Source: Obrimoposthia wandeli (lineage: Eukaryota). Taken from it: a stretch of DNA of 64,000 bases. Below, piece after piece: positions 1 to 64,000 of the stretch (the stretch's first letter is position 1; each line of letters opens with the position of its first letter). The notes under the pieces are model-generated. The model saw nothing but the letters and a program-made list of their open reading frames with translations, ran no database searches and was not told the origin of the DNA. A program made the translations under genes and the position numbers. The stretch covers positions 1 to 64,000 of the forward strand of contig CDROCS010001028.1 of NCBI GenBank assembly GCA_977020255.1, in the 5' to 3' direction.

Positions 1-60
1 TTTCCTTGTTGGCTGATTCAATGAATCATAATTACCAAAGGATTGGTACATATCAATAAT

Positions 61-140
61 TCCCCCTTAGTTCAATTGGAAGAACAATAGACTCTTAAGT
101 GAATCTTTAGATGCTGGTTCGAACCCAGCAGGGAGACCCA
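61..140 (+). pseudogene. Degenerate tRNA-like gene, anticodon CTT (Lys), with 5-nt insertion in the anticodon loop
   Basis: Cloverleaf by eye: acceptor TCCCCCT/AGGGAGA (1 mismatch), D-arm GTTC-AATTGGAA-GAAC, anticodon stem ATAGA/TCTTT around CT-CTT-AA plus extra GTGAA, T-arm GCTGG-TTCGAAC-CCAGC, 3' CCA ending at 140. Confidence 0.7.
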
Positions 141-153
141 AATTCATATTTTC

Positions 154-174
154 CATTTCTAAATGGCTCTAACA
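154..174 (-). mobile_element. Truncated IS1202-family (ISNCY) terminal inverted repeat remnant
   Basis: catttctaaatggctctaaca is 20/21 identical to the IS end at 4921-4941; reads TGT... on the - strand. Confidence 0.65.
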
Positions 175-187
175 CCTTCAGTCTGTC

Positions 188-307
188 ATGTTTGTTTTGC
201 CTGTCTGTTCTCTCTGTAGCGTGATGCAAGTCAGGCAGTTAAAGCTCGAAGATATTAAATCGAAGAAGGCTGCGAACGACGATGATAATGAAAAGGTGGC
301 CGCATGA
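188..307 (+). pseudogene. C-terminal fragment of the phage membrane protein preceding the ATPase
   Basis: Frame MFVLPVCSLCSVMQVRQLKLEDIKSKKAANDDDNEKVAA*; TGA overlaps the ATPase ATG (ATGA); 5' part cut off by the IS end at 174. Confidence 0.45.
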
Positions 308-946
308 AACTCCAACCTGTTAACCAAAACAACACGCTAGGTAATCATCATGCGTATGCGGTTGGCGGGAAAACATCCGTAGCCAAAAAGCTGTTTGTTA
401 AGGATACCGACCAAGTCGTAATTTTCGATCCTCTTAATGGCTACCAAGGAAAACTTTCGGGTCGGGTAGTTCGTAGCTATTCCAACCTGCGTGACTTTGC
501 GATCGCCGTTCTTGCGGGTCGTAAAACCAAGCAAGGGTTTAAGATTGCATACTACCCAAAGTGTGAAACCACCGAAGAAGATTTTGACCGGTTCTGCTCA
601 ATTGCATGGGGTGTCGGTGATGGTAAACATGCCAAACCGATAAAAGTGATCTGTGAAGAAGTTGCCGAGCATAGCCACACTACGGACTATCATGGCAAGC
701 TATTGAGGCTAGGGCGCAAGTACAATATTCATACCATCAAATATGTTTCAACGTGGGCAGGAAGTATCAAAGACGATCATTGATAATTGCCAGTATGCGT
801 GTGTAATGATGCAAAAAGCCGATGATAGTGCGTATTACATCCAACGTAAAACGGGGATACCTGCGAGTGAGGTCATCCCATTGGTGAAACTTGAATATAT
901 TCTGCAGGATGGAAAAGAGTGGGCGAAAGGTGAAATTCAATGGTAA
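304..946 (+). pseudogene. FtsK/HerA-type phage packaging ATPase (PM2 P9-like), frameshifted
   Basis: ORFs 304-783 and 743-946 join by removing one A near 739-741; Walker A shortened (HAYAVG-GKTS), Walker B KVICEE, FQRGQEVSKTI Gln/Arg motif. Confidence 0.75.
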
Positions 947-967
947 AAAGGCCACAAGAATGTGGCC
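945..967 (-). terminator. Rho-independent terminator of the 855-aa ATPase gene
   Basis: Stem ggccaca-agaa-tgtggcc (950-967) followed by a T-run on the - strand, just after the stop at 975. Confidence 0.65.
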
Positions 968-974
968 CATAAAA

Positions 975-3542
975 TCATTTACGTTTTTTATTTCTTTTAT
1001 GTTTAAGTAACTTAAATTGCTTTTCTAATTTATCCAAATCTTCTTGGATTTCATCAGCATCAGGATATTCAATACCTAATCCTCCGGATTTATCATGACC
1101 TGCTAAGTATTTACAGCATGTGTCCATACCGTCTTTGATTGTTTGAATATCCTCTTCAGTTGTATCCAAAAGATGATGATTTTTCGTTGTTTGGACATCT
1201 CGACCAAAACGTTCAACAATACCAAAAATTAACCATTCTTCTACTAATCTTTCCCATGTTTCACGCTTTTTACTATAGAAGGTTCTAATGTTTTCTCGAA
1301 CCTCTTCCATATTATTTAAACGAAAATTCTTCTGTATTTTAACAAGATCTTGTTTGAGTAATCCTATACGCTTTTCAGTTTTAGTTGCATCCCAAGGTGG
1401 ATTATCACTACAAATCCCGACGTTTTTACCCATACGATCAACGGCATGTAAAGCAATGTTTTTATCTGAAGATTCTTCAAGCATTTTCAAAAATGCCAAG
1501 TCATGAGAGAAAACAATAATTTGTCTACTTTTTGATTCCTCGACAATTCTTTCAGAAAACTTTCTTCGCCAATGATGATCTAAAGAATTTATTGGGTCAT
1601 CAAATATTACAGAGGAATTTCTATCATCCACTTTCAATTCAGCTAAAAACCCAGCGAGAGCTATACATTTTTGTTCACCTTCACTCGCGATAGTAGATAA
1701 GTTACTTCCAATGGAGTTAATTTCAAACTTTAGCATTTGCTGACCACTAGAACCTCTGGTTTTAGCTATTATTTCATATCGTTTAAAACCTAATTTTTTC
1801 AGTTGATCTGAAAACTCTTCTTTCAATAAACCAATAAAACCACTCTGACTTATTTCACTATTCAACCTCGTGATTGATGATATGTTTGTTTCTTTTAATA
1901 TGGAGTCTATTCTTTCAACATAAAGTAAATAGTTAATTCTATTCTCAATGATACCAAGTTGAGGCTGAATCACTTTAATGGACTCTAGTAATGCTATCTC
2001 TTCAGTAGTTTTAGATATAAGTGATTTTAGTTCGCTATCACCTTTAACTGCTGCGGTTTTTTCAACAAGTGATTTTATTTTCTTATCAAGCCAAACTACA
2101 CATCTGTCATCTAATTTATCAAAGGCGTAAACAGGTTTTTCACTAATTAGATTAAGTCTTCTGGTGTTTAAGTTATCAAAGTAATCATTAAATGCATCAC
2201 TTATTATTTTTTGAGAACTAGCTAGGTTATTTATGATTCCCTGATGTGAGTCTTTATTTATATTTAATGCCTTGAGTGGATTTATAAATAAATTGAGTTT
2301 TTTATGTAATGCATCATGCTTCTTTTGGACATCACCAGAAAGAAACCTATAAAAATGTTCGAGTCTTAAGGCTGATTCATTGCCAACACCCTGTAAACAT
2401 AATGGACAAGTATCACCATTTTTTAATGGGGTTTGATTCCCTGACGATTGAATGAAAATCATCGCTGAATCCCACATACTTTTCCATGTTTGAGTTCCTA
2501 TTTCATTGTAAGGTAGGTTCTCAAATGTTGATTTAGTTATTTGATTTAAAGCAAAATTTGCAGTTTCATATTCGTCTGATAAGTTCTTTATTTGTAATAC
2601 TGCATCATCATTTAATAGCTTTGTTAATCTTGTTAACTCATCAAAGAGTGGCTTTAATAATGAATGCTGATGACTAAAGTGCTGTTTTAGCTTTTCTGGC
2701 GACTTACTTGTAAGCTCTGTCAGTAGTTCTTTTTTTGTTTTAAGAGTTTCGGCATCAAACTCAAAATTGCTCTTAAACTCAGTTAGCTTAGTTTTAGAGT
2801 TCACAGTTTGATAAAAGTCACTAACTTTATTTTTTATAGGAAAATTTATAATCGGTAGATTTACTATCGGATGCTTATATTTCTCAAGTTCAATTTTCAC
2901 ATGTTTACATGCTTTAATTAACTCATCTAACAAATTCATTCCTGACAAGTTAAAATCAAGATTGTCTTCTTTATTTATATAATGATGAGCAGAGCTATTA
3001 TCAAATACTCTTATTGACTTGAGATTGTTGTTATCCTTAATGTGGCGAGCCCATCTAATACTATCTTTAACACCTGAAACACTAATGTTAAGTGTTGCTG
3101 ATGGCTCATCTTTACATCCATTAAATGCATTACCTATTACTATTGGTTTATCGCCACGGGTTAAACAAGCATTTTTTAAAACTCTTGTATAACTAGATTT
3201 ACCAGAACCGTTATCACCATATATAACTGTAATTCCCTCAGAGGAAAAGTTGAGTACTTGATTAGGCTGTAAAGCCCCTATGTTGACAACATCTGATATT
3301 GATTCAAGAATAACCGATTCATTTTTTGATTGATTACCCATTGGGGTTATTGGTTTTTTATATACCTCATATTCTGGTGTTTTAGGAACTAGAGCACTTT
3401 GCATTAATGCAATATTAATCAATATATTGTAGTCATCAATAGTCAATTTCGTTTTTTCAAGAGCAAGCCTAACAGCATGTCTCCACCATACCGGACGGCG
3501 AGTATCATTCGTCCAATTTATTATTTGCTCGGTGGGAGTCAT
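975..3542 (-). CDS. RloC-like ABC/SMC-type ATPase with zinc hook and C-terminal HEPN-like domain (candidate anti-phage protein)
   Basis: Walker A GDNGSGKS, CPLC zinc hook inside coiled coils, signature SEGEQK, Walker B/D-loop VIFDDPINSLD, H-loop SHD, C-terminal RETWERLVEE...KYLAGH; AT-rich and intact. ATPase call is solid; RloC/HEPN call is inference. Confidence 0.75.
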   Translation of the reverse strand: MTPTEQIINWTNDTRRPVWWRHAVRLALEKTKLTIDDYNILINIALMQSALVPKTPEYEVYKKPITPMGNQSKNESVILESISDVVNIGALQPNQVLNFSSEGITVIYGDNGSGKSSYTRVLKNACLTRGDKPIVIGNAFNGCKDEPSATLNISVSGVKDSIRWARHIKDNNNLKSIRVFDNSSAHHYINKEDNLDFNLSGMNLLDELIKACKHVKIELEKYKHPIVNLPIINFPIKNKVSDFYQTVNSKTKLTEFKSNFEFDAETLKTKKELLTELTSKSPEKLKQHFSHQHSLLKPLFDELTRLTKLLNDDAVLQIKNLSDEYETANFALNQITKSTFENLPYNEIGTQTWKSMWDSAMIFIQSSGNQTPLKNGDTCPLCLQGVGNESALRLEHFYRFLSGDVQKKHDALHKKLNLFINPLKALNINKDSHQGIINNLASSQKIISDAFNDYFDNLNTRRLNLISEKPVYAFDKLDDRCVVWLDKKIKSLVEKTAAVKGDSELKSLISKTTEEIALLESIKVIQPQLGIIENRINYLLYVERIDSILKETNISSITRLNSEISQSGFIGLLKEEFSDQLKKLGFKRYEIIAKTRGSSGQQMLKFEINSIGSNLSTIASEGEQKCIALAGFLAELKVDDRNSSVIFDDPINSLDHHWRRKFSERIVEESKSRQIIVFSHDLAFLKMLEESSDKNIALHAVDRMGKNVGICSDNPPWDATKTEKRIGLLKQDLVKIQKNFRLNNMEEVRENIRTFYSKKRETWERLVEEWLIFGIVERFGRDVQTTKNHHLLDTTEEDIQTIKDGMDTCCKYLAGHDKSGGLGIEYPDADEIQEDLDKLEKQFKLLKHKRNKKRK

Positions 3543-3730
3543 ATAGATCGTTCCATGTCTAGAAAATAAGGCAGAATATTACCATCTAACTCGACGTAAA
3601 TAACGCGATTTGAATCAACTTTGTAACGTTTAAACCTATAGGTTAAGGGGCTTTTTTTCGTTTGCCTTAAAACCGAATCACCTGTTTTCCTATTGGCTCT
3701 TAATCACGTTTATACAGAGAGCTAATAAAC

Positions 3731-3853
3731 ATGAATGCAAAAACTAAAGGGTATGCAGTCACAGCAGTCACAGCAGTGATTGCACTGCTTGTCGCGGCTG
3801 GTGTTGTCTGGGCATCAAACAATGTTGATGCTGTTGAAGACCAAATCGGTTAA
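3731..3853 (+). CDS. Small phage membrane protein (PM2 P7-like), 40 aa
   Basis: MNAKTKGYAVTAVTAVIALLVAAGVVWASNNVDAVEDQIG: one TM helix plus WASNN, directly upstream of the capsid gene; in-frame 9-bp duplication gcagtcaca at 3755-3772; not in ORF track. Confidence 0.65.
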   Translation: MNAKTKGYAVTAVTAVIALLVAAGVVWASNNVDAVEDQIG

Positions 3854-3862
3854 GGGGCAAGT

Positions 3863-4072
3863 ATGGAACTGTTAAGCACAAACTTCGCTCCACGCCCTAA
3901 AGAACTCGACCCAATTGAAGGTGTAGGTTGGGGCAATCGTGCCTCACTGCGTATGGTGTCGGGTCCCACTTATCACAGCATCGAATTGGTAACTAATATT
4001 ACCGTTCCAAAAAACATTGAACGTGTTGTGGCCAAGTTTCTGGCGCGATTCCCGTCGTTGCTGCCATGTTGA
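3863..4072 (+). pseudogene. Truncated double jelly-roll major capsid protein (PM2 P2-like N-terminus)
   Basis: ELDPIEGVGWGNRASLRMVSGPTYHSIEL parallels the PM2 P2 N-terminus as recalled (LNSIPNVAAGNSCSIKLPIGQTYEVIDL); similarity stops near 4030 at a deletion junction. Confidence 0.7.
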
Positions 4073-4110
4073 TTGGCTTATGGGATACGTTCAGAAAAGA
4101 GAAGAAATAG
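4033..4110 (+). pseudogene. C-terminal fragment of a small phage membrane/lysis-module protein
   Basis: Alternate frame QVSGAIPVVAAMLIGLWDTFRKEKK* (TM plus basic tail) begins where capsid similarity ends. Confidence 0.45.
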
Positions 4111-4115
4111 GGGGT

Positions 4116-4310
4116 TTGGATGGGATAATTGATAAAGCTCTTTGCTGAACTGGGGGGCACACCGCCAACCCTTATTATTTGTTACCTACTTTCCGCTCAG
4201 TAAAGGCGCATGAATCCGTTCTAAGTGAGCTCAAAAAGATGCTGGCACACCATGAGAAGCGGATCATGAAATTAGAGTGGGAAACGAAGAGCTCTAATCA
4301 ACAAAATTAA
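4116..4310 (+). pseudogene. Holin-like single-TM/coiled-coil phage protein with frameshifts
   Basis: Reconstructable as about 64 aa MDGIIDKALAELGG...RSVKAHESVLSELKKMLAHHEKRIMKLEWE... only by correcting 1-bp indels. Confidence 0.4.
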
Positions 4311-4406
4311 TAAAACCTATTTAATATCTTAGCCTTAAGGGTGTAACGTGCGTGTAATTATGTAAGGCTATCGGGACTAAATTCATTTAGTTAAAAGGAT
4401 TAAACA

Positions 4407-4677
4407 GTGAAATTAAAATTATTGAGATTTTTATGTATTACCATAATTTTATCTATAACTGGTTGTGCAGGTATTAGAGGATATGGTGAATCGGGAAGGA
4501 TCAATTACTCTAATGTTTGTGTTATTGAAAATGCTAAGGTGAGTTGCTTACATTGATTGGGATGCAGGTCGAAGTCCTATGCCAGCAAAAATTCCAGATA
4601 AAACCTTTAATACTGTGGAGTTCTGGCAAACAGCTGAGGCTTTAGCTGGGTTATTTGGAGAGATTCAGATCAAGTAA
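4407..4677 (+). pseudogene. Lipoprotein gene with internal deletion/frameshift
   Basis: GTG start, signal peptide with lipobox ITGC, VCVIENAKV, then a frame change to ...YIDWDAGRSP...EIQIK*. Confidence 0.45.
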
Positions 4678-4694
4678 TCAGCCCATATATAAAG

Positions 4695-4716
4695 TAAGCC
4701 CGCGAACGCGGGCTTA
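4695..4716. terminator. Bidirectional terminator hairpin
   Basis: taagcccgcg-aa-cgcgggctta with A/T flanks. Confidence 0.65.
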
Positions 4717-4891
4717 TTTGTAGCTAGAGGCTAGGGAAGTTTCTTAGCCATTTTCCTTTCTGCCATAGCGTGTCGATACTCCTTCTTTTTCTCCTTAGTC
4801 ACAGTGTCACTTTTTGTTGCTTTAATCCGATGATTACCACGAAATGGCAATGGCGTGACAACAAGTAAATGGTGTTTTGAGGTTAGTTCAA

Positions 4892-4941
4892 CATGACATT
4901 TCTATCTGGCTCAAACCGGACATTTCTAAATGGTTCTAACA
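4892..4941 (-). mobile_element. Orphan IS1202-family end (older insertion)
   Basis: - strand TGTTAGAACCATTTAGAAATGTCC...TAGAAATGTC: TGT terminus, TGTC at offset 20-23 as in both ends of the adjacent IS, repeated internal binding motif. Confidence 0.7.
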
Positions 4942-4946
4942 CCGTC

Positions 4947-6508
4947 TGTTTATCCCAATTTAAACTGTCCTGCTTTATTCCCAGATTAAAATGTCTCCTT
5001 TCAAGGTAGTTCATCCCGCTTAGAAATAGGCTATAGAGTAGGGACGTCAGCCTTTCTTGGTGCAGGGTTTGAACGTTTCAGGGCTGGCTAAGACTGGGTT
5101 GAGCGCCCGTAATTGTTGTACCGCACGCTGTTGAGCGGTTCGTTTAGGGGCTTTTTTACTGCGACTGCGTTTGTGTTGTTGTTCGAACTCTTGTTGTTTC
5201 TCTTGGGCAAATTTCAATACTGCGCCGAGCCGTTTATTATCAACCACTTGGCCTTGGTCCACATCAGCCAATTTGTCGAAGATTTTGAATTCTAATTTTC
5301 GATGGCCGTACTGGATCGCAATGGTGCCATCGGGATAATCCAACACTTTCACAGCCTCTTGTGTGAGCCGGCTATTTTCTTCTGTAGGGACAATAAGGTA
5401 AAGAACCTTGTCGTACTGAAAAGTCAGTGATTTCGATAGCTTACGTATTTCGTGCCAGGCAAAGGTATCATCCAAATCTTCAGGTGTTTCTCTGACGGTA
5501 CGGTGCATGTCTTTGGGGTAACAGGCTGGCTTGGCAAAGCGTCGGTTAAAATCAGCGATAAAGTCGGGCAGCCAGACATTCGCTTGTTCAATTGTATCAA
5601 TGCCTTGTAGGCGCATTTCTTTGACTAGGCGATCTTGTAATGTTTTGTTCGCACGCTCAACGCGGCCTTTGGCTTGTGAGCTGTTGGCGCAAATCAGTTC
5701 AATGTTTAAATCATTCAACACCCGACCAAACTGGGTCAACCGTTCAGTTTGAGCATCACGTTTACTGACATGGAATACCGCATGGCGATCGCTGTAAAAG
5801 GCCGACGGTTTACCGTGTTGTTCAATGTATTCGCGAGTAGCGACCATGTAGTCAAAGGCAGATTCCGTTTCACTGAAGCGCAGGTTCATTAGCTACCGGT
5901 GGCATCGTCGATGTATACCAGCAAGCAGCATTTCGCGCTGCGACCTTCAAACCAATCATGGTGAGAGCCATCAATTTGAATGAGCTCACCCAGACAATCA
6001 CGACGGTGACGAGGTTGGTAAATCCGTGGCTTACGTTTGGCATGCGGCACCCAAAGGCCATCGGCAATCATCCATTGGCGCAGGGTTTCTAACGAGATAT
6101 GAATGTCATGAACCTCAGCCAATTTCTCATGAGCCAGCGTGGGTCCAAAATCAAAATAGTGTTGATGTATTATCTCGAGGCAACTGAGCCGAACATCGTC
6201 ATTAATTTTGTTCGAAGATGGCAAGCCACGGCGTTGATGAGTAATACCAACAGCACCAAGTTGACGAAAGCGAGTGATCAGCCGCTGAACTTGTCGAACA
6301 CTCAGCGACAGAATACCTGCAGCATCTGATCGTCGGATTCGTTTCTCGCAAACATCGCGAATAGCATTCAGGCGTAAAATGTCTTTTTCATTCATCGTTA
6401 TCAACATCGTTTGTTAATCTCACACAGATCAGATAGGTACTGATCACCATAGGAAAAACAGGACATTTTTGCTTTGCAGAAAAGAGACACTTTAGCTTTG
6501 CGCCTACA
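4947..6508 (-). mobile_element. IS1202-family (ISNCY) insertion sequence targeted next to dif, 5-bp target duplication CCGTC
   Basis: Ends TGTTTATCCC... (4947) and ...GCGCCTACA (6508), both TGT-N11-TAAA-N-TGTC; CCGTC at 4942-4946 and 6509-6513; DDE transposase inside. Confidence 0.9.
5047..6407 (-). pseudogene. ISNCY/IS1202-family DDE transposase, split by a 1-nt frameshift
   Basis: N-part HTH and LIQIDGSHHDWFEGR...VYIDDATG; C-part YSDRH and SSQAKGRVERAN; frame breaks at ggt-agc-taa near 5890. Confidence 0.85.
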
Positions 6509-6513
6509 CCGTC

Positions 6514-6541
6514 AGTGCGCATTATGTATATTATGTTAAAT
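6514..6541 (+). other. dif: Chromosome dimer resolution site dif (XerC arm, spacer, XerD arm)
   Basis: AGTGCGCATTA-TGTATA-TTATGTTAAAT. Confidence 0.95.
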
Positions 6542-6727
6542 AGAGTGTTGGAAGGTCTACATCGCTGTATTCATTTAAGCCTTTATATCTACTCTCTTCT
6601 TTTGCTGTTGCTTCATGCAGTGCTATTTAACAGTACTGGCTATTTACCATAAAATAGGTAATTAGCACCGAACTTTAAGCTCTTCTGCAAATGGTCAGTT
6701 TGCCTTAATCTTCAAGTTCGGTATCAA

Positions 6728-6769
6728 TTACAGAGCTGTTAAGTGCAACAGCATTTAACAGCTCTGTAA
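6728..6769. other. Long stem-loop downstream of the hybrid kinase
   Basis: ttacagagctgttaa...ttaacagctctgtaa 15-bp perfect stem, no clear U-tract. Confidence 0.5.
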
Positions 6770-6791
6770 GGTCATTAAGTTATTAGCTCGC

Positions 6792-8879
6792 TTAGGCAAT
6801 GTGCTGGTATTTACTCAGCATTTGATTAAGCTCGATAGCTCTTATTGGTTTAGCTAAGAAATCATTCATCCCAGCTTTTTTGTATTCAACTTGATCGCAC
6901 TGCATTGCGTTTGCTGTTAGTGCAATGATTGGTATGGTGAAATCATCTTCTCGTAATAGCTTGGTAGCTTGGATCCCATCAAGTACTGGCATTGAAATAT
7001 CCATCAAAACAATATCGAAATAATGTGTATTATTTTCTAAGGCCTTTATCGCTTCCTCACCATTATTGGCAATCTGTACTCGGTGACCACGCTTTTCGAG
7101 CATTAATTTAGCAACCAGTTGATTCGTATTGCTATCTTCCGCTAGCAAGATGTTTAATGATCGGGTTGATATTGGATATTGCTCTAGTAATTCTTTTTCC
7201 TTTGTGTCGACCACAGATAGAATTGGTATCGAAACGGTAAAACAGCTGCCCACATTTAGCACACTGTCTAATGAAATATTACCATTCATTTTTTTGATGA
7301 GATGCATGCTAATTGCAAGACCTAATCCTGTGCCACCATAGCGTCGTGTAATACTTCCATCAGCTTGGATAAATGGATTAAACAACGTTTTCTGTGCATA
7401 CGGTGCTATGCCTATTCCAGTATCGATAACAGCAATTTCAATCGTATTGTTAACGGCTCTTACCGATACACTGACAGTGCCAACATTGGTGAATTTTATG
7501 GCATTGCCAATAAGATTAAACATGACCTGAGCAATTCGATTTTTATCACCCAGCATACTCTCTGGTACAGATGAATCGATTGTTGTCGTTAAGGTAATAT
7601 TTTTTCTTTTTGCTTGTTCGTTTAGTTGGTTAACAACCAGGTTTACACTATCTGCAATACGTATCTCTGTATTGAATAGCTCAAATTTACCTGACTCAAT
7701 GCGTGATAAATCGAGGATGTCATTGATAATTGTGAGCAGTAATTGAGCAGATTGTTCCATCTGACTCACCCACTCCATTTGCTTTTTATCAAGCCCTGAA
7801 TCAACCAGCGTCTCCATTAAGCCCAGCACTGCATTTAATGGCGTGCGTATTTCATGGCTCATCATTGCTAGAAATTCAGATTTTGCTTTATTTGCTGTTT
7901 CTGCTTGCTTTCGAGCGAGCTGTAATTCAACTAAACGTTGTTTCCTGTTTGTGATGTCTTTTGCTGTACCACGATAACCCAGTAATTTACCTTGTTTATT
8001 AAAGTAAGGCGTTCCACTTAAAGTAATCCATAAACCACCTTCATGTTCAGGTAATTTCCACTCAATATCTTCGAATGTCTTTTTACTATTTAATTGTTCT
8101 AATAGTTTTATTCGTAATTTAGACTGTTCGCCAAAGATATCTAAGATGTTAGTACCATCAATGGAATGATTGGCAAGATGTGGTGCCGAGATATAGGTAA
8201 ATTGATAATTTGTATCGACTTCCCAAAACCAATCCCCAACTGTTTTGGCAAAATCTTTAAATCGTTGTTGGCTATGTGTGAGCTCTTGCGTTCTTGCTGT
8301 AACGAGGGATTGTAAGCGTTCGCGGTAATCAATATCGATGATTGCACGTTCTAATAAAGGTCGAAACCTATCGAGCACTCTTCGACATTGAGGTGTAAAC
8401 TGCCCTTTTTTAGAATGCACAAATAATAGTATGGCATCACCAGAACTGACTTTCACGCCGGTCATTAAAGCAGAATTACAATAGGCGAGTATTTTGGGTG
8501 AAACACCTTTAAATTCTGTTACGTCTTTAGGTGAAAATAAAGCGATACTTTCACCATTAATACAACGGACAAATGTTCTATCAACGGTCCATGAACTAGA
8601 TTCAGATTCAAATACACCACATGTTGTTACAAGCTCTGTTAACGGGCCGGTTTCGTCATCGCGAGTAAGAACAAGTGCATGTTCGAAGCCAATATATTTG
8701 CGCAATACAGACAATAAACTATTGAATACTTGACGCTTATTGTTTGCGCCAGCCATTGCAGAAATACCCGCTAAAATAGCTGAATTTTCTTCACGTAATT
8801 GACACTCTCTTTCTTGGCTTCGTAACAAGTCAAGTAATGTCTCTTGTAATTTTTCAGACTCAGAACTTAGCATAATCAT
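6792..8879 (-). CDS. vpsS: Hybrid sensor histidine kinase/response regulator (VpsS-like)
   Basis: PAS-like region, H-box FLAMMSHEIRTPLN, NLIGNAIKF, DTGIG, GGTGLG, receiver ILLAED...LMDISMP; follows a FIST gene near dif/cco as in V. cholerae. Confidence 0.8.
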   Translation of the reverse strand: MIMLSSESEKLQETLLDLLRSQERECQLREENSAILAGISAMAGANNKRQVFNSLLSVLRKYIGFEHALVLTRDDETGPLTELVTTCGVFESESSSWTVDRTFVRCINGESIALFSPKDVTEFKGVSPKILAYCNSALMTGVKVSSGDAILLFVHSKKGQFTPQCRRVLDRFRPLLERAIIDIDYRERLQSLVTARTQELTHSQQRFKDFAKTVGDWFWEVDTNYQFTYISAPHLANHSIDGTNILDIFGEQSKLRIKLLEQLNSKKTFEDIEWKLPEHEGGLWITLSGTPYFNKQGKLLGYRGTAKDITNRKQRLVELQLARKQAETANKAKSEFLAMMSHEIRTPLNAVLGLMETLVDSGLDKKQMEWVSQMEQSAQLLLTIINDILDLSRIESGKFELFNTEIRIADSVNLVVNQLNEQAKRKNITLTTTIDSSVPESMLGDKNRIAQVMFNLIGNAIKFTNVGTVSVSVRAVNNTIEIAVIDTGIGIAPYAQKTLFNPFIQADGSITRRYGGTGLGLAISMHLIKKMNGNISLDSVLNVGSCFTVSIPILSVVDTKEKELLEQYPISTRSLNILLAEDSNTNQLVAKLMLEKRGHRVQIANNGEEAIKALENNTHYFDIVLMDISMPVLDGIQATKLLREDDFTIPIIALTANAMQCDQVEYKKAGMNDFLAKPIRAIELNQMLSKYQHIA

Positions 8880-10065
8880 CCCTATGAAAAAGAACGGCGG
8901 AAATCATTAAGTTTCCATGAGCATTTTCACCACCAATAAATTGCCCTTGTTCGCCAAAAGTAAAAGGGCTAACAAACGGAGCTTGATGCATGGCGTGATT
9001 CACATAACTGGCGACTTCATGCATTCTGTCTTGTACTTTTAACATGCAACCAGCGCAGTAAATGGTAATGCCACCAATAGGGTCTAATTCCCCTTTTCTG
9101 CTAATATCATTGGCCGAGTCAATCACTCTACCCGCTCTGGTTATTAGACGTTCATCGGTTCCCATCATACAAAAAACGGTTTCAGATTCTTCTACCGTTG
9201 CAAAAAGCTCTATTCCACCTCGTTCTGTTACTTTTAGTGGATGAGCCAGTTTGTAATATTCGATCTCATGCACTTTTCCCACCACACGCCCTAAGGGATT
9301 AAGGCTACTCTCGTTAATGATATTACTTGCTTGACTTAAATTTTTACCTAGCCATTTTTCATAAATATTTATAGCGGGTTCGTTATCTAATTCAACAATC
9401 TCTCGGCCTTCAACTTTTGTCACAACTGCTGATTGATTGGTACTGGCATAACCAGAATGGAATGAATAACTGACCTGACATGATGGGTAAAATACACAAA
9501 CCCCGACCCCATGCTGGCTGGTATGCTCATGCGTAAAGAGCTTCCAATTTCCGTTAACAAAATCATCTGCCGCACTACCGCCAATAATCGGTATTGATGC
9601 GCCTAACTCATGCTCAATACCTTTAATAACATCTTCTTCATTCCCTGGAGTTGCATGAAGCAAAATCAATGCCGGAAGTTCGCCAGGACGTCCACTATTC
9701 TCTATTGCTCTTAATACCGCTTGCTGAGCCATTTCGAATGGAGATTGATTAGTAGAAACTAACGCAGTTCCAAATGCACCGTTGTAATCACATATAGCCC
9801 ATAACGCAATGCTATCACCATAGTTATATCCCTCGTCAGTCATGACGCCTCGGCAAGATGAACACCCCAAAACTTGGGCGTCAGGGTATTGTTCATGCAA
9901 TATATTCTTAATCAGCGTTTCATCATGACTTTCAGAAAAATATGCCAAGACTAACTTAGGATTAGTGATTTTTTGCTGTAATTTGCAAATTGCATCTAAA
10001 ATAGCGTCTTCAGATGAATTAATAGCAGAGATGCTGGTTGCGATATCCATTATTTTTTCTGTCAT
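8860..10065 (-). CDS. nosP: FIST-domain NO-sensing protein (NosP/VpsV-like)
   Basis: FIST motifs GCSSC, GGSAAD, YCAGC, FTFGEQG, HGNLMIS; overlaps the kinase start. Confidence 0.8.
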   Translation of the reverse strand: MTEKIMDIATSISAINSSEDAILDAICKLQQKITNPKLVLAYFSESHDETLIKNILHEQYPDAQVLGCSSCRGVMTDEGYNYGDSIALWAICDYNGAFGTALVSTNQSPFEMAQQAVLRAIENSGRPGELPALILLHATPGNEEDVIKGIEHELGASIPIIGGSAADDFVNGNWKLFTHEHTSQHGVGVCVFYPSCQVSYSFHSGYASTNQSAVVTKVEGREIVELDNEPAINIYEKWLGKNLSQASNIINESSLNPLGRVVGKVHEIEYYKLAHPLKVTERGGIELFATVEESETVFCMMGTDERLITRAGRVIDSANDISRKGELDPIGGITIYCAGCMLKVQDRMHEVASYVNHAMHQAPFVSPFTFGEQGQFIGGENAHGNLMISAVLFHRDDYAKF

Positions 10066-10204
10066 TACTTTTCTACATAAGTAACATTATTACATTTGCA
10101 TCCAGTAAAGGATTGAGTTTTTAGTGGTTTTTTGATTAAAGTCTGATTTGTTTTTGTCGTTATTCATTATCATCTTTCGAATATGCTGCAAATGAAGGGA
10201 TGCA

Positions 10205-10960
10205 ATGGCTAATCAAGTAATTTTGGTAACAGGCGGCGCTAATGGCATCGGTAAAGGAATTTGTGAATTCTTAGTCGAGAACAGTTCGACGAAACATGGC
10301 ACCAGTGGAAATGAGACAATTGTTATCGCGGTTGATATTGATGAAGATGCTGGGTTCAAGTTAGTTTCTGAGGAGCCCCGTATTCGATTCCGGTGTGCTG
10401 ATGTTTCTAATGAAGCTGAAATGTCGTTGATCATTAAAGAGATCACGACACAGTATGGTTATCTAAATGGCTTAATCAATAATGCTGCTGTTTCCAATCC
10501 CTACAACTCACCGCTCGAAGAATTAGAGTTAACTGAATGGCATCGCGTTCTTCATATTAACCTTACCGCCCCATTATTGATGAGTAAATTGTGTTTATCT
10601 TTATTAAAGGAAGCAAAAGGAACCATCGTTAATATTAGCTCTACTCGCGCGCAGCAATCTGAACCGAATACAGAAATCTATAGTGCATCTAAAGGTGGCT
10701 TAATCGCTTTAACTCATGCTTTGGCAAACAGCTTAGGGCCTGAGGTTAGAGTTAATTGTGTGTCTCCCGGTTGGATCAACACGACCAATGAACCACTAAA
10801 GGATATTGATTCTAACCAACACCCTGTTGGTCGAGTCGGCGATGTAACAGATACTGCGGCAATAGTCAGTTTTCTTCTTAGTGAGCAGTCTGGGTTTATA
10901 ACAGGACAAAATTTCACTGTTGATGGTGGAATGACGAAAAAAATGATTTATGCCGAATAA
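10205..10960 (+). CDS. SDR family oxidoreductase
   Basis: TGGANGIG, NNAA, YSASK, VNCVSPG. Confidence 0.9.
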   Translation: MANQVILVTGGANGIGKGICEFLVENSSTKHGTSGNETIVIAVDIDEDAGFKLVSEEPRIRFRCADVSNEAEMSLIIKEITTQYGYLNGLINNAAVSNPYNSPLEELELTEWHRVLHINLTAPLLMSKLCLSLLKEAKGTIVNISSTRAQQSEPNTEIYSASKGGLIALTHALANSLGPEVRVNCVSPGWINTTNEPLKDIDSNQHPVGRVGDVTDTAAIVSFLLSEQSGFITGQNFTVDGGMTKKMIYAE

Positions 10961-10984
10961 AACGATTATTGCAGGCAGAAAACC

Positions 10985-11018
10985 AAAGCAATAAGCCTAT
11001 TTGGGGACTTATTGCTTT
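10985..11018. terminator. Bidirectional terminator
   Basis: aaagcaataag...cttattgcttt between convergent genes. Confidence 0.6.
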
Positions 11019-11111
11019 TTTAATGTTTTGTTTTGATTCTGTTAAAACAAGGCGAGCATAATCAATCCACTCAAAATCAAACAATTAACATTTAAGCCGC
11101 TTGAATGTTAA

Positions 11112-11567
11112 TTATTTTTTCACTGTAAATGTAGCTATTGTGGTTTGATTTCCCTGCTTAATTGTTGCTTTCCAATTCATTTCATCATGAATACAGGCTG
11201 GAACACTAAAATCACCCACCCAATACTCACCTTTTTGTTCAAAAATGACAGGGATTGTACCCATAAACATATCGACCCCCTCGATAACACCTGTTGGCTT
11301 AACATCAATATTGCCAATGTGTAATACGAGTGGCGACTCAGCTATAGCAGGTAATGGGGTTAATGTTATATCTGCAGTCTCGCTCTGCTCAACAATTAAG
11401 CACTTCCCTTCGCTTATTACACAATGAATAGCCTTTTGTTCTACTGATTGCACCTCTTCATAGGTAACGGTTCTCCAAACAAATGCTGTAATGAGCACTG
11501 CCATCAGTACAATAATTTGGATTAATCGTGATTTTGTTAATTTTTCTGCTGCCATAATTACGCTCAC
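11112..11567 (-). CDS. Conserved hypothetical membrane-anchored protein upstream of cco
   Basis: N-terminal TM helix, GVDMFMG motif, VPAC. Confidence 0.65.
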   Translation of the reverse strand: MSVIMAAEKLTKSRLIQIIVLMAVLITAFVWRTVTYEEVQSVEQKAIHCVISEGKCLIVEQSETADITLTPLPAIAESPLVLHIGNIDVKPTGVIEGVDMFMGTIPVIFEQKGEYWVGDFSVPACIHDEMNWKATIKQGNQTTIATFTVKK

Positions 11568-11827
11568 CTCGTGTTACAGAGTTCAAAGTTTTCACACAAA
11601 TGTTACTTAACCGTAAACAATATGTGGGCATCAGCCTGTCAATCGCTTGTTAAATAACGTATTATGCGCAATGAAAATGCCACTTTTACAATAAAATAGC
11701 AATTTGATTGTTGAGTTGTTTAAAAAACAACAAGGCTATCAATAAGCTTTGGGTGGCATTGCGACAACTTGTTGTTCGCACAAGGAAATATAAGTGTAGT
11801 TGAACAATATATAGTGGAAGTAGCAAC

Positions 11828-13255
11828 ATGAGCCAAGTAAAGCAGCTTGAACAAAACTATAACTATACGGTCGTTCGTCAATTTACCCTAGCTACCATAC
11901 TATGGGGAATTGTTGGTATGAGCGTTGGTGTATTGATTGCAGCTCAGCTGGTATGGCCGGCGCTAAACTTCGATACTCCTTGGTTGACATACAGCCGTTT
12001 GCGTCCACTGCATACTAATGCAGTCATTTTCGCATTTGGTACTAGTGCGTTATTTGCTACGTCTTATTACGTAGTACAACGTACATGTCAAACAAGATTA
12101 TTCGGTGGGAAGTTAGCCGCGTTTACCTTCTGGGGTTGGCAAGCAATAATCATTTCAGCGGCAATTACATTGCCAATGGGGTGGACTACAGGTAAAGAAT
12201 ACGCAGAACTGGAATGGCCAATTGGTATCGCTATTGCAGTTGTATGGGTAGCCTATGCCATTGTCTTTTTCGGTACAATGATTAAAAGAAACACGTCGCA
12301 CATTTATGTTGCGAACTGGTTCTTCGGTGCCTTCATTCTAACGGTAGCGGTACTTCACATTGTAAACAACCTTGCTATTCCAGTTTCAATTAATAAGTCG
12401 TATTCGATTTATTCTGGCGCTGTGGATGCAATGATTCAATGGTGGTACGGTCATAACGCTGTAGGCTTCCTGCTTACTGCGGGCTTCTTGGGTATGATGT
12501 ATTACTTCGTACCAAAGCAAGCGGGTCGTCCTGTTTACTCGTATCGTTTATCTATCGTACACTTCTGGGCGCTAATCTCTCTGTACATCTGGGCTGGTCC
12601 TCACCACCTTCATTACACAGCACTACCTGACTGGACTCAGTCGTTAGGTATGGTGATGTCGCTTGTTTTATTCGCACCATCTTGGGGCGGAATGATAAAC
12701 GGTATCATGACCTTATCTGGTGCATGGCATAAACTTCGTTACGATCCGATTTTACGTTTCCTTGTTGTTTCATTGTCTTTCTACGGTATGTCTACCTTCG
12801 AAGGCCCAATGATGGCAATCAAAACAGTAAACGCCCTATCCCACTACACGGACTGGACCATTGGTCACGTTCACTCTGGTGCGTTAGGTTGGGTTGCAAT
12901 GGTTTCTATCGGTTCTGTGTATCACCTAATCCCTAAATTGTTCGGCCAAGAGCGTATGTATTCGATCAAGTTGATCAACGTTCACTTCTGGTTAGCAACA
13001 ATTGGTACGGTTCTATATATCGTTGCAATGTGGATTTCAGGTGTGATGCAGGGCCTGATGTGGCGTGCAGTAAATACCGACGGTACATTGACTTACAGCT
13101 TCGTTGAATCGCTGCAAGCCTCTTATCCGTTCTACTTTGTTCGCTTTGTTGGCGGGTTAATCTTCTTGTCTGGTATGTTCTTGCTTGCGTATAACGCATA
13201 CAAAACAATTTCAGCACCGAAAGAAAGCCTAAAAGCAATTGAGCAACCAGCATAA
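11828..13255 (+). CDS. ccoN: cbb3-type cytochrome c oxidase subunit I
   Basis: [30 protein letters not shown]. Confidence 0.98.
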
Positions 13256-13267
13256 GGAGTTCGACAG

Positions 13268-13876
13268 ATGAGTAATCGTCACGCAATAGTTGAAAAAAAT
13301 GTCGGTCTTTTGGCAATCCTTATCATCATCGCTATTAGCTTTGGTGCGCTGGTTGAAATTACGCCGCTGATTTATCAAGAGCAAACGACTGAACCAGTAG
13401 AAAATCTTCGCCCTTATACGGCATTAGAGATGGAAGGTCGTGATATTTATATTCGCGAAGGCTGTAACGTTTGTCACAGCCAAATGATTCGCCCATTTCG
13501 TTCTGAAACAGAACGTTATGGTCACTACTCTGTCGCGGGTGAAAGTGTGTGGGAACACCCATTCTTATGGGGCTCAAAACGTACAGGTCCTGATTTGGCA
13601 CGTGTTGGTCAGCGTTATTCTGACGATTGGCACCGTGTGCACCTTCGTAATCCTCGTGCTGTTGTTCCTGAATCTAATATGCCTGGTTTCCCATGGCTGG
13701 AAGAGAATGTACTTGACGGTAAATTAACTTCTAAGAAACTTGCAATCTTTAAAGATAACTTCGGTGTTCCGTACACTGACGAGCAAGTTGCCAGCGCTGG
13801 TGATGACGTTAAAGGCAAGACTGAAATGGATGCAGTTATTGCTTACCTTCAGTCTCTTGGTCACGCGATGAAATAA
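13268..13876 (+). CDS. ccoO: cbb3-type cytochrome c oxidase subunit II
   Basis: [21 protein letters not shown]. Confidence 0.97.
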
Positions 13877-13885
13877 GGAGATATC

Positions 13886-14059
13886 ATGGATATTATAACT
13901 GTTCACAGTGTCTGGACTGTTGTGCTGTTCATTAGCTTTATTGGTATTATCCTTTGGGCTTATAGCAAGCGCCGAAAGTCTGATTTCAGTGAAGCAGCAA
14001 ACCTTGTGTTTGCTGACGAAGAACAAGATTTGGCCACGCGTGAGAAAGACAGGAGCTAG
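13886..14059 (+). CDS. ccoQ: cbb3-type cytochrome c oxidase subunit IV
   Basis: 57-aa ORF MDIITVHSVWTVVLFISFIGIILWAYSKRRK... with RBS, between ccoO and ccoP; not in ORF track. Confidence 0.9.
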   Translation: MDIITVHSVWTVVLFISFIGIILWAYSKRRKSDFSEAANLVFADEEQDLATREKDRS

Positions 14060-14064
14060 GTAGT

Positions 14065-15045
14065 ATGAGTACGTTTTGGAGCCTATGGATCTCTATCATC
14101 ACTATTGGCAGTTTAGTCGGTGTCGGTTGCCTACTTTTTTGGTGTAGCCGCGACAAGATGGGTGTCGAAGAAGGTGAAGATATGGGACACGAATACGATG
14201 GTATTCGTGAAAATAACAACCCACTGCCCAAGTGGTGGTCGTACATGTTTTGGGGCACGATTGTCTTTGCTGTACTTTACCTTTTCCTTTACCCAGGGTT
14301 AGGTAACTACAAAGGCTTTTTAGGCTGGACAAGTTCTGACCAAACGGTTCGTTCACTTGAAGAGTCAAAGGCATCTCTTGCTAATGCTCAGCAGAACAAA
14401 CAGTTGAATCAGTACGCAAGAGAATTGGATGAAGCCGAGGCTAAATACGGTGAAAAATTCAAAACTCTAGCCTACGATGCTTCAGGCAATACCCTGCTTC
14501 CTATTACTGATATCGCCGCTAATTCAGAAGCGATTAAAGTAGGTCAACGTCTGTTTATTCAGAACTGTTCACAATGTCATGGTTCAGATGCTCGTGGCCA
14601 AGCTGGATACCCTAACTTGACTGACAATGCATGGCTATATGGTGGTGAAGCAGAAACCATCAAAACAACCATCATGGAAGGTCGTCAAGGTGTCATGCCT
14701 GCTTGGGGTGATGCACTAGGTAAAGATGGCGTTAAAGAAGTAACAAGTTATGTTCTTGCTCTATCGGGTCGTAAAGTGAATGCAAAAGAAGCAGCTGCGG
14801 GTAAAAGCCGTTTTGTTGTATGTGCTGCATGCCACGGTACGGACGGTAAAGGTAACCCTGCGTTTGGTGCACCTGACTTAACAGATAGTAACTGGTTGTA
14901 CGGTGGTTCTCGTCGTGCAGTTGAAGCTACTATTATGCATGGTCGTCACGGTGTAATGCCAGCATGGAAAGATGTGTTAGGTGAAGAAAAAATTCAGCTA
15001 ATTTCTGCCTATGTTTGGAATCTAAGCGAAAAGACTGATAAGTAA
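14065..15045 (+). CDS. ccoP: cbb3-type cytochrome c oxidase subunit III
   Basis: GHEYDGIRE, CSQCH, CAACH. Confidence 0.97.
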   Translation: MSTFWSLWISIITIGSLVGVGCLLFWCSRDKMGVEEGEDMGHEYDGIRENNNPLPKWWSYMFWGTIVFAVLYLFLYPGLGNYKGFLGWTSSDQTVRSLEESKASLANAQQNKQLNQYARELDEAEAKYGEKFKTLAYDASGNTLLPITDIAANSEAIKVGQRLFIQNCSQCHGSDARGQAGYPNLTDNAWLYGGEAETIKTTIMEGRQGVMPAWGDALGKDGVKEVTSYVLALSGRKVNAKEAAAGKSRFVVCAACHGTDGKGNPAFGAPDLTDSNWLYGGSRRAVEATIMHGRHGVMPAWKDVLGEEKIQLISAYVWNLSEKTDK

Positions 15046-15166
15046 CATTTCTCGTTAATAATCAGTTACATATTTATTGGCGAAATGTGATTTATTGCAA
15101 AGACATAATACCTAGCCCTTGTTAACTTCAGGGGCTAATTTCATCTAAATATCAAAGGTTGTCATC

Positions 15167-15661
15167 ATGCAAAAAAAACCATGGTATAAGCAGTTTTGGC
15201 CTTGGTTTGTCATCGCTCTTCCTGCATCTTCTGTTGTTTATAGTTTAACGGCTGTTTATATATTCTCTCAAAACCAAGTCGACCTTGTTGCTGAAGATTA
15301 TTACAAAAAAGGCAAAGCGATTAATGTTGATCTTTCTCGCCTTCGTGTAGCTGATGCATTAAAACTTCATGCAACAGTGGCAGTAGAAAAAAATCAAATT
15401 GCGCTTAAATTTGATAAAGGAGAACTCAGAAGTAATCCTAATTTACGTGTTACTTTTACTCACCGTACGCTTGCTAACCAAGACTTTACTCAAATGGTTA
15501 GTGCCGATCTTAAAGGTACCTATCACTTTAACTCGCCAGAACCACTACAAGGCCCGTGGTTTATCGAAGTTGAAGCGTTTGATGGGGACTGGATGTTACA
15601 AGGCCGTGTAAACCTACCTACTTCCGACCCGATTGCGTTGTACGGGCAGAATAAGGGATGA
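15167..15661 (+). CDS. ccoH: FixH/CcoH family protein
   Basis: KPWYKQFWPWF, EDYYKKG; cco operon position. Confidence 0.88.
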   Translation: MQKKPWYKQFWPWFVIALPASSVVYSLTAVYIFSQNQVDLVAEDYYKKGKAINVDLSRLRVADALKLHATVAVEKNQIALKFDKGELRSNPNLRVTFTHRTLANQDFTQMVSADLKGTYHFNSPEPLQGPWFIEVEAFDGDWMLQGRVNLPTSDPIALYGQNKG

Positions 15662-18069
15662 CAAAAGAAACCAGCAGAGGTACCGACTGCTATCATTGCG
15701 GCGATCCTGTTCCACAGGATTGCCACTATGAAGTAGACATTTTGGGTAAAGCACGAGACATGTGCTGCCCAGGATGTGAAGCTGTCGCGACAACCATTGT
15801 TGAAAGTGGTCTTACTTCTTATTATGAATACCGTACTGCCCCTGCAGAAAAAGCTAACTTAGTACCACAGCAACTTAAATCACTCTTACTTTATGATCAT
15901 GAAGAAGTTCAACAAGAATTTGTTCGTAATCTTGATAACTGTAAAGAAGTTTCACTCTCACTTGATGGCGTATCTTGCGCTGCATGTGCTTGGCTTATTG
16001 AAAAACAACTTGCGCGAGAAGCGGGGTTAGTCTCAATTCAAGTGAACACAACTACACACCGTGCTTTATTAAAGTGGAACCCTGAACAAACCAAACTCAG
16101 CACCCTACTTTCGGCAATTCACCGCCTTGGCTATAAAGCCGCCCCTTTTGAAGCTGATGCGCAAGAACAGCACTATCACAATACAATGAAACAATACCTG
16201 TATCGGTTGGGTATTGCTGGCATAGCGACTATGCAAGTTATGATGATTGCTGTGGCGCTATACTTTGAGGTATTCAGTGATCTAGATACTGAATTTAGAA
16301 ACTACCTTCGCTGGGTTAGCCTAATCTTTGCGACCCCTGTACTACTGTATTCTGCACTGCCTTTTTACATGAACGCTTGGCGAAACCTACGCGCTCGAAC
16401 GCTTGGAATGGATGTGCCCGTTTCCATTGCCCTACTTTTCGCCTATGTTGCCAGCCTTTACGCGACAGTCGCTGAAAAAGGTGAAGTGTTCTTTGAATCT
16501 ATTTCAATGTTTACTTTCTTCCTATTACTGGGTCGTTTCCTTGAAATGCGCGCTCGCCGGCATGCCGCCGCTGCCAGTGCAAACTTATTAAAATTAGTTC
16601 CTGCGATGGCGACATTAGAAGACGGAACTCAAGTCGCAGCAAAAACAATAAAAGTAAGTGACATTGTCACAATTTTACCCGGCGAAAGTTTACCTGCAGA
16701 CGGCGATATCATTCAGGGTGAAACCGCGATTGATGAATCAATGTTAACGGGTGAGCCTATGCCAGTCGCTCGCTCGGTTGGGCATCCAGTGTTTGCGGGT
16801 ACGATCAATGGTGATGGTAATATCACTATTAAAGTTACCAAAGACCGTCAGAATTCATTAATTTCAAATATTGTGCGTCTTCAAGATGAAGCGCAAATGT
16901 CTAAACCGAAGGTGGCTGTACTTGCCGATATTGTGGCACGGTATTTTGTCGCATGTATCTTGATTATTGCTGCGGGTACTTGGCTTTATTGGCATCAGCA
17001 ACAACCAGAAGATGCACTATGGATCACCTTAGCCGTATTAGTTGCAACCTGTCCTTGCGCGTTATCTTTGGCTACACCCACCGCACTCACTTGCTCTACC
17101 TCTAGTCTCGGTCGCTTAGGTATATTGCTTCGTAGAGGCCATGTATTAGAAACGCTTTGTAAGGTGAATCAATTAGTCATTGATAAAACAGGCACACTTA
17201 CCGAGGGTAATATCCGTTTAATCAATACCCAGTTATTTACTAACGTGACAAAGAACGATGCCTTATCTTATTCTGCAGAATTAGAACGTTTTGCTAATCA
17301 CCCCATCGCTCGCGCATTTACACCGCATAGAGACCAAGCCTTTGCCTTTGACCACGTCGACAATGTGATTGGTTGTGGTCTGAAAGGTGTTAAAAACGGG
17401 CAAGAATGGCGTATTGGTCAGATTAAATTTGTATTAGAAGGTAATACGAACGCCGAATCTTTGTTGAATCAAGCAGATAATAGTTATCAAGTTTGGCTAT
17501 CATGTGACACTCAACTTGTCGCTGCATTCAAATTAGACGACCCTATCCGCGAAGACAGTGCTGAGTTAGTTCGACAATTCCAGCGTGCTGGTATTCAAGT
17601 CACGATGTTAACTGGCGACAATTCCGTTAACGCGCAGCTCGTTGCCGATAAACTGAATGTCGATAAGTTGGTATCAGGCGTTACACCTGAAGGTAAATTG
17701 GACTACTTACGCAGTTTAGATGACAAAGATGTGGCATTAATGATTGGCGATGGTGTGAATGATGCTCCTGTTCTGGCGGGTGCCCACCTTTCTGCTGCGA
17801 TGGGTGGCGGTACCGACATTGCCAAATCTTCAGCTGATATGGTGCTATTGGGCGACCAATTAACCCGTATCTTACAAGCTCGTCGATTAGCGCTGAAAAC
17901 TAAAAAGATTATTCGCGAAAACCTTGCTTGGTCATTAGGGTATAATCTGATTATATTACCTCTTGCTGTCGCTGGGATGGTTGCGCCGTACATTGCCGTT
18001 GTTGGCATGTCTGCCAGTTCAATCATTGTTGTATCAAATTCTTTAAGGTTGTTAAAAGAAAATGGCTAG
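15658..18069 (+). CDS. ccoI: Copper-translocating P1B ATPase
   Basis: CYHC/CCPGC, CAAC, TGE, CPC, DKTGTLT, GDGVND. Confidence 0.95.
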   Translation: MTKETSRGTDCYHCGDPVPQDCHYEVDILGKARDMCCPGCEAVATTIVESGLTSYYEYRTAPAEKANLVPQQLKSLLLYDHEEVQQEFVRNLDNCKEVSLSLDGVSCAACAWLIEKQLAREAGLVSIQVNTTTHRALLKWNPEQTKLSTLLSAIHRLGYKAAPFEADAQEQHYHNTMKQYLYRLGIAGIATMQVMMIAVALYFEVFSDLDTEFRNYLRWVSLIFATPVLLYSALPFYMNAWRNLRARTLGMDVPVSIALLFAYVASLYATVAEKGEVFFESISMFTFFLLLGRFLEMRARRHAAAASANLLKLVPAMATLEDGTQVAAKTIKVSDIVTILPGESLPADGDIIQGETAIDESMLTGEPMPVARSVGHPVFAGTINGDGNITIKVTKDRQNSLISNIVRLQDEAQMSKPKVAVLADIVARYFVACILIIAAGTWLYWHQQQPEDALWITLAVLVATCPCALSLATPTALTCSTSSLGRLGILLRRGHVLETLCKVNQLVIDKTGTLTEGNIRLINTQLFTNVTKNDALSYSAELERFANHPIARAFTPHRDQAFAFDHVDNVIGCGLKGVKNGQEWRIGQIKFVLEGNTNAESLLNQADNSYQVWLSCDTQLVAAFKLDDPIREDSAELVRQFQRAGIQVTMLTGDNSVNAQLVADKLNVDKLVSGVTPEGKLDYLRSLDDKDVALMIGDGVNDAPVLAGAHLSAAMGGGTDIAKSSADMVLLGDQLTRILQARRLALKTKKIIRENLAWSLGYNLIILPLAVAGMVAPYIAVVGMSASSIIVVSNSLRLLKENG
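16658..16670. other. matS site (MatP binding, Ter macrodomain)
   Basis: GTGACATTGTCAC fits GTGAC-RNY-GTCAC. Confidence 0.7.
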
Positions 18070-18289
18070 TCTTTACTTATTAATACCTATTGCCATTATT
18101 TTTGTATGCATCGCAGTTGCTATCTTTCTATGGGCCGTAAAATCAGATCAATTCGAAGATCTTGAACGTCAAGGCTTCGATATTTTGTTTGATGAAACAG
18201 AATCTCAATCAAAAAGTACGTCTTCCCAAGAAGAAATAGAGCCGGCTACAAAGACGGTAGAAAATCAGAATACTGGCGATAAATCGTGA
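18062..18289 (+). CDS. ccoS: cbb3 oxidase maturation protein
   Basis: LYLLIP...WAVKSDQFEDLE. Confidence 0.92.
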   Translation: MASLYLLIPIAIIFVCIAVAIFLWAVKSDQFEDLERQGFDILFDETESQSKSTSSQEEIEPATKTVENQNTGDKS

Positions 18290-18963
18290 ATATAGATTTC
18301 TATGCTGCTTTCGCGATCGGGCTGATGGGTGCAGGGCATTGCATTGGTATGTGTGGTGGTGTAGCAGCCGCACTAACGTTAGGCATGCCAGGTCAAGAAC
18401 GCAAAAATCGCTGGCTTTACTTACTTGCCTATAATGTTGGCCGCATATTTTCTTATTCGATTGCCGGTGCCATTATAGGTGGCGCTTTCGCAGGTATGGC
18501 GGCTTATAGTGGTTATTCAAGTGCATTGATTTCATTGCGCTTATTAGCCGCTTTCATGATGATAGCCTTGGCATTATACCTTGGGCAATGGTGGCAAGGC
18601 ATTACAAAGATTGAGCGAGTCGGTCAATCTTTGTGGAAATACATCTCTCCGGTAGCGACATCATTTCTTCCCTTGAAATCACCCATCTCGGCGCTACCTT
18701 TTGGGGTGCTCTGGGGTTGGTTGCCTTGTGGATTAGTGTATTCAACCCTTAGCTGGGCTGCTGTCTCTGGTAGTGCAATCGGTGGTGCAAGTGTGATGTT
18801 TGCTTTCGGTTTAGGTACGCTACCTGCGATGTTGTTGATTGGTTCAGTCGCTGAACATGCCAAACACATTTTGCGAAACCTTTTTTTTAAACGTGCGAGT
18901 GCCTTGCTGTTATTGGCGTATGGCGTTCATACTGGTTACATCGCAATCAAACAAATGTTGTAG
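18286..18963 (+). CDS. DsbD_2/TauE-like membrane protein of cco clusters
   Basis: GHCIGMCGG, GWLPCGLVYS. Confidence 0.85.
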   Translation: MNIDFYAAFAIGLMGAGHCIGMCGGVAAALTLGMPGQERKNRWLYLLAYNVGRIFSYSIAGAIIGGAFAGMAAYSGYSSALISLRLLAAFMMIALALYLGQWWQGITKIERVGQSLWKYISPVATSFLPLKSPISALPFGVLWGWLPCGLVYSTLSWAAVSGSAIGGASVMFAFGLGTLPAMLLIGSVAEHAKHILRNLFFKRASALLLLAYGVHTGYIAIKQML

Positions 18964-19006
18964 AGTTTTTATTACTCGTCATATTACTTCATAATATGCT
19001 AAAATA

Positions 19007-19020
19007 TTGACCTACATCAA
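19007..19020. promoter_or_regulatory. FNR box upstream of fnr (autoregulation)
   Basis: TTGAC-CTAC-ATCAA. Confidence 0.7.
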
Positions 19021-19037
19021 ATTGGTTAGACAGGCTT

Positions 19038-19790
19038 ATGATTTCAGACAAACTTACAACCAAACGTATTCAGTCAGGGGGATGTGCTATTCACTGTCAG
19101 GATTGCAGTATTAGTCAGTTATGTATTCCATTCACATTGAATGAGTCTGAACTTGATCAACTCGATCAAATTATCGAACGGAAAAAACCTATCCAGAAAG
19201 GACAAGAGCTTTTTAAAGCTGGCGATGAGTTAAAATCTCTTTACGCTATCCGATCTGGTACGATCAAGAGTTACACCATTACAGAACAAGGTGATGAGCA
19301 AATTACAGCTTTCCATCTTGCTGGTGATCTTGTTGGTTTCGATGCTATCAATGAAATGATGCACCCTAGCTTTGCACAGTCTCTTGAAACATCAATGGTA
19401 TGTGAAATCCCATTTGAAATTCTAGATGACTTATCAGGCAAGATGCCAAAGCTACGTCAGCAAATCATGCGTTTGATGAGTCATGAAATCAAAGGTGATC
19501 AAGAAATGATTCTACTGCTTTCTAAAAAGAATGCAGAAGAACGCCTAGCGGCTTTCCTTTATAACTTATCACTGCGTTTTTCGCAGCGTGGTTTTTCACC
19601 TCGTGAATTTCGTCTAACAATGACACGTGGTGATATCGGTAACTACCTAGGTTTAACGGTTGAAACGATCAGTCGTTTATTGGGTCGCTTCCAAAAATCA
19701 GACATGCTGAGTGTTAAAGGTAAGTACATTACAATCCTTGATCACGACGAGCTAGCTCGCCTTGCAGGTGTTAGTAAAAAAAGCATCTAA
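19038..19790 (+). CDS. fnr: Fumarate/nitrate reduction regulator
   Basis: [14 protein letters not shown] Fe-S ligands, ETISR. Confidence 0.97.
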
Positions 19791-19811
19791 TCACTAATTA
19801 TTTGTTTTCAG

Positions 19812-19848
19812 AAAAAGTGATACGACTATTGATGCGTATCACTTTTTT
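19812..19848 (+). terminator. fnr terminator overlapping an FNR-like box
   Basis: aaaaagtgatacg-10 nt-cgtatcactttttt; TTGAT-GCGT-ATCAC at 19829-19842. Confidence 0.65.
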
Positions 19849-19866
19849 TACATTTATTCTTTTATA

Positions 19867-19874
19867 CCCTCCCC
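19867..19874 (-). other. KOPS motif oriented toward dif
   Basis: GGGGAGGG on the - strand. Confidence 0.5.
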
Positions 19875-19983
19875 TTAATGCCTTCTATACGTTACAGTTA
19901 ATGTACTAATCTGATTAGACACAGTTTTACCTGCTATCATTCAGAAAGGTACTTTGCCAGCACAGTTGTGTAAGGGGGCAGTT

Positions 19984-20925
19984 ATGAAAAAATATAATAA
20001 CATTCTTGTTGCTATCGATCCGGCTCAGGATCACCAACCTGCGTTATCGCGTGCCATTCATCTTGCCAATAAGTCTTCCGACGTAAAAATAACCATCTTT
20101 CTTGCCATCTATGACTTCTCATACGAAATGACATCTATGCTCTCGTCTGAAGAACGGCACGCTATGCGCCGTGGCGTTGTGATGCAAAGAGAAGCATGGC
20201 TTAAAGATCTCATTCAACCACATGCTGAAGACGGATTAGATATAAATATAAAGGTTGTTTGGCATAACCGCCCATATGAGGCAATTGTGGCCGAAGTATT
20301 TACAAGCCATATAGACCTGCTAGTTAAAGCAACGCATGCACACGATAAAATTGGTTCAGTTATCTTCACACCAACAGATTGGCATTTATTACGTAAGTGC
20401 CCTTGCCCAGTTCTTATGGTTAAAGAGCATAGTTGGCCTGAAAATGGGAAAATTGTCGCATGTGTTAATTTAGCTGCAGATAGTGAAACACATGAGTTAC
20501 TTAATAATGCCATTGTAAAAGAAGCGCAATGTGTCGCGGGTATTTTAGGGGCAGAAATCAACCTTGTGAACGCATACCCAGCAACTCCCGTTAATATTAC
20601 CATTGAGCTACCCGAGTTTGACCCCGCTTCTTATACCGATGCAGTGCGTGGGCATCACTTAACGTCAATGAAAGCACTACGACAGCAATATGGTATTTGT
20701 GAAGAGCAAACTCATGTTATCGAAGGGCTACCTGAAGATGTTATACCTAAAGTGGCAGAACAGTTAGACGCTGAACTTGTTATTTTAGGGACTACTGGGC
20801 GTACTGGCTTATCAGCCGTCTTTATCGGCAATACCGCCGAGCATACAATTGATAGTCTAAATTGTGACTTACTCGCGTTAAAACCCGATGGCTATGTAAG
20901 CCCTCTCGCACCTAATATTGATTAG
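19984..20925 (+). CDS. uspE: Universal stress protein E
   Basis: Tandem USP domains, FTPTDWHLLRKCPCPVL, FIGNTAE; follows fnr. Confidence 0.95.
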   Translation: MKKYNNILVAIDPAQDHQPALSRAIHLANKSSDVKITIFLAIYDFSYEMTSMLSSEERHAMRRGVVMQREAWLKDLIQPHAEDGLDINIKVVWHNRPYEAIVAEVFTSHIDLLVKATHAHDKIGSVIFTPTDWHLLRKCPCPVLMVKEHSWPENGKIVACVNLAADSETHELLNNAIVKEAQCVAGILGAEINLVNAYPATPVNITIELPEFDPASYTDAVRGHHLTSMKALRQQYGICEEQTHVIEGLPEDVIPKVAEQLDAELVILGTTGRTGLSAVFIGNTAEHTIDSLNCDLLALKPDGYVSPLAPNID

Positions 20926-21056
20926 ATTCGATAAAAAGCACAATAATGTAGTGATAAAAAAGCCTCTAACAAAGAGGTTTTTTTATACCAACCGGGTTAA
21001 GTCAATCTTCTGAGATTTAATCAGTAAGAGTGCGTAAATCCTTGTCCAGTATAGTA

Positions 21057-21416
21057 TTAAAGATTCGTTGCAGGTAACTGAACAGGTTTTGTTGCATCGT
21101 CGGTCGTTTTTTTGTCTTTGTTTGCAACTAACCAGCTCGCCCAAGCCGAAATATAAAGTTGGTTAATTGTTTCTTCGCAGTATTTACGACTTAAACCACG
21201 TCGACTCCATTCACTGGCAATCGCAAAGTGAGTCTGTGTTGTACTTCGACCATACAAATACGTTTCACAAAGTTCTAAATTAGACATTTGTTGCGATACT
21301 TTTGTCACGGTATTACTTCGCATTCCAAGTTGTTGTGATTGCTTCGCTGAACATCCAGATAACGCGACTATTGCTACGCCAGCAATTAAACATTGATGTA
21401 ATTTATCCATTACCAT
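21057..21416 (-). CDS. Hypothetical lipoprotein
   Basis: Lipobox LSGC. Confidence 0.6.
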   Translation of the reverse strand: MVMDKLHQCLIAGVAIVALSGCSAKQSQQLGMRSNTVTKVSQQMSNLELCETYLYGRSTTQTHFAIASEWSRRGLSRKYCEETINQLYISAWASWLVANKDKKTTDDATKPVQLPATNL

Positions 21417-21655
21417 CCCTTTTACGTAAATATTGCTTACGTATTTATCATTGAGTAGGCCTATACGGTACTTTTAATATCTTAATTCAAAAGCAGTTTT
21501 ATTGTTAGCTTGGTTTTTGCTCAAATCTAACGTGTTGCTACACTTTATGTACTTATACACAAGAACACTTCCCTGAACGTGTAAAAAAGCATTATAATCC
21601 CCCGCTAATCCATCAGCTGTTCACTACTTCATTTACGGTAGTACGAGATTTGAGC

Positions 21656-22555
21656 ATGAATCAACAAGATACGCACAAAGAAAACCTTGAATTTAATAAG
21701 CTTCAAAAGAAACTTCGACGCAATGTAGGTAATGCGATTACTGAATACAACATGATTGAAGAGTCAGATGTTGTAATGGCTTGTATCAGTGGTGGTAAAG
21801 ATTCTTTTGCGATGCTTGATATTCTTTTGGGCTTGCAAAAATCAGCACCGATTAAGTTTAAAATAATCGCTGTAAATCTGGATCAAAAACAACCAGGTTT
21901 TCCAGAGCATATCTTGCCAAACTATTTCGAATCTCTGGGTATTCCTTATTACATTGTTGATAAGGACACATACTCTGTTGTTAGAGAAAAAATCCCTGAA
22001 GGTAAAACGACATGTGGCCTTTGTTCTCGCTTACGTCGCGGAACCTTATACTCTTTCGCAGAGAAGATTGGCGCGACTAAAATTGCGCTTGGTCATCACA
22101 TGGATGATATGGTTGAGACAATGTTCTTGAACATGTTCTATGGCTCACGATTGAAATCTATGCCGCCAAAATTACGCTCAGATGATCAACGTAACGTTGT
22201 TATTCGCCCTCTTACTTACTGCCGTGAGAAAGACTTGATCGCTTACGCAGAATACCGCGAATACCCAATCATTCCGTGTAACTTATGTGGCTCGCAAGAA
22301 AATCTTCAGCGTCAAAACATTAAGGCTATGCTGATTGATTGGGATACAAAAACGCCAGGTCGTGTAGAAAGCATATTTAAATCAACGCAAAATATTAGCC
22401 CAAGCCAACTAGCTGATAGAAACATCTTTGATTTTGAAAACCTACCGTTAGATAGAAGCGGTGAAAGAGCTGAGTATGCATTTACTGAAGCTGAAGTATC
22501 ATCTTCAAACATCAATATTGATGAATCGATGTTCATCGATGTAACTAACATCTAA
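21656..22555 (+). CDS. ttcA: tRNA 2-thiocytidine(32) synthetase
   Basis: [27 protein letters not shown]. Confidence 0.96.
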
Positions 22556-22633
22556 TACCATTATTCTGGATAAGTATATGGTCAGTAAGGATGATCTGAT
22601 AATTATCTAGATGAGTATAAGTGCGTTAGAAAA

Positions 22634-22666
22634 AACCCACTTTCTCTTGTGCAGTGAAAGTGGGTT
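22634..22666. terminator. Bidirectional terminator
   Basis: aacccactttc...gaaagtgggtt between convergent genes. Confidence 0.6.
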
Positions 22667-22705
22667 CATTTCTAAATAATTAAATTCTGGCTTTTAAGTT
22701 GGTTA

Positions 22706-23881
22706 TTACTTAAACAGATTCACAAAAAACATTTTAATGTAATCAATTAAGCGACTAAAGATACCGCCTTCCTCAACCGTCTCTAACGCGACTAGCGGCA
22801 CTTCTGCAACATCTTTCCCATCCACTTGGTAAAAGATAGAACCCACATTATCTCCAACCGTAATCGGCGCAACTAAATCATGTGCTAATTCAACATTAGC
22901 TGTTACTTTCTTTGCGTCATTACGTGACAGCGTCACGTAAGTATCACTCTCTACACCAAGGCTAATCGTATCTGTATTACCCATCCAAATACGTTCATTC
23001 AGTACCTCTTGCCCTTTTTTATGTGGCGAGATTGTACTAAAGAAACGAAAACCATAATTTAGCAGCTGTTTACTTTCAGCTTCACGGCTTTTTGTACTAC
23101 TAGAGCCCATAACAACTGCAATTAAACGCATGTTACCCTGAGTCGCCGAACTGGCTAAACTATAGCCTGCACCGCTGGTGTAACCCGTTTTCATACCATC
23201 AACATTAATACTTTTATCACCGAGTAATCCGTTACGGTTACGCTGTGTAATATTGTTGTAAGTAAAAGAACGCTCACTATATAGAGGGTAAAGATCAGGC
23301 AAATCTGTAATCAATGCTTGCCCTAGCAAAGCTATATCGTAAGGGGTACTGTACAAATTAGGGTTATCAAGACCATGTGCATTCGCAAATTGGCTGTTAT
23401 TCATGCCTAAATTTTTAGCCCATGAATTCATTAATCCAACAAATGCATCTTGAGAGCCTGCAACATGCTCGGCGATAGCAACACTGGCATCATTACCCGA
23501 TTGGATAATAAGACCACGGTACAAATCTATCATCGAGACTTCAGTACCCACTTCAATAAACATTTTAGATGAATCCGAAAAGTTTTTAGCCCACGCATTT
23601 CGACTGATAACAACAATATCATCTTTACTGATATTACCGCGTTTCATCTCTTGCCCTGCTACATAGCTAGTCATTAGCTTTGTTAAACTGGCAGGATTTA
23701 ATTTTTCATTCGCGTTCTTTTCAACAAGAACTCGACCTGTGTTGTAATCCATCAATACATACCCTTTAGCACCTAGTACAGGTGCATCAGGAACCACAGT
23801 TGGTACGGCTAGAGCAGGCAAAGATAGCGAGAGAAAAACAGTACCGGCTACTGCTGAAGATATTCTTGATGTTTTTTTCAT
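22706..23881 (-). CDS. D-alanyl-D-alanine carboxypeptidase (DacA family)
   Basis: PASLTK, SGN, KTG; signal peptide. Confidence 0.92.
   Translation of the reverse strand: MKKTSRISSAVAGTVFLSLSLPALAVPTVVPDAPVLGAKGYVLMDYNTGRVLVEKNANEKLNPASLTKLMTSYVAGQEMKRGNISKDDIVVISRNAWAKNFSDSSKMFIEVGTEVSMIDLYRGLIIQSGNDASVAIAEHVAGSQDAFVGLMNSWAKNLGMNNSQFANAHGLDNPNLYSTPYDIALLGQALITDLPDLYPLYSERSFTYNNITQRNRNGLLGDKSINVDGMKTGYTSGAGYSLASSATQGNMRLIAVVMGSSSTKSREAESKQLLNYGFRFFSTISPHKKGQEVLNERIWMGNTDTISLGVESDTYVTLSRNDAKKVTANVELAHDLVAPITVGDNVGSIFYQVDGKDVAEVPLVALETVEEGGIFSRLIDYIKMFFVNLFK
22924..22936. other. matS site
   Basis: GTGACAGCGTCAC fits GTGAC-RNY-GTCAC. Confidence 0.7.
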
Positions 23882-24368
23882 TTTGATATGAAAATTCCTA
23901 ATTACGACTACTTTTGGCATTATATCTGACTATCAATTCAATGCTCGCGTACTTTACAAATTCTTACGAAAGTGTAAGTGTTTTGACATATTTAGAGTCT
24001 ATCACGCTTCATTTATGACACTCCACAATATGACATTAATTACATATATTTGCAGTATTTTTACGTGGGACGTTGTTTGAAAATACAATCTTAATTTCAC
24101 ACTCTCTTTTTAGCAGAAAAGACCAGTCAGATTCAACACTATTCATTTTTATACTGACAGTTTTGTGTAAAAAATAGTAACGTGCGTTTTATGAGATAAT
24201 TTACCAGCGAATTATTCTGCTTTGATTGCTAAAAGCCCACAAATTCAACCGTAACCGTAAATAAATCACACAACTGCGGTAAAATACCCTGTTTGCTAGT
24301 TAAGGCATTCTTTATTCCAATATTTATCGATATTCTTAGTAGTTAAAGCTACTAAGTCAACGCAAGGA

Positions 24369-25859
24369 TTGATGATGACTTACTATGAAAAGTTAGTAAA
24401 ACACTCAAAGAAAATTAACCGCTTATCACATCTTGGGGCTATCTGTGGCTGGGATCAGGCTGCAATGATGCCTGAAGGTGGTAACGATGCTCGTTCAGAA
24501 GCCATGGCTGAATTAGCCGTTATGTCTCATGAACTCTCCACAGCCTCTCATTTAGCTGATTGGTTCAATCAAGCAGAAGCAGAATCATTAACGGCTGAAG
24601 AAACCATCAGCCTGAAAGAGATGAAGCGTGTTTGGCAAATGAGCAATATTCTTCCTGCTGAACTTGTAGAAGAGCAATCGCTTGCAGGTTCTAAATGCGA
24701 ACATGCTTGGCGAACTCAGCGCCAAACCAATAACTGGCATGATTTCAGTAAAAATTTAGAAAAAGTTGTTGAGCTAGCACGAAAAGAAGCCGCTATACGC
24801 GCAGAAGCTACGGGCTTGAGTCGTTATGATGCATTGCTCGATATTTATGAACCAGGTATGACAACTGCAGAGCTTGATTCACTGTTTGCTGATGTTAAAT
24901 CATGGTTACCTTCCCTTATGCAGCAAGTGCGTGAAAAACAAAATACAGAAGCGGTTTTAACACCAAAAGGGCCTTTCTTCATTGATGACCAAAAATCCCT
25001 TAGTTTAGAAGTGATGAGTAAACTGGGATTCGATTTTGACCATGGCCGTTTAGATGTCAGTACCCATCCATTTTGTGGTGGTGTGCCAAGCGATGTACGT
25101 ATTACGACACGTTACGATGAAGAAGACTTCACTTCTGCATTAATGGGCGTTATTCATGAAACGGGTCATGCCCGTTATGAGCAAGGTTTACCTCATCAAC
25201 TAGCGGGATTACCTGTTGGCCAAGCGCGCTCTATGGGTATTCACGAATCTCAAAGCCTATTTTTTGAAATGCAGCTTTCTCGTAGCCCAGAATTTATCGC
25301 CTTACTTGCTCCTTCTGCACGTGAAGCATTTGAACGCGAGAATGACAAAGCATTAACGAACGAAAACCTGGCTCTATTTAACACCCGTGTTAAACCGGGT
25401 TACATTCGAGTGGATGCTGATGAAGTTACCTACCCAGCACACGTTATTCTTCGTTATGAAATCGAACGTGATCTGATTGAAGGTAATATTGAAGTTGTCG
25501 ATATCCCAAGGCTTTGGGATAAGAAAATGAATGAGTACCTTGGCCTTTCAACCAAAGGTAATTATACCGATGGCTGTATGCAAGATATTCATTGGACAGA
25601 TGGCAGTTTTGGCTACTTCCCTTCTTATACATTAGGTGCAATGTACGCCGCCCAGTTTATGTCTGCTATGCGTACTGAAATGAATATTGAAAATCTTATT
25701 CGTGAACGTAACCTAACGCCGATATTTAACTGGTTAGATCGCCATGTTTGGAAGAAAGCCTCTACATTATCGACTGACGATATATTAAAAGCCGCGACTG
25801 GCGAGCGTTTGAATGCTGCGCACTTTAAAGCGCATTTAGAAAACCGTTACTTAAAGTAA
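24369..25859 (+). CDS. M32 carboxypeptidase
   Basis: HPFC, HETGH, HESQS, IRVDADE, GYFPSY. Confidence 0.95.
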   Translation: MMMTYYEKLVKHSKKINRLSHLGAICGWDQAAMMPEGGNDARSEAMAELAVMSHELSTASHLADWFNQAEAESLTAEETISLKEMKRVWQMSNILPAELVEEQSLAGSKCEHAWRTQRQTNNWHDFSKNLEKVVELARKEAAIRAEATGLSRYDALLDIYEPGMTTAELDSLFADVKSWLPSLMQQVREKQNTEAVLTPKGPFFIDDQKSLSLEVMSKLGFDFDHGRLDVSTHPFCGGVPSDVRITTRYDEEDFTSALMGVIHETGHARYEQGLPHQLAGLPVGQARSMGIHESQSLFFEMQLSRSPEFIALLAPSAREAFERENDKALTNENLALFNTRVKPGYIRVDADEVTYPAHVILRYEIERDLIEGNIEVVDIPRLWDKKMNEYLGLSTKGNYTDGCMQDIHWTDGSFGYFPSYTLGAMYAAQFMSAMRTEMNIENLIRERNLTPIFNWLDRHVWKKASTLSTDDILKAATGERLNAAHFKAHLENRYLK

Positions 25860-25884
25860 TCCGTTTCTCTTCAGCATTATTTAG

Positions 25885-25912
25885 AAGGTCAGCTTATGCT
25901 GACCTTTTTTAT
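25885..25912 (+). terminator. Rho-independent terminator
   Basis: aaggtcagc-ttat-gctgacctt followed by T-run. Confidence 0.75.
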
Positions 25913-26048
25913 ATTTATTACCTCTTTAATTCATCACCTCTGCGACTTGATTATGATTTTTTAATCATAGATCACAATATCGATCTATTTATTTTCTATA
26001 CTTATTTAGCAATATTATTCGATGTTGTTTATGAATGAAGGAATAAGT

Positions 26049-26342
26049 ATGAAGTACAAAGCACAAAATCTAGACTACAAAGGTGAAAATTGCGGCGTAC
26101 ATAATTGGATTACTGATAAAGGAAATTCATTTTACTGGCACCCTGATTGGCTACACATTGCGGAAGATGAAACAGGTTTGCATGCGCAACAACAATTAGA
26201 CATTCCTTCTAACGAGAAAGGCACAAAAAAACATGCCGTCACCGCGATTCTAAAACACTTAAATGATTGGATTGTAGATGGCCTTGAAAAAAATCCTGAC
26301 ATTAAAAATGAAGCTGACAAAGCCGAGAAAGGTTTGAAATAG
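26049..26342 (+). CDS. Hypothetical protein
   Basis: ORF with RBS and own terminator (26413-26438). Confidence 0.6.
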   Translation: MKYKAQNLDYKGENCGVHNWITDKGNSFYWHPDWLHIAEDETGLHAQQQLDIPSNEKGTKKHAVTAILKHLNDWIVDGLEKNPDIKNEADKAEKGLK

Positions 26343-26453
26343 AACGTCTCTATTATCGAGTGAGTAACAACATCGACTTACTTGGCTTCTTTTAATATCA
26401 TCGTTACTTCTATAAGCCAGCAATTTTTTGCTGGCTTAATACTTTTTAATCAA

Positions 26454-27134
26454 TCACACCAAACTAATCTCAAGAACGGCATTTACTGATGCCCCATTCC
26501 ACTTATATGAAAAGTGTTTTGATTGGCATACTTTACTGACTAAATTAGGCTTGAATAACGCATAGCAATCGTAACCTTGATGACGTACTGACTGATAAAG
26601 AATACCGTCACCTTTTTTGCCTTTAATATCATTAGCAACAGCTTGCGAGTGGGTATAGTTCGTTGGGTGATAAACCTCTGAATCTAAAGAGCCTTGATCG
26701 GTTAAATCAGCAAGCTCACCATTAAACCAAGCATCTATACAACGCATTTGAATATCTTGTGCGGGCTCTTTGGTATACCCCATTAAGCGCTCAAGATGAT
26801 AAACCGTTTCTTTAATCGCAGTATTGATATCAGGTGCCGCATAATAAACCCCATAATCCGCTGTATTAAACCGCGAACCATCAGGGTTTATATGTGTGAA
26901 CGCTGCCATAACATAGCTGCAATGAGGAATACCAACCAGACGTTCGCTCACGGGTATTCCACTAAAATCACCGACTTCTTCGGCTAGTCTTGGGTTGGTA
27001 ATCGCTTCAACAGCAAAGATAGCTTCTAACTGTTCTGGATTTGCCACATCTTCATAAAGATTTATCGGTGGATATTTAGATGGGATCAGTCGAAAACATA
27101 ATTGTTCTGAAAAAGATTTCATTGAATACTGCAT
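26454..27134 (-). CDS. RES-family toxin
   Basis: FRLIPS (R), GSRF, YYA...AIKET (E), LYQSVR (S). Confidence 0.88.
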   Translation of the reverse strand: MQYSMKSFSEQLCFRLIPSKYPPINLYEDVANPEQLEAIFAVEAITNPRLAEEVGDFSGIPVSERLVGIPHCSYVMAAFTHINPDGSRFNTADYGVYYAAPDINTAIKETVYHLERLMGYTKEPAQDIQMRCIDAWFNGELADLTDQGSLDSEVYHPTNYTHSQAVANDIKGKKGDGILYQSVRHQGYDCYALFKPNLVSKVCQSKHFSYKWNGASVNAVLEISLV

Positions 27135-27538
27135 TACGACTTCCCACCACGCCAGGCATTTAAGCGTGAAGCTACCTGGTAAAGATCAACCACTTTACCT
27201 TGCATCATGACATCCATTGCGCTTCGACCTGCAAAGAAAGGGTGTGTATTGGGTTTCTGCACCCAGTTATACACACTCTCTTCTGCGGTAAACATTATGC
27301 GTAGGCATTTATGAATATTTAATATGTAGCTCATGCGCTCTAGCAAGTCTTTCGATACTTTTGCAGACTCTGGGTGACTACGGTATTTATTCAATGTCGA
27401 TCGGCTGGTTAAACCAAGTACAGCCATCTGCTGAGCTTGCGTACAAGACCATTTATCCAAAATATTGAAAACAACTGGCAGTACTGCATTTCCAGCACTG
27501 GGTTGAGCTTGTTGGTGAGTCGCTGGTGTTGTATTCAT
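27134..27538 (-). CDS. Xre/MbcA/ParS-type antitoxin
   Basis: ERMSYILNIHK...WV..PN.HPFF; overlaps RES start. Confidence 0.85.
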   Translation of the reverse strand: MNTTPATHQQAQPSAGNAVLPVVFNILDKWSCTQAQQMAVLGLTSRSTLNKYRSHPESAKVSKDLLERMSYILNIHKCLRIMFTAEESVYNWVQKPNTHPFFAGRSAMDVMMQGKVVDLYQVASRLNAWRGGKS

Positions 27539-27630
27539 AGCACCCTCTACATTTTACTTTATATGTTTATTTATAGACTAAAATTTGTTAAATGTCCATT
27601 TATAGCCAGTTAGTGCGGGCGGCTGATACG

Positions 27631-27662
27631 AAAAAGGCGCCGTATAATTACGGCGCCTTTTT
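27631..27662. terminator. pepT terminator
   Basis: aaaaaggcgccgta-taat-tacggcgccttttt. Confidence 0.8.
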
Positions 27663-27704
27663 TACAGAAAAACTTTACAGATCAATGTTCAGAACACATC
27701 AAAT

Positions 27705-28934
27705 TTACTGATATTTCTCTGATGTTTTCTCTGCTAATTTAACGATAACACGTACAGCTTGTTCCATGCCTTCAATCGTAATGAATTCATGAATACCATG
27801 GAAGTTATAACCGCCAGTGAAAATATTAGGACAAGGTAAGCCCATAAACGATAAACGAGCACCGTCTGTACCACCACGAATAGGCTTGATGTCAGGTTTT
27901 ACATCACAAGCAATCATCGCTTCTTTTGCCAATTCAATAATATGCTGATGTGGCTCTACCATTTCACGCATGTTGAAATAACTATCGGTAAGAATAAGCT
28001 CAACACGTCCTTTGGTTAATGAACTGTTTAGCTCATCCACTTTGCTTTGCATAAAGGCTTTACGCTGCTCAAGCCCTTCACTATCAAAATCACGGATAAT
28101 GTACCCAAGTTCAGTTTTTGCAACAGAAGGTTCCATTGATTTCAAATGATAGAAGCCTTCATAGTGCTCAGTACATTCTGGTGTTTCTTCTGTTGGCATC
28201 ATTAACTGGAATTGAGCAGCAATGTTCATCGAGTTAATCATTTTATTTTTTGCAGTGCCAGGGTGAACGTTCACACCATGACAAATAACATCAGCCGATG
28301 TAGCATTAAAATTTTCAAACTCTAGCTCACCAACTGGGCCACCATCAATGGTGTACGCCCATTTTGCACCAAACTTTTCAACATTAAATAAGTTTGCACC
28401 ACGACCAATTTCTTCATCTGGCGTGAAACCGATACAGATATCACCATGTTTAATGTCTGGGTTCGCTTTAAGGTGCGCGATAGCCGTAATAATTTCTGCT
28501 ATACCCGCTTTATTATCAGCACCCAGTAATGTTGTACCATCAGTGGTAATAATATTGTGCCCAAGCAACCTTTTAAGATCAGGATATTGAATCGGCGAAA
28601 GCACTTCATCGCCGATACCTAATGCAATATCACCACCTTGATAATTTTCAACAATCTGGGGTTTTACATCTTTACCTGAAGCATCTGGCGCTGTGTCCAT
28701 GTGAGCGATAAGACCAATTGCTGGCACAGCGTGATCTACATTTGACGGCAAACGTGCCATCACGTAACCGTTCTCATCAAGCTCAACATCAACCAATTCT
28801 AGCTCGATAAGCTCTTTTTTTAATTGTTCTGCAAGTACAATCTGACCACCGGTACTTGGGCAGTGGGTAACTGAGAAGTTAGATTGAGTTTCAAAGCTTA
28901 CATAACGTAGAAAACGCTCAACTAAATTATCCAT
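27705..28934 (-). CDS. pepT: Peptidase T
   Basis: [27 protein letters not shown]. Confidence 0.96.
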
Positions 28935-29168
28935 AGACCACTCTTAATTAGGTTATTTAAGTACTATCACGAAAATAGATAAATACTTACAAAATGTAAC
29001 AGTGATTATTATGCACAATGAGCAATGCTGGCTTTGAGGTGGGTCATTTTTTAAGAGGATAAGTAAAATAAATACTGCGTTAATAGACAAAGATGAAAAA
29101 AAAGAGAGGCATCATAGAATAATGCACTCTCTTTAATTTTTAGTGTATTATCAATAATTACTGATAAA

Positions 29169-29831
29169 TCAACTGTCTTGTGGAATCCACGGCGTTATTT
29201 TAATTGGATTTTCTGGCAGGTGAATATTTTCACCTTCCGTTAAATCATCAAGCTTAAGCACAAGCATTTGATCATTTACGGTTAATGTTGTGCCATTGTT
29301 AAGCGTTACAGGGTTTGATGATGATGCTGCAAAATGTACAACCACCCCTTTCACTTCCGGCATAAACCATTTCGAGAACATGCCACCTAAATCACCCATC
29401 ATGTTATTCATTTGAGGAACAAGATTGGCAAGTTCAGCTTGGCTGATAGCATTATCGTAAGTCTTATTGGCAATAACCTGCATAGAAACATCACACGTAA
29501 TACCATCATCGATAACGAAAGTGACATCTGGGTTTGCCGAGCGCAAGTTTTTATCAACAGGTACAGCGAGTTCATTACTGCTTGGAATCACCAACTCTTC
29601 ATAGTGTTCATCTTTACGCATTGAACCTTTTTGAATCTTACAGACTTCACCATTAGCCTGATTAATCAGATACAGTGCAACACGTACGTCGTCATGCCCT
29701 TCTTTTACATTTTGCTTTAGCTTGCCGTAAAGCGTGCTATAACGCATTTCAATATTTTGTGCAGCTGCATCTTGCGCATAAACAGATCCTGTTGCAAACA
29801 GACCTGCTAATAGCCAATGAGTTAACTTCAT
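29169..29831 (-). CDS. DUF2987-like exported protein
   Basis: Signal peptide; YSTLYGKLK pattern. Confidence 0.6.
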   Translation of the reverse strand: MKLTHWLLAGLFATGSVYAQDAAAQNIEMRYSTLYGKLKQNVKEGHDDVRVALYLINQANGEVCKIQKGSMRKDEHYEELVIPSSNELAVPVDKNLRSANPDVTFVIDDGITCDVSMQVIANKTYDNAISQAELANLVPQMNNMMGDLGGMFSKWFMPEVKGVVVHFAASSSNPVTLNNGTTLTVNDQMLVLKLDDLTEGENIHLPENPIKITPWIPQDS

Positions 29832-30599
29832 TTATCCTTGGCTCCAGTATTTATTGTTATGTTTAATCATGGCTTGAATTTCAGTGACGTAAGCGTTACC
29901 ACGTTCTGAATAACGAATTAGCCCTTCAGCAAGCTTTGTCCCTTCAATCGGCTTTCCTGCGCGACGTTGAGCGGCACGTAATTCACGAAGTTCAGCATAA
30001 GCACTATTACGGTTCACATTCATAAAGTAAGCATTAACAGAACGATAGGCTGACTCAAATACAGCGACTTCATGTGTAGAGCCTTCATTTCTTGCTAACG
30101 GTACTAGTCCACAGCCTTTACGATAACACCACTGACCGAAATAGTTATTCCCTTCAGTGGCAAAGCGTGATGTACCCCAAGCGGATTCATTTGCAGCTTG
30201 GCTTAATACTAACTCTTTAGGTAATACATCAACTCGAAGTAGCATATGAGACAACCAAGTATCAGTTACACCGTCACCAGTAAAAGAAACGCTATACATT
30301 TTACTTAGACGCCTAGCATGATCTATTTCTTCACTGTCTAACGACTTACCCGCATCAAGCTCTGCTTTTATTTTTAATAAGAAGTCCCTTTCTTTCGTCA
30401 CTCGTTTATTTTCTTGCTCAACAGACGGCATCAAATACGCAAAGAAAGCCGCTTTTTTTTCATTCACATCTGTCATTGCAGAAAAATTAGGTTTTGAAAG
30501 TGACGCAACATTTACACTTTCATCAGAATTTGGTGTATCTCCACATCCCACCATAAATGCAGACATTAACGCTGCAATAACAACCTTGTTTTTATTCAT
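29832..30599 (-). CDS. Bax-like glucosaminidase-domain lipoprotein
   Basis: LSQAANESAWGTSRF, NNYFGQWC, YSERG. Confidence 0.88.
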   Translation of the reverse strand: MNKNKVVIAALMSAFMVGCGDTPNSDESVNVASLSKPNFSAMTDVNEKKAAFFAYLMPSVEQENKRVTKERDFLLKIKAELDAGKSLDSEEIDHARRLSKMYSVSFTGDGVTDTWLSHMLLRVDVLPKELVLSQAANESAWGTSRFATEGNNYFGQWCYRKGCGLVPLARNEGSTHEVAVFESAYRSVNAYFMNVNRNSAYAELRELRAAQRRAGKPIEGTKLAEGLIRYSERGNAYVTEIQAMIKHNNKYWSQG

Positions 30600-31582
30600 T
30601 ATGCGTTAAATACCTTACCGCCTTTTTCTGTGTCATCGCTTTGTGGCGTATTTCCACTACCTTGCTGGTGGTTATCATTTTCATCATCAGCGTGGTCTTT
30701 ATTTGGCGTCGGTGCAGAGTCTGTTGTTTCAGTTTCATTGTCTAGGACAGACGTCGGTTGTTGCTGTTCATTTTCTGGTTGAACATGATCAGTCTGAGTA
30801 TTATTTTGTTGTGTGTTTTCCTTCGCGTTAGTTGATGTTACCTGCAAGGTAATGCCAAACATATTGCGATATATAATTGCTTTCACATTAAAGAAAAATG
30901 GAATCGTCCAAAGAAGACCAATACCTGCTGTTGCGAAAGAAACAAAAAACATAATCAAAACAACCAAGAAGATAGCTGTCATTGGCATTAACTTTTTGAC
31001 TGTTGCTTGCAATGAAATTTTAATCGCTTTAATTGGCGTAATGCGTTTTTCACAAACAAGTATAATTGCCATGCTAAAGCCCATAGACAGCAACAAGCCG
31101 ATGATTGGGAATATCGCATTACCAATACCCTGAAGAGAAGATATCAGTAGCATAGTAATGATAGAAACAAGCGTAAACGGAAAACCTTTGATCAAGTGCC
31201 CAGGCTTAGAAGGTAAACCAACAGCATGATTAAGCGCCATTAAACTTACGCCTACATACAATGGTGCACTCAATACATCAGACCAAAAGTTAGCCATGTA
31301 GCCAGCTTGAACGATCTCTTGTGTTAATTCTTTACCTGTAATCACGGCATCGAAAAATATTGCCGGATTACCGAGCTGGACTTGAAGACCAAGCAGCAAT
31401 AACGCGATTTGCGCCAAAAACAACCCGATCACAGCAGGTAAAAATGTGAGAATGTTGCGAGCAGTTATCTTCCACGCTTCTTGTAAAACAGCAACAGCCT
31501 GCAGTTCTACATCTCCCTTTAACGCTTTTTCAACCGACCCGCCAACATGGAAACTTTTATTCATCGCGTCTTTCATAAACAT
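30599..31582 (-). CDS. Multi-pass membrane protein with acidic Q/N/D-rich tail
   Basis: Several TM helices then a low-complexity C-terminus. Confidence 0.7.
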   Translation of the reverse strand: MFMKDAMNKSFHVGGSVEKALKGDVELQAVAVLQEAWKITARNILTFLPAVIGLFLAQIALLLLGLQVQLGNPAIFFDAVITGKELTQEIVQAGYMANFWSDVLSAPLYVGVSLMALNHAVGLPSKPGHLIKGFPFTLVSIITMLLISSLQGIGNAIFPIIGLLLSMGFSMAIILVCEKRITPIKAIKISLQATVKKLMPMTAIFLVVLIMFFVSFATAGIGLLWTIPFFFNVKAIIYRNMFGITLQVTSTNAKENTQQNNTQTDHVQPENEQQQPTSVLDNETETTDSAPTPNKDHADDENDNHQQGSGNTPQSDDTEKGGKVFNA

Positions 31583-32024
31583 ATCATTCTGTGTGAGGAA
31601 CGCCCATTGTACGACATCAACACCTTTTTAAAAAACCTAGCCATACTAAAAAGTCGTTACCAAGTGTTGAATTGTTCAATATTTATCCGATAATGAGTCG
31701 TGATATCATTTTTTATGCTTCTTTTTAGTGTTTTGATTACGGCTAATATGACACTGAAGAAGTATTATTCGCAGATACGAATTTTTAATAGTGAAAATGC
31801 ATGTTAAATTCACCACGTTTTCATGTTCATAACCGCTGTAAATTGTAGCGAATAAGTGACATTTTTTCAGTTGAAGCAATCTGAACACAACGTATTGCAC
31901 TGACTAGAAAAAACACCGAAAAAAAACACTTTAAATTGCACGCTTTGAGGTCTATTATGCGCCTCCTAAAATTAGCCTTTATATTGAGGTAAAAGCAAAG
32001 CCTCAGGATGGAGATAACGTAGAA

Positions 32025-33143
32025 TTGAACGCTTCAACAACATCTAAAAAACCAGTCATTCAGCTTAAAGGGTTAAGCAAGAGCTTCGATGGTAAGCAGA
32101 TTATTGCTGGTTTGGATCTAAACGTAAATGATGGTGAATTTTTAACCATTCTAGGTCCGTCAGGTTGTGGTAAAACCACAGTACTTCGTCTTATTGCTGG
32201 TTTTGAAAACTCTGACGCTGGTCAGGTTATTATTGCCAATAATGATGTTACTCAGATTCCAGCTGAACAACGCCATGTCAATACGGTATTTCAAAGCTAT
32301 GCTTTGTTCCCCCATATGACCGTATTTGAGAATGTTGCGTTTGGTTTACGCATGCAAAAAGTAAGCGAGAGTGAAATAGAGCCTCGTGTTATGGATGCAT
32401 TGCGCATGGTACAGCTAGATAAGTTTGCACCTCGTAAGCCACATCAGTTGTCTGGTGGACAGCAACAGCGAGTTGCAATAGCGCGTGCCGTTGTAAACAA
32501 GCCAAAAGTATTATTACTCGATGAATCACTTTCTGCTCTTGATTACAAATTACGTAAACAAATGCAGATCGAGCTAAAACAACTGCAAAGAAAACTAGGC
32601 ATTACGTTTATTTTCGTTACACACGATCAAGAAGAAGCATTGTCGATGTCTGATCGTATTATTGTTATGCGTGACGGTAATATCGAACAAGATGGCTCTC
32701 CGCGTGAAATATATGAAGAACCAACAAACTTATTTGTTGCTCGCTTCATTGGTGAAATCAACGTGTTTGATGCCATCGTAAAAGAGCGTTTAGACGAAAA
32801 ACGTATTATGGCCGAGGTTGAAGGCCGTATGGCACAAGTTCACTGTGAACTTGCAGTCAACACTGGCGACAAAGTGAAAGTACTGTTGCGCCCCGAAGAT
32901 ATTCGCCTTGAAGAGATCAACAATGGTGAACACGCTAAAGGTATTATCGGTTACGTGCGTGAGCGTACCTACAAAGGGATGACACTCGATTCGGTTATAG
33001 AATTAGAATCAGGTATGTCAGTAATGGTAAGTGAGTTCTTTAACGAAGATGATCCAGACGTTGACCACTCACTCAATCAAAAAGTTGCTATAACTTGGGT
33101 AGAAAGCTGGGAAGTGGTATTAGCTGATGAACAAGAAGCTTAA
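32025..33143 (+). CDS. potA: Spermidine/putrescine ABC transporter ATPase
   Basis: [20 protein letters not shown]. Confidence 0.95.
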
Positions 33144-33984
33144 TCTACAAAACATCATCATAGCAATTATCGTCAGTTGGCTCGTTCTATTTGTTTTCGT
33201 GCCAAACTTGATGATCATCGGAACCAGTTTTCTGACCCGTGATGATGCAAATCTTATTGAAATGACCTTTACGTTTAATAACTACATAAGGTTGTTTGAC
33301 CCGTTGTATGCAAAAGTTATGTGGCATTCGTTCTACATGGCAATTACTGCAACGATATTGTGTTTGCTTATTGGATATCCGTTTGCATACGCTATAGCGA
33401 AGTTACCAGAAAAATGGCGTCCGTTTATGCTGTTTTTGGTTATAGTGCCATTTTGGACTAACTCGTTAATCCGTACTTATGGTTTGAAAATCATGCTTGG
33501 TACGCGTGGCATTCTTAATAATACCCTGCTCTATTTAGATATTATTGATAAGCCAATACGTATCATGTACACAGAATATGCGGTCATGATTGGTCTCGTT
33601 TATATTCTTTTGCCGTTTATGGTGTTGCCATTATATTCAGCCATCGAAAAACTAGATAATACGTACATTGAAGCTGCGCGTGATTTGGGTGCATCAAAAT
33701 TTCAAACGTTTATTAAGGTGATCTTTCCATTAACAATGCCGGGTATTATTGCCGGTTGTTTACTTGTTCTGCTACCAGCACTAGGTATGTTCTATGTATC
33801 CGACCTATTAGGTGGCGCAAAGAACCTATTAATAGGTAATGTGATTAAGAGCCAAGTATTGAACGCTCGAGATTGGCCATTTGGTTCTGCAACCAGTATT
33901 GCGTTAACGGCGTCAATGGCAATCATGCTTTATGCTTATTATCGCGCTGGTAAGTTACTGAACCGTAAAGTGGAGCTGGAATAA
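33127..33984 (+). CDS. potB: Spermidine/putrescine ABC permease
   Basis: [20 protein letters not shown]. Confidence 0.93.
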
Positions 33985-34754
33985 TGGGACGTTCCTTTAA
34001 ATTTGGCTTCATGTCGTTGGTGTACGCTTTTTTATATACACCGATTTTAATTTTAATTGTGAACTCATTTAATGCCAGTAAGTTTGGTATGAAATGGGGC
34101 GGTTTTACAATCAAATGGTACGAGCAATTACTCAATAACGATAGTTTAATGCAAGCAGCATGGCACTCGATCACGATAGCGGTATTCTCTGCCACTGCTG
34201 CCGCCATTATTGGTAGTTTGACGGCAGTAGCACTATTTCGTTATCAGTTCCGCGGTAAGAAGTTCGTCAATGGCATGTTGTTTGTTGTAATGATGTCGCC
34301 TGACATTGTTATGGCTATTTCGCTATTAGCGTTATTCTTATTAATGGGTGCTCAGTTGGGTTTCTTAACCCTGCTTCTTTCACACATCACATTCTGTCTG
34401 CCTTTCGTGGTAGTGACAGTATATAGCCGTCTTAAAGGCTTTGATGTGAAGATGTTAGAAGCTGCGCGCGATCTTGGTGCGAGTGAATGGGTGATTTTAA
34501 AGCAAATCATTCTACCATTAGCAAAACCGGCTGTTGCCGCTGGTTGGTTGTTAAGCTTCACCCTCTCGCTCGATGACGTTATCGTTAGTTCGTTTGTAAC
34601 TGGCCCAAGTTATGAAATTCTACCATTGAAGATTTACTCAATGGTTAAAGTTGGCATTTCGCCTGAAGTAAATGCACTGGCCACGATCATGTTGATTGTA
34701 TCTCTCTTCCTTGTTGTGAGTTCACAACTTTTGGCAAGAGATAAAATCAAATAG
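33984..34754 (+). CDS. potC: Spermidine/putrescine ABC permease
   Basis: [15 protein letters not shown]. Confidence 0.93.
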   Translation: MGRSFKFGFMSLVYAFLYTPILILIVNSFNASKFGMKWGGFTIKWYEQLLNNDSLMQAAWHSITIAVFSATAAAIIGSLTAVALFRYQFRGKKFVNGMLFVVMMSPDIVMAISLLALFLLMGAQLGFLTLLLSHITFCLPFVVVTVYSRLKGFDVKMLEAARDLGASEWVILKQIILPLAKPAVAAGWLLSFTLSLDDVIVSSFVTGPSYEILPLKIYSMVKVGISPEVNALATIMLIVSLFLVVSSQLLARDKIK

Positions 34755-34868
34755 AGCTACACTTACAATGAATACATCATTGGCATTAGCCAACTAAACA
34801 CAAGTGATTAATCTAATTAATCACTTGTTTTTTTTATTCCCCAATGGGGCTTTGGAGTTGATAGAAAA

Positions 34869-35900
34869 ATGAAAAAATGGTCTGCTTTATTTACTGGTGC
34901 TGCATGTGCAGCCGCTATGTTTACGACTACAGCAAACGCAGCAAATAAGGAATTAGTCTTCATGAACTGGGGGCCGTACATTTCTACGGAACTTAGAGAA
35001 CAGTTCACGAAAGAAACTGGTATTAAAGTCATTTATTCGACTTACGAATCGAATGAAACAATGTACGCTAAGTTAAAAACACACCCACAAGGTTACGACT
35101 TGGTTGTACCTTCAACATATTTCGTTGCAAAGATGCGTGACGAAGGTATGTTGCAGAAAATTGATAAATCAAAGCTGACCAATTTTGATGAATTAGATGA
35201 AAACTATCTCAATAAGCCTTTTGATCCAAACAATGATTACTCTATGCCGCATGTGGTCGCAATGACAGGCTTAGCCGTAAATACCGATATGTATGATCCT
35301 GCCGATTTTGACAGCTGGGCTGACTTATGGGACCCAAAATTTAAAGGTCAATTGATGCTAATGGATGACACTCGCGAAGTCTTCCATATAGCATTACGCA
35401 AACTGGGCTATTCTGGTAACACGACAGATCCTAAGCAAATCGATGAAGCAAAAGAAGAGCTGAAAAAGCTGATGCCTAATGTATTAGTCTTTAATTCAGA
35501 TAACCCTGCAGCACCCTACTTAGCAGGTGAAGTTGGCTTAGGTATGCTTTGGAATGGTTCTGCCGCAGCGGCACAAAAAGAAGGTTTACCTATTAAGTTA
35601 ATTTGGCCCAAAGAAGGCGGTATTTTCTGGGTTGATAGCTTAGCCATTGCTAAAAATGCACAAAATGTTGAAGCGGCTCATAAAATGATCGACTTTTTAC
35701 TTCGCCCTGAGATTGCTGCGAAAATCTCTGAAGAAACCGGTTATTTAACCGCGGTTAAAGCATCTAACGCAAAATACAAAGACGACCCTACTCTTTTCCC
35801 ACCACAAGAAGATTTAGACCGTGGTGAGTGGCAAGATGCGGTTGGCGATATGAACATCCGCTATGAAAATTACTTTCTTGAACTAAAAGCTAGCCAATAA
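34869..35900 (+). CDS. potD: Polyamine-binding periplasmic protein (first copy)
   Basis: STYESNE, YDLVVPS, WNGSA. Confidence 0.9.
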   Translation: MKKWSALFTGAACAAAMFTTTANAANKELVFMNWGPYISTELREQFTKETGIKVIYSTYESNETMYAKLKTHPQGYDLVVPSTYFVAKMRDEGMLQKIDKSKLTNFDELDENYLNKPFDPNNDYSMPHVVAMTGLAVNTDMYDPADFDSWADLWDPKFKGQLMLMDDTREVFHIALRKLGYSGNTTDPKQIDEAKEELKKLMPNVLVFNSDNPAAPYLAGEVGLGMLWNGSAAAAQKEGLPIKLIWPKEGGIFWVDSLAIAKNAQNVEAAHKMIDFLLRPEIAAKISEETGYLTAVKASNAKYKDDPTLFPPQEDLDRGEWQDAVGDMNIRYENYFLELKASQ

Positions 35901-36142
35901 TTATTCGATGATGGTTTAAGCAAGGCAATCAGCTTATATAATAGGCTTGATTGCCTTTATAATCGCTAACTTAAGACGTTAGCTTTATAGTTCTGCTATA
36001 ATTACCCCTTATTTTACTTACACTAAAATGGAAATATCATGTACGTTAAATCGTTGATCTGTTTTTCCATTTTATTAGGAGAAGCGGTATATACCGCTAG
36101 AGAGCACTCTCGAAATTCCTGTTTGTTAGGAGCAACAACATA

Positions 36143-37186
36143 ATGAAAAAATGGTCCTCTTTAATGACCAGCGGCATCTGTGCTGCTGCAATGTTTACTA
36201 ATGTAGCGATGGCAGCAGATGAAGAACTGTATTTCTACAATTGGTCTGAGTATATTCCGTCGGAAGTGCTAGAACAGTTTACGAAAGAAACTGGCATTAA
36301 AGTTATTTATTCGACTTACGAATCAAATGAAACCATGTACGCTAAACTTAAAACCTTTGGCGAAGGTTATGACCTAATCGTACCATCAACGTATTATGTA
36401 TCTAAGATGCATTCTGAAGGTATGCTACAAAAAATTGATAAAACGAAGTTGCCACATTTTAAAGATCTTGATCCTAATTTCTTGAACAAGCCTTTTGATC
36501 CTAATAACGACTTCTCTATTCCATACATTTGGGGCGCAACAGGTATTGGTGTTAACACCGATATGATGGATAAATCTGAAGTCAGCGGTTGGGCTGATCT
36601 TTGGGACCCTAAATGGGAAGGTCAATTAATGATGATGGATGACTCACGTGAGTTCTTCCACATTGCCCTTCGTAAATTAGGCTATTCAGCTAACACTACG
36701 AACCCTGAAGAAATTAAAGCAGCATACGAAGAATTGAAAAAACTGATGCCAAACGTATTAGTATTCAACTCTGACTACCCTGCAAACCCATACATGGCAG
36801 GTGAAACGTCACTGGGTATGTTATGGAATGGCTCTGCATACATGGCGCGTCTTGAAGGTGCTCCAATCGATATCGTATGGCCGAAAGAAGGTGCTATTTT
36901 CTGGATGGATAGCTTGTCTATTCCGGCAAAAGCGAAAAATACAGAAGCCGCTCATAAGATGATCGACTTCTTACTTCGCCCAGAAAACGCAGCAAAAATT
37001 GCTGTTGAAATTGGCTACCCTACACCAGTAGCAACAGCTAAGAAGTTATTGCCTGCTGAATTTGTAAATGACAAAAATATCTTCCCACCACAAGACGTAC
37101 TTGATGCGGGTGAATGGCAAGATAATGTTGGCACAGCAAATACACTTTATGAAGAATATTACCAAAAGCTAAAAGCAGGTCTGTAA
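36143..37186 (+). CDS. potD: Polyamine-binding periplasmic protein (second copy)
   Basis: YNWSEY, STYESNE; paralog of the preceding gene. Confidence 0.9.
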   Translation: MKKWSSLMTSGICAAAMFTNVAMAADEELYFYNWSEYIPSEVLEQFTKETGIKVIYSTYESNETMYAKLKTFGEGYDLIVPSTYYVSKMHSEGMLQKIDKTKLPHFKDLDPNFLNKPFDPNNDFSIPYIWGATGIGVNTDMMDKSEVSGWADLWDPKWEGQLMMMDDSREFFHIALRKLGYSANTTNPEEIKAAYEELKKLMPNVLVFNSDYPANPYMAGETSLGMLWNGSAYMARLEGAPIDIVWPKEGAIFWMDSLSIPAKAKNTEAAHKMIDFLLRPENAAKIAVEIGYPTPVATAKKLLPAEFVNDKNIFPPQDVLDAGEWQDNVGTANTLYEEYYQKLKAGL

Positions 37187-37226
37187 TTTACTTACCGCAA
37201 TTGCTTTAAAATATGATGCATAAAAT

Positions 37227-37255
37227 AAAAAGAGGCTCTTATGAGCCTCTTTTTT
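37227..37255. terminator. Bidirectional terminator
   Basis: aaaaagaggctc-ttat-gagcctcttttt. Confidence 0.8.
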
Positions 37256-37280
37256 ATAGGTGAATACTGTAGAAAAAATA

Positions 37281-38003
37281 CTACTTGGCGCTTAATATTT
37301 CGCCGATGAACTCAGGCACCAATTTCGATGCTGGCCCATAGCGTTTTTCAGCAAATTCGCTTTGAACTTCACTTGGTTCTAAGTTCAGTTCAACAGTATG
37401 CGCGCCATGCATTGCAGCTTCATGAACAAAACCAGCGGCAGGATATACTGCACCAGATGTACCAATCGAAATAAACAAATCTGCTTTTAGTAACGCATCG
37501 TGTATACGCTCCATCCCGATTGGCATTTCACCAAACCACACAACATTAGGACGCAAAGGTGAAGGGATCTGACAGCAATGACAGTGGTCATCTAACTTTA
37601 TATCGCCTTGCCAATGAATACTCTGCCCTGTACCGCCACATTGTGCTTTTAATAATTCACCATGCATGTGGATAACATTTTTGCTGCCTGCCAACTCGTG
37701 CAAATTATCTATATTTTGAGTCACAATCGTAACTGTGCCATTAAGTTCGGCTTCAAGCTTGGATAAAGCAAGGTGGGCAGCATTGGGAGAAACGGTCCCA
37801 CTTTCTAGTTGCTGTCGACGTTGGTTATAAAAATTTTGGACTAAATTAGGATTGCGGCGGTACCCTTCTGGTGTTGCAACATCTTCAATGTGATGGTTTT
37901 CCCATAAACCATCTTGATCTCTAAATGTTCGAATACCAGATTCAGCAGAAATGCCCGCACCAGTTAAAATAACAATATTACGGTAGGGAAAAAGCATACT
38001 CAC
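37281..38003 (-). CDS. cobB: NAD-dependent deacylase (sirtuin)
   Basis: [28 protein letters not shown]. Confidence 0.95.
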
Positions 38004-38337
38004 TGTCCTTATTGTAACGATATACTATTTATACCATTGTTTTTATATGGTTTTAACCTACTTCGTATACGACAATGGTCTAACAAGACTATATAAAGCT
38101 CACAATCTTTAATGAATGGGTTGTATTTGGACTTTTTAGCCACTTATCGTTTTCGATAAGTGCTTCAACGACCTCATTGCTTTGTTTATATTAGTTACCA
38201 ATATAAAGTTATAGTGCACTAGGTTATTATAGATAACATAGCTTCTTTCATTACTGAGACTTCTCGTATTCTAACAGATCGGTAAGGCATTATAAATTAA
38301 GGTATTTCACATAAACTATATATACCAAGCTAATAAA

Positions 38338-38364
38338 AAGCCGATGGTTTAGTACCATCGGCTT
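38338..38364 (-). terminator. Terminator of the fdh operon
   Basis: aagccgatggt-ttagt-accatcggctt. Confidence 0.65.
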
Positions 38365-38410
38365 CTCTTTAACATTACAACGTCTACGCGAAATAACTTC
38401 GCATCAGTCG

Positions 38411-39487
38411 CTATACATTATCTTGGCTCGCTTTACCTTTCAATTCAGCATCTAACTTTTCATCATAACCGGGTTGGTTTTCAGGAAGATCTTTCACTTC
38501 TTCGTACCATAAGTCGTGGTGTTCTTTCGCCCACGTCTCATCGACTTCACCCGTAATCATGCCGTCTAATGCTGCTTCCATACCAAATAAACCAATATAG
38601 ATATGGAACACAAAACCACAGATTAAGATCAAAGCAGAGAACATATGCACGAGATTAGATAATTCCATATCACGGCGTGTTTGCCCGAACATAGGAAAAT
38701 CTAATACAAACCCACTTATAGCAATAAAAAGACCAAACCAAATCAGCAACCAAAAAATGACCTTTTCACCACCATTAGAAAATCCAGCGGATGGGTGCTT
38801 GCCTTTATGCTTACCCACCATTCCGCCTAGTTTCATGAACCATTGCATATCCACTTTGTTAACTATGCTCTTACGCCACCACTTAACTAAAACAGTTAAT
38901 AATAAAATGGCAAAGATAGGCCCCATGTAATTATGGTATTGCTTCGCGGCATAAATAACCCAACCCCAAATTTCTGATGGCACAATAGGTTTAATGAAAT
39001 GCTTACCATAAACCAGTGTTAATCCACTGAATGCTAACGTTAAGAACGTAAACGCCATGCTCCAGTGTAAGGCTCGATCCATACGGCTCCAGCGCTTAAT
39101 TTTACGACCAGTTTTAGGTTTACTTAGCTTCAAAGGGCCAATCGTGACGTACGCAAGCGCAACCATTGCAAGGCTACCGAAGATAGCTAATGCACCTAAT
39201 GGTGACATCCATTTTTCTTTCAGAATGAACCACGTCTGCCCGGGAACACTGATCAATACACCATGCTCTGGTGATTGCGATGTTGTTGTCCCTTCTTGAC
39301 CATTCTTGACCGCGCGCCAATAGTCAGCCCCAGCGAAACCTGTCATTTCACCTTTAATGACAGATTCCCCTAAGCGCTCATTCTTTATTTTTTGGCTCGA
39401 CTCTTCACTGGCCATTGCCGACAAAGCAAACGTCAGCATAAATGCAGTAACCAATAAAGTGAACCAACGTAGAATTCGCTTAGTCAT
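38411..39487 (-). CDS. Formate dehydrogenase gamma subunit (cytochrome b)
   Basis: RALHW, FNGGEK-like FSNGGEK, HIYIG, GMITG. Confidence 0.9.
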   Translation of the reverse strand: MTKRILRWFTLLVTAFMLTFALSAMASEESSQKIKNERLGESVIKGEMTGFAGADYWRAVKNGQEGTTTSQSPEHGVLISVPGQTWFILKEKWMSPLGALAIFGSLAMVALAYVTIGPLKLSKPKTGRKIKRWSRMDRALHWSMAFTFLTLAFSGLTLVYGKHFIKPIVPSEIWGWVIYAAKQYHNYMGPIFAILLLTVLVKWWRKSIVNKVDMQWFMKLGGMVGKHKGKHPSAGFSNGGEKVIFWLLIWFGLFIAISGFVLDFPMFGQTRRDMELSNLVHMFSALILICGFVFHIYIGLFGMEAALDGMITGEVDETWAKEHHDLWYEEVKDLPENQPGYDEKLDAELKGKASQDNV

Positions 39488-39635
39488 TAAAACTCCTAAC
39501 TGCTTATACAAAACAGCTGTAGATAGAAATCAGTTTTGTGACTACATACTGATTTCAGTATTTTCATATCATCTTTCTACAATGGCTTGCTCGCGCGTGT
39601 ACGGTTACACACAAACGAGCGAACCAAATAAGAAA

Positions 39636-40253
39636 TTAGGCTTTGTATTCTTTACTTGCATCGTATGCAAGATCATCAACATTTGCCCAACCCGCCTCTT
39701 TCGCACCACGTGCAACTACACGCTCACGGAAGACATCGGAGATTTTAGCGGCATCACCTGCTAACAACGCTTTGGTTGAACAAAGCGATGCACACATAGG
39801 TAACTTACCTTCGGCAATACGGTTTGCACCGTATTTTTGTTTCTCTTCAATCGAGCCTGGCTCAACACCAGGGCCACCTGCACAGAAAGTACACTTATCC
39901 ATCTTGCCACGTTCAGCAAAGGCATCCTCTTTAGGAAACTGAGGTGCACCAAAAGGACAAGCAAACAAGCAGTAACCACAGCCAATGCAAAGGTCTTTAT
40001 CGTGACGAACAATACCGTCTTCAGTTTGTTCGAAACAATCGGCAGGGCAAACCGCCATACAGGGTGCATCTGAACAATGCATACAAGCGACAGAAATCGA
40101 CGTTTCACCGGGTTCACCATCGTTTAGGGTGACAACGCGTCGACGTTGAATACCCCACTCTAGTGCATCATCGTTTTCGTTCTTACATGCGGTAACACAA
40201 CCATTGCACTCGATACAACGCTTAGAGTCACAAAGAAATTTCATACGTGCCAT
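39636..40253 (-). CDS. Formate dehydrogenase beta (Fe-S) subunit
   Basis: CIECNGC, CMHC, CIGCGYC, CTFC. Confidence 0.93.
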   Translation of the reverse strand: MARMKFLCDSKRCIECNGCVTACKNENDDALEWGIQRRRVVTLNDGEPGETSISVACMHCSDAPCMAVCPADCFEQTEDGIVRHDKDLCIGCGYCLFACPFGAPQFPKEDAFAERGKMDKCTFCAGGPGVEPGSIEEKQKYGANRIAEGKLPMCASLCSTKALLAGDAAKISDVFRERVVARGAKEAGWANVDDLAYDASKEYKA

Positions 40254-40265
40254 CTGAATGACTCC

Positions 40266-43121
40266 TTACGCTTTAGAGATTTTACATAGGGTTACTTTGG
40301 TTTCCTGCATTTGTGTTACAGGGTCATAACCGTATGTTGTTGCAGTGTTCGCCGATTCACCCGACACGTACGGTGCAGAGCCTTCAGGGTAGTTACCACG
40401 AAGATCTTCACCTTCAAAATAACCACCAAAGTGGAATGGAAGAAATGCTAAGCCCGGTTTTACACGACGAGTGACCATCGCTTTAACGTGAATACGGCCT
40501 TTCTCTGCACCTTCAACCCACACCATATCGCCATCGCGGAAACCAAGATCATTCGCATCTTTAGGATTTACTTCTACAAACATTTCTCGTTGTAGTTCAG
40601 CAAGCCAAGGGTTTGAACGGGTTTCATCGCCACCACCTTCGTATTCAACCAAACGACCGGATGTAAGAATCATTGGGTATTCACCCGATACATCTTTATC
40701 TTGAATCGACTTATAGAGTGTAGGTAGACGGAACATTGCTTTACTGTCATTCCACGTTGGATAGTCAGCAACCAAGTCACGACGTGGTGTGTATAGCGGC
40801 TCACGGTGAAGAGGCACTGCATCAGGGAATGTCCATACAACTGCACGTGCTTTTGCATTACCAAAAGGAATACAACCGTGTTTAATCGCAACACGTTGGA
40901 TACCACCAGAAACATCTGTTTTCCAGTTTTTACCTTCTGCTTTTGCTTTTTCTGCGTCGGTTAAATCATCCCACCAACCGAGTTGCTTCAATAGCTTATC
41001 GGTAAATTCAGGGAAACCGCCTTCAAGCTCACAACCCAAAGAATAACTATCAACAGCCAGTAAGCTTTCACCTTCACGTTCTACACCAAAGCGTGCACGG
41101 AAGTTACCACCGCCTTGCGCGACTGTTTTAGATGTGTCGTAAAGAATATGCGTACCAGGGTGCTTCATTTCTGGTGTACCCCAACATGGCCAAGGAAGGC
41201 CATAGGTTTCACCATCAGCAACGCCACCTTCACCTTCTAACGTTGTTTTGTGGAAGGTATGCCAGTTTTGTTGGTGCGCTTTAAGACGCTCAGGGCTTTG
41301 GCCTGTATAACCAATGGTCCACATACCTTTGTTATATTCACGGGTAATGTCTTCAATCACTGGAATATTATTTTCAACTTTAATGTGCTTAAAAAGCTGA
41401 TCAGATAAACCGAGTTTTTGCGATAATCTAAACATGATTTCATGATCAGGTTTAGATTCAAATAGCGGCTCAATAACCTGATCACGCCACTGAATAGAAC
41501 GGTTTGTTGCGGTTACAGAGCCTGTGGTTTCAAACTGTGTGGTTGCTGGTAGCAAATACACGTTATCGGTACGACCGTTCATAACGGCTGCAACACCTGG
41601 GTACGGATCGACGATAACCATCATATCCAGTTTACCCATTGCGATACGCATTTCAGGACCACGAGTTTGAGAGTTTACTGCGTGTCCCCAATAGAACATT
41701 GCTCGAATATTATCGTTTTGCTCAATGTTATCTTTGTTTTCCAGTACGCCATCGATCCAACGAGAAACAGGAATACCAGCATGGTTCATTGGCTTTTTAC
41801 CGCTGTAATCAGCTTGATCAAAACGGCCTTTTAGCCATTCGTAATCAACATCCCACACGCCTGCCCAGTGTTTCCATGCACCTTCAGAAAGGCCGTAGTA
41901 ACCCGGTAAGTTATCAGACAATACGCCAAAGTCAGTCGCACCTTGCACGTTATCGTGACCACGGAAGATATTAGCACCGCCACCTGATTTACCCATGTTG
42001 CCTAGAGCAAGCTCAAGAATACAGTAAGCACGTGTGTTGTTATTACCGGTTGTATGTTGAGTACCACCCATACACCACACTACACAACCAGGGCGATTTT
42101 CAGATAGCAGTTTTGCCGTTTCATAAACATCAGCTTCTGGCACCCCAGAAACACGTTCAACTTCAGCAGGTGTCCATTTTGCCACTTCTTTTCGTACGTC
42201 TTCCATGCCGTAAACACGTTGACGAATAAACTCTTTATCTTCCCAGCCATTTTTAAAGATGTGGTACAACACACCCCAAACGAAAGCAACATCAGAACCT
42301 GGACGTAAAGAAACATAGTGGTCAGATTTTGCAGCCGTACGTGTACGACGCGGATCGGCCACGACGATCTTACAACTGTTCTTTTCTTTTGCGATCAAGA
42401 TGTGCTGCATAGCAACAGGGTGTGCTTCAGCAGGGTTCGAACCGATAAATAGAATCGACTTACAGTTATGCATGTCGTTCAACGAGTTTGTCATGGCTCC
42501 GTAGCCCCACGTGTTTGCAACACCGGCTACTGTCGTCGAGTGACAAATACGTGCTTGGTGATCGACATTGTTAGTCCCCCACATCGACACCATTTTACGG
42601 AATAAATACGCTTGCTCGTTATTATGCTTAGCAGAGCCTAACCAATAAACAGAATCGGGGCCTGATTCTTCACGAATCTTAAGCACTTGTTTACTGATTT
42701 CGTCTAATGCTTGTTCCCAGCTCAGTTTGGTCCACTTGCCGTCAACCAACTTCATTGGGTATTTAATACGCTTAGCACCATGACCATGCTCACGCAGTGC
42801 TGCACCTTTTGCACAGTGACCGCCCGCATTGAATGGGTGATCAAAAGCAGGCTCTTGCCCTGTCCATACCCCTTCCTGTACTTCAGCATAAATGCCACAG
42901 CCAACAGAACAGTGCGAACAAATGGTACGTTTAATTTCAACTGGCGATGTAGGGTCGACAATCTTAGCTTCTGCTTTTTTCATCATGCCAGGCGCAAACA
43001 TGCTGGCACCAGCAACGCCACCAGCAGCGGCGAGTGACGTATTACGAATAAAGGAACGACGAGAAATACCTAATTGGTTTTCGTCCTTGCTGACATTATC
43101 GGAACGTTTTGTTAGTTTCAT
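40266..43121 (-). CDS. Formate dehydrogenase alpha subunit (Mo/W-bisPGD, Cys ligand, Tat-exported)
   Basis: SRRSF Tat motif, CSHCSVGC, RICHS, RGHDNVQG. Confidence 0.95.
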   Translation of the reverse strand: MKLTKRSDNVSKDENQLGISRRSFIRNTSLAAAGGVAGASMFAPGMMKKAEAKIVDPTSPVEIKRTICSHCSVGCGIYAEVQEGVWTGQEPAFDHPFNAGGHCAKGAALREHGHGAKRIKYPMKLVDGKWTKLSWEQALDEISKQVLKIREESGPDSVYWLGSAKHNNEQAYLFRKMVSMWGTNNVDHQARICHSTTVAGVANTWGYGAMTNSLNDMHNCKSILFIGSNPAEAHPVAMQHILIAKEKNSCKIVVADPRRTRTAAKSDHYVSLRPGSDVAFVWGVLYHIFKNGWEDKEFIRQRVYGMEDVRKEVAKWTPAEVERVSGVPEADVYETAKLLSENRPGCVVWCMGGTQHTTGNNNTRAYCILELALGNMGKSGGGANIFRGHDNVQGATDFGVLSDNLPGYYGLSEGAWKHWAGVWDVDYEWLKGRFDQADYSGKKPMNHAGIPVSRWIDGVLENKDNIEQNDNIRAMFYWGHAVNSQTRGPEMRIAMGKLDMMVIVDPYPGVAAVMNGRTDNVYLLPATTQFETTGSVTATNRSIQWRDQVIEPLFESKPDHEIMFRLSQKLGLSDQLFKHIKVENNIPVIEDITREYNKGMWTIGYTGQSPERLKAHQQNWHTFHKTTLEGEGGVADGETYGLPWPCWGTPEMKHPGTHILYDTSKTVAQGGGNFRARFGVEREGESLLAVDSYSLGCELEGGFPEFTDKLLKQLGWWDDLTDAEKAKAEGKNWKTDVSGGIQRVAIKHGCIPFGNAKARAVVWTFPDAVPLHREPLYTPRRDLVADYPTWNDSKAMFRLPTLYKSIQDKDVSGEYPMILTSGRLVEYEGGGDETRSNPWLAELQREMFVEVNPKDANDLGFRDGDMVWVEGAEKGRIHVKAMVTRRVKPGLAFLPFHFGGYFEGEDLRGNYPEGSAPYVSGESANTATTYGYDPVTQMQETKVTLCKISKA

Positions 43122-43133
43122 TTAAAGCTCCGC

Positions 43134-43337
43134 TTACAAGGTTTCGTAGTAATCACGAATATGCTGAGTTTCGTGATAGCCAGTAGTTTGGGTTTCTTTT
43201 TTGCTATCGTCTTGCTTATCAACCGCGGCATGAGCAGCCGTTGTTGTGCCAGCAGCAACGGCACTTGCAGCCATACCTAAGCCAATGTTTTTCAACAACT
43301 GGCGGCGGCTTTCATTAGGTTTTTTTTGCTCACTCAT
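43134..43337 (-). CDS. Small twin-arginine protein of fdh loci
   Basis: SRRQLL Tat motif, GYHETQHIRDYY. Confidence 0.85.
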   Translation of the reverse strand: MSEQKKPNESRRQLLKNIGLGMAASAVAAGTTTAAHAAVDKQDDSKKETQTTGYHETQHIRDYYETL

Positions 43338-43436
43338 AAAGCTTGCTCCTTCATCGTATTCTTCGATTCTCATAGGAAGTCGATTATTTTTTATAGCTAT
43401 AATTCGTTGCATCAATAAAAAGCGAATGCGTTAATC

Positions 43437-44060
43437 TTAGTTTGATTCTACGAACCGCGTTTTTTCTACCGTCAAAAATTGTACTGCTAGTTCACCAACC
43501 GCGCTGTAAAATACCGCACTTTTAGCACTTTTCAGATCAGCACAAAAACGTTCAAACCAAGTTCCAATATGACGATTAAAGAACCTTGCTTGCAGGGTGT
43601 TTTCGCCCTCTTCCACCAGCATCGCCATCACTTCTAACAAGGCCGCCATATGATCTTCAGGCTCTTTGACAGATTCATCACGTTCAAAACCCAGTTGTTT
43701 AAGATCGTGACGCAAATGCGCAAGAGGCATTTCCATTAATGAACCCGTTAGATACCAAGAACAAAAAGGCACAATTTCGCCACGACCAATACCAATGAAT
43801 AAATCTTGATATTCGTCTTCTGTCGCCATCAATGTTGTTTTCTGTGCTGCCAGTTTTAGTAATGGCCAAGCCGCAGCCATGCCTGTTGTTTGTTTTAATG
43901 CATTGGGAGCATCAACCTCTAACGCTGCCAACCAATCAATTACATTCTGATCGGGCGCTTTACGCAGTAGATGTGCCAACATGCTATAAATCTCAAGGCG
44001 TAACGTTGCATCTTCTGTTAGCGCGGTCGCTTCTGATGTAGACATATTTTGTGATTCCAT
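43437..44060 (-). CDS. TorD/DmsD-family chaperone
   Basis: SWYLTG, EPEDH. Confidence 0.9.
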   Translation of the reverse strand: MESQNMSTSEATALTEDATLRLEIYSMLAHLLRKAPDQNVIDWLAALEVDAPNALKQTTGMAAAWPLLKLAAQKTTLMATEDEYQDLFIGIGRGEIVPFCSWYLTGSLMEMPLAHLRHDLKQLGFERDESVKEPEDHMAALLEVMAMLVEEGENTLQARFFNRHIGTWFERFCADLKSAKSAVFYSAVGELAVQFLTVEKTRFVESN

Positions 44061-44069
44061 AAATTCGCC

Positions 44070-45815
44070 CTATACCCTTAGCTGACTTTCAGGATCGTCT
44101 TCCATGTTTGAAAAGATATCGCGCACACGGCAATCTTCACACATGGCTAAACGACGAATCGCATCCCCTTGAAATTGAGAATGACTCTGTAATTTCTCCG
44201 TCAACATTTTCACCATGGATGCAGGCGCAAACGCTTTACCACAACTTGTACAACAAGCCGCTTCTTCTTCATGAACCACAACAGCCGCTTTACGTGTTTC
44301 AGCATTCCAAGTAAAACCTGGCTTTAACGTAAGAACCTTTTCAGGACATGCCTTTTCACATAAGCCACATTGAATACAATCTTCTTCAATAAGTAGTAAT
44401 CCTGGACGACCACCCACAGCATGAAATGCACGCGTAGGACAAACCGCCACACAACTCATACACAATGTGCAATCATCTGTTTTACATTCAACAGAACCAT
44501 AAGGTGCATTGTCAGGCACCGCTGAATATTCAGGTTGTTCTGGGCTATTGGCATACAGTCGTTCAAGTGCTGCAAACAATTTCTCACGCTTAGTGCCTAA
44601 TAATTGTTCTGCAAATGTTTGAGGTTGTGTAACCGTAATAAGTGGTTTCTCAAATGCAGTAAATGAATCAGCCGTTGCTGGCTCACCTGTAGATAAGTCA
44701 ACCGTAGATAAATCAAACAACGTAATTCGATTTTCTTCATAACCCAGTGCCGTTAAAAAGTTATTGGCAATAGAAAGTTCATCAGCCAAAACACGATCAA
44801 TCGTTGCTGGAATATAAGCCGTATTAGTTGCAAGCAAAACTTGATGCGCACCATAAACCAATGCACTAAACCAAGTATCAACACCAACAGTCGCTAATTC
44901 TTCCAACGCAATAGGAACAACATTAGAAGGAAGTGTCGTCAGTCTTTGAGTAATGGTTTCTTCATCACGGTTACCATAAAAAAGGATAGTTGGCTTTTCA
45001 CCCCCTTCTTCTTGATAACGAGCAAGTAAACGATGCACAAAATTTTGCGTCTTTTCAGGATCAGGGAGTGCGTATGTAATCGCTTCAGTAGGACAAGCCG
45101 TTGCACATGTTCCTACCCCCTGACAAAGATAAGGGTTAATTTCGATAGCGTGACCAAGGCTTGATAAGGCACCAGCAGGACATGCATCAACACAACGATT
45201 ACAACCATTCACACCACGAGATGAGTGCGCACAAAGATCAGGGTCTAATCGAAAGTATTTAGGCTTATCAAACGTACCGAGCATAGTAGGCAGTTCTTCA
45301 ATCACATCGGCCAACTTCGCTTTACCTGCGCCAACAGGGTAATAACCCGGAGCCGGAATTTCAGTGGCTACAATCCCTTCTTCCGTCATGTCTAATACAA
45401 GATCAAAACAATCACGACCAATCGCCACTTTCGCAAGGTTGGCTTTCGTTTCTGTAATGGTTCCGTCTACACGACATGTCACTTCAAACGCGCCAAGGTA
45501 ACCTTTAACAGCAACCTCTTTACTGAAGTACAAATTTGCACATTTTTCAGCTTTCGTTGATTTTGATAATTCATCAATCGCAACGTTTTTCGTCACCGTT
45601 TTTTCTGTAGCAAGAAGCGTTACAGAGTGAAGGGCTGAAAATTGGTTTGCCAGTGTTGTAATCGAATCTTGAGTACCGATGATCAATAAATCACCACGAC
45701 TCTCATAAGAAACCGTAGGGGGAATCAAATTCGACAATTCTACTGTGCCTGTAATGGCATTCAGTCGAGCTTGACCATTCGTATCAGAAAATGCTTCTAG
45801 TGTACTTTTTAACAT
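44070..45815 (-). CDS. Multi-4Fe-4S protein of fdh loci
   Basis: CNRCVDAC, CTLCMSC, CIQCGLC, CTSC. Confidence 0.9.
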   Translation of the reverse strand: MLKSTLEAFSDTNGQARLNAITGTVELSNLIPPTVSYESRGDLLIIGTQDSITTLANQFSALHSVTLLATEKTVTKNVAIDELSKSTKAEKCANLYFSKEVAVKGYLGAFEVTCRVDGTITETKANLAKVAIGRDCFDLVLDMTEEGIVATEIPAPGYYPVGAGKAKLADVIEELPTMLGTFDKPKYFRLDPDLCAHSSRGVNGCNRCVDACPAGALSSLGHAIEINPYLCQGVGTCATACPTEAITYALPDPEKTQNFVHRLLARYQEEGGEKPTILFYGNRDEETITQRLTTLPSNVVPIALEELATVGVDTWFSALVYGAHQVLLATNTAYIPATIDRVLADELSIANNFLTALGYEENRITLFDLSTVDLSTGEPATADSFTAFEKPLITVTQPQTFAEQLLGTKREKLFAALERLYANSPEQPEYSAVPDNAPYGSVECKTDDCTLCMSCVAVCPTRAFHAVGGRPGLLLIEEDCIQCGLCEKACPEKVLTLKPGFTWNAETRKAAVVVHEEEAACCTSCGKAFAPASMVKMLTEKLQSHSQFQGDAIRRLAMCEDCRVRDIFSNMEDDPESQLRV

Positions 45816-45889
45816 TCTTATTCCTGTGTACTCGTCACCGTTAGTCAGTGTCGATTAAAGAACGGGATAAGTTCTTCTGCTCCTATAAG

Positions 45890-45905
45890 AGCAATAACCG
45901 AACCA
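45890..45905 (-). promoter_or_regulatory. Sigma54 promoter of the fdh operon
   Basis: - strand TGGTTCGGTTATTGCT, GG-N10-GC. Confidence 0.65.
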
Positions 45906-45950
45906 ACTTTTAACGGAATATAATGACCTATAAGGAACTAAAGTCGGAAA

Positions 45951-46021
45951 GGGACAGTTTGTACAACCTTAGTGGGGACATTTTGTCTCTTCGCTTGAAT
46001 GCAAATGCGTCAATTTGTCCC
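45951..46021. promoter_or_regulatory. Three GGGACA-containing motifs, candidate enhancer-binding-protein sites
   Basis: gggacagtttgtac (45951), gggacattttgtct (45975), inverted gtcaatttgtccc (46009-46021). Confidence 0.45.
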
Positions 46022-46136
46022 AATTAATTGTAGGGTTATTATTCCCTTAATGTCTCAACTGCCTTTCTTTAAGACTTTTTCGTTATTAATTTTTGTAAGT
46101 TTCTATCGCGACAAGTAAGTCTTCTTCTTTATCAAG

Positions 46137-46865
46137 CTAAGATAAAGAGGTAGGGATAGACTCACCAGCGCCTAATTCTTCTGTTTTCTCTTGTTCTTCT
46201 ACTATCTCTACTTGTAACGGCTCTTGAGACAGCTCTCGTGATAATGTGTCATCATCACCAGTCGAATTAAGATTTTCAGCTTCATCTTCTAACGCAGTAC
46301 TGACATCTGTAATAAGGTTTGCGTCAGTCAGATCACCACCAGCATTTTCTTTTCCACCATCTAATGCATCTGCTACTTTCTTAATACTTTCAGATACATC
46401 ATTCACCCAACCACGCAGTTGTTTTGCCACGCTAGGATCGAGTGTCGGAATATTAGAAAAATCCTCAGTGTGGTCATCCATATCACTGATGTAGTTAAAT
46501 TCATCAGAATGAAACAGTTTCTGCAAAGCTGCCTTTTTAACTGATTTATCAACACCTTGCTTTAAGAAAGAGGCGACACCACTATCAAACGTGACATCCG
46601 CTGCATCTTCTATCGTTAAGATCTTTTCTTCAACCGTCTCTGTAGGATCACTACGTTCAGGTTCAACATCCTTGGATTCAATTTCATTCGATGAATCATG
46701 AATACTGACCACTTGTGCCGTTTCAGTACTTGCCGTTATGGTAGATTCATCAATGTCAGATACATCTACATCAGGCACAACAGCATCATTGTTAGCTGGC
46801 TCTTTATGCTCTTCCTTGGCAGTCAATTTGCGGCTAGACCAACGTTGGAAAAAATTAGTTGCCAC
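46137..46865 (-). CDS. DUF3306-like protein
   Basis: FFQRWSSRK, KKAALQKLF...DDHTEDF. Confidence 0.8.
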   Translation of the reverse strand: MATNFFQRWSSRKLTAKEEHKEPANNDAVVPDVDVSDIDESTITASTETAQVVSIHDSSNEIESKDVEPERSDPTETVEEKILTIEDAADVTFDSGVASFLKQGVDKSVKKAALQKLFHSDEFNYISDMDDHTEDFSNIPTLDPSVAKQLRGWVNDVSESIKKVADALDGGKENAGGDLTDANLITDVSTALEDEAENLNSTGDDDTLSRELSQEPLQVEIVEEQEKTEELGAGESIPTSLS

Positions 46866-47337
46866 TAGAACGCCCTTTCTTGTCTTTACAGCGTTTACGC
46901 TTGAATTCAATTAACTCGCCATGTCGCCCGATGAATGCTTCCATCCACGCCTGTACAGGTAATGGCGCTTTGATGTGCAATACTTGGTAGTCACCGTCCA
47001 TATAACTACTGGCGACACTTTGCGCTGCAGTAATTAATAAGGGGGATAATTGTTCATTATCTTCTTCACAAACAATGAATAAATGGGGATCTTGAGAACT
47101 AAGGTTAAAGCGGTAATCTGTGCGTTCATCGCGATAAAGTGTGAGAAGTCGCTCATAACTGCCTTTGGATTCATCAATATCATGCACCCTGTCTTCATTG
47201 TAGAGAACAACATTTTCAATCGACCACGATAGTGTCGTCCAGCGACCTACTTGCTTTTCTTCAGACACTAAACGAAAGGCAATCGGCCAAATAGATGCAT
47301 CTTTTTGTAGTAGCTTATGTTCATCGAGTTGTTGCAC
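46855..47337 (-). CDS. DUF3305-like protein
   Basis: LYRDERTDYRFNL, FKRKR; paired with DUF3306 in fdh loci. Confidence 0.8.
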   Translation of the reverse strand: MQQLDEHKLLQKDASIWPIAFRLVSEEKQVGRWTTLSWSIENVVLYNEDRVHDIDESKGSYERLLTLYRDERTDYRFNLSSQDPHLFIVCEEDNEQLSPLLITAAQSVASSYMDGDYQVLHIKAPLPVQAWMEAFIGRHGELIEFKRKRCKDKKGRSSGN

Positions 47338-47394
47338 ACATGCTCCTTAATTCTTGTTTGTTATGTTCAACCGTGATTTTCTTCCATCGCAACT

Positions 47395-47456
47395 AAAGCA
47401 ATATTCAGATCAAGAAAGACAATATTTAGACCAAGAAAAGCAATATTTAGACCAAG
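47395..47456 (-). repeat. Three tandem 20-21 bp repeats, each a sigma54-promoter-like unit
   Basis: aaagcaatattcagatcaag / aaagacaatatttagaccaag / aaaagcaatatttagaccaag; - strand TTGGTCTAAATATTGCT in the distal copy. Confidence 0.75.
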
Positions 47457-47772
47457 TTGAATAATTATGAGAAATAAAGAACAAATCACCTTTAAGGAGG
47501 AGGTATCATCACAGAACAAAACCGTCTAAAAAAACGATCTCATCAACTTAAAAATGAAATCAGTAATAAAAAAGCGTTAAGTTGGAATGAACTTTGCTTT
47601 ATCTCTCGCTCTATCTATATTTCAGGTACTAAGCTCTATATAGCATAGTGTTAATGTGAGATATGGCGAGTTCGGTATTAAGAAATGGGTACCGCACCTA
47701 AAATGCTGCACCCTTAAAATACGAAAACATATAATCTGTTTACAAACATTGATGAACCAGCAGGATTTTCTG

Positions 47773-48666
47773 ATGCCCAAATTGCCAAAAATTATAAAAA
47801 CAAACTCTTCTGTCAGTCAGACAATGACCGTCGACGTGATGGATGAATACGGCGACATGATGACCAAAGAAATCGCCTGCGAGCACCCACTTACCGTGTA
47901 CTTGAATTGGATTGAAGTTGTTACCTTAATGACCTTAGGTGAGAGACCTTCAGCGCTGGTGTTGGGTTATTTAAAAAACCAAGGGTTTATTGACGATATT
48001 GAAGCCATAGAATCTGTCATTATTGATTGGGAAACCAACTCTGCCGCGGTCATTACCAAAGAAAGCACAGACGGATTAGAGAAGAAACTCGGCAAGAAAA
48101 CCGTTACCTCAGGCTGTGGTCAAGGCACTATGTTCGGCAACGTAATGAAGAAACTAGAAGGTGTTATATTGCCTCAGCCCACATTAACGCAGTCAACCTT
48201 ATACGGTTTACTTGAATCCCTTACTCATCATAACGAAACCTATAAGGCTGCAGGTGCTGTTCATGGATGCGCAGTATGTAAAGACACCCGTATTATATCT
48301 TTTGTTGAAGATGTAGGTCGTCATAACGCCGTTGATACCTTAGCCGGTGAGATGTGGTTAAAAGGTGAAACCGGTGAAGACAAGATATTTTATACGACAG
48401 GTCGTTTAACGTCAGAAATGGTAATCAAGGTCGCGCAAATGGGTATTCCTGTTCTGCTTTCTCGCTCTGGGGCAACTCAGATGGGCTACGACTTAGCGAA
48501 GACGTTGGGTATTACCATGATAGCCCGCGCGAAAGGAAATCGTTTCCAAGTCTATAACGGCATGGATAACCTGATTTTAGATGTGAAAGGTGATGCGTCA
48601 GGCTTTGACTTAGATGATAAAGCCAAAGGTACACATCGAGGTGATCGTTCTGGAGGAAAGGCATAA
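47773..48666 (+). CDS. fdhD: Formate dehydrogenase sulfurtransferase
   Basis: SGCGQG, GAVHG, EDVGRHNAVD, TGRLTSEMV. Confidence 0.93.
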   Translation: MPKLPKIIKTNSSVSQTMTVDVMDEYGDMMTKEIACEHPLTVYLNWIEVVTLMTLGERPSALVLGYLKNQGFIDDIEAIESVIIDWETNSAAVITKESTDGLEKKLGKKTVTSGCGQGTMFGNVMKKLEGVILPQPTLTQSTLYGLLESLTHHNETYKAAGAVHGCAVCKDTRIISFVEDVGRHNAVDTLAGEMWLKGETGEDKIFYTTGRLTSEMVIKVAQMGIPVLLSRSGATQMGYDLAKTLGITMIARAKGNRFQVYNGMDNLILDVKGDASGFDLDDKAKGTHRGDRSGGKA

Positions 48667-49580
48667 TGACCACCCGCTTTCCAGAATTTATGAATGCTAA
48701 ACAAGTCGCTGAATATTTAGATCTGAATGAAAAGAAAGTCTACTCTTTGGCAAACGATGCATTGTTACCGGCAACGAAAGTAACGGGTAAATGGCTATTC
48801 CCTAAATCAATGCTCGATAAATGGTTATTAGAATCTTGCCATAACGGAGTGTTAAACGATCGCTTATTAATTGCGGGATCGGATGACCCTCTCTTACAGA
48901 TGGTAGTGGGGAAAATGGCGAACCAATTAGGCAGTACCGCCTTAGTCGGCTATACCTCAACAGGTACTCGACAAGGGTTAGCCATGTTAAGTAAAGGCCA
49001 TGTAGATATATGCGCGATTCATTGGGGCCATGCGGAAGAAGCGGCTTTACGTCACCCTGCTCTATTACAACAATATCCGGGTCATAAAAACTGGGTGCTC
49101 ATCCATGCTTTCGAACGCCAACAAGGGTTAGTCGTTAGTCATGAAATCGCAGAAGCGGTTAACTCACGTTCATTAAACCCACAAGAATTACTCGCCTCAC
49201 GTTGGCGTTGGGCGTTACGTCAAGAAGGTGCCGGTAGTATGCGCGCCTTAGAAGAATGGTTACATGGCCATGCCTTTAATATCAGTATGCTAACAAAAGC
49301 GGATACATGTAACAGTGAACGTGAACTGGCTTCTTACATTGCACGCGGACTTGCAGACGTGGGCTGTGCAAGCCAGAGTACAGCAGGTGAATTCGGCTTA
49401 GGTTTTATACCTTTATGTAAAGAAGCATTTGAATTAGTAATACCTAAAAACATTTACTTTCGCACCTTACAGCAACAGCTAATGCAATCCTTATCTAACA
49501 TGGAAATACAAGCCAAGGGTGATCAACTGGGCGGTTATAACTTTGCACGCAGCGGTAAACAAGTATGGAGTGCTAACTAG
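48666..49580 (+). CDS. HTH_17 plus PBP-like (molybdate/tungstate-binding type) transcriptional regulator
   Basis: N-terminal MNAKQVAEYL...GKWLFP; GSDDP, RQEGAGS. Confidence 0.8.
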   Translation: MTTRFPEFMNAKQVAEYLDLNEKKVYSLANDALLPATKVTGKWLFPKSMLDKWLLESCHNGVLNDRLLIAGSDDPLLQMVVGKMANQLGSTALVGYTSTGTRQGLAMLSKGHVDICAIHWGHAEEAALRHPALLQQYPGHKNWVLIHAFERQQGLVVSHEIAEAVNSRSLNPQELLASRWRWALRQEGAGSMRALEEWLHGHAFNISMLTKADTCNSERELASYIARGLADVGCASQSTAGEFGLGFIPLCKEAFELVIPKNIYFRTLQQQLMQSLSNMEIQAKGDQLGGYNFARSGKQVWSAN

Positions 49581-49972
49581 CACAACGGATTACAGCTATT
49601 ATATTAAAGATCATAACATTAAGGATCAGAGCACGTATTTAACGCCTTCGTTCAAATATTCGCTCTGGTCACATAACAACAATGATTGCAATTATTACAA
49701 GCAACCTGTTATCACCCACCACAAAAAGCCATCATAAGCCAAAGCGCCGCCATTAATCCTTTACAAATGAAATCTTTTATTCTTTAGCACAATCACTTCG
49801 TTGTAAAAGCACGACATGACATTGTCGATCCATCATGATTACCAATACAAAAACTAATGCACTAAATGCGTTGATTTTACATCGCGTCACATCCCAAATG
49901 TGAGCAGTTACTCTAAATTGAAAGATTCCACTAAGGAATATCGATCTACTCGATATTTTTGGTTGCTCCTCT

Positions 49973-50001
49973 TTGAGAATTTACGCCACAAGTAGCATAA
50001 T
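49973..50001 (+). promoter_or_regulatory. Sigma70 promoter of the fatty acyl-CoA reductase operon
   Basis: TTGAGA-17 bp-CATAAT. Confidence 0.6.
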
Positions 50002-50006
50002 AAGAA

Positions 50007-50023
50007 TTCTCATCCGACCAGTC
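50007..50023. promoter_or_regulatory. FadR-like operator overlapping the predicted transcription start
   Basis: - strand GACTGGTCGGATGAGAA, compared with FadR consensus AACTGGTCnGACCAGTT. Confidence 0.65.
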
Positions 50024-50078
50024 TGGCTACTGTGAAGGATGACTTTATTTATAAAAAAAAACGCGTAAAGGAGTGGTC

Positions 50079-52067
50079 ATGAATTATTTCATCACCGGCG
50101 CAACAGGATTCATCGGATCCCATTTATTGCAACGTCTGGCAAAACGTCCTGGAGTATTCTACGTATTGGCGCGTAGCGAATCTTCTGAGAAGAAACTTCA
50201 AGATTTAATTGAAAAGCATGCTTTTCCTCAAGATAAGTTCCGTACCGTAAGAGGCTCAATTACAGAATCAAATCTGGGGCTTTCTACAGAGAACATCAAA
50301 CACCTAACAGGTAAGATAACGCACTTTTTCCATCTTGCAGCAGTCTACGATTTAGAAGCAGATGAGAATGATTTAATGCGTGCCAATGTTGAAGGTACAG
50401 ACAACGCCCTTCGACTTGCTGAACGTATTCAAGCAGGCTGTTTCCATCATGTCAGTTCAATTGCCGTAGCAGGTCTATTCCGTGGCTGGTTTAGAGAAGA
50501 TATGCTAGAGCAAGCAACAGATCTAGAACACCCTTACTTCAAAACCAAACATGAAGCTGAAAAGCTGGTTCAAGAAACAGCAACCATCCCTTGGCGAGCA
50601 TACCGACCGGGTATCGTTATCGGTGATTCAAAAACCGGTGAAGCTGAACGTGTCGATGGTCCTTATTACTTCTTTAAGATTTTGCAAAAGCTACGTCGTT
50701 CATTACCAGAATGGATGCCACTGCTGGGCCTTGAAGGTGGGCGTTTAAATTTAGTGCCTGTCGATTATGTTGTTGATAGCATCGATCACATTTCACACAA
50801 AGATGAATTAGACGGACAAGCTTTCCATATTGTCGATCCCGACCCTTACCGCGCAGGAGAGGTTATCAATATCTTTGCTGAAGCCGGTCACGCGCCACGT
50901 ATGGCAATGCGTTTAGATATGCGTTTATTCCGCATGATACCGACACATTTATGGAAAGAGTTAAGCCAATTACCAGTACTTCGCCGTTTCATGGATGCGT
51001 TAAGCCAAGAGATGCAAGTACCGAAAGAAGCGTTATGTTTGTTTAATTACCCGACCCAATTCGATTGCCACAACACATTAAAAGCCTTAGAAGACAGCAC
51101 AATCAATTGCCCTCGCCTAACCGATTATGCGCCAAAGATTTGGGATTATTGGGAACGTAACCTTGATCCATCACTTCATGTCGATCGTACATTAAAAGGC
51201 TGTGTTGAAAACAAAGTAATTGTACTAACCGGTGCCTCTTCAGGTATTGGTTACACCACTGCACTGAAACTGGCCGACACCAACGCCACGTTAGTCTTGA
51301 TTGCCCGTGATTTAGAACGCCTACAGCAAACTCGAAATGATGTTGAAAGCCGAGGTGGACGCGCATTCATTTACCAAGCCGATCTCAGTAAAGAAGAAGA
51401 AAGTAACAAGGTGATGGATGAAATTAAACGCCATCACGGCAACATTGATGTTTTGATCAACAACGCAGGCCGTTCAATTCGCCGCTCTGTTATGCACTCA
51501 ACAGACCGCTTACACGATTATGAACGCACCATGCAAATTAACTACTTTGGCGCGCTACGTTTAATTCTAGGTAGCCTACCTGGCATGGTAGAGCAGCAAT
51601 CAGGGCATATCATCAACTTGTCTTCCGTTGCTGTATTAACTAACCAACCTCGCTTTTCTGCTTATGCCGCCTCTAAATCAGCGTTAGATTCATTTACACG
51701 TACAGCAAGTGCTGAATTATGTGGACAAGGGGTTAACTTCACGACCATCAATATGCCGTTAGTAGAAACCCCAATGATCGCCGATCATTACCGTAAAGCA
51801 AAAGGTGGCATTCCACTGCTATCGTCAGATGAAGCCGCCGATTTAATCATCAAAGCAATTATTGAAAAGCCGAAACGTATTGCAAACCGCATCGGTCTTT
51901 TTGCCGCGTTAGTTCACGGCGTTTATCCTAAATTAGGTGAACTGGTAATGAATACTGGTTTTAACATGGAACCCGAAACGGATGGAAAAAAACACGGCAG
52001 CGATCCTAAACAAGATAGTGCTGACGTAATGGCGTTATCCAATCTCATCCGCGAAATACATATGTAA
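50079..52067 (+). CDS. Two-domain SDR fatty acyl-CoA reductase (Marinobacter acrB/Maqu_2507-like architecture)
   Basis: N-domain TGATGFIG, YFKTK, YRPGIV; C-domain TGASSGIG, NNAGRSIRR, YAASK. Confidence 0.85.
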   Translation: MNYFITGATGFIGSHLLQRLAKRPGVFYVLARSESSEKKLQDLIEKHAFPQDKFRTVRGSITESNLGLSTENIKHLTGKITHFFHLAAVYDLEADENDLMRANVEGTDNALRLAERIQAGCFHHVSSIAVAGLFRGWFREDMLEQATDLEHPYFKTKHEAEKLVQETATIPWRAYRPGIVIGDSKTGEAERVDGPYYFFKILQKLRRSLPEWMPLLGLEGGRLNLVPVDYVVDSIDHISHKDELDGQAFHIVDPDPYRAGEVINIFAEAGHAPRMAMRLDMRLFRMIPTHLWKELSQLPVLRRFMDALSQEMQVPKEALCLFNYPTQFDCHNTLKALEDSTINCPRLTDYAPKIWDYWERNLDPSLHVDRTLKGCVENKVIVLTGASSGIGYTTALKLADTNATLVLIARDLERLQQTRNDVESRGGRAFIYQADLSKEEESNKVMDEIKRHHGNIDVLINNAGRSIRRSVMHSTDRLHDYERTMQINYFGALRLILGSLPGMVEQQSGHIINLSSVAVLTNQPRFSAYAASKSALDSFTRTASAELCGQGVNFTTINMPLVETPMIADHYRKAKGGIPLLSSDEAADLIIKAIIEKPKRIANRIGLFAALVHGVYPKLGELVMNTGFNMEPETDGKKHGSDPKQDSADVMALSNLIREIHM

Positions 52068-52076
52068 GGACACATT

Positions 52077-52595
52077 ATGCAAGTCTCAGCGATTCATGAT
52101 TACCAAGAAGATCTCGATACTATTTTACGTTTCTTCAGCGAAGAAGAACTGATTATCGAAAAGTATCAAAAACTCGGTGCGCGCAATATACGTATCATCA
52201 AAATTGAAGAAACAGAAGATGGCTTCCTTGTGGAAACACAACGAGAAGTACCAGCGAATGTGCCAGGAATGCTAAAAAGCCTGCTAGGTAGTTACAACAC
52301 AATAAAGCAATCTGAAACTTGGCACTGGTTAGAAGGTGATCAACTAAAGTGTGAGATGCAAGTTGAGCTTATCGGTGTGCCTGCGGCGATTACCGGTCAA
52401 ATGCTATTTAGTGAGCCAGCAGCAAAGCTAAAGAGTGGGCCTACAACGCGTAATAATGTGGAGATGACCATTAGTTCATCTGTGCCATTCATTGGTAGCA
52501 CATTGGTCTCGTTCATTTGTGACGATATAAAGCAGCAAATGCAAACGGAATATGCGTTTTTACTTGAAGCGCTTCCTGCGTTATTAACTGAGTAA
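52077..52595 (+). CDS. DUF2505-like (START/SRPBCC-type) protein
   Basis: KYQKLGARN, beta-rich ETW...GVP...G pattern; co-transcribed with the reductase. Confidence 0.65.
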   Translation: MQVSAIHDYQEDLDTILRFFSEEELIIEKYQKLGARNIRIIKIEETEDGFLVETQREVPANVPGMLKSLLGSYNTIKQSETWHWLEGDQLKCEMQVELIGVPAAITGQMLFSEPAAKLKSGPTTRNNVEMTISSSVPFIGSTLVSFICDDIKQQMQTEYAFLLEALPALLTE

Positions 52596-52647
52596 TACGC
52601 AGGCTTACAACACGACTATACAAATAGCGTTGTGTTTATAACCCTAT

Positions 52648-52679
52648 CGTTGTTGCCAATACACCCTTTGGTAACAACG
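52648..52679. promoter_or_regulatory. 12-bp inverted repeat upstream of the TetR gene (candidate operator or hairpin)
   Basis: cgttgttgccaa-8 nt-ttggtaacaacg. Confidence 0.45.
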
Positions 52680-52720
52680 AAATTCTAACAACAATAAAAA
52701 ACGTCAGACAAGGAAGAAAA

Positions 52721-53353
52721 ATGAAGACTCGAGATCGGATTCTATCAGTCAGTCTTGACCTTTTTAATCGTAATGGTATCTCGCAAGTAAGTACCTTGAT
52801 TATTGCTACTGAAATGGGGATTAGCCCTGGTAACTTGTATTACCATTTTCGCGGTAAAGACGAAATCATTACGACCTTGATCAGTGAGTTGCAAAATTCT
52901 GTTTCAAGAATCAGTATGGAGTATCCCAAACAAGTTCAAGATTTTGATGATTACTGGCCGTTCATGCATACCGTGATGGCACTGTTTACCCATTATCGAT
53001 TCATGTTTAGAAACTTAGATAACTTGAACGGGCAAAACCCACAGATAAAACGTAAAATTCGCACGTTAATTTTAAAATTACGGCAACTCAGTAGCGATAT
53101 GCTTGCGCATTTAGTTAGCTTAGGAAAGCTGCAATGCGATAATAACAGCCTACCGCTATTATCAGACAATTTACTATTAGTCAGCTTGAATTGGTTAAAC
53201 TACCAAACACTATTAGATGATAAATACAGTGAAACGGAACTCATTCGTGCCGGCGTGTTACGTTTAATTTCAATGGTAGAACCATACCTAACTGAATCTG
53301 CAAAATCACCTTTCTATACGCATCAAGATTTATTAGACGAACTGGTTAACTAA
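52721..53353 (+). CDS. TetR-family regulator, PhaD-like
   Basis: MKTRDRIL...EMGISPGNLYYHF.GK...DYW.F.H...YRF.F matches the recalled Pseudomonas PhaD pattern. Confidence 0.8.
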   Translation: MKTRDRILSVSLDLFNRNGISQVSTLIIATEMGISPGNLYYHFRGKDEIITTLISELQNSVSRISMEYPKQVQDFDDYWPFMHTVMALFTHYRFMFRNLDNLNGQNPQIKRKIRTLILKLRQLSSDMLAHLVSLGKLQCDNNSLPLLSDNLLLVSLNWLNYQTLLDDKYSETELIRAGVLRLISMVEPYLTESAKSPFYTHQDLLDELVN

Positions 53354-53861
53354 TTTCTTCAGCGCCGTAACGATACGAACCATGTTACGGCGTAACCGAT
53401 TTTTATTTATCCGCCTTTATATCATCATCATTACTTCGTTAATATTTTGACTTAATAAACGCCTTCTTTTTGACGAAGCAACCTTGATATAAATAAATCT
53501 AACAAAACAATGAGACACCCATTTCATATTAAATCATTCGAAATATGACCGAGTTATCATAAACAATGATAAATGTATAATTTATATGGTTAAAATTAAT
53601 AAATATAATGACTTTGTAGAAGAATAATTATTAAATATCTACCCTAAGTATATAAAGATATTCAAAGTAGTCGTCTGGTACAGTTCTTACACGTAATGGA
53701 TAACCGTGTACGAACCTTTTCAACTCGAGACAATCGATAGTTATATGATAAACCGGAATATAAAAGGCACTGAATTCACTACTTATCGAAAATTACAGAC
53801 TAAACATTACTAACTTAAAGAAAATTAATACTATTCTCATATTTCTAAGGTTCGTTATATT

Positions 53862-54827
53862 ATGTTAAAAAAAGCCATTATTCTTATATCAGTGGGTGTT
53901 TCGTTTTGTACTCAAGCGACCCCATTGCTAACAAAAACCGAGCAAGAACAAGTCAGCTCTGTAAGAGAACAGTTTAATGATACTGCTGAATTACAAAAAT
54001 TAACGAAAGTTAATAGCAGTATATTTACGTTAACCAACCAGACTAGTCAGTTAAAAGCTTCGATTGTTAACGAAAGAAAAGCCTACCAAGAGTTCCAACA
54101 AAAACTAAGCAAAGAGATGCTCTCTGGCACAGAAGAAAATACAAATTACTACTTTGAGTCAATGAAAAAGACATCAAATAAGATTAAAACAAACAATGAT
54201 ACAATTCACAAAAATACGGCACTTGTCACTCAATACAACGCGGAACTTGAGAAGCTAAACCACTCTATTCGCCAATCAAAAAACACGTATAGCGATAAGC
54301 TTACCACCATCAAAAATAGCGTTGTTACCCGTATAAAAACAGAATTTTCAAAGCCTCTTCCTATTAAAATAGAAGGCAAGCTTCAATGCTCCCCTTATGA
54401 ATCTATTCGCGCCTGTTTTGAAAGCAAACAAACGACAAGTAAGCTTGTGAATGATGCTATTGAATCTCGCTTTGGTCAGATTGACATTACAAGCAGTACC
54501 AATCAATTTACGGTCAATTCAGCCAGTATGGACTTTGAAGGGAATGTTGATTACAACGTCAGCTTTAACTTGTTTGTTCAATATAATGAACAAATCAATG
54601 CTCAAATCATGAAAGAAGTCGGCATTAACTCATTTGATATCATGCTTGTAAGCAATAAAAATGCAATGTTCTACATTGATGGGTTACCAGTAGGAAACGG
54701 CAATAATGTCTCGGTAAAAGTATCAAAGGGTAAATACTCGATACTGGCTAAATTTGATGATAAACAAGAATCATCAATTCAAAGTATCACTAGCCCAGTT
54801 AGCTTAACGTATAACTTTTCAAGCTAA
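53862..54827 (+). CDS. Secreted coiled-coil protein with C-terminal PEGA-like domain
   Basis: Signal peptide, long coiled coil, FYIDGLPVG...VSKGKY. Confidence 0.6.
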   Translation: MLKKAIILISVGVSFCTQATPLLTKTEQEQVSSVREQFNDTAELQKLTKVNSSIFTLTNQTSQLKASIVNERKAYQEFQQKLSKEMLSGTEENTNYYFESMKKTSNKIKTNNDTIHKNTALVTQYNAELEKLNHSIRQSKNTYSDKLTTIKNSVVTRIKTEFSKPLPIKIEGKLQCSPYESIRACFESKQTTSKLVNDAIESRFGQIDITSSTNQFTVNSASMDFEGNVDYNVSFNLFVQYNEQINAQIMKEVGINSFDIMLVSNKNAMFYIDGLPVGNGNNVSVKVSKGKYSILAKFDDKQESSIQSITSPVSLTYNFSS

Positions 54828-54937
54828 GTTAACATGCCGTGAATATCATTCTTTGATTGAATAACAAAGACTGACGTCACTCGCAGCACCAGCCAGCTCA
54901 ATGAGCTGGCTTTTTAATAAACGATGCCTGTTAACGA

Positions 54938-55294
54938 TTACAACGCAGACAATACCCCTTTATTGGCACGTGTTAATTTACTCACAACCAAATTATAAGA
55001 TTTATCAGCTAAGTCTTGCAGCACACTTTCCGATAGCTCACCCGTTAAAGCAATTGTTATCCAATGCTGCTTGTTCATGTGATAGCCAGGTATGATAGAG
55101 GCAAACTCATGAACTAAAAAATCACCATCGGCAGGAAGGCACTTTAGCGTGATACTGGGTATGTCATTGTGGATGGCAGTTAATGCAAACATTTTTCCCA
55201 TCACTTTAAATACGTATGCTTCAGGGCCGAAAGGGTAACCACCTTGCACCCCTTTAAAACTAAGCAGGTATTTTTCCAATTGTTCCGTTTTCAT
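54938..55294 (-). CDS. MmcQ/YjbR family protein
   Basis: YPFG...FKVMGKMFA, PGYHMNKQHW. Confidence 0.92.
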   Translation of the reverse strand: MKTEQLEKYLLSFKGVQGGYPFGPEAYVFKVMGKMFALTAIHNDIPSITLKCLPADGDFLVHEFASIIPGYHMNKQHWITIALTGELSESVLQDLADKSYNLVVSKLTRANKGVLSAL

Positions 55295-55527
55295 ATGACC
55301 TCCTCACCAACACTCATCCGTTATATTTTCTCACCATAATCCACACACTGCATATTGATTCATCTAATTGCATTGTGTTTCATTAAAACCTACGTCTGAC
55401 CGCTTAATTATCCAGCATATTTCCATTTTTTTACATAAACTTGACTTGCACGTATTGGGTATTAAAAGGAACAATACACTCTTTCCTTTTTTATCTATTT
55501 CGACTATTTCATCCTCAAGGAGCGATT

Positions 55528-56424
55528 GTGGGCAGAGCATTATTTTTCATTTTTTCCCTGGTAAGCGTAAGTATCGCCACTTCTGCACATGCCACGGCTG
55601 CCAAATTAGATCCCAACAACATTCAAACAGCATCAGTCAGTGCTTACGTTACCGATTTGAAATCTGGCAAAACCTTATATAAAAAGAACCAGAACGTGAT
55701 AATGCCATTAGCTTCTATTACTAAGATTATGACAGCAATGGTTACACTCGATGCAAAACTACCTTTAAATGAAAAAATTACCTTCAAGCCGATTGATAAA
55801 AAACGGATGTATAACGGTTACACACGTATTCGCATGGAATCACGATTAAGCCGTGGCGAAACGATACATATTGCTCTTATGTCATCTGAAAACTTGGCTG
55901 CGACAGCACTGGCAGGCAACTACCCTGGTGGCTACGACGCCTTTATTAACGCCATGAATGCGAAAGCCAAAGCTTTAGGTATGACCAATACAACATTTGT
56001 GGATAGTTCAGGTCTCGATCCTAAAAACGTATCGACAGCTTCAGACATTAATAAGATGGCAAAAGCCGCGTATAAATACGCAAAAATCCGTGAATACAGT
56101 ACAACGCCCGTTCACACCGTTTACTTTACTAAACCAAAATACAAATTGGGTTACACCAATACGAATGTTTTGGCTCGTGGTAAAAAGTGGGATGTAGGAA
56201 TGACCAAGACAGGTTATTTAGACATTGCGGGTCACTGCTTAACGATGATCACCAAGATTGATGGTAAAGAAATTCTAATGGTTATGCTTGATGCGCAAGG
56301 CAAACTAACCCCTATTGGCGATGCTGGCCGTATTAAAAAGTGGCTACAAACCGGTAATAGCGGCAAAATCTCTGATTCTGCCAAAAACTACCAACAAGTA
56401 AAACTAACTGATTTGAAAGGCTAA
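55528..56424 (+). CDS. pbpG: D-alanyl-D-alanine endopeptidase (PBP7)
   Basis: ASITK, SEN, KTG; GTG start with RBS. Confidence 0.88.
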   Translation: MGRALFFIFSLVSVSIATSAHATAAKLDPNNIQTASVSAYVTDLKSGKTLYKKNQNVIMPLASITKIMTAMVTLDAKLPLNEKITFKPIDKKRMYNGYTRIRMESRLSRGETIHIALMSSENLAATALAGNYPGGYDAFINAMNAKAKALGMTNTTFVDSSGLDPKNVSTASDINKMAKAAYKYAKIREYSTTPVHTVYFTKPKYKLGYTNTNVLARGKKWDVGMTKTGYLDIAGHCLTMITKIDGKEILMVMLDAQGKLTPIGDAGRIKKWLQTGNSGKISDSAKNYQQVKLTDLKG

Positions 56425-56465
56425 TTCTGTTTTTTCATCGTTACAGAAACGTATTATAGTTACAA

Positions 56466-56511
56466 AAACGGGTCGTTAAATCGGTTTATAATCCGACTTA
56501 ACGACCCGTTT
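56466..56511. terminator. Long bidirectional hairpin between convergent genes
   Basis: aaacgggtcgttaa...ttaacgacccgttt. Confidence 0.7.
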
Positions 56512-56548
56512 GCTATTCAACATGATTTTTACTCACCAAACAAACGTA

Positions 56549-57298
56549 TTACCCACGTTTGTAATTCAAAACCTTCTCTATATCTAATGCATCTGAGTAT
56601 TGGCAAAAATCATGCTGCTCTTGATCGGCGCCATATACCGACATGCGGTCAGCAAGTTCATTGCCTTCAACACCAATGTGTGCTTTTACGTGTGACACCA
56701 CTACGCGATTTTTGATTGTGTCGTAAAGAGCATGAGCCTGCTGAATCAATTCAAGGTTTTTGATATCCCCTGCAACTTTTCGCTTCCAGCCTTTTGTTTT
56801 CCAGCTATATGCCCACACCGTTAAACAATTAATCGCGTACTGGGAATCTGCTAATACTTGAACGCGAAGACCTTTCTCAATTTCCTGCTTGGCAATGAGC
56901 AACGATTGATGCAGTGCATTTAGCTCTGCCGTGTTGTTTGTGCCCATTGGGTTATATAAACCATACCAAAGCTCAGCTAACGCACCATCGCGATACACAG
57001 CGACACCAGAGCCTGATTTACCCGGGTTAGGATCGCACGCGCCATCACAATAGATATTAACTTCGAAATTAGCCGTTTTAGGCGCAAGAGATTCAGACGG
57101 CTTAGACGCTGTCTTTTTAACTGAAGATCTTGGAGTGCTTACACGACCCGATGCAAATGCGGCTTCAGCTTCTTGCTCTGTAGGAAATGATTTATAGCGT
57201 GCTTGCGGAAATTTATCGACGAGCTTTTTCGTATATGGCCAACTAGTGAAAACACCTGTTTCTCGACCAGCCCAAACAACGTAAAATTTCTTCGCCAT
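56549..57298 (-). CDS. Ribonuclease HI with N-terminal hybrid-binding (viroplasmin-like) domain
   Basis: KKFYVVWAGR.TGVF..W, YCDGAC, TNNTAEL, DSQY, GNELAD. Confidence 0.92.
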   Translation of the reverse strand: MAKKFYVVWAGRETGVFTSWPYTKKLVDKFPQARYKSFPTEQEAEAAFASGRVSTPRSSVKKTASKPSESLAPKTANFEVNIYCDGACDPNPGKSGSGVAVYRDGALAELWYGLYNPMGTNNTAELNALHQSLLIAKQEIEKGLRVQVLADSQYAINCLTVWAYSWKTKGWKRKVAGDIKNLELIQQAHALYDTIKNRVVVSHVKAHIGVEGNELADRMSVYGADQEQHDFCQYSDALDIEKVLNYKRG

Positions 57299-57442
57299 AC
57301 TTTTTCCTATATTGTCTTATTGCCACACTTCTTAGGCGACAATTTATATAGATGTATAGTTACTTAATTCTACGTAATTCACAATGTTAACAAATGCTAT
57401 CTGGCTCTTTCTAGTCTCAACTGCTTAGGATTGACTCAAAAT

Positions 57443-57862
57443 CTACACACCTAGCAATGGTAAATGTTTAATTTGATGATAACGTAACGACAGTGAAATG
57501 CAGTGTGCTAACTCTCGGGTTGCAATGTCATCATCAACGGTAAAAACAATGCCTTTATCATCATCAAAACGGAAAGTATCGTCATAGAGTTCTTTGAATG
57601 TATCGATCAATTTGGTTTTACATTGAAAATACATTGCATATTGATTGGGCGTTTGTGATTTCCAATCAATACGGATAGGGCTACCACCATCGACAACAAA
57701 ACTGGGTTCGTTAGCATTTAATGTCTCTTGAACTTGCTCTGGCAAATCGATTTTCTTTGATACATCAATCACTAATTGACGAAGAGACAATAACTTGTCA
57801 CGAATACCTTCAGGGTAGGATTGATATTTTTCATCAACCATCAACACGTTTGCATTATTCAT
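57443..57862 (-). CDS. DUF1801-like protein
   Basis: LRQLVI, FQCKTKLIDTF, ALRYH-like SLRYH. Confidence 0.7.
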   Translation of the reverse strand: MNNANVLMVDEKYQSYPEGIRDKLLSLRQLVIDVSKKIDLPEQVQETLNANEPSFVVDGGSPIRIDWKSQTPNQYAMYFQCKTKLIDTFKELYDDTFRFDDDKGIVFTVDDDIATRELAHCISLSLRYHQIKHLPLLGV

Positions 57863-58213
57863 TTGATTACCTTTCTTAATTCTTTCGTGCCCTTTGGGCT
57901 AGCTATAGCATTAATCTACATCTAAATGACGCTAAAACTGCACAGACCAGAATACTTATCTTATAGTTATTTCGTGACAGTATGGTGTTGATCACATCTT
58001 TATCAGGGCAAGATCACGTATTTATTACTTTTTAATAAAGTAATAATAAACCAATACCTAGAGCAAATAACTGCTTGCCTTTTTTGAGCCACAAAAGTGA
58101 TGTTGTGATGCGTATCAATACGAAAGACAATCAATACCACGCGGATTAATGCCAAAGAGATAAGATTTTAGAAAGGTAGCCTTCGGTTAAAAAGGCGTTC
58201 AAAAAGAAAGGTG

Positions 58214-59149
58214 TTAGCTGGCTTTTTTGGTTAATGGCTTAGCTTCTTTATATTTTTCTGTAATAAATTCTGACATAAGCTTAATGGCTTCACGCGCTTC
58301 AGTTAGCTGATAAAACAATGGGTACACATGAGGTACGCCTTTAACGATATTGATCGTTACATCTCCCCCTGCTTCACTCATCTTATTCGCGGTACGTACC
58401 GCATCGTCCATTAGGACTTCTTCTGTACCAGCGGTGATAAAAGTCGGTGGCAATCCATGTAAATCGGCATAAAAAGGTGATACATCAGGATCACAGGGGT
58501 TCTGCAATCCGATGTAGTTATTTCTCATCAATAATAAGCTGCTTAAATCGAAAAAAGGATCATCTTTACTTTTTGTAAAAGCAGACTCCCCTGTTACAGC
58601 CATATCTGTAACCGGTGACATAAGCACGAGGGCCGCAGGCATCGGCAGCTTTGCTTCACGTAAGCGGATGGCCGTTGTTAGTGCCAGATTTCCACCAGCA
58701 GAATCGCCGCCGATTATAATTTGATGCGGTAAATACCCTTGTTGCAATAACGCATTATAGACCGCGTAACATTCATCAGCTGCTATCGGGTATGGGGCTT
58801 CGGGTGCCAAGCTGTAATTAACCATTAAACCACGTGATTTGGTTGCATTGGATAATCTGGCTAAGAAAGCATTATGGGTGTTGGGACTATGGAAACAAAA
58901 GCCACCACCATGAAAATACAAAATGATTTTATTACCACTGCTTTTAGGCATATCGACCCAATCACAGCTGATACCTGCAAATTTGGTGGGGGCAACTTCC
59001 ATTTTTTTCGGAATACTAATGAGTGCGCCGTAGCTATCAATATTCTTAATAAGTTCACGCATTTCTAATGTGGAATGACAACTAGCAAGGCGCTGGCGCA
59101 TAACGCGTGATAAAATTTTATTGAATGCTCTGGTACGCCAACTATACAT
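58214..59149 (-). CDS. HSL-family alpha/beta hydrolase (esterase/lipase)
   Basis: HGGG, GDSAGG, EVLMDD, HVY. Confidence 0.92.
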   Translation of the reverse strand: MYSWRTRAFNKILSRVMRQRLASCHSTLEMRELIKNIDSYGALISIPKKMEVAPTKFAGISCDWVDMPKSSGNKIILYFHGGGFCFHSPNTHNAFLARLSNATKSRGLMVNYSLAPEAPYPIAADECYAVYNALLQQGYLPHQIIIGGDSAGGNLALTTAIRLREAKLPMPAALVLMSPVTDMAVTGESAFTKSKDDPFFDLSSLLLMRNNYIGLQNPCDPDVSPFYADLHGLPPTFITAGTEEVLMDDAVRTANKMSEAGGDVTINIVKGVPHVYPLFYQLTEAREAIKLMSEFITEKYKEAKPLTKKAS

Positions 59150-59376
59150 AACTACCACCCTTATATTTTACATTCTTTATTTGTACTTTAGGTCATGAAT
59201 CTTATAAATAAAAGTTCACGATAACCTATCGGCTTAATGCACGGCAGTAAACGTTAAGTGACATACGTCGTAATAATATAGATTATTACTGTCCTTTTGC
59301 CCTGTCCTAATACATAGAATTGTCACAAACAGTTCGCCCTGTTTACGTAACACTTACGTTATAAAAAATCACAAAC

Positions 59377-59411
59377 AAAAAGAGGTGCACGTGCATGGCA
59401 CACGTGCAACC
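59377..59411 (-). terminator. Terminator downstream of the phasin genes
   Basis: ggtgcacgtg...cacgtgcaacc with T-run on the - strand. Confidence 0.55.
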
Positions 59412-59534
59412 TTAAAAAGCATATAACTAACGTTGTTAGAAAAATCTCTTATAACTCAGTCTGTATATGCTATCAGGGTTACATTATTGTCTGGCTTGGC
59501 TGGCTTATAGCCCGTAACCCTGTGTAAATTGCAC

Positions 59535-59894
59535 TTATTCTACTTCTACTAGCTTTTCTACTGCTGATGTTAGCTTGTCGATTTTGTCGTCCATACGATC
59601 TAGCTTTTCACGATCAACACCACTTAAGCGATAGAATAAATCATTCATACCCGCTTCAACTTCGTCAGTCGCTTTTTCTGCATTTTGACCAATGCATTCT
59701 TTCGCTTGAACTTCAACTTCTTTGCCGCGTTCAACGAGTTCATCAAACGCAGTATTCGTTTTATCATTAATTTGTTGAGCTTCTTCAAGTGTGCGGCTAT
59801 ATAGACCTAAACCTGCAAGCCAAATATTGCGTGCAACACCTTCGCCACTTTCTACGACATTTTTCGCCGCTTTTGCTACTGTTTTATCAATCAT
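59535..59894 (-). CDS. Phasin (PhaI/PhaF family)
   Basis: NIWLAGLGLY, FDELVERG, LDRMDDKIDKL. Confidence 0.88.
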   Translation of the reverse strand: MIDKTVAKAAKNVVESGEGVARNIWLAGLGLYSRTLEEAQQINDKTNTAFDELVERGKEVEVQAKECIGQNAEKATDEVEAGMNDLFYRLSGVDREKLDRMDDKIDKLTSAVEKLVEVE

Positions 59895-59997
59895 AATAAT
59901 CTCCTGCGTATAAACGCTGATCTGTATAAGATAATTTCGCTAAGTCTTCTTTTGAGCGCACCATTTCATGCATAAACTCATCGGTCTATAGCGTGTA

Positions 59998-60696
59998 TTA
60001 ATTCACTTCCGCTGACTTTGTAACAGCAGATTGATTGCCGACAGTCGTTACTGCTTCTGGTTGTTCATTCATTGACTCAGTTTTTGCCAGTTCAGTTTTT
60101 ACTACGGCAGACTTAGCGTCAGTTTTTGGTTTATCCGCAATAGAATTAGCAACAACAGCTTTAGCTATTACGGTTTCCTGCTTTACTTCAGAATTTGCCA
60201 CTACTGCTTTTTCTGAAAGTGTTTCTTTTTTTTCTTCAGCACTCACTGCTGATTTACGACGCGCTACGACTGCTTTTTTTCCACGTGTAGCGGGTGTTTT
60301 AGCTGCTTTCTTTACTGCAGGTTTACCGTCTTGTTGACGAACTAATAGTGCTTCAATATTGGCTGTTAGTTGGTCAATTTTGTCATCAACACGATCTAAA
60401 CGTTCATTATCAATACCGATGAAACCTTGCACCATTTGATGCATACGTTCTTCAATAGCGACTGATGTTTGGCTACGTGCTGTATGTACACGTTCTTTTG
60501 TATTCGATTCAACTGAACGACCACGCTCAATTAACTCATCAAAAAGGCTTTTGCCTTTGCCTGACAGTTGATTAACTTCATCGGCACTTTTCGCATAAGC
60601 ACCTAATCCTGCTAACCAAATGTTGTAGACCATGGCATCACGTACAAGCTTTTTCTCTTTGCTTGATTCATCTGCAGTCTGTTTAAAGATGCTCAT
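59998..60696 (-). CDS. Phasin with Ala/Lys-rich tail (PhaF-like)
   Basis: NIWLAGLGAYAK, FDELIERG, then KPAVKKAAKTPA low-complexity tail. Confidence 0.88.
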   Translation of the reverse strand: MSIFKQTADESSKEKKLVRDAMVYNIWLAGLGAYAKSADEVNQLSGKGKSLFDELIERGRSVESNTKERVHTARSQTSVAIEERMHQMVQGFIGIDNERLDRVDDKIDQLTANIEALLVRQQDGKPAVKKAAKTPATRGKKAVVARRKSAVSAEEKKETLSEKAVVANSEVKQETVIAKAVVANSIADKPKTDAKSAVVKTELAKTESMNEQPEAVTTVGNQSAVTKSAEVN

Positions 60697-60933
60697 TGTT
60701 GCGTCCTCCGGGATTACTGTTAATTCGACTGTCAGTCAGTGGGTATTGCCTGACTGCTTGTAACTAGAATAGGAATTTCAATTAGAATGTTCTTACTAAA
60801 ACAGCAATTTATCGTGGGCGAGATCAAAAATTTGAAGAATAAAGCAAATAGGATACAAAGAAATAACCGAACTATTTTAGTCAAATAACAGCTCGGCATT
60901 AAGAAGGAGGCAGAAGGTACAGCAGAAAGGCTG

Positions 60934-61260
60934 TTATTGCGTAATAAGTAGCTTATCAAGGCGCTTGGATATACTGTTTTCAATGCTATAAGCAAAAAAA
61001 CTGGCTGCAAAACCTAATTTCAATTGAATCGTAATTTTTCCATGCTGAGAATGAAGGAAACCACGGGCTGACATGTGATCAATAACCAAACGATCATCTT
61101 GCCAAGACCATTCAATACCGTACTTACTAGCGAGTTCATCCGCAATTTGTTCTGACATAACGACAATGTCATCAAGGTGTAGGTCATGTTCTCGTTCGAT
61201 TAAAATAGTCACTTTCTTTCCATTTTTTAGTGCAAATACTCTGTTACGTATTTTTAACAT
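60934..61260 (-). CDS. Polyhydroxyalkanoic acid system (PHA granule region) family protein
   Basis: IEREH...ELASKYG..W.W.DD.L...LKLGF...IE..I...LD. Confidence 0.8.
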   Translation of the reverse strand: MLKIRNRVFALKNGKKVTILIEREHDLHLDDIVVMSEQIADELASKYGIEWSWQDDRLVIDHMSARGFLHSQHGKITIQLKLGFAASFFAYSIENSISKRLDKLLITQ

Positions 61261-61367
61261 AACGTGATATCAAGTCAATGTCTGTGCTACAGATCGAATA
61301 GTCCAAATTTGACTTACTACAATGAAAAAGAATAGACCAAAATATTACTAAACCACAAAAAAACACA

Positions 61368-61916
61368 CTAACGGCGAAAAACTAGTCGCAATACCCTAGA
61401 AAGCACAATCGCGCCCCCAACGGTCAGACGAGCCCCCGCAATCGCCCGTCGATAAGGTCGCTTTTCTGCGGGCGCGACTATACCGCCAACGAGCAAGCCA
61501 ACCCCCGCTAATTTAATTAGCCTATTTTCAGTTCCCGTAATAAGAAGCCCTGCAAATAATAGTACAAATAACCGTTGAAATTGAGTGCACTCAACAGGCA
61601 AACCATGAGATTGACGCACAAATTGTTCGCAATTACGATTGAATAAATTATAGGGAGTACCTAAAAATTGTTGAGCCTGTAAATATGCTTTCTCTGGTTC
61701 ATCACTGGTAATTGAACTAACCCAAATGGCTCTACCTTCTGAAAACTCATATAACGTATCAAACTGTACTTGCCTACGTTTTTTTGAATTGTGTATTACC
61801 CCACCTCTCCCATCAGCCATGCCATAGTGCCAATATGATAAGCAACGAACTTTAAGAATGGTTCCTACCGGATAACGAGTTATCTCCATACCATTTCCTA
61901 TTAATAATACTATCAA
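61368..61916 (-). CDS. LRAT-family (permuted NlpC/P60) acyltransferase/phospholipase-like protein
   Basis: WHYG and YNLFNRNCEQF catalytic motifs, C-terminal hydrophobic segments. Confidence 0.85.
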   Translation of the reverse strand: MIVLLIGNGMEITRYPVGTILKVRCLSYWHYGMADGRGGVIHNSKKRRQVQFDTLYEFSEGRAIWVSSITSDEPEKAYLQAQQFLGTPYNLFNRNCEQFVRQSHGLPVECTQFQRLFVLLFAGLLITGTENRLIKLAGVGLLVGGIVAPAEKRPYRRAIAGARLTVGGAIVLSRVLRLVFRR

Positions 61917-62161
61917 ATATATAACTCAATAATAGCTGGTTTTTTCAAAGTGATAATCGAATCGCACCTCTTAATAATCAGTAATATAGCCACTCTAGTA
62001 ACAAGAATGTTGTCTCAACACCAAGATTTTAGTCATTGGTATTTACATTCATAAGCAAGTCAAATAATTCATGCTATATTTTTATCAATGACATATTTAT
62101 GTTGGTTTTAATGATAATTAAATATCATTAACAAGGTTGATTAGTCCTAGATGGTATTAAT

Positions 62162-63418
62162 ATGCAGTGGCTTCTAATATTGTTTTTTACATTGATTATC
62201 TCCGGTTGCCAAGGGCTACAAAATGTTGATATCCCAGAGAGTAACCAAACAGAAAATACCCCTGTAATTTCTATAAGCGCTATTGAACTTGAGAAAAATT
62301 GCCCTATATCTTATCAACAGCAAGAAGGCTTTTTTATTGCTACTGGTCATCAAAACGGCCTATCTATAGACAAAAATGCTGACAACAGCCCTTTCAATAC
62401 TCGATCAGTTAACAATACGTTCGTAATAGACTCCCCCCATTCATCGGCTGATTTGTGGGACGTAATGGGCGATTCTTTTTCACTGCCTGTACCAAATAAC
62501 AAGCGCATTCGATATTACCGAAATTGGTTTGTTGATAACCCCTTACACATTAAAACGGTGTCTAAACGTGCTGAACCTTTTTTATATCTGATGTATGAAG
62601 AAGTGCTAAAACGTGGGTTACCGACAGAAATAGTGCTACTTCCTTTCATTGAAAGCTCTTTTGACCAGTTTGCCCATTCAAACAAAGGGGCATCAGGACT
62701 TTGGCAAATTACAGCACCTACTGGTAAGTCTTTTGGATTAGAGTATTGGCAAGGTTACGATGGCCGTCGTGATGTGATTGCATCAACCCATGCAGCATTG
62801 GATCTTCTTGAATATTTGCACGATAAATTTAACGGTAACTGGCTACACGCTATAGCCGCTTATAACACGGGTGAAGGGCGAGTAAGAAATGCCATTAAAA
62901 GTAATAAGAAAAAAGGCATATCAACTGAGTTTTGGTATTTAGAATTACCGAAAGAAACACGCTTATATGTACCGAAGTTGCTTGCAATGGCGGATATTGT
63001 AAAACATAAACACGAATACCAGTATCAGCTCGATTTTGCGACGATACCTACCTCACCAGCAGTGACAAAAGTCATCGTAAACAATCGTGTTCGTTTAAAG
63101 AAAATAGCAAAACATGCTGATATATCCAGTAAACAACTTTATGCGCTAAACCCTGGGTATACCGCAGGTTACACGCTTAAAAATAGAGACAATATTGTAT
63201 TGTTACCAAAGAATAACATTGAGGTTTTTTATAATAATATCGACAGTCGCCTTTATGTTAGGTACAAATATTTTATACATAAAATAAGAATTGGTGAGTC
63301 GTTAAGTGAATTAGCACATAACAATAAAACGACAGTGTCAATGATTAAGCAAGCCAATGAGATGTCAGATTCATTTATTATTGCAGGGCAACGGTTGTTA
63401 ATCCCGCTCATTGATTGA
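62162..63418 (+). CDS. MltD-like lytic transglycosylase lipoprotein with LysM domain
   Basis: Lipobox ISGC, FIESS, GLWQ, AAYNTG, ETRLYVPK, LysM. Confidence 0.9.
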   Translation: MQWLLILFFTLIISGCQGLQNVDIPESNQTENTPVISISAIELEKNCPISYQQQEGFFIATGHQNGLSIDKNADNSPFNTRSVNNTFVIDSPHSSADLWDVMGDSFSLPVPNNKRIRYYRNWFVDNPLHIKTVSKRAEPFLYLMYEEVLKRGLPTEIVLLPFIESSFDQFAHSNKGASGLWQITAPTGKSFGLEYWQGYDGRRDVIASTHAALDLLEYLHDKFNGNWLHAIAAYNTGEGRVRNAIKSNKKKGISTEFWYLELPKETRLYVPKLLAMADIVKHKHEYQYQLDFATIPTSPAVTKVIVNNRVRLKKIAKHADISSKQLYALNPGYTAGYTLKNRDNIVLLPKNNIEVFYNNIDSRLYVRYKYFIHKIRIGESLSELAHNNKTTVSMIKQANEMSDSFIIAGQRLLIPLID

Positions 63419-63514
63419 ACATGAATGACACTCTTTCTCTATAGTCCGAATTAGTAGATCCTGACTATATCATCACTGTACATTCTCGGTTTCTACTACA
63501 GCGACAAGACTATT

Positions 63515-63922
63515 TTATTCAGTTAAAGGCTCTACAATTTCTTGAATATTCACTGATTTCCGTCCACTAACATCGCTGTAATTCAGCCCTTTCACATTAG
63601 AATCGGCGCCATCAAAAGCAACGTTCACGCTTTGTTCTAATTTAGCCAGAACACTTAAATCAGCCTGATTATGGGATAGTGATAAACCGATTAGAATCCC
63701 CATAAATGTACAGACAGGGGCAATTAAACTTCTAATGGCCATCAGTGTACAAAGCGAAATAATAGAGATAATAGTCGCGATATAAATATTACTGCCACCC
63801 ACACCACTAAAAAAAGCGATATAGACAGCAAGGCCTTGAAGTAACATCCCTATAAAAAGCACAAAAAGTTTCATATTGTAAAACCTATATATCTTATTTG
63901 AGTTAATTATAGACAGACACAT
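63515..63922 (-). CDS. Hypothetical membrane protein
   Basis: Three N-terminal TM segments. Confidence 0.55.
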   Translation of the reverse strand: MCLSIINSNKIYRFYNMKLFVLFIGMLLQGLAVYIAFFSGVGGSNIYIATIISIISLCTLMAIRSLIAPVCTFMGILIGLSLSHNQADLSVLAKLEQSVNVAFDGADSNVKGLNYSDVSGRKSVNIQEIVEPLTE

Positions 63923-64000
63923 TTACAAAAGAATAATTTACTTACTATGAAAAAACAGCCTTAGGGCTACTCACATCCTCAAGAAGGGTAAATATACTTA

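Follow-up and report, generated by a model that had tools for sequence, protein, structure and literature searches.

A decayed dif-type PM2-like prophage of Photobacterium with an RloC-like cargo gene, probably kept by selection, in a variable slot between its packaging ATPase and P7 genes

Prophage hotspots are a proven route to defence genes. The closest described relatives of the locus presented here are the dif-type double jelly-roll (DJR) prophages of Vibrio (PM2/NO16-like, Vinavirales; PMC12715192, PMC9966536), which have no integrase and carry a p16 repressor and a second att junction at the end far from the p15/XafT-like terminal gene. Integration of these elements by XerCD has been proposed (PMC9966536, PMC12715192) and was judged inconclusive elsewhere (PMC11630473). 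The surveys of Vibrio's non-tailed prophages took out the slot between the lysis and lysogeny modules, termed pHVR, and the same papers report degraded CTX-I inoviruses as relic prophages keeping their cargo and had already annotated RloC in two tailless Vibrio prophages (PMC12715192; PMC11630473). As a principle, cargo hotspots, relics that retain cargo and the presence of RloC on prophages are already published.

The window is a stretch of 64,000 nucleotides (positions 1 to 64,000 of contig CDROCS010001028.1, assembly GCA_977020255.1) from a Photobacterium contig and contains a decayed dif-type PM2-like prophage with the arrangement below.

1..175, no strand: end of an IS-related element truncating the prophage on the left (repeat of the IS end at 4921-4954)
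213..306, plus: 3' fragment of the phage gene that lies upstream of the ATPase (blastn to C5135, L017, L018 and L052)
304..946, plus: P9-like DJR packaging ATPase, broken by two deletions of 12 bp and an insertion of 1 bp
950..967, minus: terminator-like hairpin of the cargo gene (z -4.1)
975..3542, minus: intact cargo gene of 855 aa, a Rad50/SMC-like ABC ATPase with CxxC hook, C-terminal helical domain and RloC-type triad
3631..3730, plus: conserved element between genes, upstream of P7 and bounding the slot on the right, at the PM2 late promoter position
3731..3853, plus: P7-like small structural gene, open
3863..4029, plus: 5' fragment of the capsid gene (P2; Pfam P2_N, E 3.8e-14; PHROG 8536)
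4033..4110, plus: holin-like gene, 3' end only, joined to the capsid fragment (comparison with relatives)
4120..4310, plus: small lysis-region gene, broken (comparison with L018 and L019)
4407..4677, plus: AT-rich ORF, lipoprotein-like and apparently split over two frames, within the lysis-p15 variable slot already published (three-frame translation)
4734..4862, minus: 3' remnant of the terminal gene of dif-type elements, p15/XafT-like (tblastn against the L019 gene, E 2e-10)
4863..4941, no strand: IS-end remnant truncating the p15-like gene
4947..6508, minus: ISNCY-family insertion sequence with the transposase split at 5889 (NCBIfam NF033594)
6514..6541, plus: chromosomal dif, fitting the Vibrio dif consensus of PMC12715192

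The locus shares with the Vibrio elements the P9-like ATPase, P7 and P2, the lysis genes and a p15/XafT-like terminal gene beside dif, and the order of P9-like ATPase, P7 and P2 matches PQ189288. It differs in its Photobacterium host, in being decayed and in having an extra variable slot between the ATPase and P7. Both the ATPase and the capsid fragment match DJR genes, in agreement with the first-pass annotation, and 3863-4030, for which it proposed a comparison with PM2 P2, matches Pfam P2_N above the cut-off at the E value listed, together with a PHROG major head protein match (E 4.8e-16) and 91% nucleotide identity to the full genes of relatives. The location at dif is likewise borne out by the chromosomal site and the nearby p15/XafT-like remnant, with two IS pieces between them; the corresponding p15-like gene of L019 matches DUF3653. 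Positions 175 to 4310, the span first given to the element, hold the core remnants, but the right end reaches the p15/XafT-like remnant. The ISNCY element directly adjoins dif and is flanked by 5-bp direct repeats, and the short-read run X1 contains an IS-free joint. On the left, positions 154-187 repeat the IS end at 4921-4954, positions 2-186 are 95% identical to IS-adjacent DNA of L050 and L052, and the prophage arm is absent with the contig beginning at base 1, leaving no p16 or second att junction to see. The cargo has a GC content of 0.32, below the 0.40 of the host and the 0.45 of the phage remnants. No homologue of the ORF at 4407..4677 occurs among 67 genus genomes, so that its two-frame break is tentative.

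The packaging ATPase is 83-86% identical in nucleotide sequence to intact ATPases and, compared with those of C5135, L017, L018 and L052, has 12-bp deletions at about 366 in the Walker A region and at about 680, and a 1-bp insertion at about 739 that places it in two frames. The deletion at about 366 and this insertion correspond to the shortened Walker A and the frameshift described originally. A 9-bp duplication in P7 was considered as a lesion and rejected since it is common to L050, and P7 is intact. The capsid gene, correctly described as truncated, ends at about 4029 where a deletion of 4,758-4,791 bp (relative to L018, L017 and L052) has removed structural genes and joined it to the 3' end of the holin-like gene, a label that is our own reading, without a database match, of a small membrane protein following the lysin. 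The gene at 4120-4310 is interrupted by a premature stop at its third codon and has lost 1 bp at 4189. The lysis-like genes are thus broken as claimed, although mainly by one large deletion, with a stop and one indel in addition, and not by indels in general.

The slot between the ATPase and P7 is filled throughout one group of relatives. An ATPase tree of 47 rows contains a Photobacterium clade of 24 rows (support 100/100), all of which have an insert of 0.5-3.0 kb at this position, compared with three of the 22 scorable rows outside the clade; the slot is empty in L147 and L156, two Photobacterium prophages with a divergent ATPase. The inserts comprise 45 ORFs in 39 families with a median GC of 0.35, so that in close relatives two conserved core genes enclose low-GC genes unrelated to one another. 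Nine of the 28 clade cassettes scanned have PADLOC matches (E<=1e-5), which is a raw count and not an enrichment over background, five further cassettes encode PIN, NACHT, MazG, CoiA-nuclease or DUF4062 domains, and about half carry no informative annotation. The suggestion that this junction is a cargo hotspot of non-tailed prophages accordingly holds for the one Photobacterium clade but not for such prophages generally.

The slot resembles the pHVR of non-tailed Vibrio prophages (PMC12715192; PMC11630473) in its AT-rich, swappable and defence-enriched cargo. In the published cases the slot separates the lysis module from the lysogeny module, whereas the present one is inside the ATPase-P7-P2 core block, and the published slot exists separately, with an AbiGi-like gene in L019. 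Neither packaging ATPase nor capsid appears among the labels of the flanking genes in Table S5 of PMC11630473. The corticoviral elements of P. profundum SS9 and 3TCK have an additional ORF in the IX/VII/II block (Krupovic and Bamford 2007, PMC1950889), which the available part of that paper presents as an exception in two genomes and not as a clade-wide, hypervariable, defence-enriched slot. The present slot extends from the ATPase stop to the element at 3631..3730, which is conserved in every slot-bearing locus compared and may be a promoter, as its position suggests; a promoter scan was at chance level (16 vs 16.3). According to the same part of PMC1950889, the ATPase/P7 position is the boundary of the early operon and late promoter in PM2, so that an insert here likely interrupts no operon. 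Transposition into the slot was rejected, since the cargo is bordered by neither repeats nor IS ends. The hairpin at 950-967 has a 7-bp stem followed by five U, lies 7 nt past the cargo stop, folds better than 200 of 200 shuffles and is kept in L019. These features favor the terminator initially ascribed to the cargo, but the hairpin is absent from the list of a consensus terminator scan.

The antisense cargo gene is open over its full length and AT-rich, as first reported without an identification, and its 855-residue product is a full-length match (E 1.5e-276) to PADLOC PDC-S06, a candidate model set (bioRxiv 10.1101/2024.01.29.577857) unnamed in the portion of the main text available. Fold searches with the whole protein return the SMC/Rad50 fold with the matches filled by the ATPase domain, so that they speak neither for nor against HEPN structures. 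As in RloC of G. kaustophilus (PMC2610378, PMC3458546), the ABC ATPase motifs are split by a coiled coil, a CxxC hook (C379 and C382, both present in all 104 sequences) is placed at the coil apex, and a C-terminal R-x3-E...H triad is present in a single gene needing no linked restriction system. The triad R760-x3-E764-x51-H816 falls within the published RloC spacing R-x3-E-x36-52-H. The Walker A, signature and Walker B motifs, H680, E764 and H816 are invariant in the 104 homologues, of which 101 also have R760. In G. kaustophilus RloC each triad residue is essential, RloC lengths range over 658-897, and the enzyme excises the tRNA wobble nucleotide in a DNA- and ATP-dependent manner (PMC2610378, PMC3458546). 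From these sequence features the cargo is most likely an RloC-like tRNase, predicted to be triggered by DNA breaks. In a difference with RloC, it belongs to the PDC-S06 model set, lacks the R-x4-6-H motif, and an AAA_13 match is seen only in its distant homologues.

The phage genes and the cargo have fared differently. The 1,295 bp of phage coding DNA carry five small lesions, whereas the 2,568 bp of the cargo carry none (P 0.004; P 0.038 when only the three frame-breaking lesions are counted). The same cargo, 92% identical and intact with the same borders, is present in L019 (P. sagamiensis), in a prophage that occupies the same dif site and has decayed separately, with different deletion end points. 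Between the window and L019, dS is 0.38 for the cargo and 0.92 for the ATPase; a host gene is saturated, from which it follows that the two hosts acquired the cargo separately. The dN/dS of the cargo is 0.098, a pairwise value mostly reflecting time in live phages. Selected retention of the cargo by the host is likely on these comparisons. The lesion test and the parallel case in L019 speak for the original proposal that the host kept the cargo while the phage decayed, but the one other prophage found with the cargo in this position is itself decayed. No further case, and none in an intact prophage, was found at 30 homologue loci (1.5-kb flanks) of 401 family genomes; no intact carrier was found in 42 viral contigs, and no close cargo relatives in viral contigs, 50,697 phage records or two metagenome scans. 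Plasmids contain 49 distant full-length homologues with <60% identity.

If the prophage died recently, the cargo could have survived neutrally, not yet having been hit. Only three of 139 otherwise invariant ATPase columns are changed, which indicates a recent death, and at about 0.064 nonsense per missense change this clock predicts about one stop in a neutral cargo, so that the lack of stops is weak evidence when taken alone. The window branch also has 41 private substitutions compared with 14 for L019, which could reflect some relaxation. Such survival is nevertheless rather improbable given the small lesions and the 4.8-kb deletion confined to the phage genes next to an undamaged cargo twice as long, the same outcome in L019, and the avoidance of conserved columns by the window-specific substitutions (3 of 41, vs 33% of columns; P 1e-4). 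The cargo might instead be young here and not retained, having recombined from a superinfecting relative into an already dead prophage. Its dS to L019 is below that of the ATPase, indicating that cassette and backbone have different histories, and the family genomes, phage records and viral contigs yielded no intact carrier. Late arrival is considerably harder to accept with a window-specific frameshift some 235 bp from the cargo, within the half of the ATPase most like L019, and it would have to have happened twice, once in each host species; the phage slot would still have been the cargo's route of entry.

An SMC-like sensor with an unrelated helical tail, acting as a defence or DNA-damage protein of other chemistry, would be consistent with the missing canonical HEPN motif (no R lies 4-6 residues before H816), with the absence of Pfam or solved-structure sequence matches to residues 706-855, and with the lack of a profile match between this cargo and the other AAA_13-like cargo of the slot. 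The C-terminal domain is all-helical in the model of the full protein, whereas modeling it alone from a single sequence gave an unusable pLDDT of 46, and an ESM Atlas search with the tail of a homologue returned unnamed clusters, one with 13% AAA_13, as a lead only. A different chemistry is unlikely given a triad that fits one with every residue essential in G. kaustophilus RloC, the invariant hook, a length within the RloC range and distant homologues matching AAA_13 above the cut-off. That the breaks are long-read assembly errors, with the phage less damaged than it appears, might be suspected for a bacterial passenger within a 1.35-Gb assembly in which another contig (C882) has a PDC-S06 homologue in five pieces. 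The neighboring host genes are clean, however, with 46 of the 47 common to G002 aligning in one frame without a stop (the 47th has a 71% alignment with one stop), and the lesions are therefore not general assembly error. Deletions of 12 bp and 4.8 kb are atypical of read errors, and short-read contigs reproduce four of the five small lesions: those at 680 and 739, the stop and the 4189 deletion are present in run X1, possibly the source sample, and the stop of the 4120-4310 gene is also in run X3 from another study. The capsid/holin-like junction in an X3 contig has 24 letters on one side, which is under the limit and was not counted as bridged. Assembly error is thus largely refuted and has hardly any probability left.

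The reading we prefer, with a probability of about 0.62, is that the locus is the wreck of a Photobacterium dif-type PM2-like prophage whose swappable ATPase/P7 slot holds an RloC-type gene kept by selection. The phage would have entered at dif by means of the host XerCD, as may be deduced from PMC12715192 and PMC9966536, and its slot at the early-operon/late-promoter boundary would tolerate inserts without interrupting an operon, with cassettes presumably swapped through homologous recombination in the conserved flanks. By analogy with RloC (PMC2610378, PMC3458546), the Rad50-like ATPase and zinc hook are predicted to hold the C-terminal nuclease silent until DNA breaks, e.g. in phage infection, switch it on to cut tRNA anticodon loops, which would stop translation in the infected cell. 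Deletions and IS insertions would then have removed the phage functions, with selection sparing the cargo.

In wider terms, there is about an even chance that one clade of tailless Photobacterium phages has a second and nearly always filled defence slot within its ATPase-capsid core, that these prophages have collapsed repeatedly around it at dif, and that an RloC-like gene was domesticated twice in two host species. The sequence comparison groups the PDC-S06 candidate family with RloC and singles out R760, E764 and H816 as candidate residues. The slot sits elsewhere than the published one and so provides a ready candidate list for defence tests, and if the reading is true the unannotated slot genes would be a new pool of anti-phage systems.

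The 64-kb window forms the start of a bacterial contig, beginning at base 1, within the 1.35-Gb assembly. Its host genes have 93% identity to the Photobacterium frigidiphilum genome of locus L052 and 92-93% to three further genomes, placing the host as a Photobacterium of the P. frigidiphilum group. The first-pass annotation of a dead double jelly-roll (DJR) prophage at dif is largely right. The feature is real, and the capsid fragment, which was to be compared with PM2 P2, matches Pfam P2_N (E 3.8e-14).

975-3542, minus strand, cargo gene
4734-4862, p15/XafT-like remnant, adjoining IS DNA
6514-6541, dif, beyond the remnant and the IS DNA

Lesions were scored against the intact relatives L017, L018, and L052 and a dusA/integrase-type prophage that the same assembly carries on contig C5135. 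In the ATPase, annotated with a shortened Walker A motif and a frameshift, 12 bp are missing at each of two places, of which one is in the Walker A region, and 1 bp is inserted. The P7 reading frame is open. Of the capsid gene ~55 codons remain, its 3' side being lost in a 4.76-4.79 kb deletion that joins the fragment to the end of the holin-like gene. The following gene is interrupted by a premature stop and lacks 1 bp; the indels described for the lysis-like genes amount mainly to the large deletion, plus this stop and one indel. This damage is real, because 46 of 47 host genes common to the window and comparison genome G002 are clean and four of the five small lesions recur in short-read contigs; the stop is also found in a second study. 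The left side of the prophage is truncated by an IS end. A relative's left arm used as a query against the whole assembly matches only C5135 and C2331 (repressor region). The latter (G000:C2331:37117-40711) belongs to a dif-type DJR prophage whose left end, with repressor and early genes, is cut by a transposase; it might be the missing end or else that of another strain.

The antisense cargo ORF (855 aa) is open and AT-rich as annotated, and its terminator corresponds to a terminator-like hairpin 3' of the gene that is absent from the consensus terminator scan. The protein matches candidate defence model PDC-S06 over its full length, and its AlphaFold model (pLDDT 88.9) is similar to SMC and Rad50 heads. 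Across 104 aligned homologues there is no variation in the ATPase motifs, C379/C382, E764, or H816, and 101 have R760. The tRNA anticodon nuclease RloC is defined by ATPase motifs, a CxxC hook, and an R-x3-E-x36-52-H triad in which each residue is essential (PMC2610378), and its switch comprises the zinc hook and a DNA-break-responsive ATPase (PMC3458546). The cargo R760/E764/H816 triad has an E-to-H spacer of 51, inside this range. Counting against membership, R-x4-6-H, given as an RloC-family motif (PMC3710099), was not found in the cargo, and the C-terminal tail has no match in family or structure searches. From these sequence features the cargo is quite likely an RloC-type tRNase. PDC-S06 homologues are patchy (29 of 401 family genomes, 49 plasmids, and 42 viral contigs), and cargo pieces ~99% identical occur in three studies, one possibly the source sample. 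Another homologue, P0002, has 86% identity. A distant homologue in five pieces (G000:C882:34860-37450) is either a pseudogene or an assembly error.

The proposal that the host keeps the cargo while the phage decays is favored, with a probability of roughly 0.65-0.7 on sequence comparison. The phage coding DNA (1,295 bp) holds five small lesions and the 2,568-bp cargo holds none (P 0.004; P 0.038 for frame-breaking lesions only), and 3 of 41 private cargo substitutions lie on conserved columns, which are 33% of columns. In parallel, the P. sagamiensis prophage L019, at the same dif site, has the same cargo at 92% identity with the same borders and also lacks the left arm and the capsid-to-lysin block, with end points differing from those in the window. 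Silent sites of a host gene are saturated between the two, indicating separate acquisitions of the cargo. Open slot ORFs also occur in the damaged clade members L050, L053, L055, L056, and L131, although these were recruited by an ATPase bait, which favors the neighboring gene, and mostly have no reference for full length. Counted against selected retention, death of the prophage is recent, since only 3 of 139 invariant ATPase columns are changed, and the window branch carries 41 private cargo substitutions compared with 14 for L019. The cargo position expected in an intact relative is seen in the decayed L019, but no intact carrier was found among family-genome homologue loci, viral contigs, phage records, and metagenomes.

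ATPase loci were gathered from genomes, viral contigs, and the comparison genomes, and each was measured for how far the ATPase end lies from P7 or the capsid gene. Left out of the tree were 18 duplicate rows, 5 fragments <150 aa, L043 and L057, which stop short of the ATPase end, and L094-L109, whose loci are represented elsewhere in the set, in part by versions with longer flanks. In the 47-row tree the slot between ATPase and P7 is filled in all 24 rows of a Photobacterium clade (support 100/100) with inserts of 0.54-3.0 kb, the distance in L026 being taken to a capsid scrap as P7 was not found. The broken ATPase of the window is not a row of this tree, and its nearest sequences are clade members. 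Outside the clade, the gap is the usual 115-151 bp in 19 rows, inserts of 0.55-0.62 kb occur in 3, and 1 is cut off, so the cargo hotspot annotated for non-tailed prophages stands for the clade but not generally. Filling of the slot goes with the phage lineage, because the slot is empty in Photobacterium hosts with out-of-clade phages (L041 and L044) or a divergent ATPase (L147 and L156).

The 45 slot ORFs examined (43 from Photobacterium-type loci and 2 from outside) comprise 39 families. Among 28 clade cassettes scanned, nine match PADLOC models at E<=1e-5, a raw count (PDC-S06 twice, S20, S46, S47, S49, M22A/B, partial M36A, and partial M68A); five more have PIN, NACHT, MazG, CoiA-nuclease, or DUF4062 domains, another matches LmuB weakly, and 13 have no informative match. 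Related H-type lectin-like genes occupy the slot of two out-of-clade prophages (L042:1064-1354 and L061:8976-9278). An intact-looking integrase-type DJR prophage (G000:C5135:17000-30400) has a 472-aa slot gene (partial PDC-M36A match); its ATPase is of clade type and its capsid gene of Vibrio type (~28% to the clade capsid), which marks the prophage as mosaic, the crossover lying close to P7.

Inserts begin directly past the stop codon of the ATPase, and their far border is a conserved element upstream of P7. In PM2 the early operon ends with the ATPase and a late promoter precedes gene VII (PMC1950889). Such a boundary would tolerate inserts, and cassettes would move by recombination in the slot flanks, as suggested by dS between the window and L019 (0.38 for cargo, 0.92 for ATPase) and by the finding of no repeats flanking the cargo. 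A strong hairpin with a U-run overlaps the pre-P7 element in many clade members (z -4.5 in L025). Compared with L017 and L025, its left arm is missing at window 3615-3665 and in L019 (z +1.2), both with antisense cargo; the association with orientation is not strict.

An ISNCY element lies at window 4947-6508, and L052, L057, and L131 likewise have ISNCY, so that in several Photobacterium genomes such elements adjoin dif or occupy a prophage end; short-read run X1 has an IS-free allele of the site. Possibly these elements target dif-adjacent DNA. A second strain-like contig (G000:C1688:145695-150500) shares the dif context and, at the corresponding position, an ISNCY of 90% identity; its DJR remnant is another one, with a lysin fragment and a holin, and it has an upstream cluster matching PDC-M68B and ABC-3C CTD10. 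A XerD-arm-like motif (53845-53872) overlapping the start of a host gene is probably chance. Short ATPase fragments beside or outside prophages (G000:C5135:30557-30674 and window-like scraps in L050, L052, L130, and L132) suggest that prophages have integrated and decayed more than once at the same sites.

Published work on Vibrio covers dif-type DJR prophages, variable regions rich in defence genes, and relics keeping cargo (PMC12715192, PMC11630473, PMC9966536). The variable slots described there sit between lysis and lysogeny genes (PMC12715192, PMC11630473), whereas the present slot is between ATPase and P7. Table S5 of PMC11630473 names no flank as a packaging or capsid gene, many being merely "hypothetical". 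RloC is annotated at gene 2 and gene 18 of two tailless prophages in that paper; in the one of these that was inspected, it lies outside the ATPase-capsid interval, unlike the cargo here. An additional ORF in the ATPase-P7-capsid block of P. profundum SS9 and 3TCK was reported in 2007 (PMC1950889), and literature searches listed no title or abstract calling it a hotspot. PDC-S06 is mentioned in published papers and was not found in the main text of the preprint on the PDC candidates (bioRxiv 10.1101/2024.01.29.577857). New here is that tailless prophages of one clade have a second cargo slot, occupied in the window by an RloC-like gene that in two cases has outlasted its phage.

What the first reader, a model, noticed from the sequence alone, without database searches (positions are those of the whole stretch)
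49973..61916. Candidate neutral-lipid (wax ester) body system: PHA granule machinery with a fatty acyl-CoA reductase in place of a PHA synthase
Seen: within about 12 kb lie a two-domain fatty acyl-CoA reductase, a START-like DUF2505 protein, a PhaD-like TetR, an HSL-family esterase, two PhaF/PhaI-like phasins, a PHA-granule-region protein and an LRAT-like enzyme. No PhaC and no WS/DGAT (HHxxxDG) is recognisable in the window. Established: in Pseudomonas, phaD/phaF/phaI flank phaC1-phaZ-phaC2; two-domain reductases of this type make fatty alcohols for wax esters in Marinobacter. Inference: a phasin-coated wax-ester or other neutral-lipid inclusion with synthesis, transfer, coat, mobilisation and regulation functions. 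I know of no such system described in Vibrionaceae. The two sub-clusters are separated by unrelated genes (pbpG, RNase H), so their linkage is not proven.
Basis: partly seen in the sequence, partly recalled or inferred. Interest (0 to 1): 0.72.

Follow-up and report, generated by a model that had tools for sequence, protein, structure and literature searches.

The report
Wax-ester storage cluster missing its synthase
This deep-sea Photobacterium stretch is a rearranged copy of a gene cluster, shared by several marine and soil bacteria, that joins wax-making enzymes to "bioplastic-granule" coat and regulator proteins. It probably builds and manages wax droplets, but this copy has lost its own wax synthase, which lies elsewhere in the closest sequenced relative, and nothing has been tested at the bench.

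Summary
**Observation:** confirmed. All eight genes are intact at the stated places, and the window holds no WS/DGAT or PhaC.

**Key result:** the two sub-clusters are one system. Vibrio, Ferrimonas, a metagenome contig and, more loosely, Corallincola carry PHA_gran_rgn, long phasin, short phasin, WS/DGAT and HSL esterase, then TetR (PF13972), DUF2505 and the two-domain reductase on the opposite strand. The window has the same order and strands. It lacks the WS/DGAT, has five unrelated genes inserted, and has an LRAT-like gene added.

- The window reductase is sister to the Vibrio cluster reductase.
- Betaproteobacterial relatives of the reductase sit beside phasin, WS/DGAT, ACBP and a PF13972 TetR.
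- P. profundum SS9 carries phasin–WS/DGAT–ACBP–second reductase elsewhere. By a published table it also has phaP–phaC1.

**Verdict:** the wax-ester-body reading is well supported by synteny. In the intact cluster the WS/DGAT, not the reductase, stands where a PHA synthase would.

**Other support:** all genes are under purifying selection. The phasin pair lies on very deep contigs in sediment RNA libraries.

**Limit:** nothing is biochemically tested.

**Earlier notes:** the scan noted related loci on other DNA before (s1-208480, s1-250338, s1-250246).

**Novelty:** new variant of a known kind.

The parts
50079..52067 (+). Two-domain fatty acyl-CoA reductase, here called FAR1. N-terminal thioester-reductase domain (NAD_binding_4) and C-terminal classical SDR.
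   Evidence: Pfam and NCBIfam PRK07201 equivalog, 914.6 bits. GATGFIG and YxxxK motifs present. N-terminal domain resembles the MxaA terminal reductase 4u7w. Sister to the Vibrio compact-cluster reductase, support 100/99. dN/dS 0.035.
52077..52595 (+). DUF2505 protein with a START-like lipid-binding fold, 9 bp after the reductase.
   Evidence: PF10698 2.6e-33. AlphaFold model pLDDT 88.9. It matches the sterol and phospholipid transfer domains Lam4, Lam2 and PRELID/Ups1, with TM up to 0.77. It sits next to the reductase in Vibrio, Ferrimonas, Corallincola and L040.
52721..53353 (+). TetR-family regulator with a PF13972 C-terminal domain (candidate PhaD-like regulator).
   Evidence: PF13972 3.8e-32 plus TetR_N. 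A PF13972 TetR sits next to DUF2505 and the reductase in all compact clusters and lies in the betaproteobacterial clusters.
53862..57862 (.). Intervening block that is not part of the system: secreted coiled-coil protein (53862-54827+), YjbR (54938-55294-), PbpG-type peptidase (55441-56424+), RNase H (56549-57298-) and a 139-aa ORF (57443-57862-).
   Evidence: Pfam. The 321-aa protein has a signal peptide. The block is absent from the compact clusters. Its content varies among Photobacterium: SS9 has two extra genes, L034 shows no RNase H or 139-aa ORF hit, and TY1-4 has only YjbR and the coiled-coil gene.
58214..59158 (-). Hormone-sensitive-lipase family (family IV) esterase, the candidate wax-ester/acylglycerol hydrolase.
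   Evidence: Abhydrolase_3 2.6e-55. NCBIfam GESAG-HSL subfamily hit at 225 bits, below its 430-bit cut-off. HGGG and GDSAG motifs. Directly follows the WS/DGAT in Vibrio, Ferrimonas, Corallincola, L040 and Variovorax.
59386..59408 (-). Intrinsic-terminator-like hairpin after the short phasin gene, in the 379-bp spacer where other genera carry the WS/DGAT.
   Evidence: 10-pair stem followed by a T run. RNA-library contigs of two studies end at 59371. No WS/DGAT remnant in the spacer.
59535..59894 (-). Short phasin-like protein (119 aa, PhaI-like in size).
   Evidence: PF05597 47.5 bits. 53-60% identical to the short phasin immediately upstream of the WS/DGAT in Corallincola and Vibrio. dS only 0.08. 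Lies on very deep RNA-library contigs.
59998..60696 (-). Long phasin-like protein (232 aa) with a Lys/Ala-rich C-terminal tail (PhaF-like architecture).
   Evidence: PF05597 41.3 bits. Sequence. The Corallincola orthologue has an AKP-repeat tail. Lies on very deep RNA-library contigs.
60934..61260 (-). PHA_gran_rgn family protein; likely start is GTG 61212, giving 92 aa.
   Evidence: PF09650 2.1e-23 and TIGR02610 48.6 bits against a cut-off of 40.25. First gene of the compact clusters. Model pLDDT 85.6, with only weak fold matches to PA4090 and KA1 domains.
61368..61916 (-). LRAT/H-RAS-like-suppressor family thiol acyltransferase or phospholipase with C-terminal hydrophobic segments; likely start is ATG 61889.
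   Evidence: PF04970 32.4 bits against a cut-off of 24.3. His and NCEQF Cys conserved with the TY1-4 orthologue. Next to PHA_gran_rgn only in Photobacterium and not seen in the Vibrio, Ferrimonas or Corallincola clusters.

Best explanation
The region is a WS/DGAT-less, split derivative of a conserved proteobacterial 'wax-ester body' gene cluster.

**Ancestral form.** As kept in Vibrio and Ferrimonas, the cluster reads PHA_gran_rgn, long phasin, short phasin, WS/DGAT, HSL esterase, then divergently TetR (PF13972), DUF2505 and the two-domain acyl-CoA reductase.

**Inferred working.**
1. The reductase turns acyl-CoA into fatty alcohol.
2. A WS/DGAT esterifies the alcohol with acyl-CoA.
3. The wax collects in a droplet coated by the two abundant phasin-like proteins.
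4. The long phasin may tether droplets to the nucleoid through its Lys/Ala-rich tail, as PhaF does for PHA granules.
5. The START-like DUF2505 protein handles or presents a lipid intermediate.
6. The HSL esterase mobilises the store.
7. The TetR protein sets expression in response to an acyl-CoA-type ligand.

**In Photobacterium.** The cluster's own WS/DGAT was lost before the sampled species diverged. Unrelated genes were inserted between the esterase and the TetR gene. An LRAT-like gene sits next to PHA_gran_rgn. In P. profundum SS9 a WS/DGAT lies at a separate phasin/WS-DGAT/ACBP/reductase locus, and I infer that this enzyme supplies the esterification step.

**Shown:** gene identities, synteny, orthology of the reductase, purifying selection, and presence in RNA libraries. 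**Inferred:** every biochemical and cell-biological step.
For: **Gene identities:**

**Compact cluster with identical order and strands:** Vibrio L028, Ferrimonas L027, metagenome L040, and more loosely Corallincola L017. Window proteins are 34-60% identical to those cluster members, PHA_gran_rgn lowest at 29-47%.

**Reductase tree:** window FAR1 is sister to the Vibrio cluster reductase (100/99) and then joins Ferrimonas and L040 (90/92, below the tool's firm mark). The second Photobacterium reductase groups with Corallincola (94/93, also below that mark), next to the Betaproteobacteria.

**Betaproteobacteria:** 10 of 13 genome loci found through the reductase have a PF05597 phasin directly upstream. 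Eight of them also carry WS/DGAT, ACBP, PF13972 TetR and patatin.

**Metagenome scan with the short phasin:** of 38 loci, 13 show WS/DGAT, ACBP and/or the reductase beside the phasin (L038, L040, L054-L060, L062, L064-L066). Three longer Photobacterium-type contigs (L029, L030, L034) repeat the window layout with the reductase about 6-8 kb away. No PhaC was seen.

**WS/DGAT in the lineage:** P. profundum SS9 chromosome 1 carries phasin, WS/DGAT with HHSMADG, ACBP and reductase 2.

**Conservation:** the arrangement is kept in Photobacterium species down to about 55-89% protein identity. dN/dS is 0.03-0.31 for all members. Phasin dS is about 0.08-0.09 against 0.12-0.55 for the other genes.

**RNA libraries:** contig word depth is about 440-2600 over 59371-60735, against 0-52 on the neighbouring genes, in two runs from different studies (X5, X6).

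**DUF2505:** the model has a lipid-transfer START fold.

**Pseudomonas precedent:** PhaD is a TetR-type activator thought to bind a CoA intermediate, and PhaF has an AKP tail that binds DNA and segregates granules (PMC7590123).
Against: - No chemistry or microscopy exists. Wax esters have not been reported for Photobacterium in the papers I could search.
- The cluster here lacks its synthase, so it could be a remnant with a drifted function.
- I showed the WS/DGAT locus in P. profundum SS9, not in the very genome of the window. The window is only about 92-93% identical in DNA to SS9. The scan's 'same genome' also holds Moritella pieces.
- P. profundum has phaP-phaC1 (PMC3227634), so PHB granules may exist for these phasins to bind.
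- PF05597 and PF09650 are named for PHA granules. TIGR01837 is below its cut-off.
- Some PF05597 relatives are orphans with no lipid genes nearby (L044, L061).
- Some WS/DGAT genes have no phasin nearby (Moritella, Variovorax).
- Contig depth is a poor measure of expression, by the tool's own warning.
- No convincing shared TetR operator was found.
Confidence: 0.6

Rival explanations
1. The phasin-like proteins and PHA_gran_rgn serve PHB granules or PHB oligomers made by the distant class I PhaC of Photobacterium. Their nearness to lipid enzymes is historical and not functional.
For: PF05597 and PF09650 are PHA-granule families. P. profundum SS9 and 3TCK have collinear phaP-phaC1 (PMC3227634 Table 2). 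P. profundum is cited as accumulating hydroxybutyrate-type solutes (PMC10905720). The cluster has no synthase of its own here.
Against: - The PHB locus has its own adjacent phasin.
- Orthologues of exactly these phasins sit immediately upstream of a WS/DGAT in Vibrio, Ferrimonas, Corallincola, L038 and L040. A further homologue sits upstream of the WS/DGAT in SS9 itself.
- No PhaC was seen in any of about 50 phasin- or reductase-anchored loci. This search was incomplete: it covered only the top Pfam families plus a motif search.
Confidence: 0.15
2. After the WS/DGAT was lost, the remaining genes are functionally uncoupled. The reductase, DUF2505 and TetR genes make or sense fatty alcohols or aldehydes for another purpose, such as membrane or ether lipids or detoxification. 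The phasin-like pair has a general nucleoid or stress role.
For: - Five unrelated genes now separate the halves.
- Photobacterium sp. TY1-4 keeps the phasin half with no reductase half within 10 kb.
- Orphan PF05597 genes exist.
- The window reductase is the most divergent of the set, 49-57% identical to all others.
Against: - Both halves stay within about 7-9 kb in distinct Photobacterium species down to 83% reductase identity (L034).
- All members are under purifying selection.
- The lineage keeps a WS/DGAT that needs fatty alcohol.
Confidence: 0.15
3. The LRAT-like enzyme has taken over the esterification step in this cluster. It would use a phospholipid acyl group, through a Cys thioester, to esterify the fatty alcohol made by the reductase, as vertebrate LRAT does with retinol. 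That would make this an acyl-CoA-independent wax synthase system.
For: - The LRAT-like gene is next to PHA_gran_rgn only in Photobacterium, the lineage whose cluster lacks the WS/DGAT.
- The catalytic His and NCEQF Cys are conserved and the C-terminus has hydrophobic segments.
- dN/dS is 0.19.
- An RNA-library contig spans the LRAT/PHA_gran_rgn junction (record 12).
Against: - The correlation rests on a single lineage.
- The flanking SLT/LysM gene is equally syntenic, so LRAT may be only a neighbour.
- A WS/DGAT is available elsewhere.
- There is no solved relative by sequence and no biochemical precedent in bacteria known to me.
Confidence: 0.1

Closest known systems
Pseudomonas putida mcl-PHA cluster phaC1-phaZ-phaC2-phaD / phaI-phaF (PMC7590123)
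   Same: The logic matches: a storage-compound synthase next to its hydrolase, a TetR-family regulator, and a pair of PF05597 phasins, one long with a basic Lys/Ala-rich tail and one short. The phasins are highly expressed.
   Different: - The synthase of the intact relatives is a WS/DGAT, not a PhaC.
- The hydrolase is an HSL-family esterase, not PhaZ.
- Extra members are present: the two-domain reductase, DUF2505 and PHA_gran_rgn.
- The phasins fall below the TIGR01837 cut-off.
- Homology of the TetR protein to PhaD itself was not tested.
- In the window the synthase is absent.
Marinobacter aquaeolei VT8 wax-ester pathway (Maqu_2507-type reductase plus WS/DGAT), as cited in PMC10351704
   Same: The reductase has the same two-domain architecture. 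I take the NCBIfam PRK07201 equivalog family to be the Maqu_2507 type from recall of that enzyme's size and domains. Its product feeds a WS/DGAT.
   Different: I know of no description of a dedicated coat, regulator and hydrolase module for Marinobacter. Identity to Maqu_2507 itself could not be computed because no tool gave me its sequence.
Burkholderiales sediment scaffolds with WS/DGAT, ACBP, a Maqu_2507-like SDR, a 'PHA system family protein' and a phasin (PMC10351704)
   Same: This is the betaproteobacterial form of the cluster that I recovered independently (L004-L016).
   Different: That paper read the phasin and the PHA-system protein as PHA-metabolism genes and did not propose a wax-body coat. 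It does not mention a TetR regulator (0 occurrences) or a gammaproteobacterial or Vibrionaceae form.
Photobacterium phasin/WS-DGAT/ACBP/reductase locus (earlier scan note s1-208480; P. profundum SS9 chromosome 1, L024)
   Same: Same lineage and same protein families: a PF05597 phasin, a PRK07201-type reductase and a wax synthase.
   Different: It is a separate locus of a different cluster lineage. Its reductase groups with the ACBP-linked Corallincola reductase, next to the betaproteobacterial ones, rather than with the window's. It has the WS/DGAT but no HSL esterase, TetR, DUF2505, PHA_gran_rgn or LRAT within the 10 kb shown on each side.
Vertebrate LRAT and PLAAT (H-RAS-like suppressor) enzymes, Pfam PF04970
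   Same: A His/Cys (NCxxF) thiol acyltransferase core followed by a hydrophobic C-terminal anchor. From textbook knowledge, LRAT esterifies a long-chain alcohol for storage in lipid droplets.
   Different: The match is bacterial and short, known only at Pfam level (32.4 bits), with no PDB sequence match. Substrate and activity are unknown.

Membership tests
PRK07201 (NF005539) two-domain fatty acyl-CoA reductase, taken as Maqu_2507-type | Full-length match above the curated equivalog cut-off | tested here: met
   914.6 bits against a cut-off of 549, covering residues 3-664 of 664.
PRK07201 (NF005539) two-domain fatty acyl-CoA reductase, taken as Maqu_2507-type | N-terminal NAD_binding_4 thioester-reductase domain plus C-terminal classical SDR, with nucleotide-binding and YxxxK motifs | tested here: met
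   PF07993 at residues 7-237 and PF00106 at 381-572. GATGFIG at residue 7; YxxxK at 153 and 529.
PRK07201 (NF005539) two-domain fatty acyl-CoA reductase, taken as Maqu_2507-type | NADPH-dependent four-electron reduction of acyl-CoA to fatty alcohol | not testable with these tools
   Needs an enzyme assay.
Pseudomonas-type PhaF/PhaI phasins | PF05597 domain above the gathering score | tested here: met
   47.5 and 41.3 bits against 28.8.
Pseudomonas-type PhaF/PhaI phasins | TIGR01837 (PHA_granule_1) above its cut-off | tested here: not met
   46.1 and 32.1 bits against 94.7. The proteins do pass NF047773 'phasin-related domain'.
Pseudomonas-type PhaF/PhaI phasins | Basic AKP-type histone-like tail on the long member | tested here: inconclusive
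   The window protein has a Lys/Ala/Val-rich tail without clean AKP repeats. The Corallincola orthologue has clear AKP-type repeats.
Pseudomonas-type PhaF/PhaI phasins | Encoded next to a PHA synthase and located on PHA granules | tested here: not met
   No PhaC in the window or in the related loci examined. Localisation cannot be tested here.
PhaD-type TetR regulator | TetR_N HTH plus PF13972 C-terminal domain | tested here: met
   PF00440 2.8e-10 and PF13972 3.8e-32.
PhaD-type TetR regulator | Sequence homology to P. putida PhaD, and an operator of inverted 6-bp half-sites 8 bp apart at the cluster promoters | not tested
   No tool gave me a PhaD sequence. The operator search was inconclusive.
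WS/DGAT-based wax-ester synthesis locus | A WS/DGAT gene with HHxxxDG within the locus | tested here: not met
   No tblastn hit better than E 0.26 in the window. It is present in the orthologous clusters and in SS9 at another locus, all with HHxxxDG.
Hormone-sensitive-lipase family (bacterial family IV) esterase | HGGG oxyanion motif and GxSxG nucleophile elbow in an Abhydrolase_3 fold | tested here: met
   HGGG at residue 83 and GDSAG at 151. PF07859 2.6e-55. PDB esterases Est8 and EstD11 at about 1e-57 to 1e-61. The NCBIfam HSL subfamilies are below their cut-offs.
LRAT / NlpC-P60 H-RAS-like suppressor family | PF04970 above the gathering score, with conserved His and NCxxF Cys | tested here: met
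   32.4 bits against 24.3. His30, His42 and NCEQF at residue 95 are conserved in the TY1-4 orthologue.
START/SRPBCC lipid-binding fold (DUF2505) | Helix-grip fold with a long C-terminal helix over a curved sheet | tested here: met
   Model pLDDT 88.9. Foldseek matches to Lam4, Lam2 and PRELID, TM 0.67-0.77, E down to 1e-7.

The most novel reading that the evidence does not exclude
In Photobacterium the cluster's lost WS/DGAT has been functionally replaced by the adjacent LRAT-like thiol acyltransferase. That enzyme would esterify reductase-made fatty alcohol with a phospholipid-derived acyl group at the droplet surface. This would be a bacterial, acyl-CoA-independent wax synthase analogous to retinyl-ester formation by vertebrate LRAT.
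Probability: 0.1. Interest if true: 0.85.

Novelty: new variant of a known kind. Interest (0 to 1): 0.62.

Why it matters
To my knowledge, the proteins that coat and manage wax-ester bodies in Gram-negative bacteria are still largely undefined. In the library I searched, phasins, PhaD-type regulators and PHA_gran_rgn proteins are discussed only in connection with polyester granules.

The cluster described here joins these proteins to a wax synthase, a fatty-alcohol reductase, an esterase and a START-like protein. It is conserved across two proteobacterial classes. That suggests the 'PHA granule' tool-kit is a general neutral-lipid-body tool-kit.

It also gives named candidate genes for wax-body coat, segregation, mobilisation and regulation. 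Cultured carriers are available as test organisms: P. profundum SS9, Ferrimonas balearica, and Vibrio species whose proteins fall in the P0135 cluster (names include V. mediterranei and V. hangzhouensis).

The Photobacterium copy is a natural experiment, because the module persists under selection without its own synthase. It also bears on annotation: a 'phasin' or 'PHA system protein' label is not evidence for PHA metabolism.

Tried and rejected
- **Exact-sequence look-ups of the window reductase** with either start codon found nothing. The organism is about 92-93% identical in DNA to P. profundum, P. indicum and P. frigidiphilum, so it is not one of the indexed genomes.
- **The genome-contig scan with the reductase** returned only close Photobacterium species and about 50%-identical relatives. 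It missed Vibrio and Ferrimonas, which I reached later through the WS/DGAT.
- **The first eight-sequence phasin alignment** was too divergent for the metagenome scan. A five-sequence one worked.
- **The PHA_gran_rgn word search** gave only five hits.
- **WS/DGAT remnants in the window:** none.
- **Search for PhaC next to phasin relatives.** I had no PhaC sequence from any tool. I scanned 63 unassigned large ORFs by Pfam in bulk, where only the 25 commonest families are listed. I also used a G-x-C-x-[GA]-G motif search, which hit three GMC oxidoreductases and one unscanned 392-aa ORF in L061. This is suggestive and not exhaustive.
- **Shared TetR operator.**
  - Eleven-mer sharing among intergenic regions was noise.
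  - ATTTGACTW occurs three times, all upstream of the long phasin, PHA_gran_rgn and LRAT genes, but it looks like a -35 box and the count is as expected by chance.
  - CAGTCWGGC occurs twice, each starting exactly 60 nt before the reductase and long-phasin start codons. However, 13 of 100 shuffles give two or more matches, and the site differs by one base in P. indicum. I kept it as a lead only.
- **dN/dS against distant Photobacterium species** was saturated in dS, so I redid it against P. indicum.
- **The coiled-coil 321-aa protein** was considered as a droplet scaffold and rejected because it has a signal peptide.
- **Literature.** I found no paper on DUF2505 function. No paper links phasins to wax esters beyond a passing remark. 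The lipid-droplet preprint's 'PHA granule-associated protein' came from PHA-filled droplets.
- **The PHA_gran_rgn fold search** gave only weak matches.
- **The large representative-protein search** was not used.

Full report
**1. What is in the window**

On the plus strand:
- A 662-aa two-domain reductase at 50079-52064. It has NAD_binding_4 and adh_short domains and scores 914.6 bits on NCBIfam equivalog PRK07201, against a cut-off of 549.
- A DUF2505 protein at 52077-52592.
- A TetR regulator with the PF13972 C-terminal domain at 52721-53350.

On the minus strand:
- An HSL-family esterase at 58217-59158, with HGGG and GDSAG motifs.
- A 119-aa and a 232-aa PF05597 phasin-like protein at 59538-59894 and 60001-60696.
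- A PHA_gran_rgn protein at 60937-61260, probably starting at GTG 61212.
- An LRAT-like protein at 61371-61916, with conserved His and an NCEQF Cys and hydrophobic C-terminal segments.

Five genes lie between the two groups: a 321-aa coiled-coil protein with a signal peptide, YjbR, a PbpG-type peptidase, RNase H and a 139-aa ORF.

No WS/DGAT is detectable anywhere in the window. No PhaC family hit appears on any ORF scanned. Four large ORFs (975-3542, 36143-37186, 40266-43121 and 44070-45815) were not scanned. The window contains no N.

**2. Whose DNA it is**

The reductase is about 98% identical in protein to those of Photobacterium indicum, P. frigidiphilum and P. profundum. The whole 12-kb arrangement is collinear in them, although the fetched P. 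profundum locus ends inside the short-phasin gene. DNA identity is only about 92-93%. The window therefore comes from a separate member of the P. profundum clade.

**3. The key comparison**

I followed the PHA_gran_rgn protein and then the WS/DGAT of its Corallincola neighbour. This led to a compact cluster in Vibrio (L028), Ferrimonas balearica (L027) and a metagenome contig (L040). Corallincola platygyrae (L017) has the same set with an added ACBP and a PKD-repeat gene after PHA_gran_rgn.

The order is PHA_gran_rgn, long phasin, short phasin, WS/DGAT and HSL esterase. On the opposite strand follow TetR (PF13972), DUF2505 and the two-domain reductase.

Read on its minus strand, the window has exactly this order and these orientations. 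Its proteins are 34-60% identical to the cluster members, with PHA_gran_rgn lowest at 29-47%.

There are three differences:
1. The WS/DGAT is missing between the short phasin and the esterase. In its place is a 379-bp spacer with a terminator-like hairpin and no remnant of the gene.
2. The five unrelated genes are inserted between the esterase and the TetR gene.
3. The LRAT-like gene precedes PHA_gran_rgn.

The inserted block differs among Photobacterium species:
- SS9 has two more genes there.
- L034 shows no RNase H or 139-aa ORF hit.
- TY1-4 has only YjbR and the coiled-coil gene, and shows no reductase half within 10 kb.

The lack of a WS/DGAT at this position is shared by every Photobacterium copy seen. 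The loss is therefore old.

**4. Orthology**

A maximum-likelihood tree of 16 reductases places the window enzyme, together with that of a second Photobacterium species (L034), as sister to the Vibrio compact-cluster reductase (support 100/99). That group then joins Ferrimonas and L040 (90/92, below the tool's firm mark).

The other Photobacterium reductase, described in section 5, groups with Corallincola (94/93, also below that mark), next to the Betaproteobacteria. The window half-cluster thus descends from the compact gammaproteobacterial cluster. It is not a chance gathering of lipid genes.

**5. Where the synthase is**

WS/DGAT orthologues are annotated in about twenty Photobacterium species or strains.

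In P. profundum SS9, chromosome 1 at 2.54-2.56 Mb (L024), the order is:
- PF05597 phasin (118 aa)
- WS/DGAT (559 aa, HHSMADG motif)
- ACBP
- a second two-domain reductase (663 aa, 56.5% identical to the window's)
- a GMC oxidoreductase
- a PGAP1-like lipase

Photobacterium sp. TY1-4 and a Photobacterium metagenome scaffold have the same locus. I could not verify that it belongs to the same organism, because that 'genome' also holds Moritella pieces.

**6. A second, independent lineage**

The reductase scan also returned 13 loci with about 50% identity. Ten are betaproteobacterial. All ten have a PF05597 phasin divergently upstream of the reductase. Eight also have ACBP, a WS/DGAT, a PF13972 TetR and a patatin-like lipase. 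Many further carry a second phasin, a lipase and a desaturase-like gene, and one has a PHA_gran_rgn.

A metagenome scan seeded with the short phasin gave 38 loci:

| Type | Loci |
|---|---|
| Window-like Photobacterium, no WS/DGAT after the short phasin | L029-L036, L039 (9) |
| Gammaproteobacterial, WS/DGAT after the short phasin | L038, L040 |
| Betaproteobacterial type, with ACBP, WS/DGAT and/or the reductase | L055-L060, L062, L064-L066 (10) |
| Phasin, patatin, WS/DGAT | L054 |
| Phasin plus TetR only | L048, L049, L053 |
| Phasins plus patatin only | L051 |
| Orphan phasins beside unrelated genes (L044 and L061 scanned) | L041-L047, L050, L061, L063 |
| Too short to judge | L037, L052 |

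Among 63 unassigned large ORFs of all these loci, PhaC was not among the 25 commonest Pfam families. The PhaC-box motif hit three GMC oxidoreductases and one unscanned ORF in L061. This negative result is incomplete.

Not every WS/DGAT has phasins nearby. A Moritella WS/DGAT stands alone. Variovorax has acyl-CoA synthetase, WS/DGAT and HSL esterase without a phasin. The Variovorax case again pairs the synthase with this esterase family.

**7. Is the window copy alive?**

Against P. indicum, all members have dN/dS of 0.03-0.31. The two phasin genes have unusually low dS, 0.08-0.09 against 0.12-0.55 elsewhere. That pattern is often attributed to codon constraint in highly expressed genes.

I laid contigs of four marine-sediment RNA libraries from three studies on 56000-61950.
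- In the two larger runs (X5 and X6, from different studies), word depth is about 440-2600 over 59371-60735, which is the two phasin genes.
- Depth is 0-52 over the esterase, the 139-aa ORF, PHA_gran_rgn and LRAT.
- The deep contigs end at 59371, just past the predicted terminator at 59408-59386.

The tool warns that contig depth is a poor measure of expression and cannot rank genes. The uneven depth within one locus argues against DNA carry-over, but I treat it as suggestive only.

**8. Accessory proteins**

- **DUF2505.** The model (pLDDT 88.9) matches START-like lipid-transfer domains: Lam4, Lam2, Aster and PRELID/Ups1, with TM up to 0.77.
- **PHA_gran_rgn.** The model (pLDDT 85.6) has only weak matches to P. 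aeruginosa PA4090 and to KA1 domains. From memory, KA1 domains bind membranes. Its role stays open.
- **Reductase.** The N-terminal domain resembles the MxaA terminal thioester reductase.
- **Esterase.** The nearest solved relatives are family IV esterases.
- **LRAT-like protein.** It has no solved relative by sequence.

**9. What else the lineage stores**

A published table lists collinear phaP and phaC1 genes in P. profundum SS9 and 3TCK (PMC3227634 Table 2). A review cites hydroxybutyrate-type solutes in P. profundum (PMC10905720). The lineage thus has a PHB system with its own phasin. This weakens the rival reading but does not exclude it.

**10. How it most likely works (inference)**

By analogy with the Pseudomonas pha cluster (PMC7590123), the parts map as follows:

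| Role | Pseudomonas PHA cluster | This cluster |
|---|---|---|
| Synthase | PhaC | WS/DGAT |
| Hydrolase | PhaZ | HSL esterase |
| Regulator | PhaD | PF13972 TetR |
| Coat | PhaF and PhaI | Long and short phasin-like proteins |

The reductase supplies the fatty alcohol. The START-like protein is a plausible lipid handler.

In Photobacterium I infer that the module works with the WS/DGAT encoded at the second locus. The alternative, that the LRAT-like enzyme esterifies the alcohol, is the most novel reading. I give it about 10%.

**11. What is known**

The pathway from reductase through WS/DGAT is established, and so is the PHA tool-kit. One paper saw WS/DGAT, ACBP, a Maqu_2507-like SDR, a 'PHA system protein' and a phasin on Burkholderiales scaffolds, and read the last two as PHA genes (PMC10351704). 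I found no paper describing the gammaproteobacterial eight-gene cluster, a wax-body role for these phasins, or wax esters in Photobacterium.

The library does not cover subscription journals. This absence is therefore weak evidence.

**12. Verdict**

This is the synthase-less, interrupted Photobacterium version of a conserved and apparently undescribed wax-ester-body cluster.
- Novelty: a new variant of a known kind.
- Interest: moderate to high.
- All functional steps await experiment.

Noticed in passing
window 50019-50027 (+) and 60748-60756 (-): The 9-mer CAGTCWGGC occurs only twice in the 64-kb window. Each copy starts exactly 60 nt upstream of a start codon, of the reductase and of the long phasin, in the same orientation. 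The phasin copy lies in a palindrome, CAGTCAG-N10-CTGACTG. The expected count is 0.64, 13 of 100 shuffles give two or more, and the site differs by one base in P. indicum. It is a candidate TetR operator and is unproven.
   Followed up: partly
window 60878-60886, 61307-61315, 62057-62065: All three copies of ATTTGACTW in the window lie in the three intergenic regions upstream of the long phasin, PHA_gran_rgn and LRAT genes. The total count is as expected by chance and the motif resembles a -35 box.
   Followed up: partly
window 60313 (long phasin tail); L001 19870-20592: The Lys/Ala-rich tail of the long phasin varies in length. RNA-library contigs carry a 27-nt (9-codon) insertion after 60313. 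The P. indicum and P. frigidiphilum alignments span 241 columns against the window's 232 aa. dN/dS of 0.31 is the highest in the locus.
   Followed up: no
L024 14435-16072; L028 17501-19180; L004 780-2393; L007 590-2686; L012 815-2581: A GMC-family oxidoreductase recurs near the WS/DGAT and reductase genes in Photobacterium, Vibrio and Betaproteobacteria. It is a candidate fatty-alcohol oxidase for wax catabolism.
   Followed up: no
L025 14887-17161 (P. profundum SS9 draft contig): SS9 carries two extra genes, a GntR-aminotransferase fusion and a pyridoxamine-oxidase-like gene, between the coiled-coil gene and YjbR. The window, P. indicum and P. frigidiphilum lack them.
   Followed up: no
window 53862-54827: A 321-aa coiled-coil protein with a signal peptide and no Pfam family above threshold is conserved next to this locus in all Photobacterium species seen (59% identity in TY1-4 and L034). 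It is absent from the Vibrio and Ferrimonas clusters.
   Followed up: partly
L041-L047 (metagenome contigs, GC 0.36-0.37): A group of low-GC marine contigs carries a 242-aa PF05597 phasin-like gene. On L044, the one contig scanned, it lies between a ThrE-type exporter and a Sir2 deacetylase, with no lipid or PHA genes nearby.
   Followed up: partly
window 59324-59371: A roughly 40-46-bp indel hotspot lies just downstream of the phasin terminator. BLASTN alignments to all relatives that reach this point break at 59331/59371. One RNA-library contig skips 59324-59371.
   Followed up: no
window 40266-49577: Upstream of the reductase lies a formate-dehydrogenase-type set: a molybdopterin oxidoreductase, Fer4 proteins, DUF3305, DUF3306, FdhD and a ModE-like HTH/PBP regulator. 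It looks unrelated to the lipid genes.
   Followed up: no
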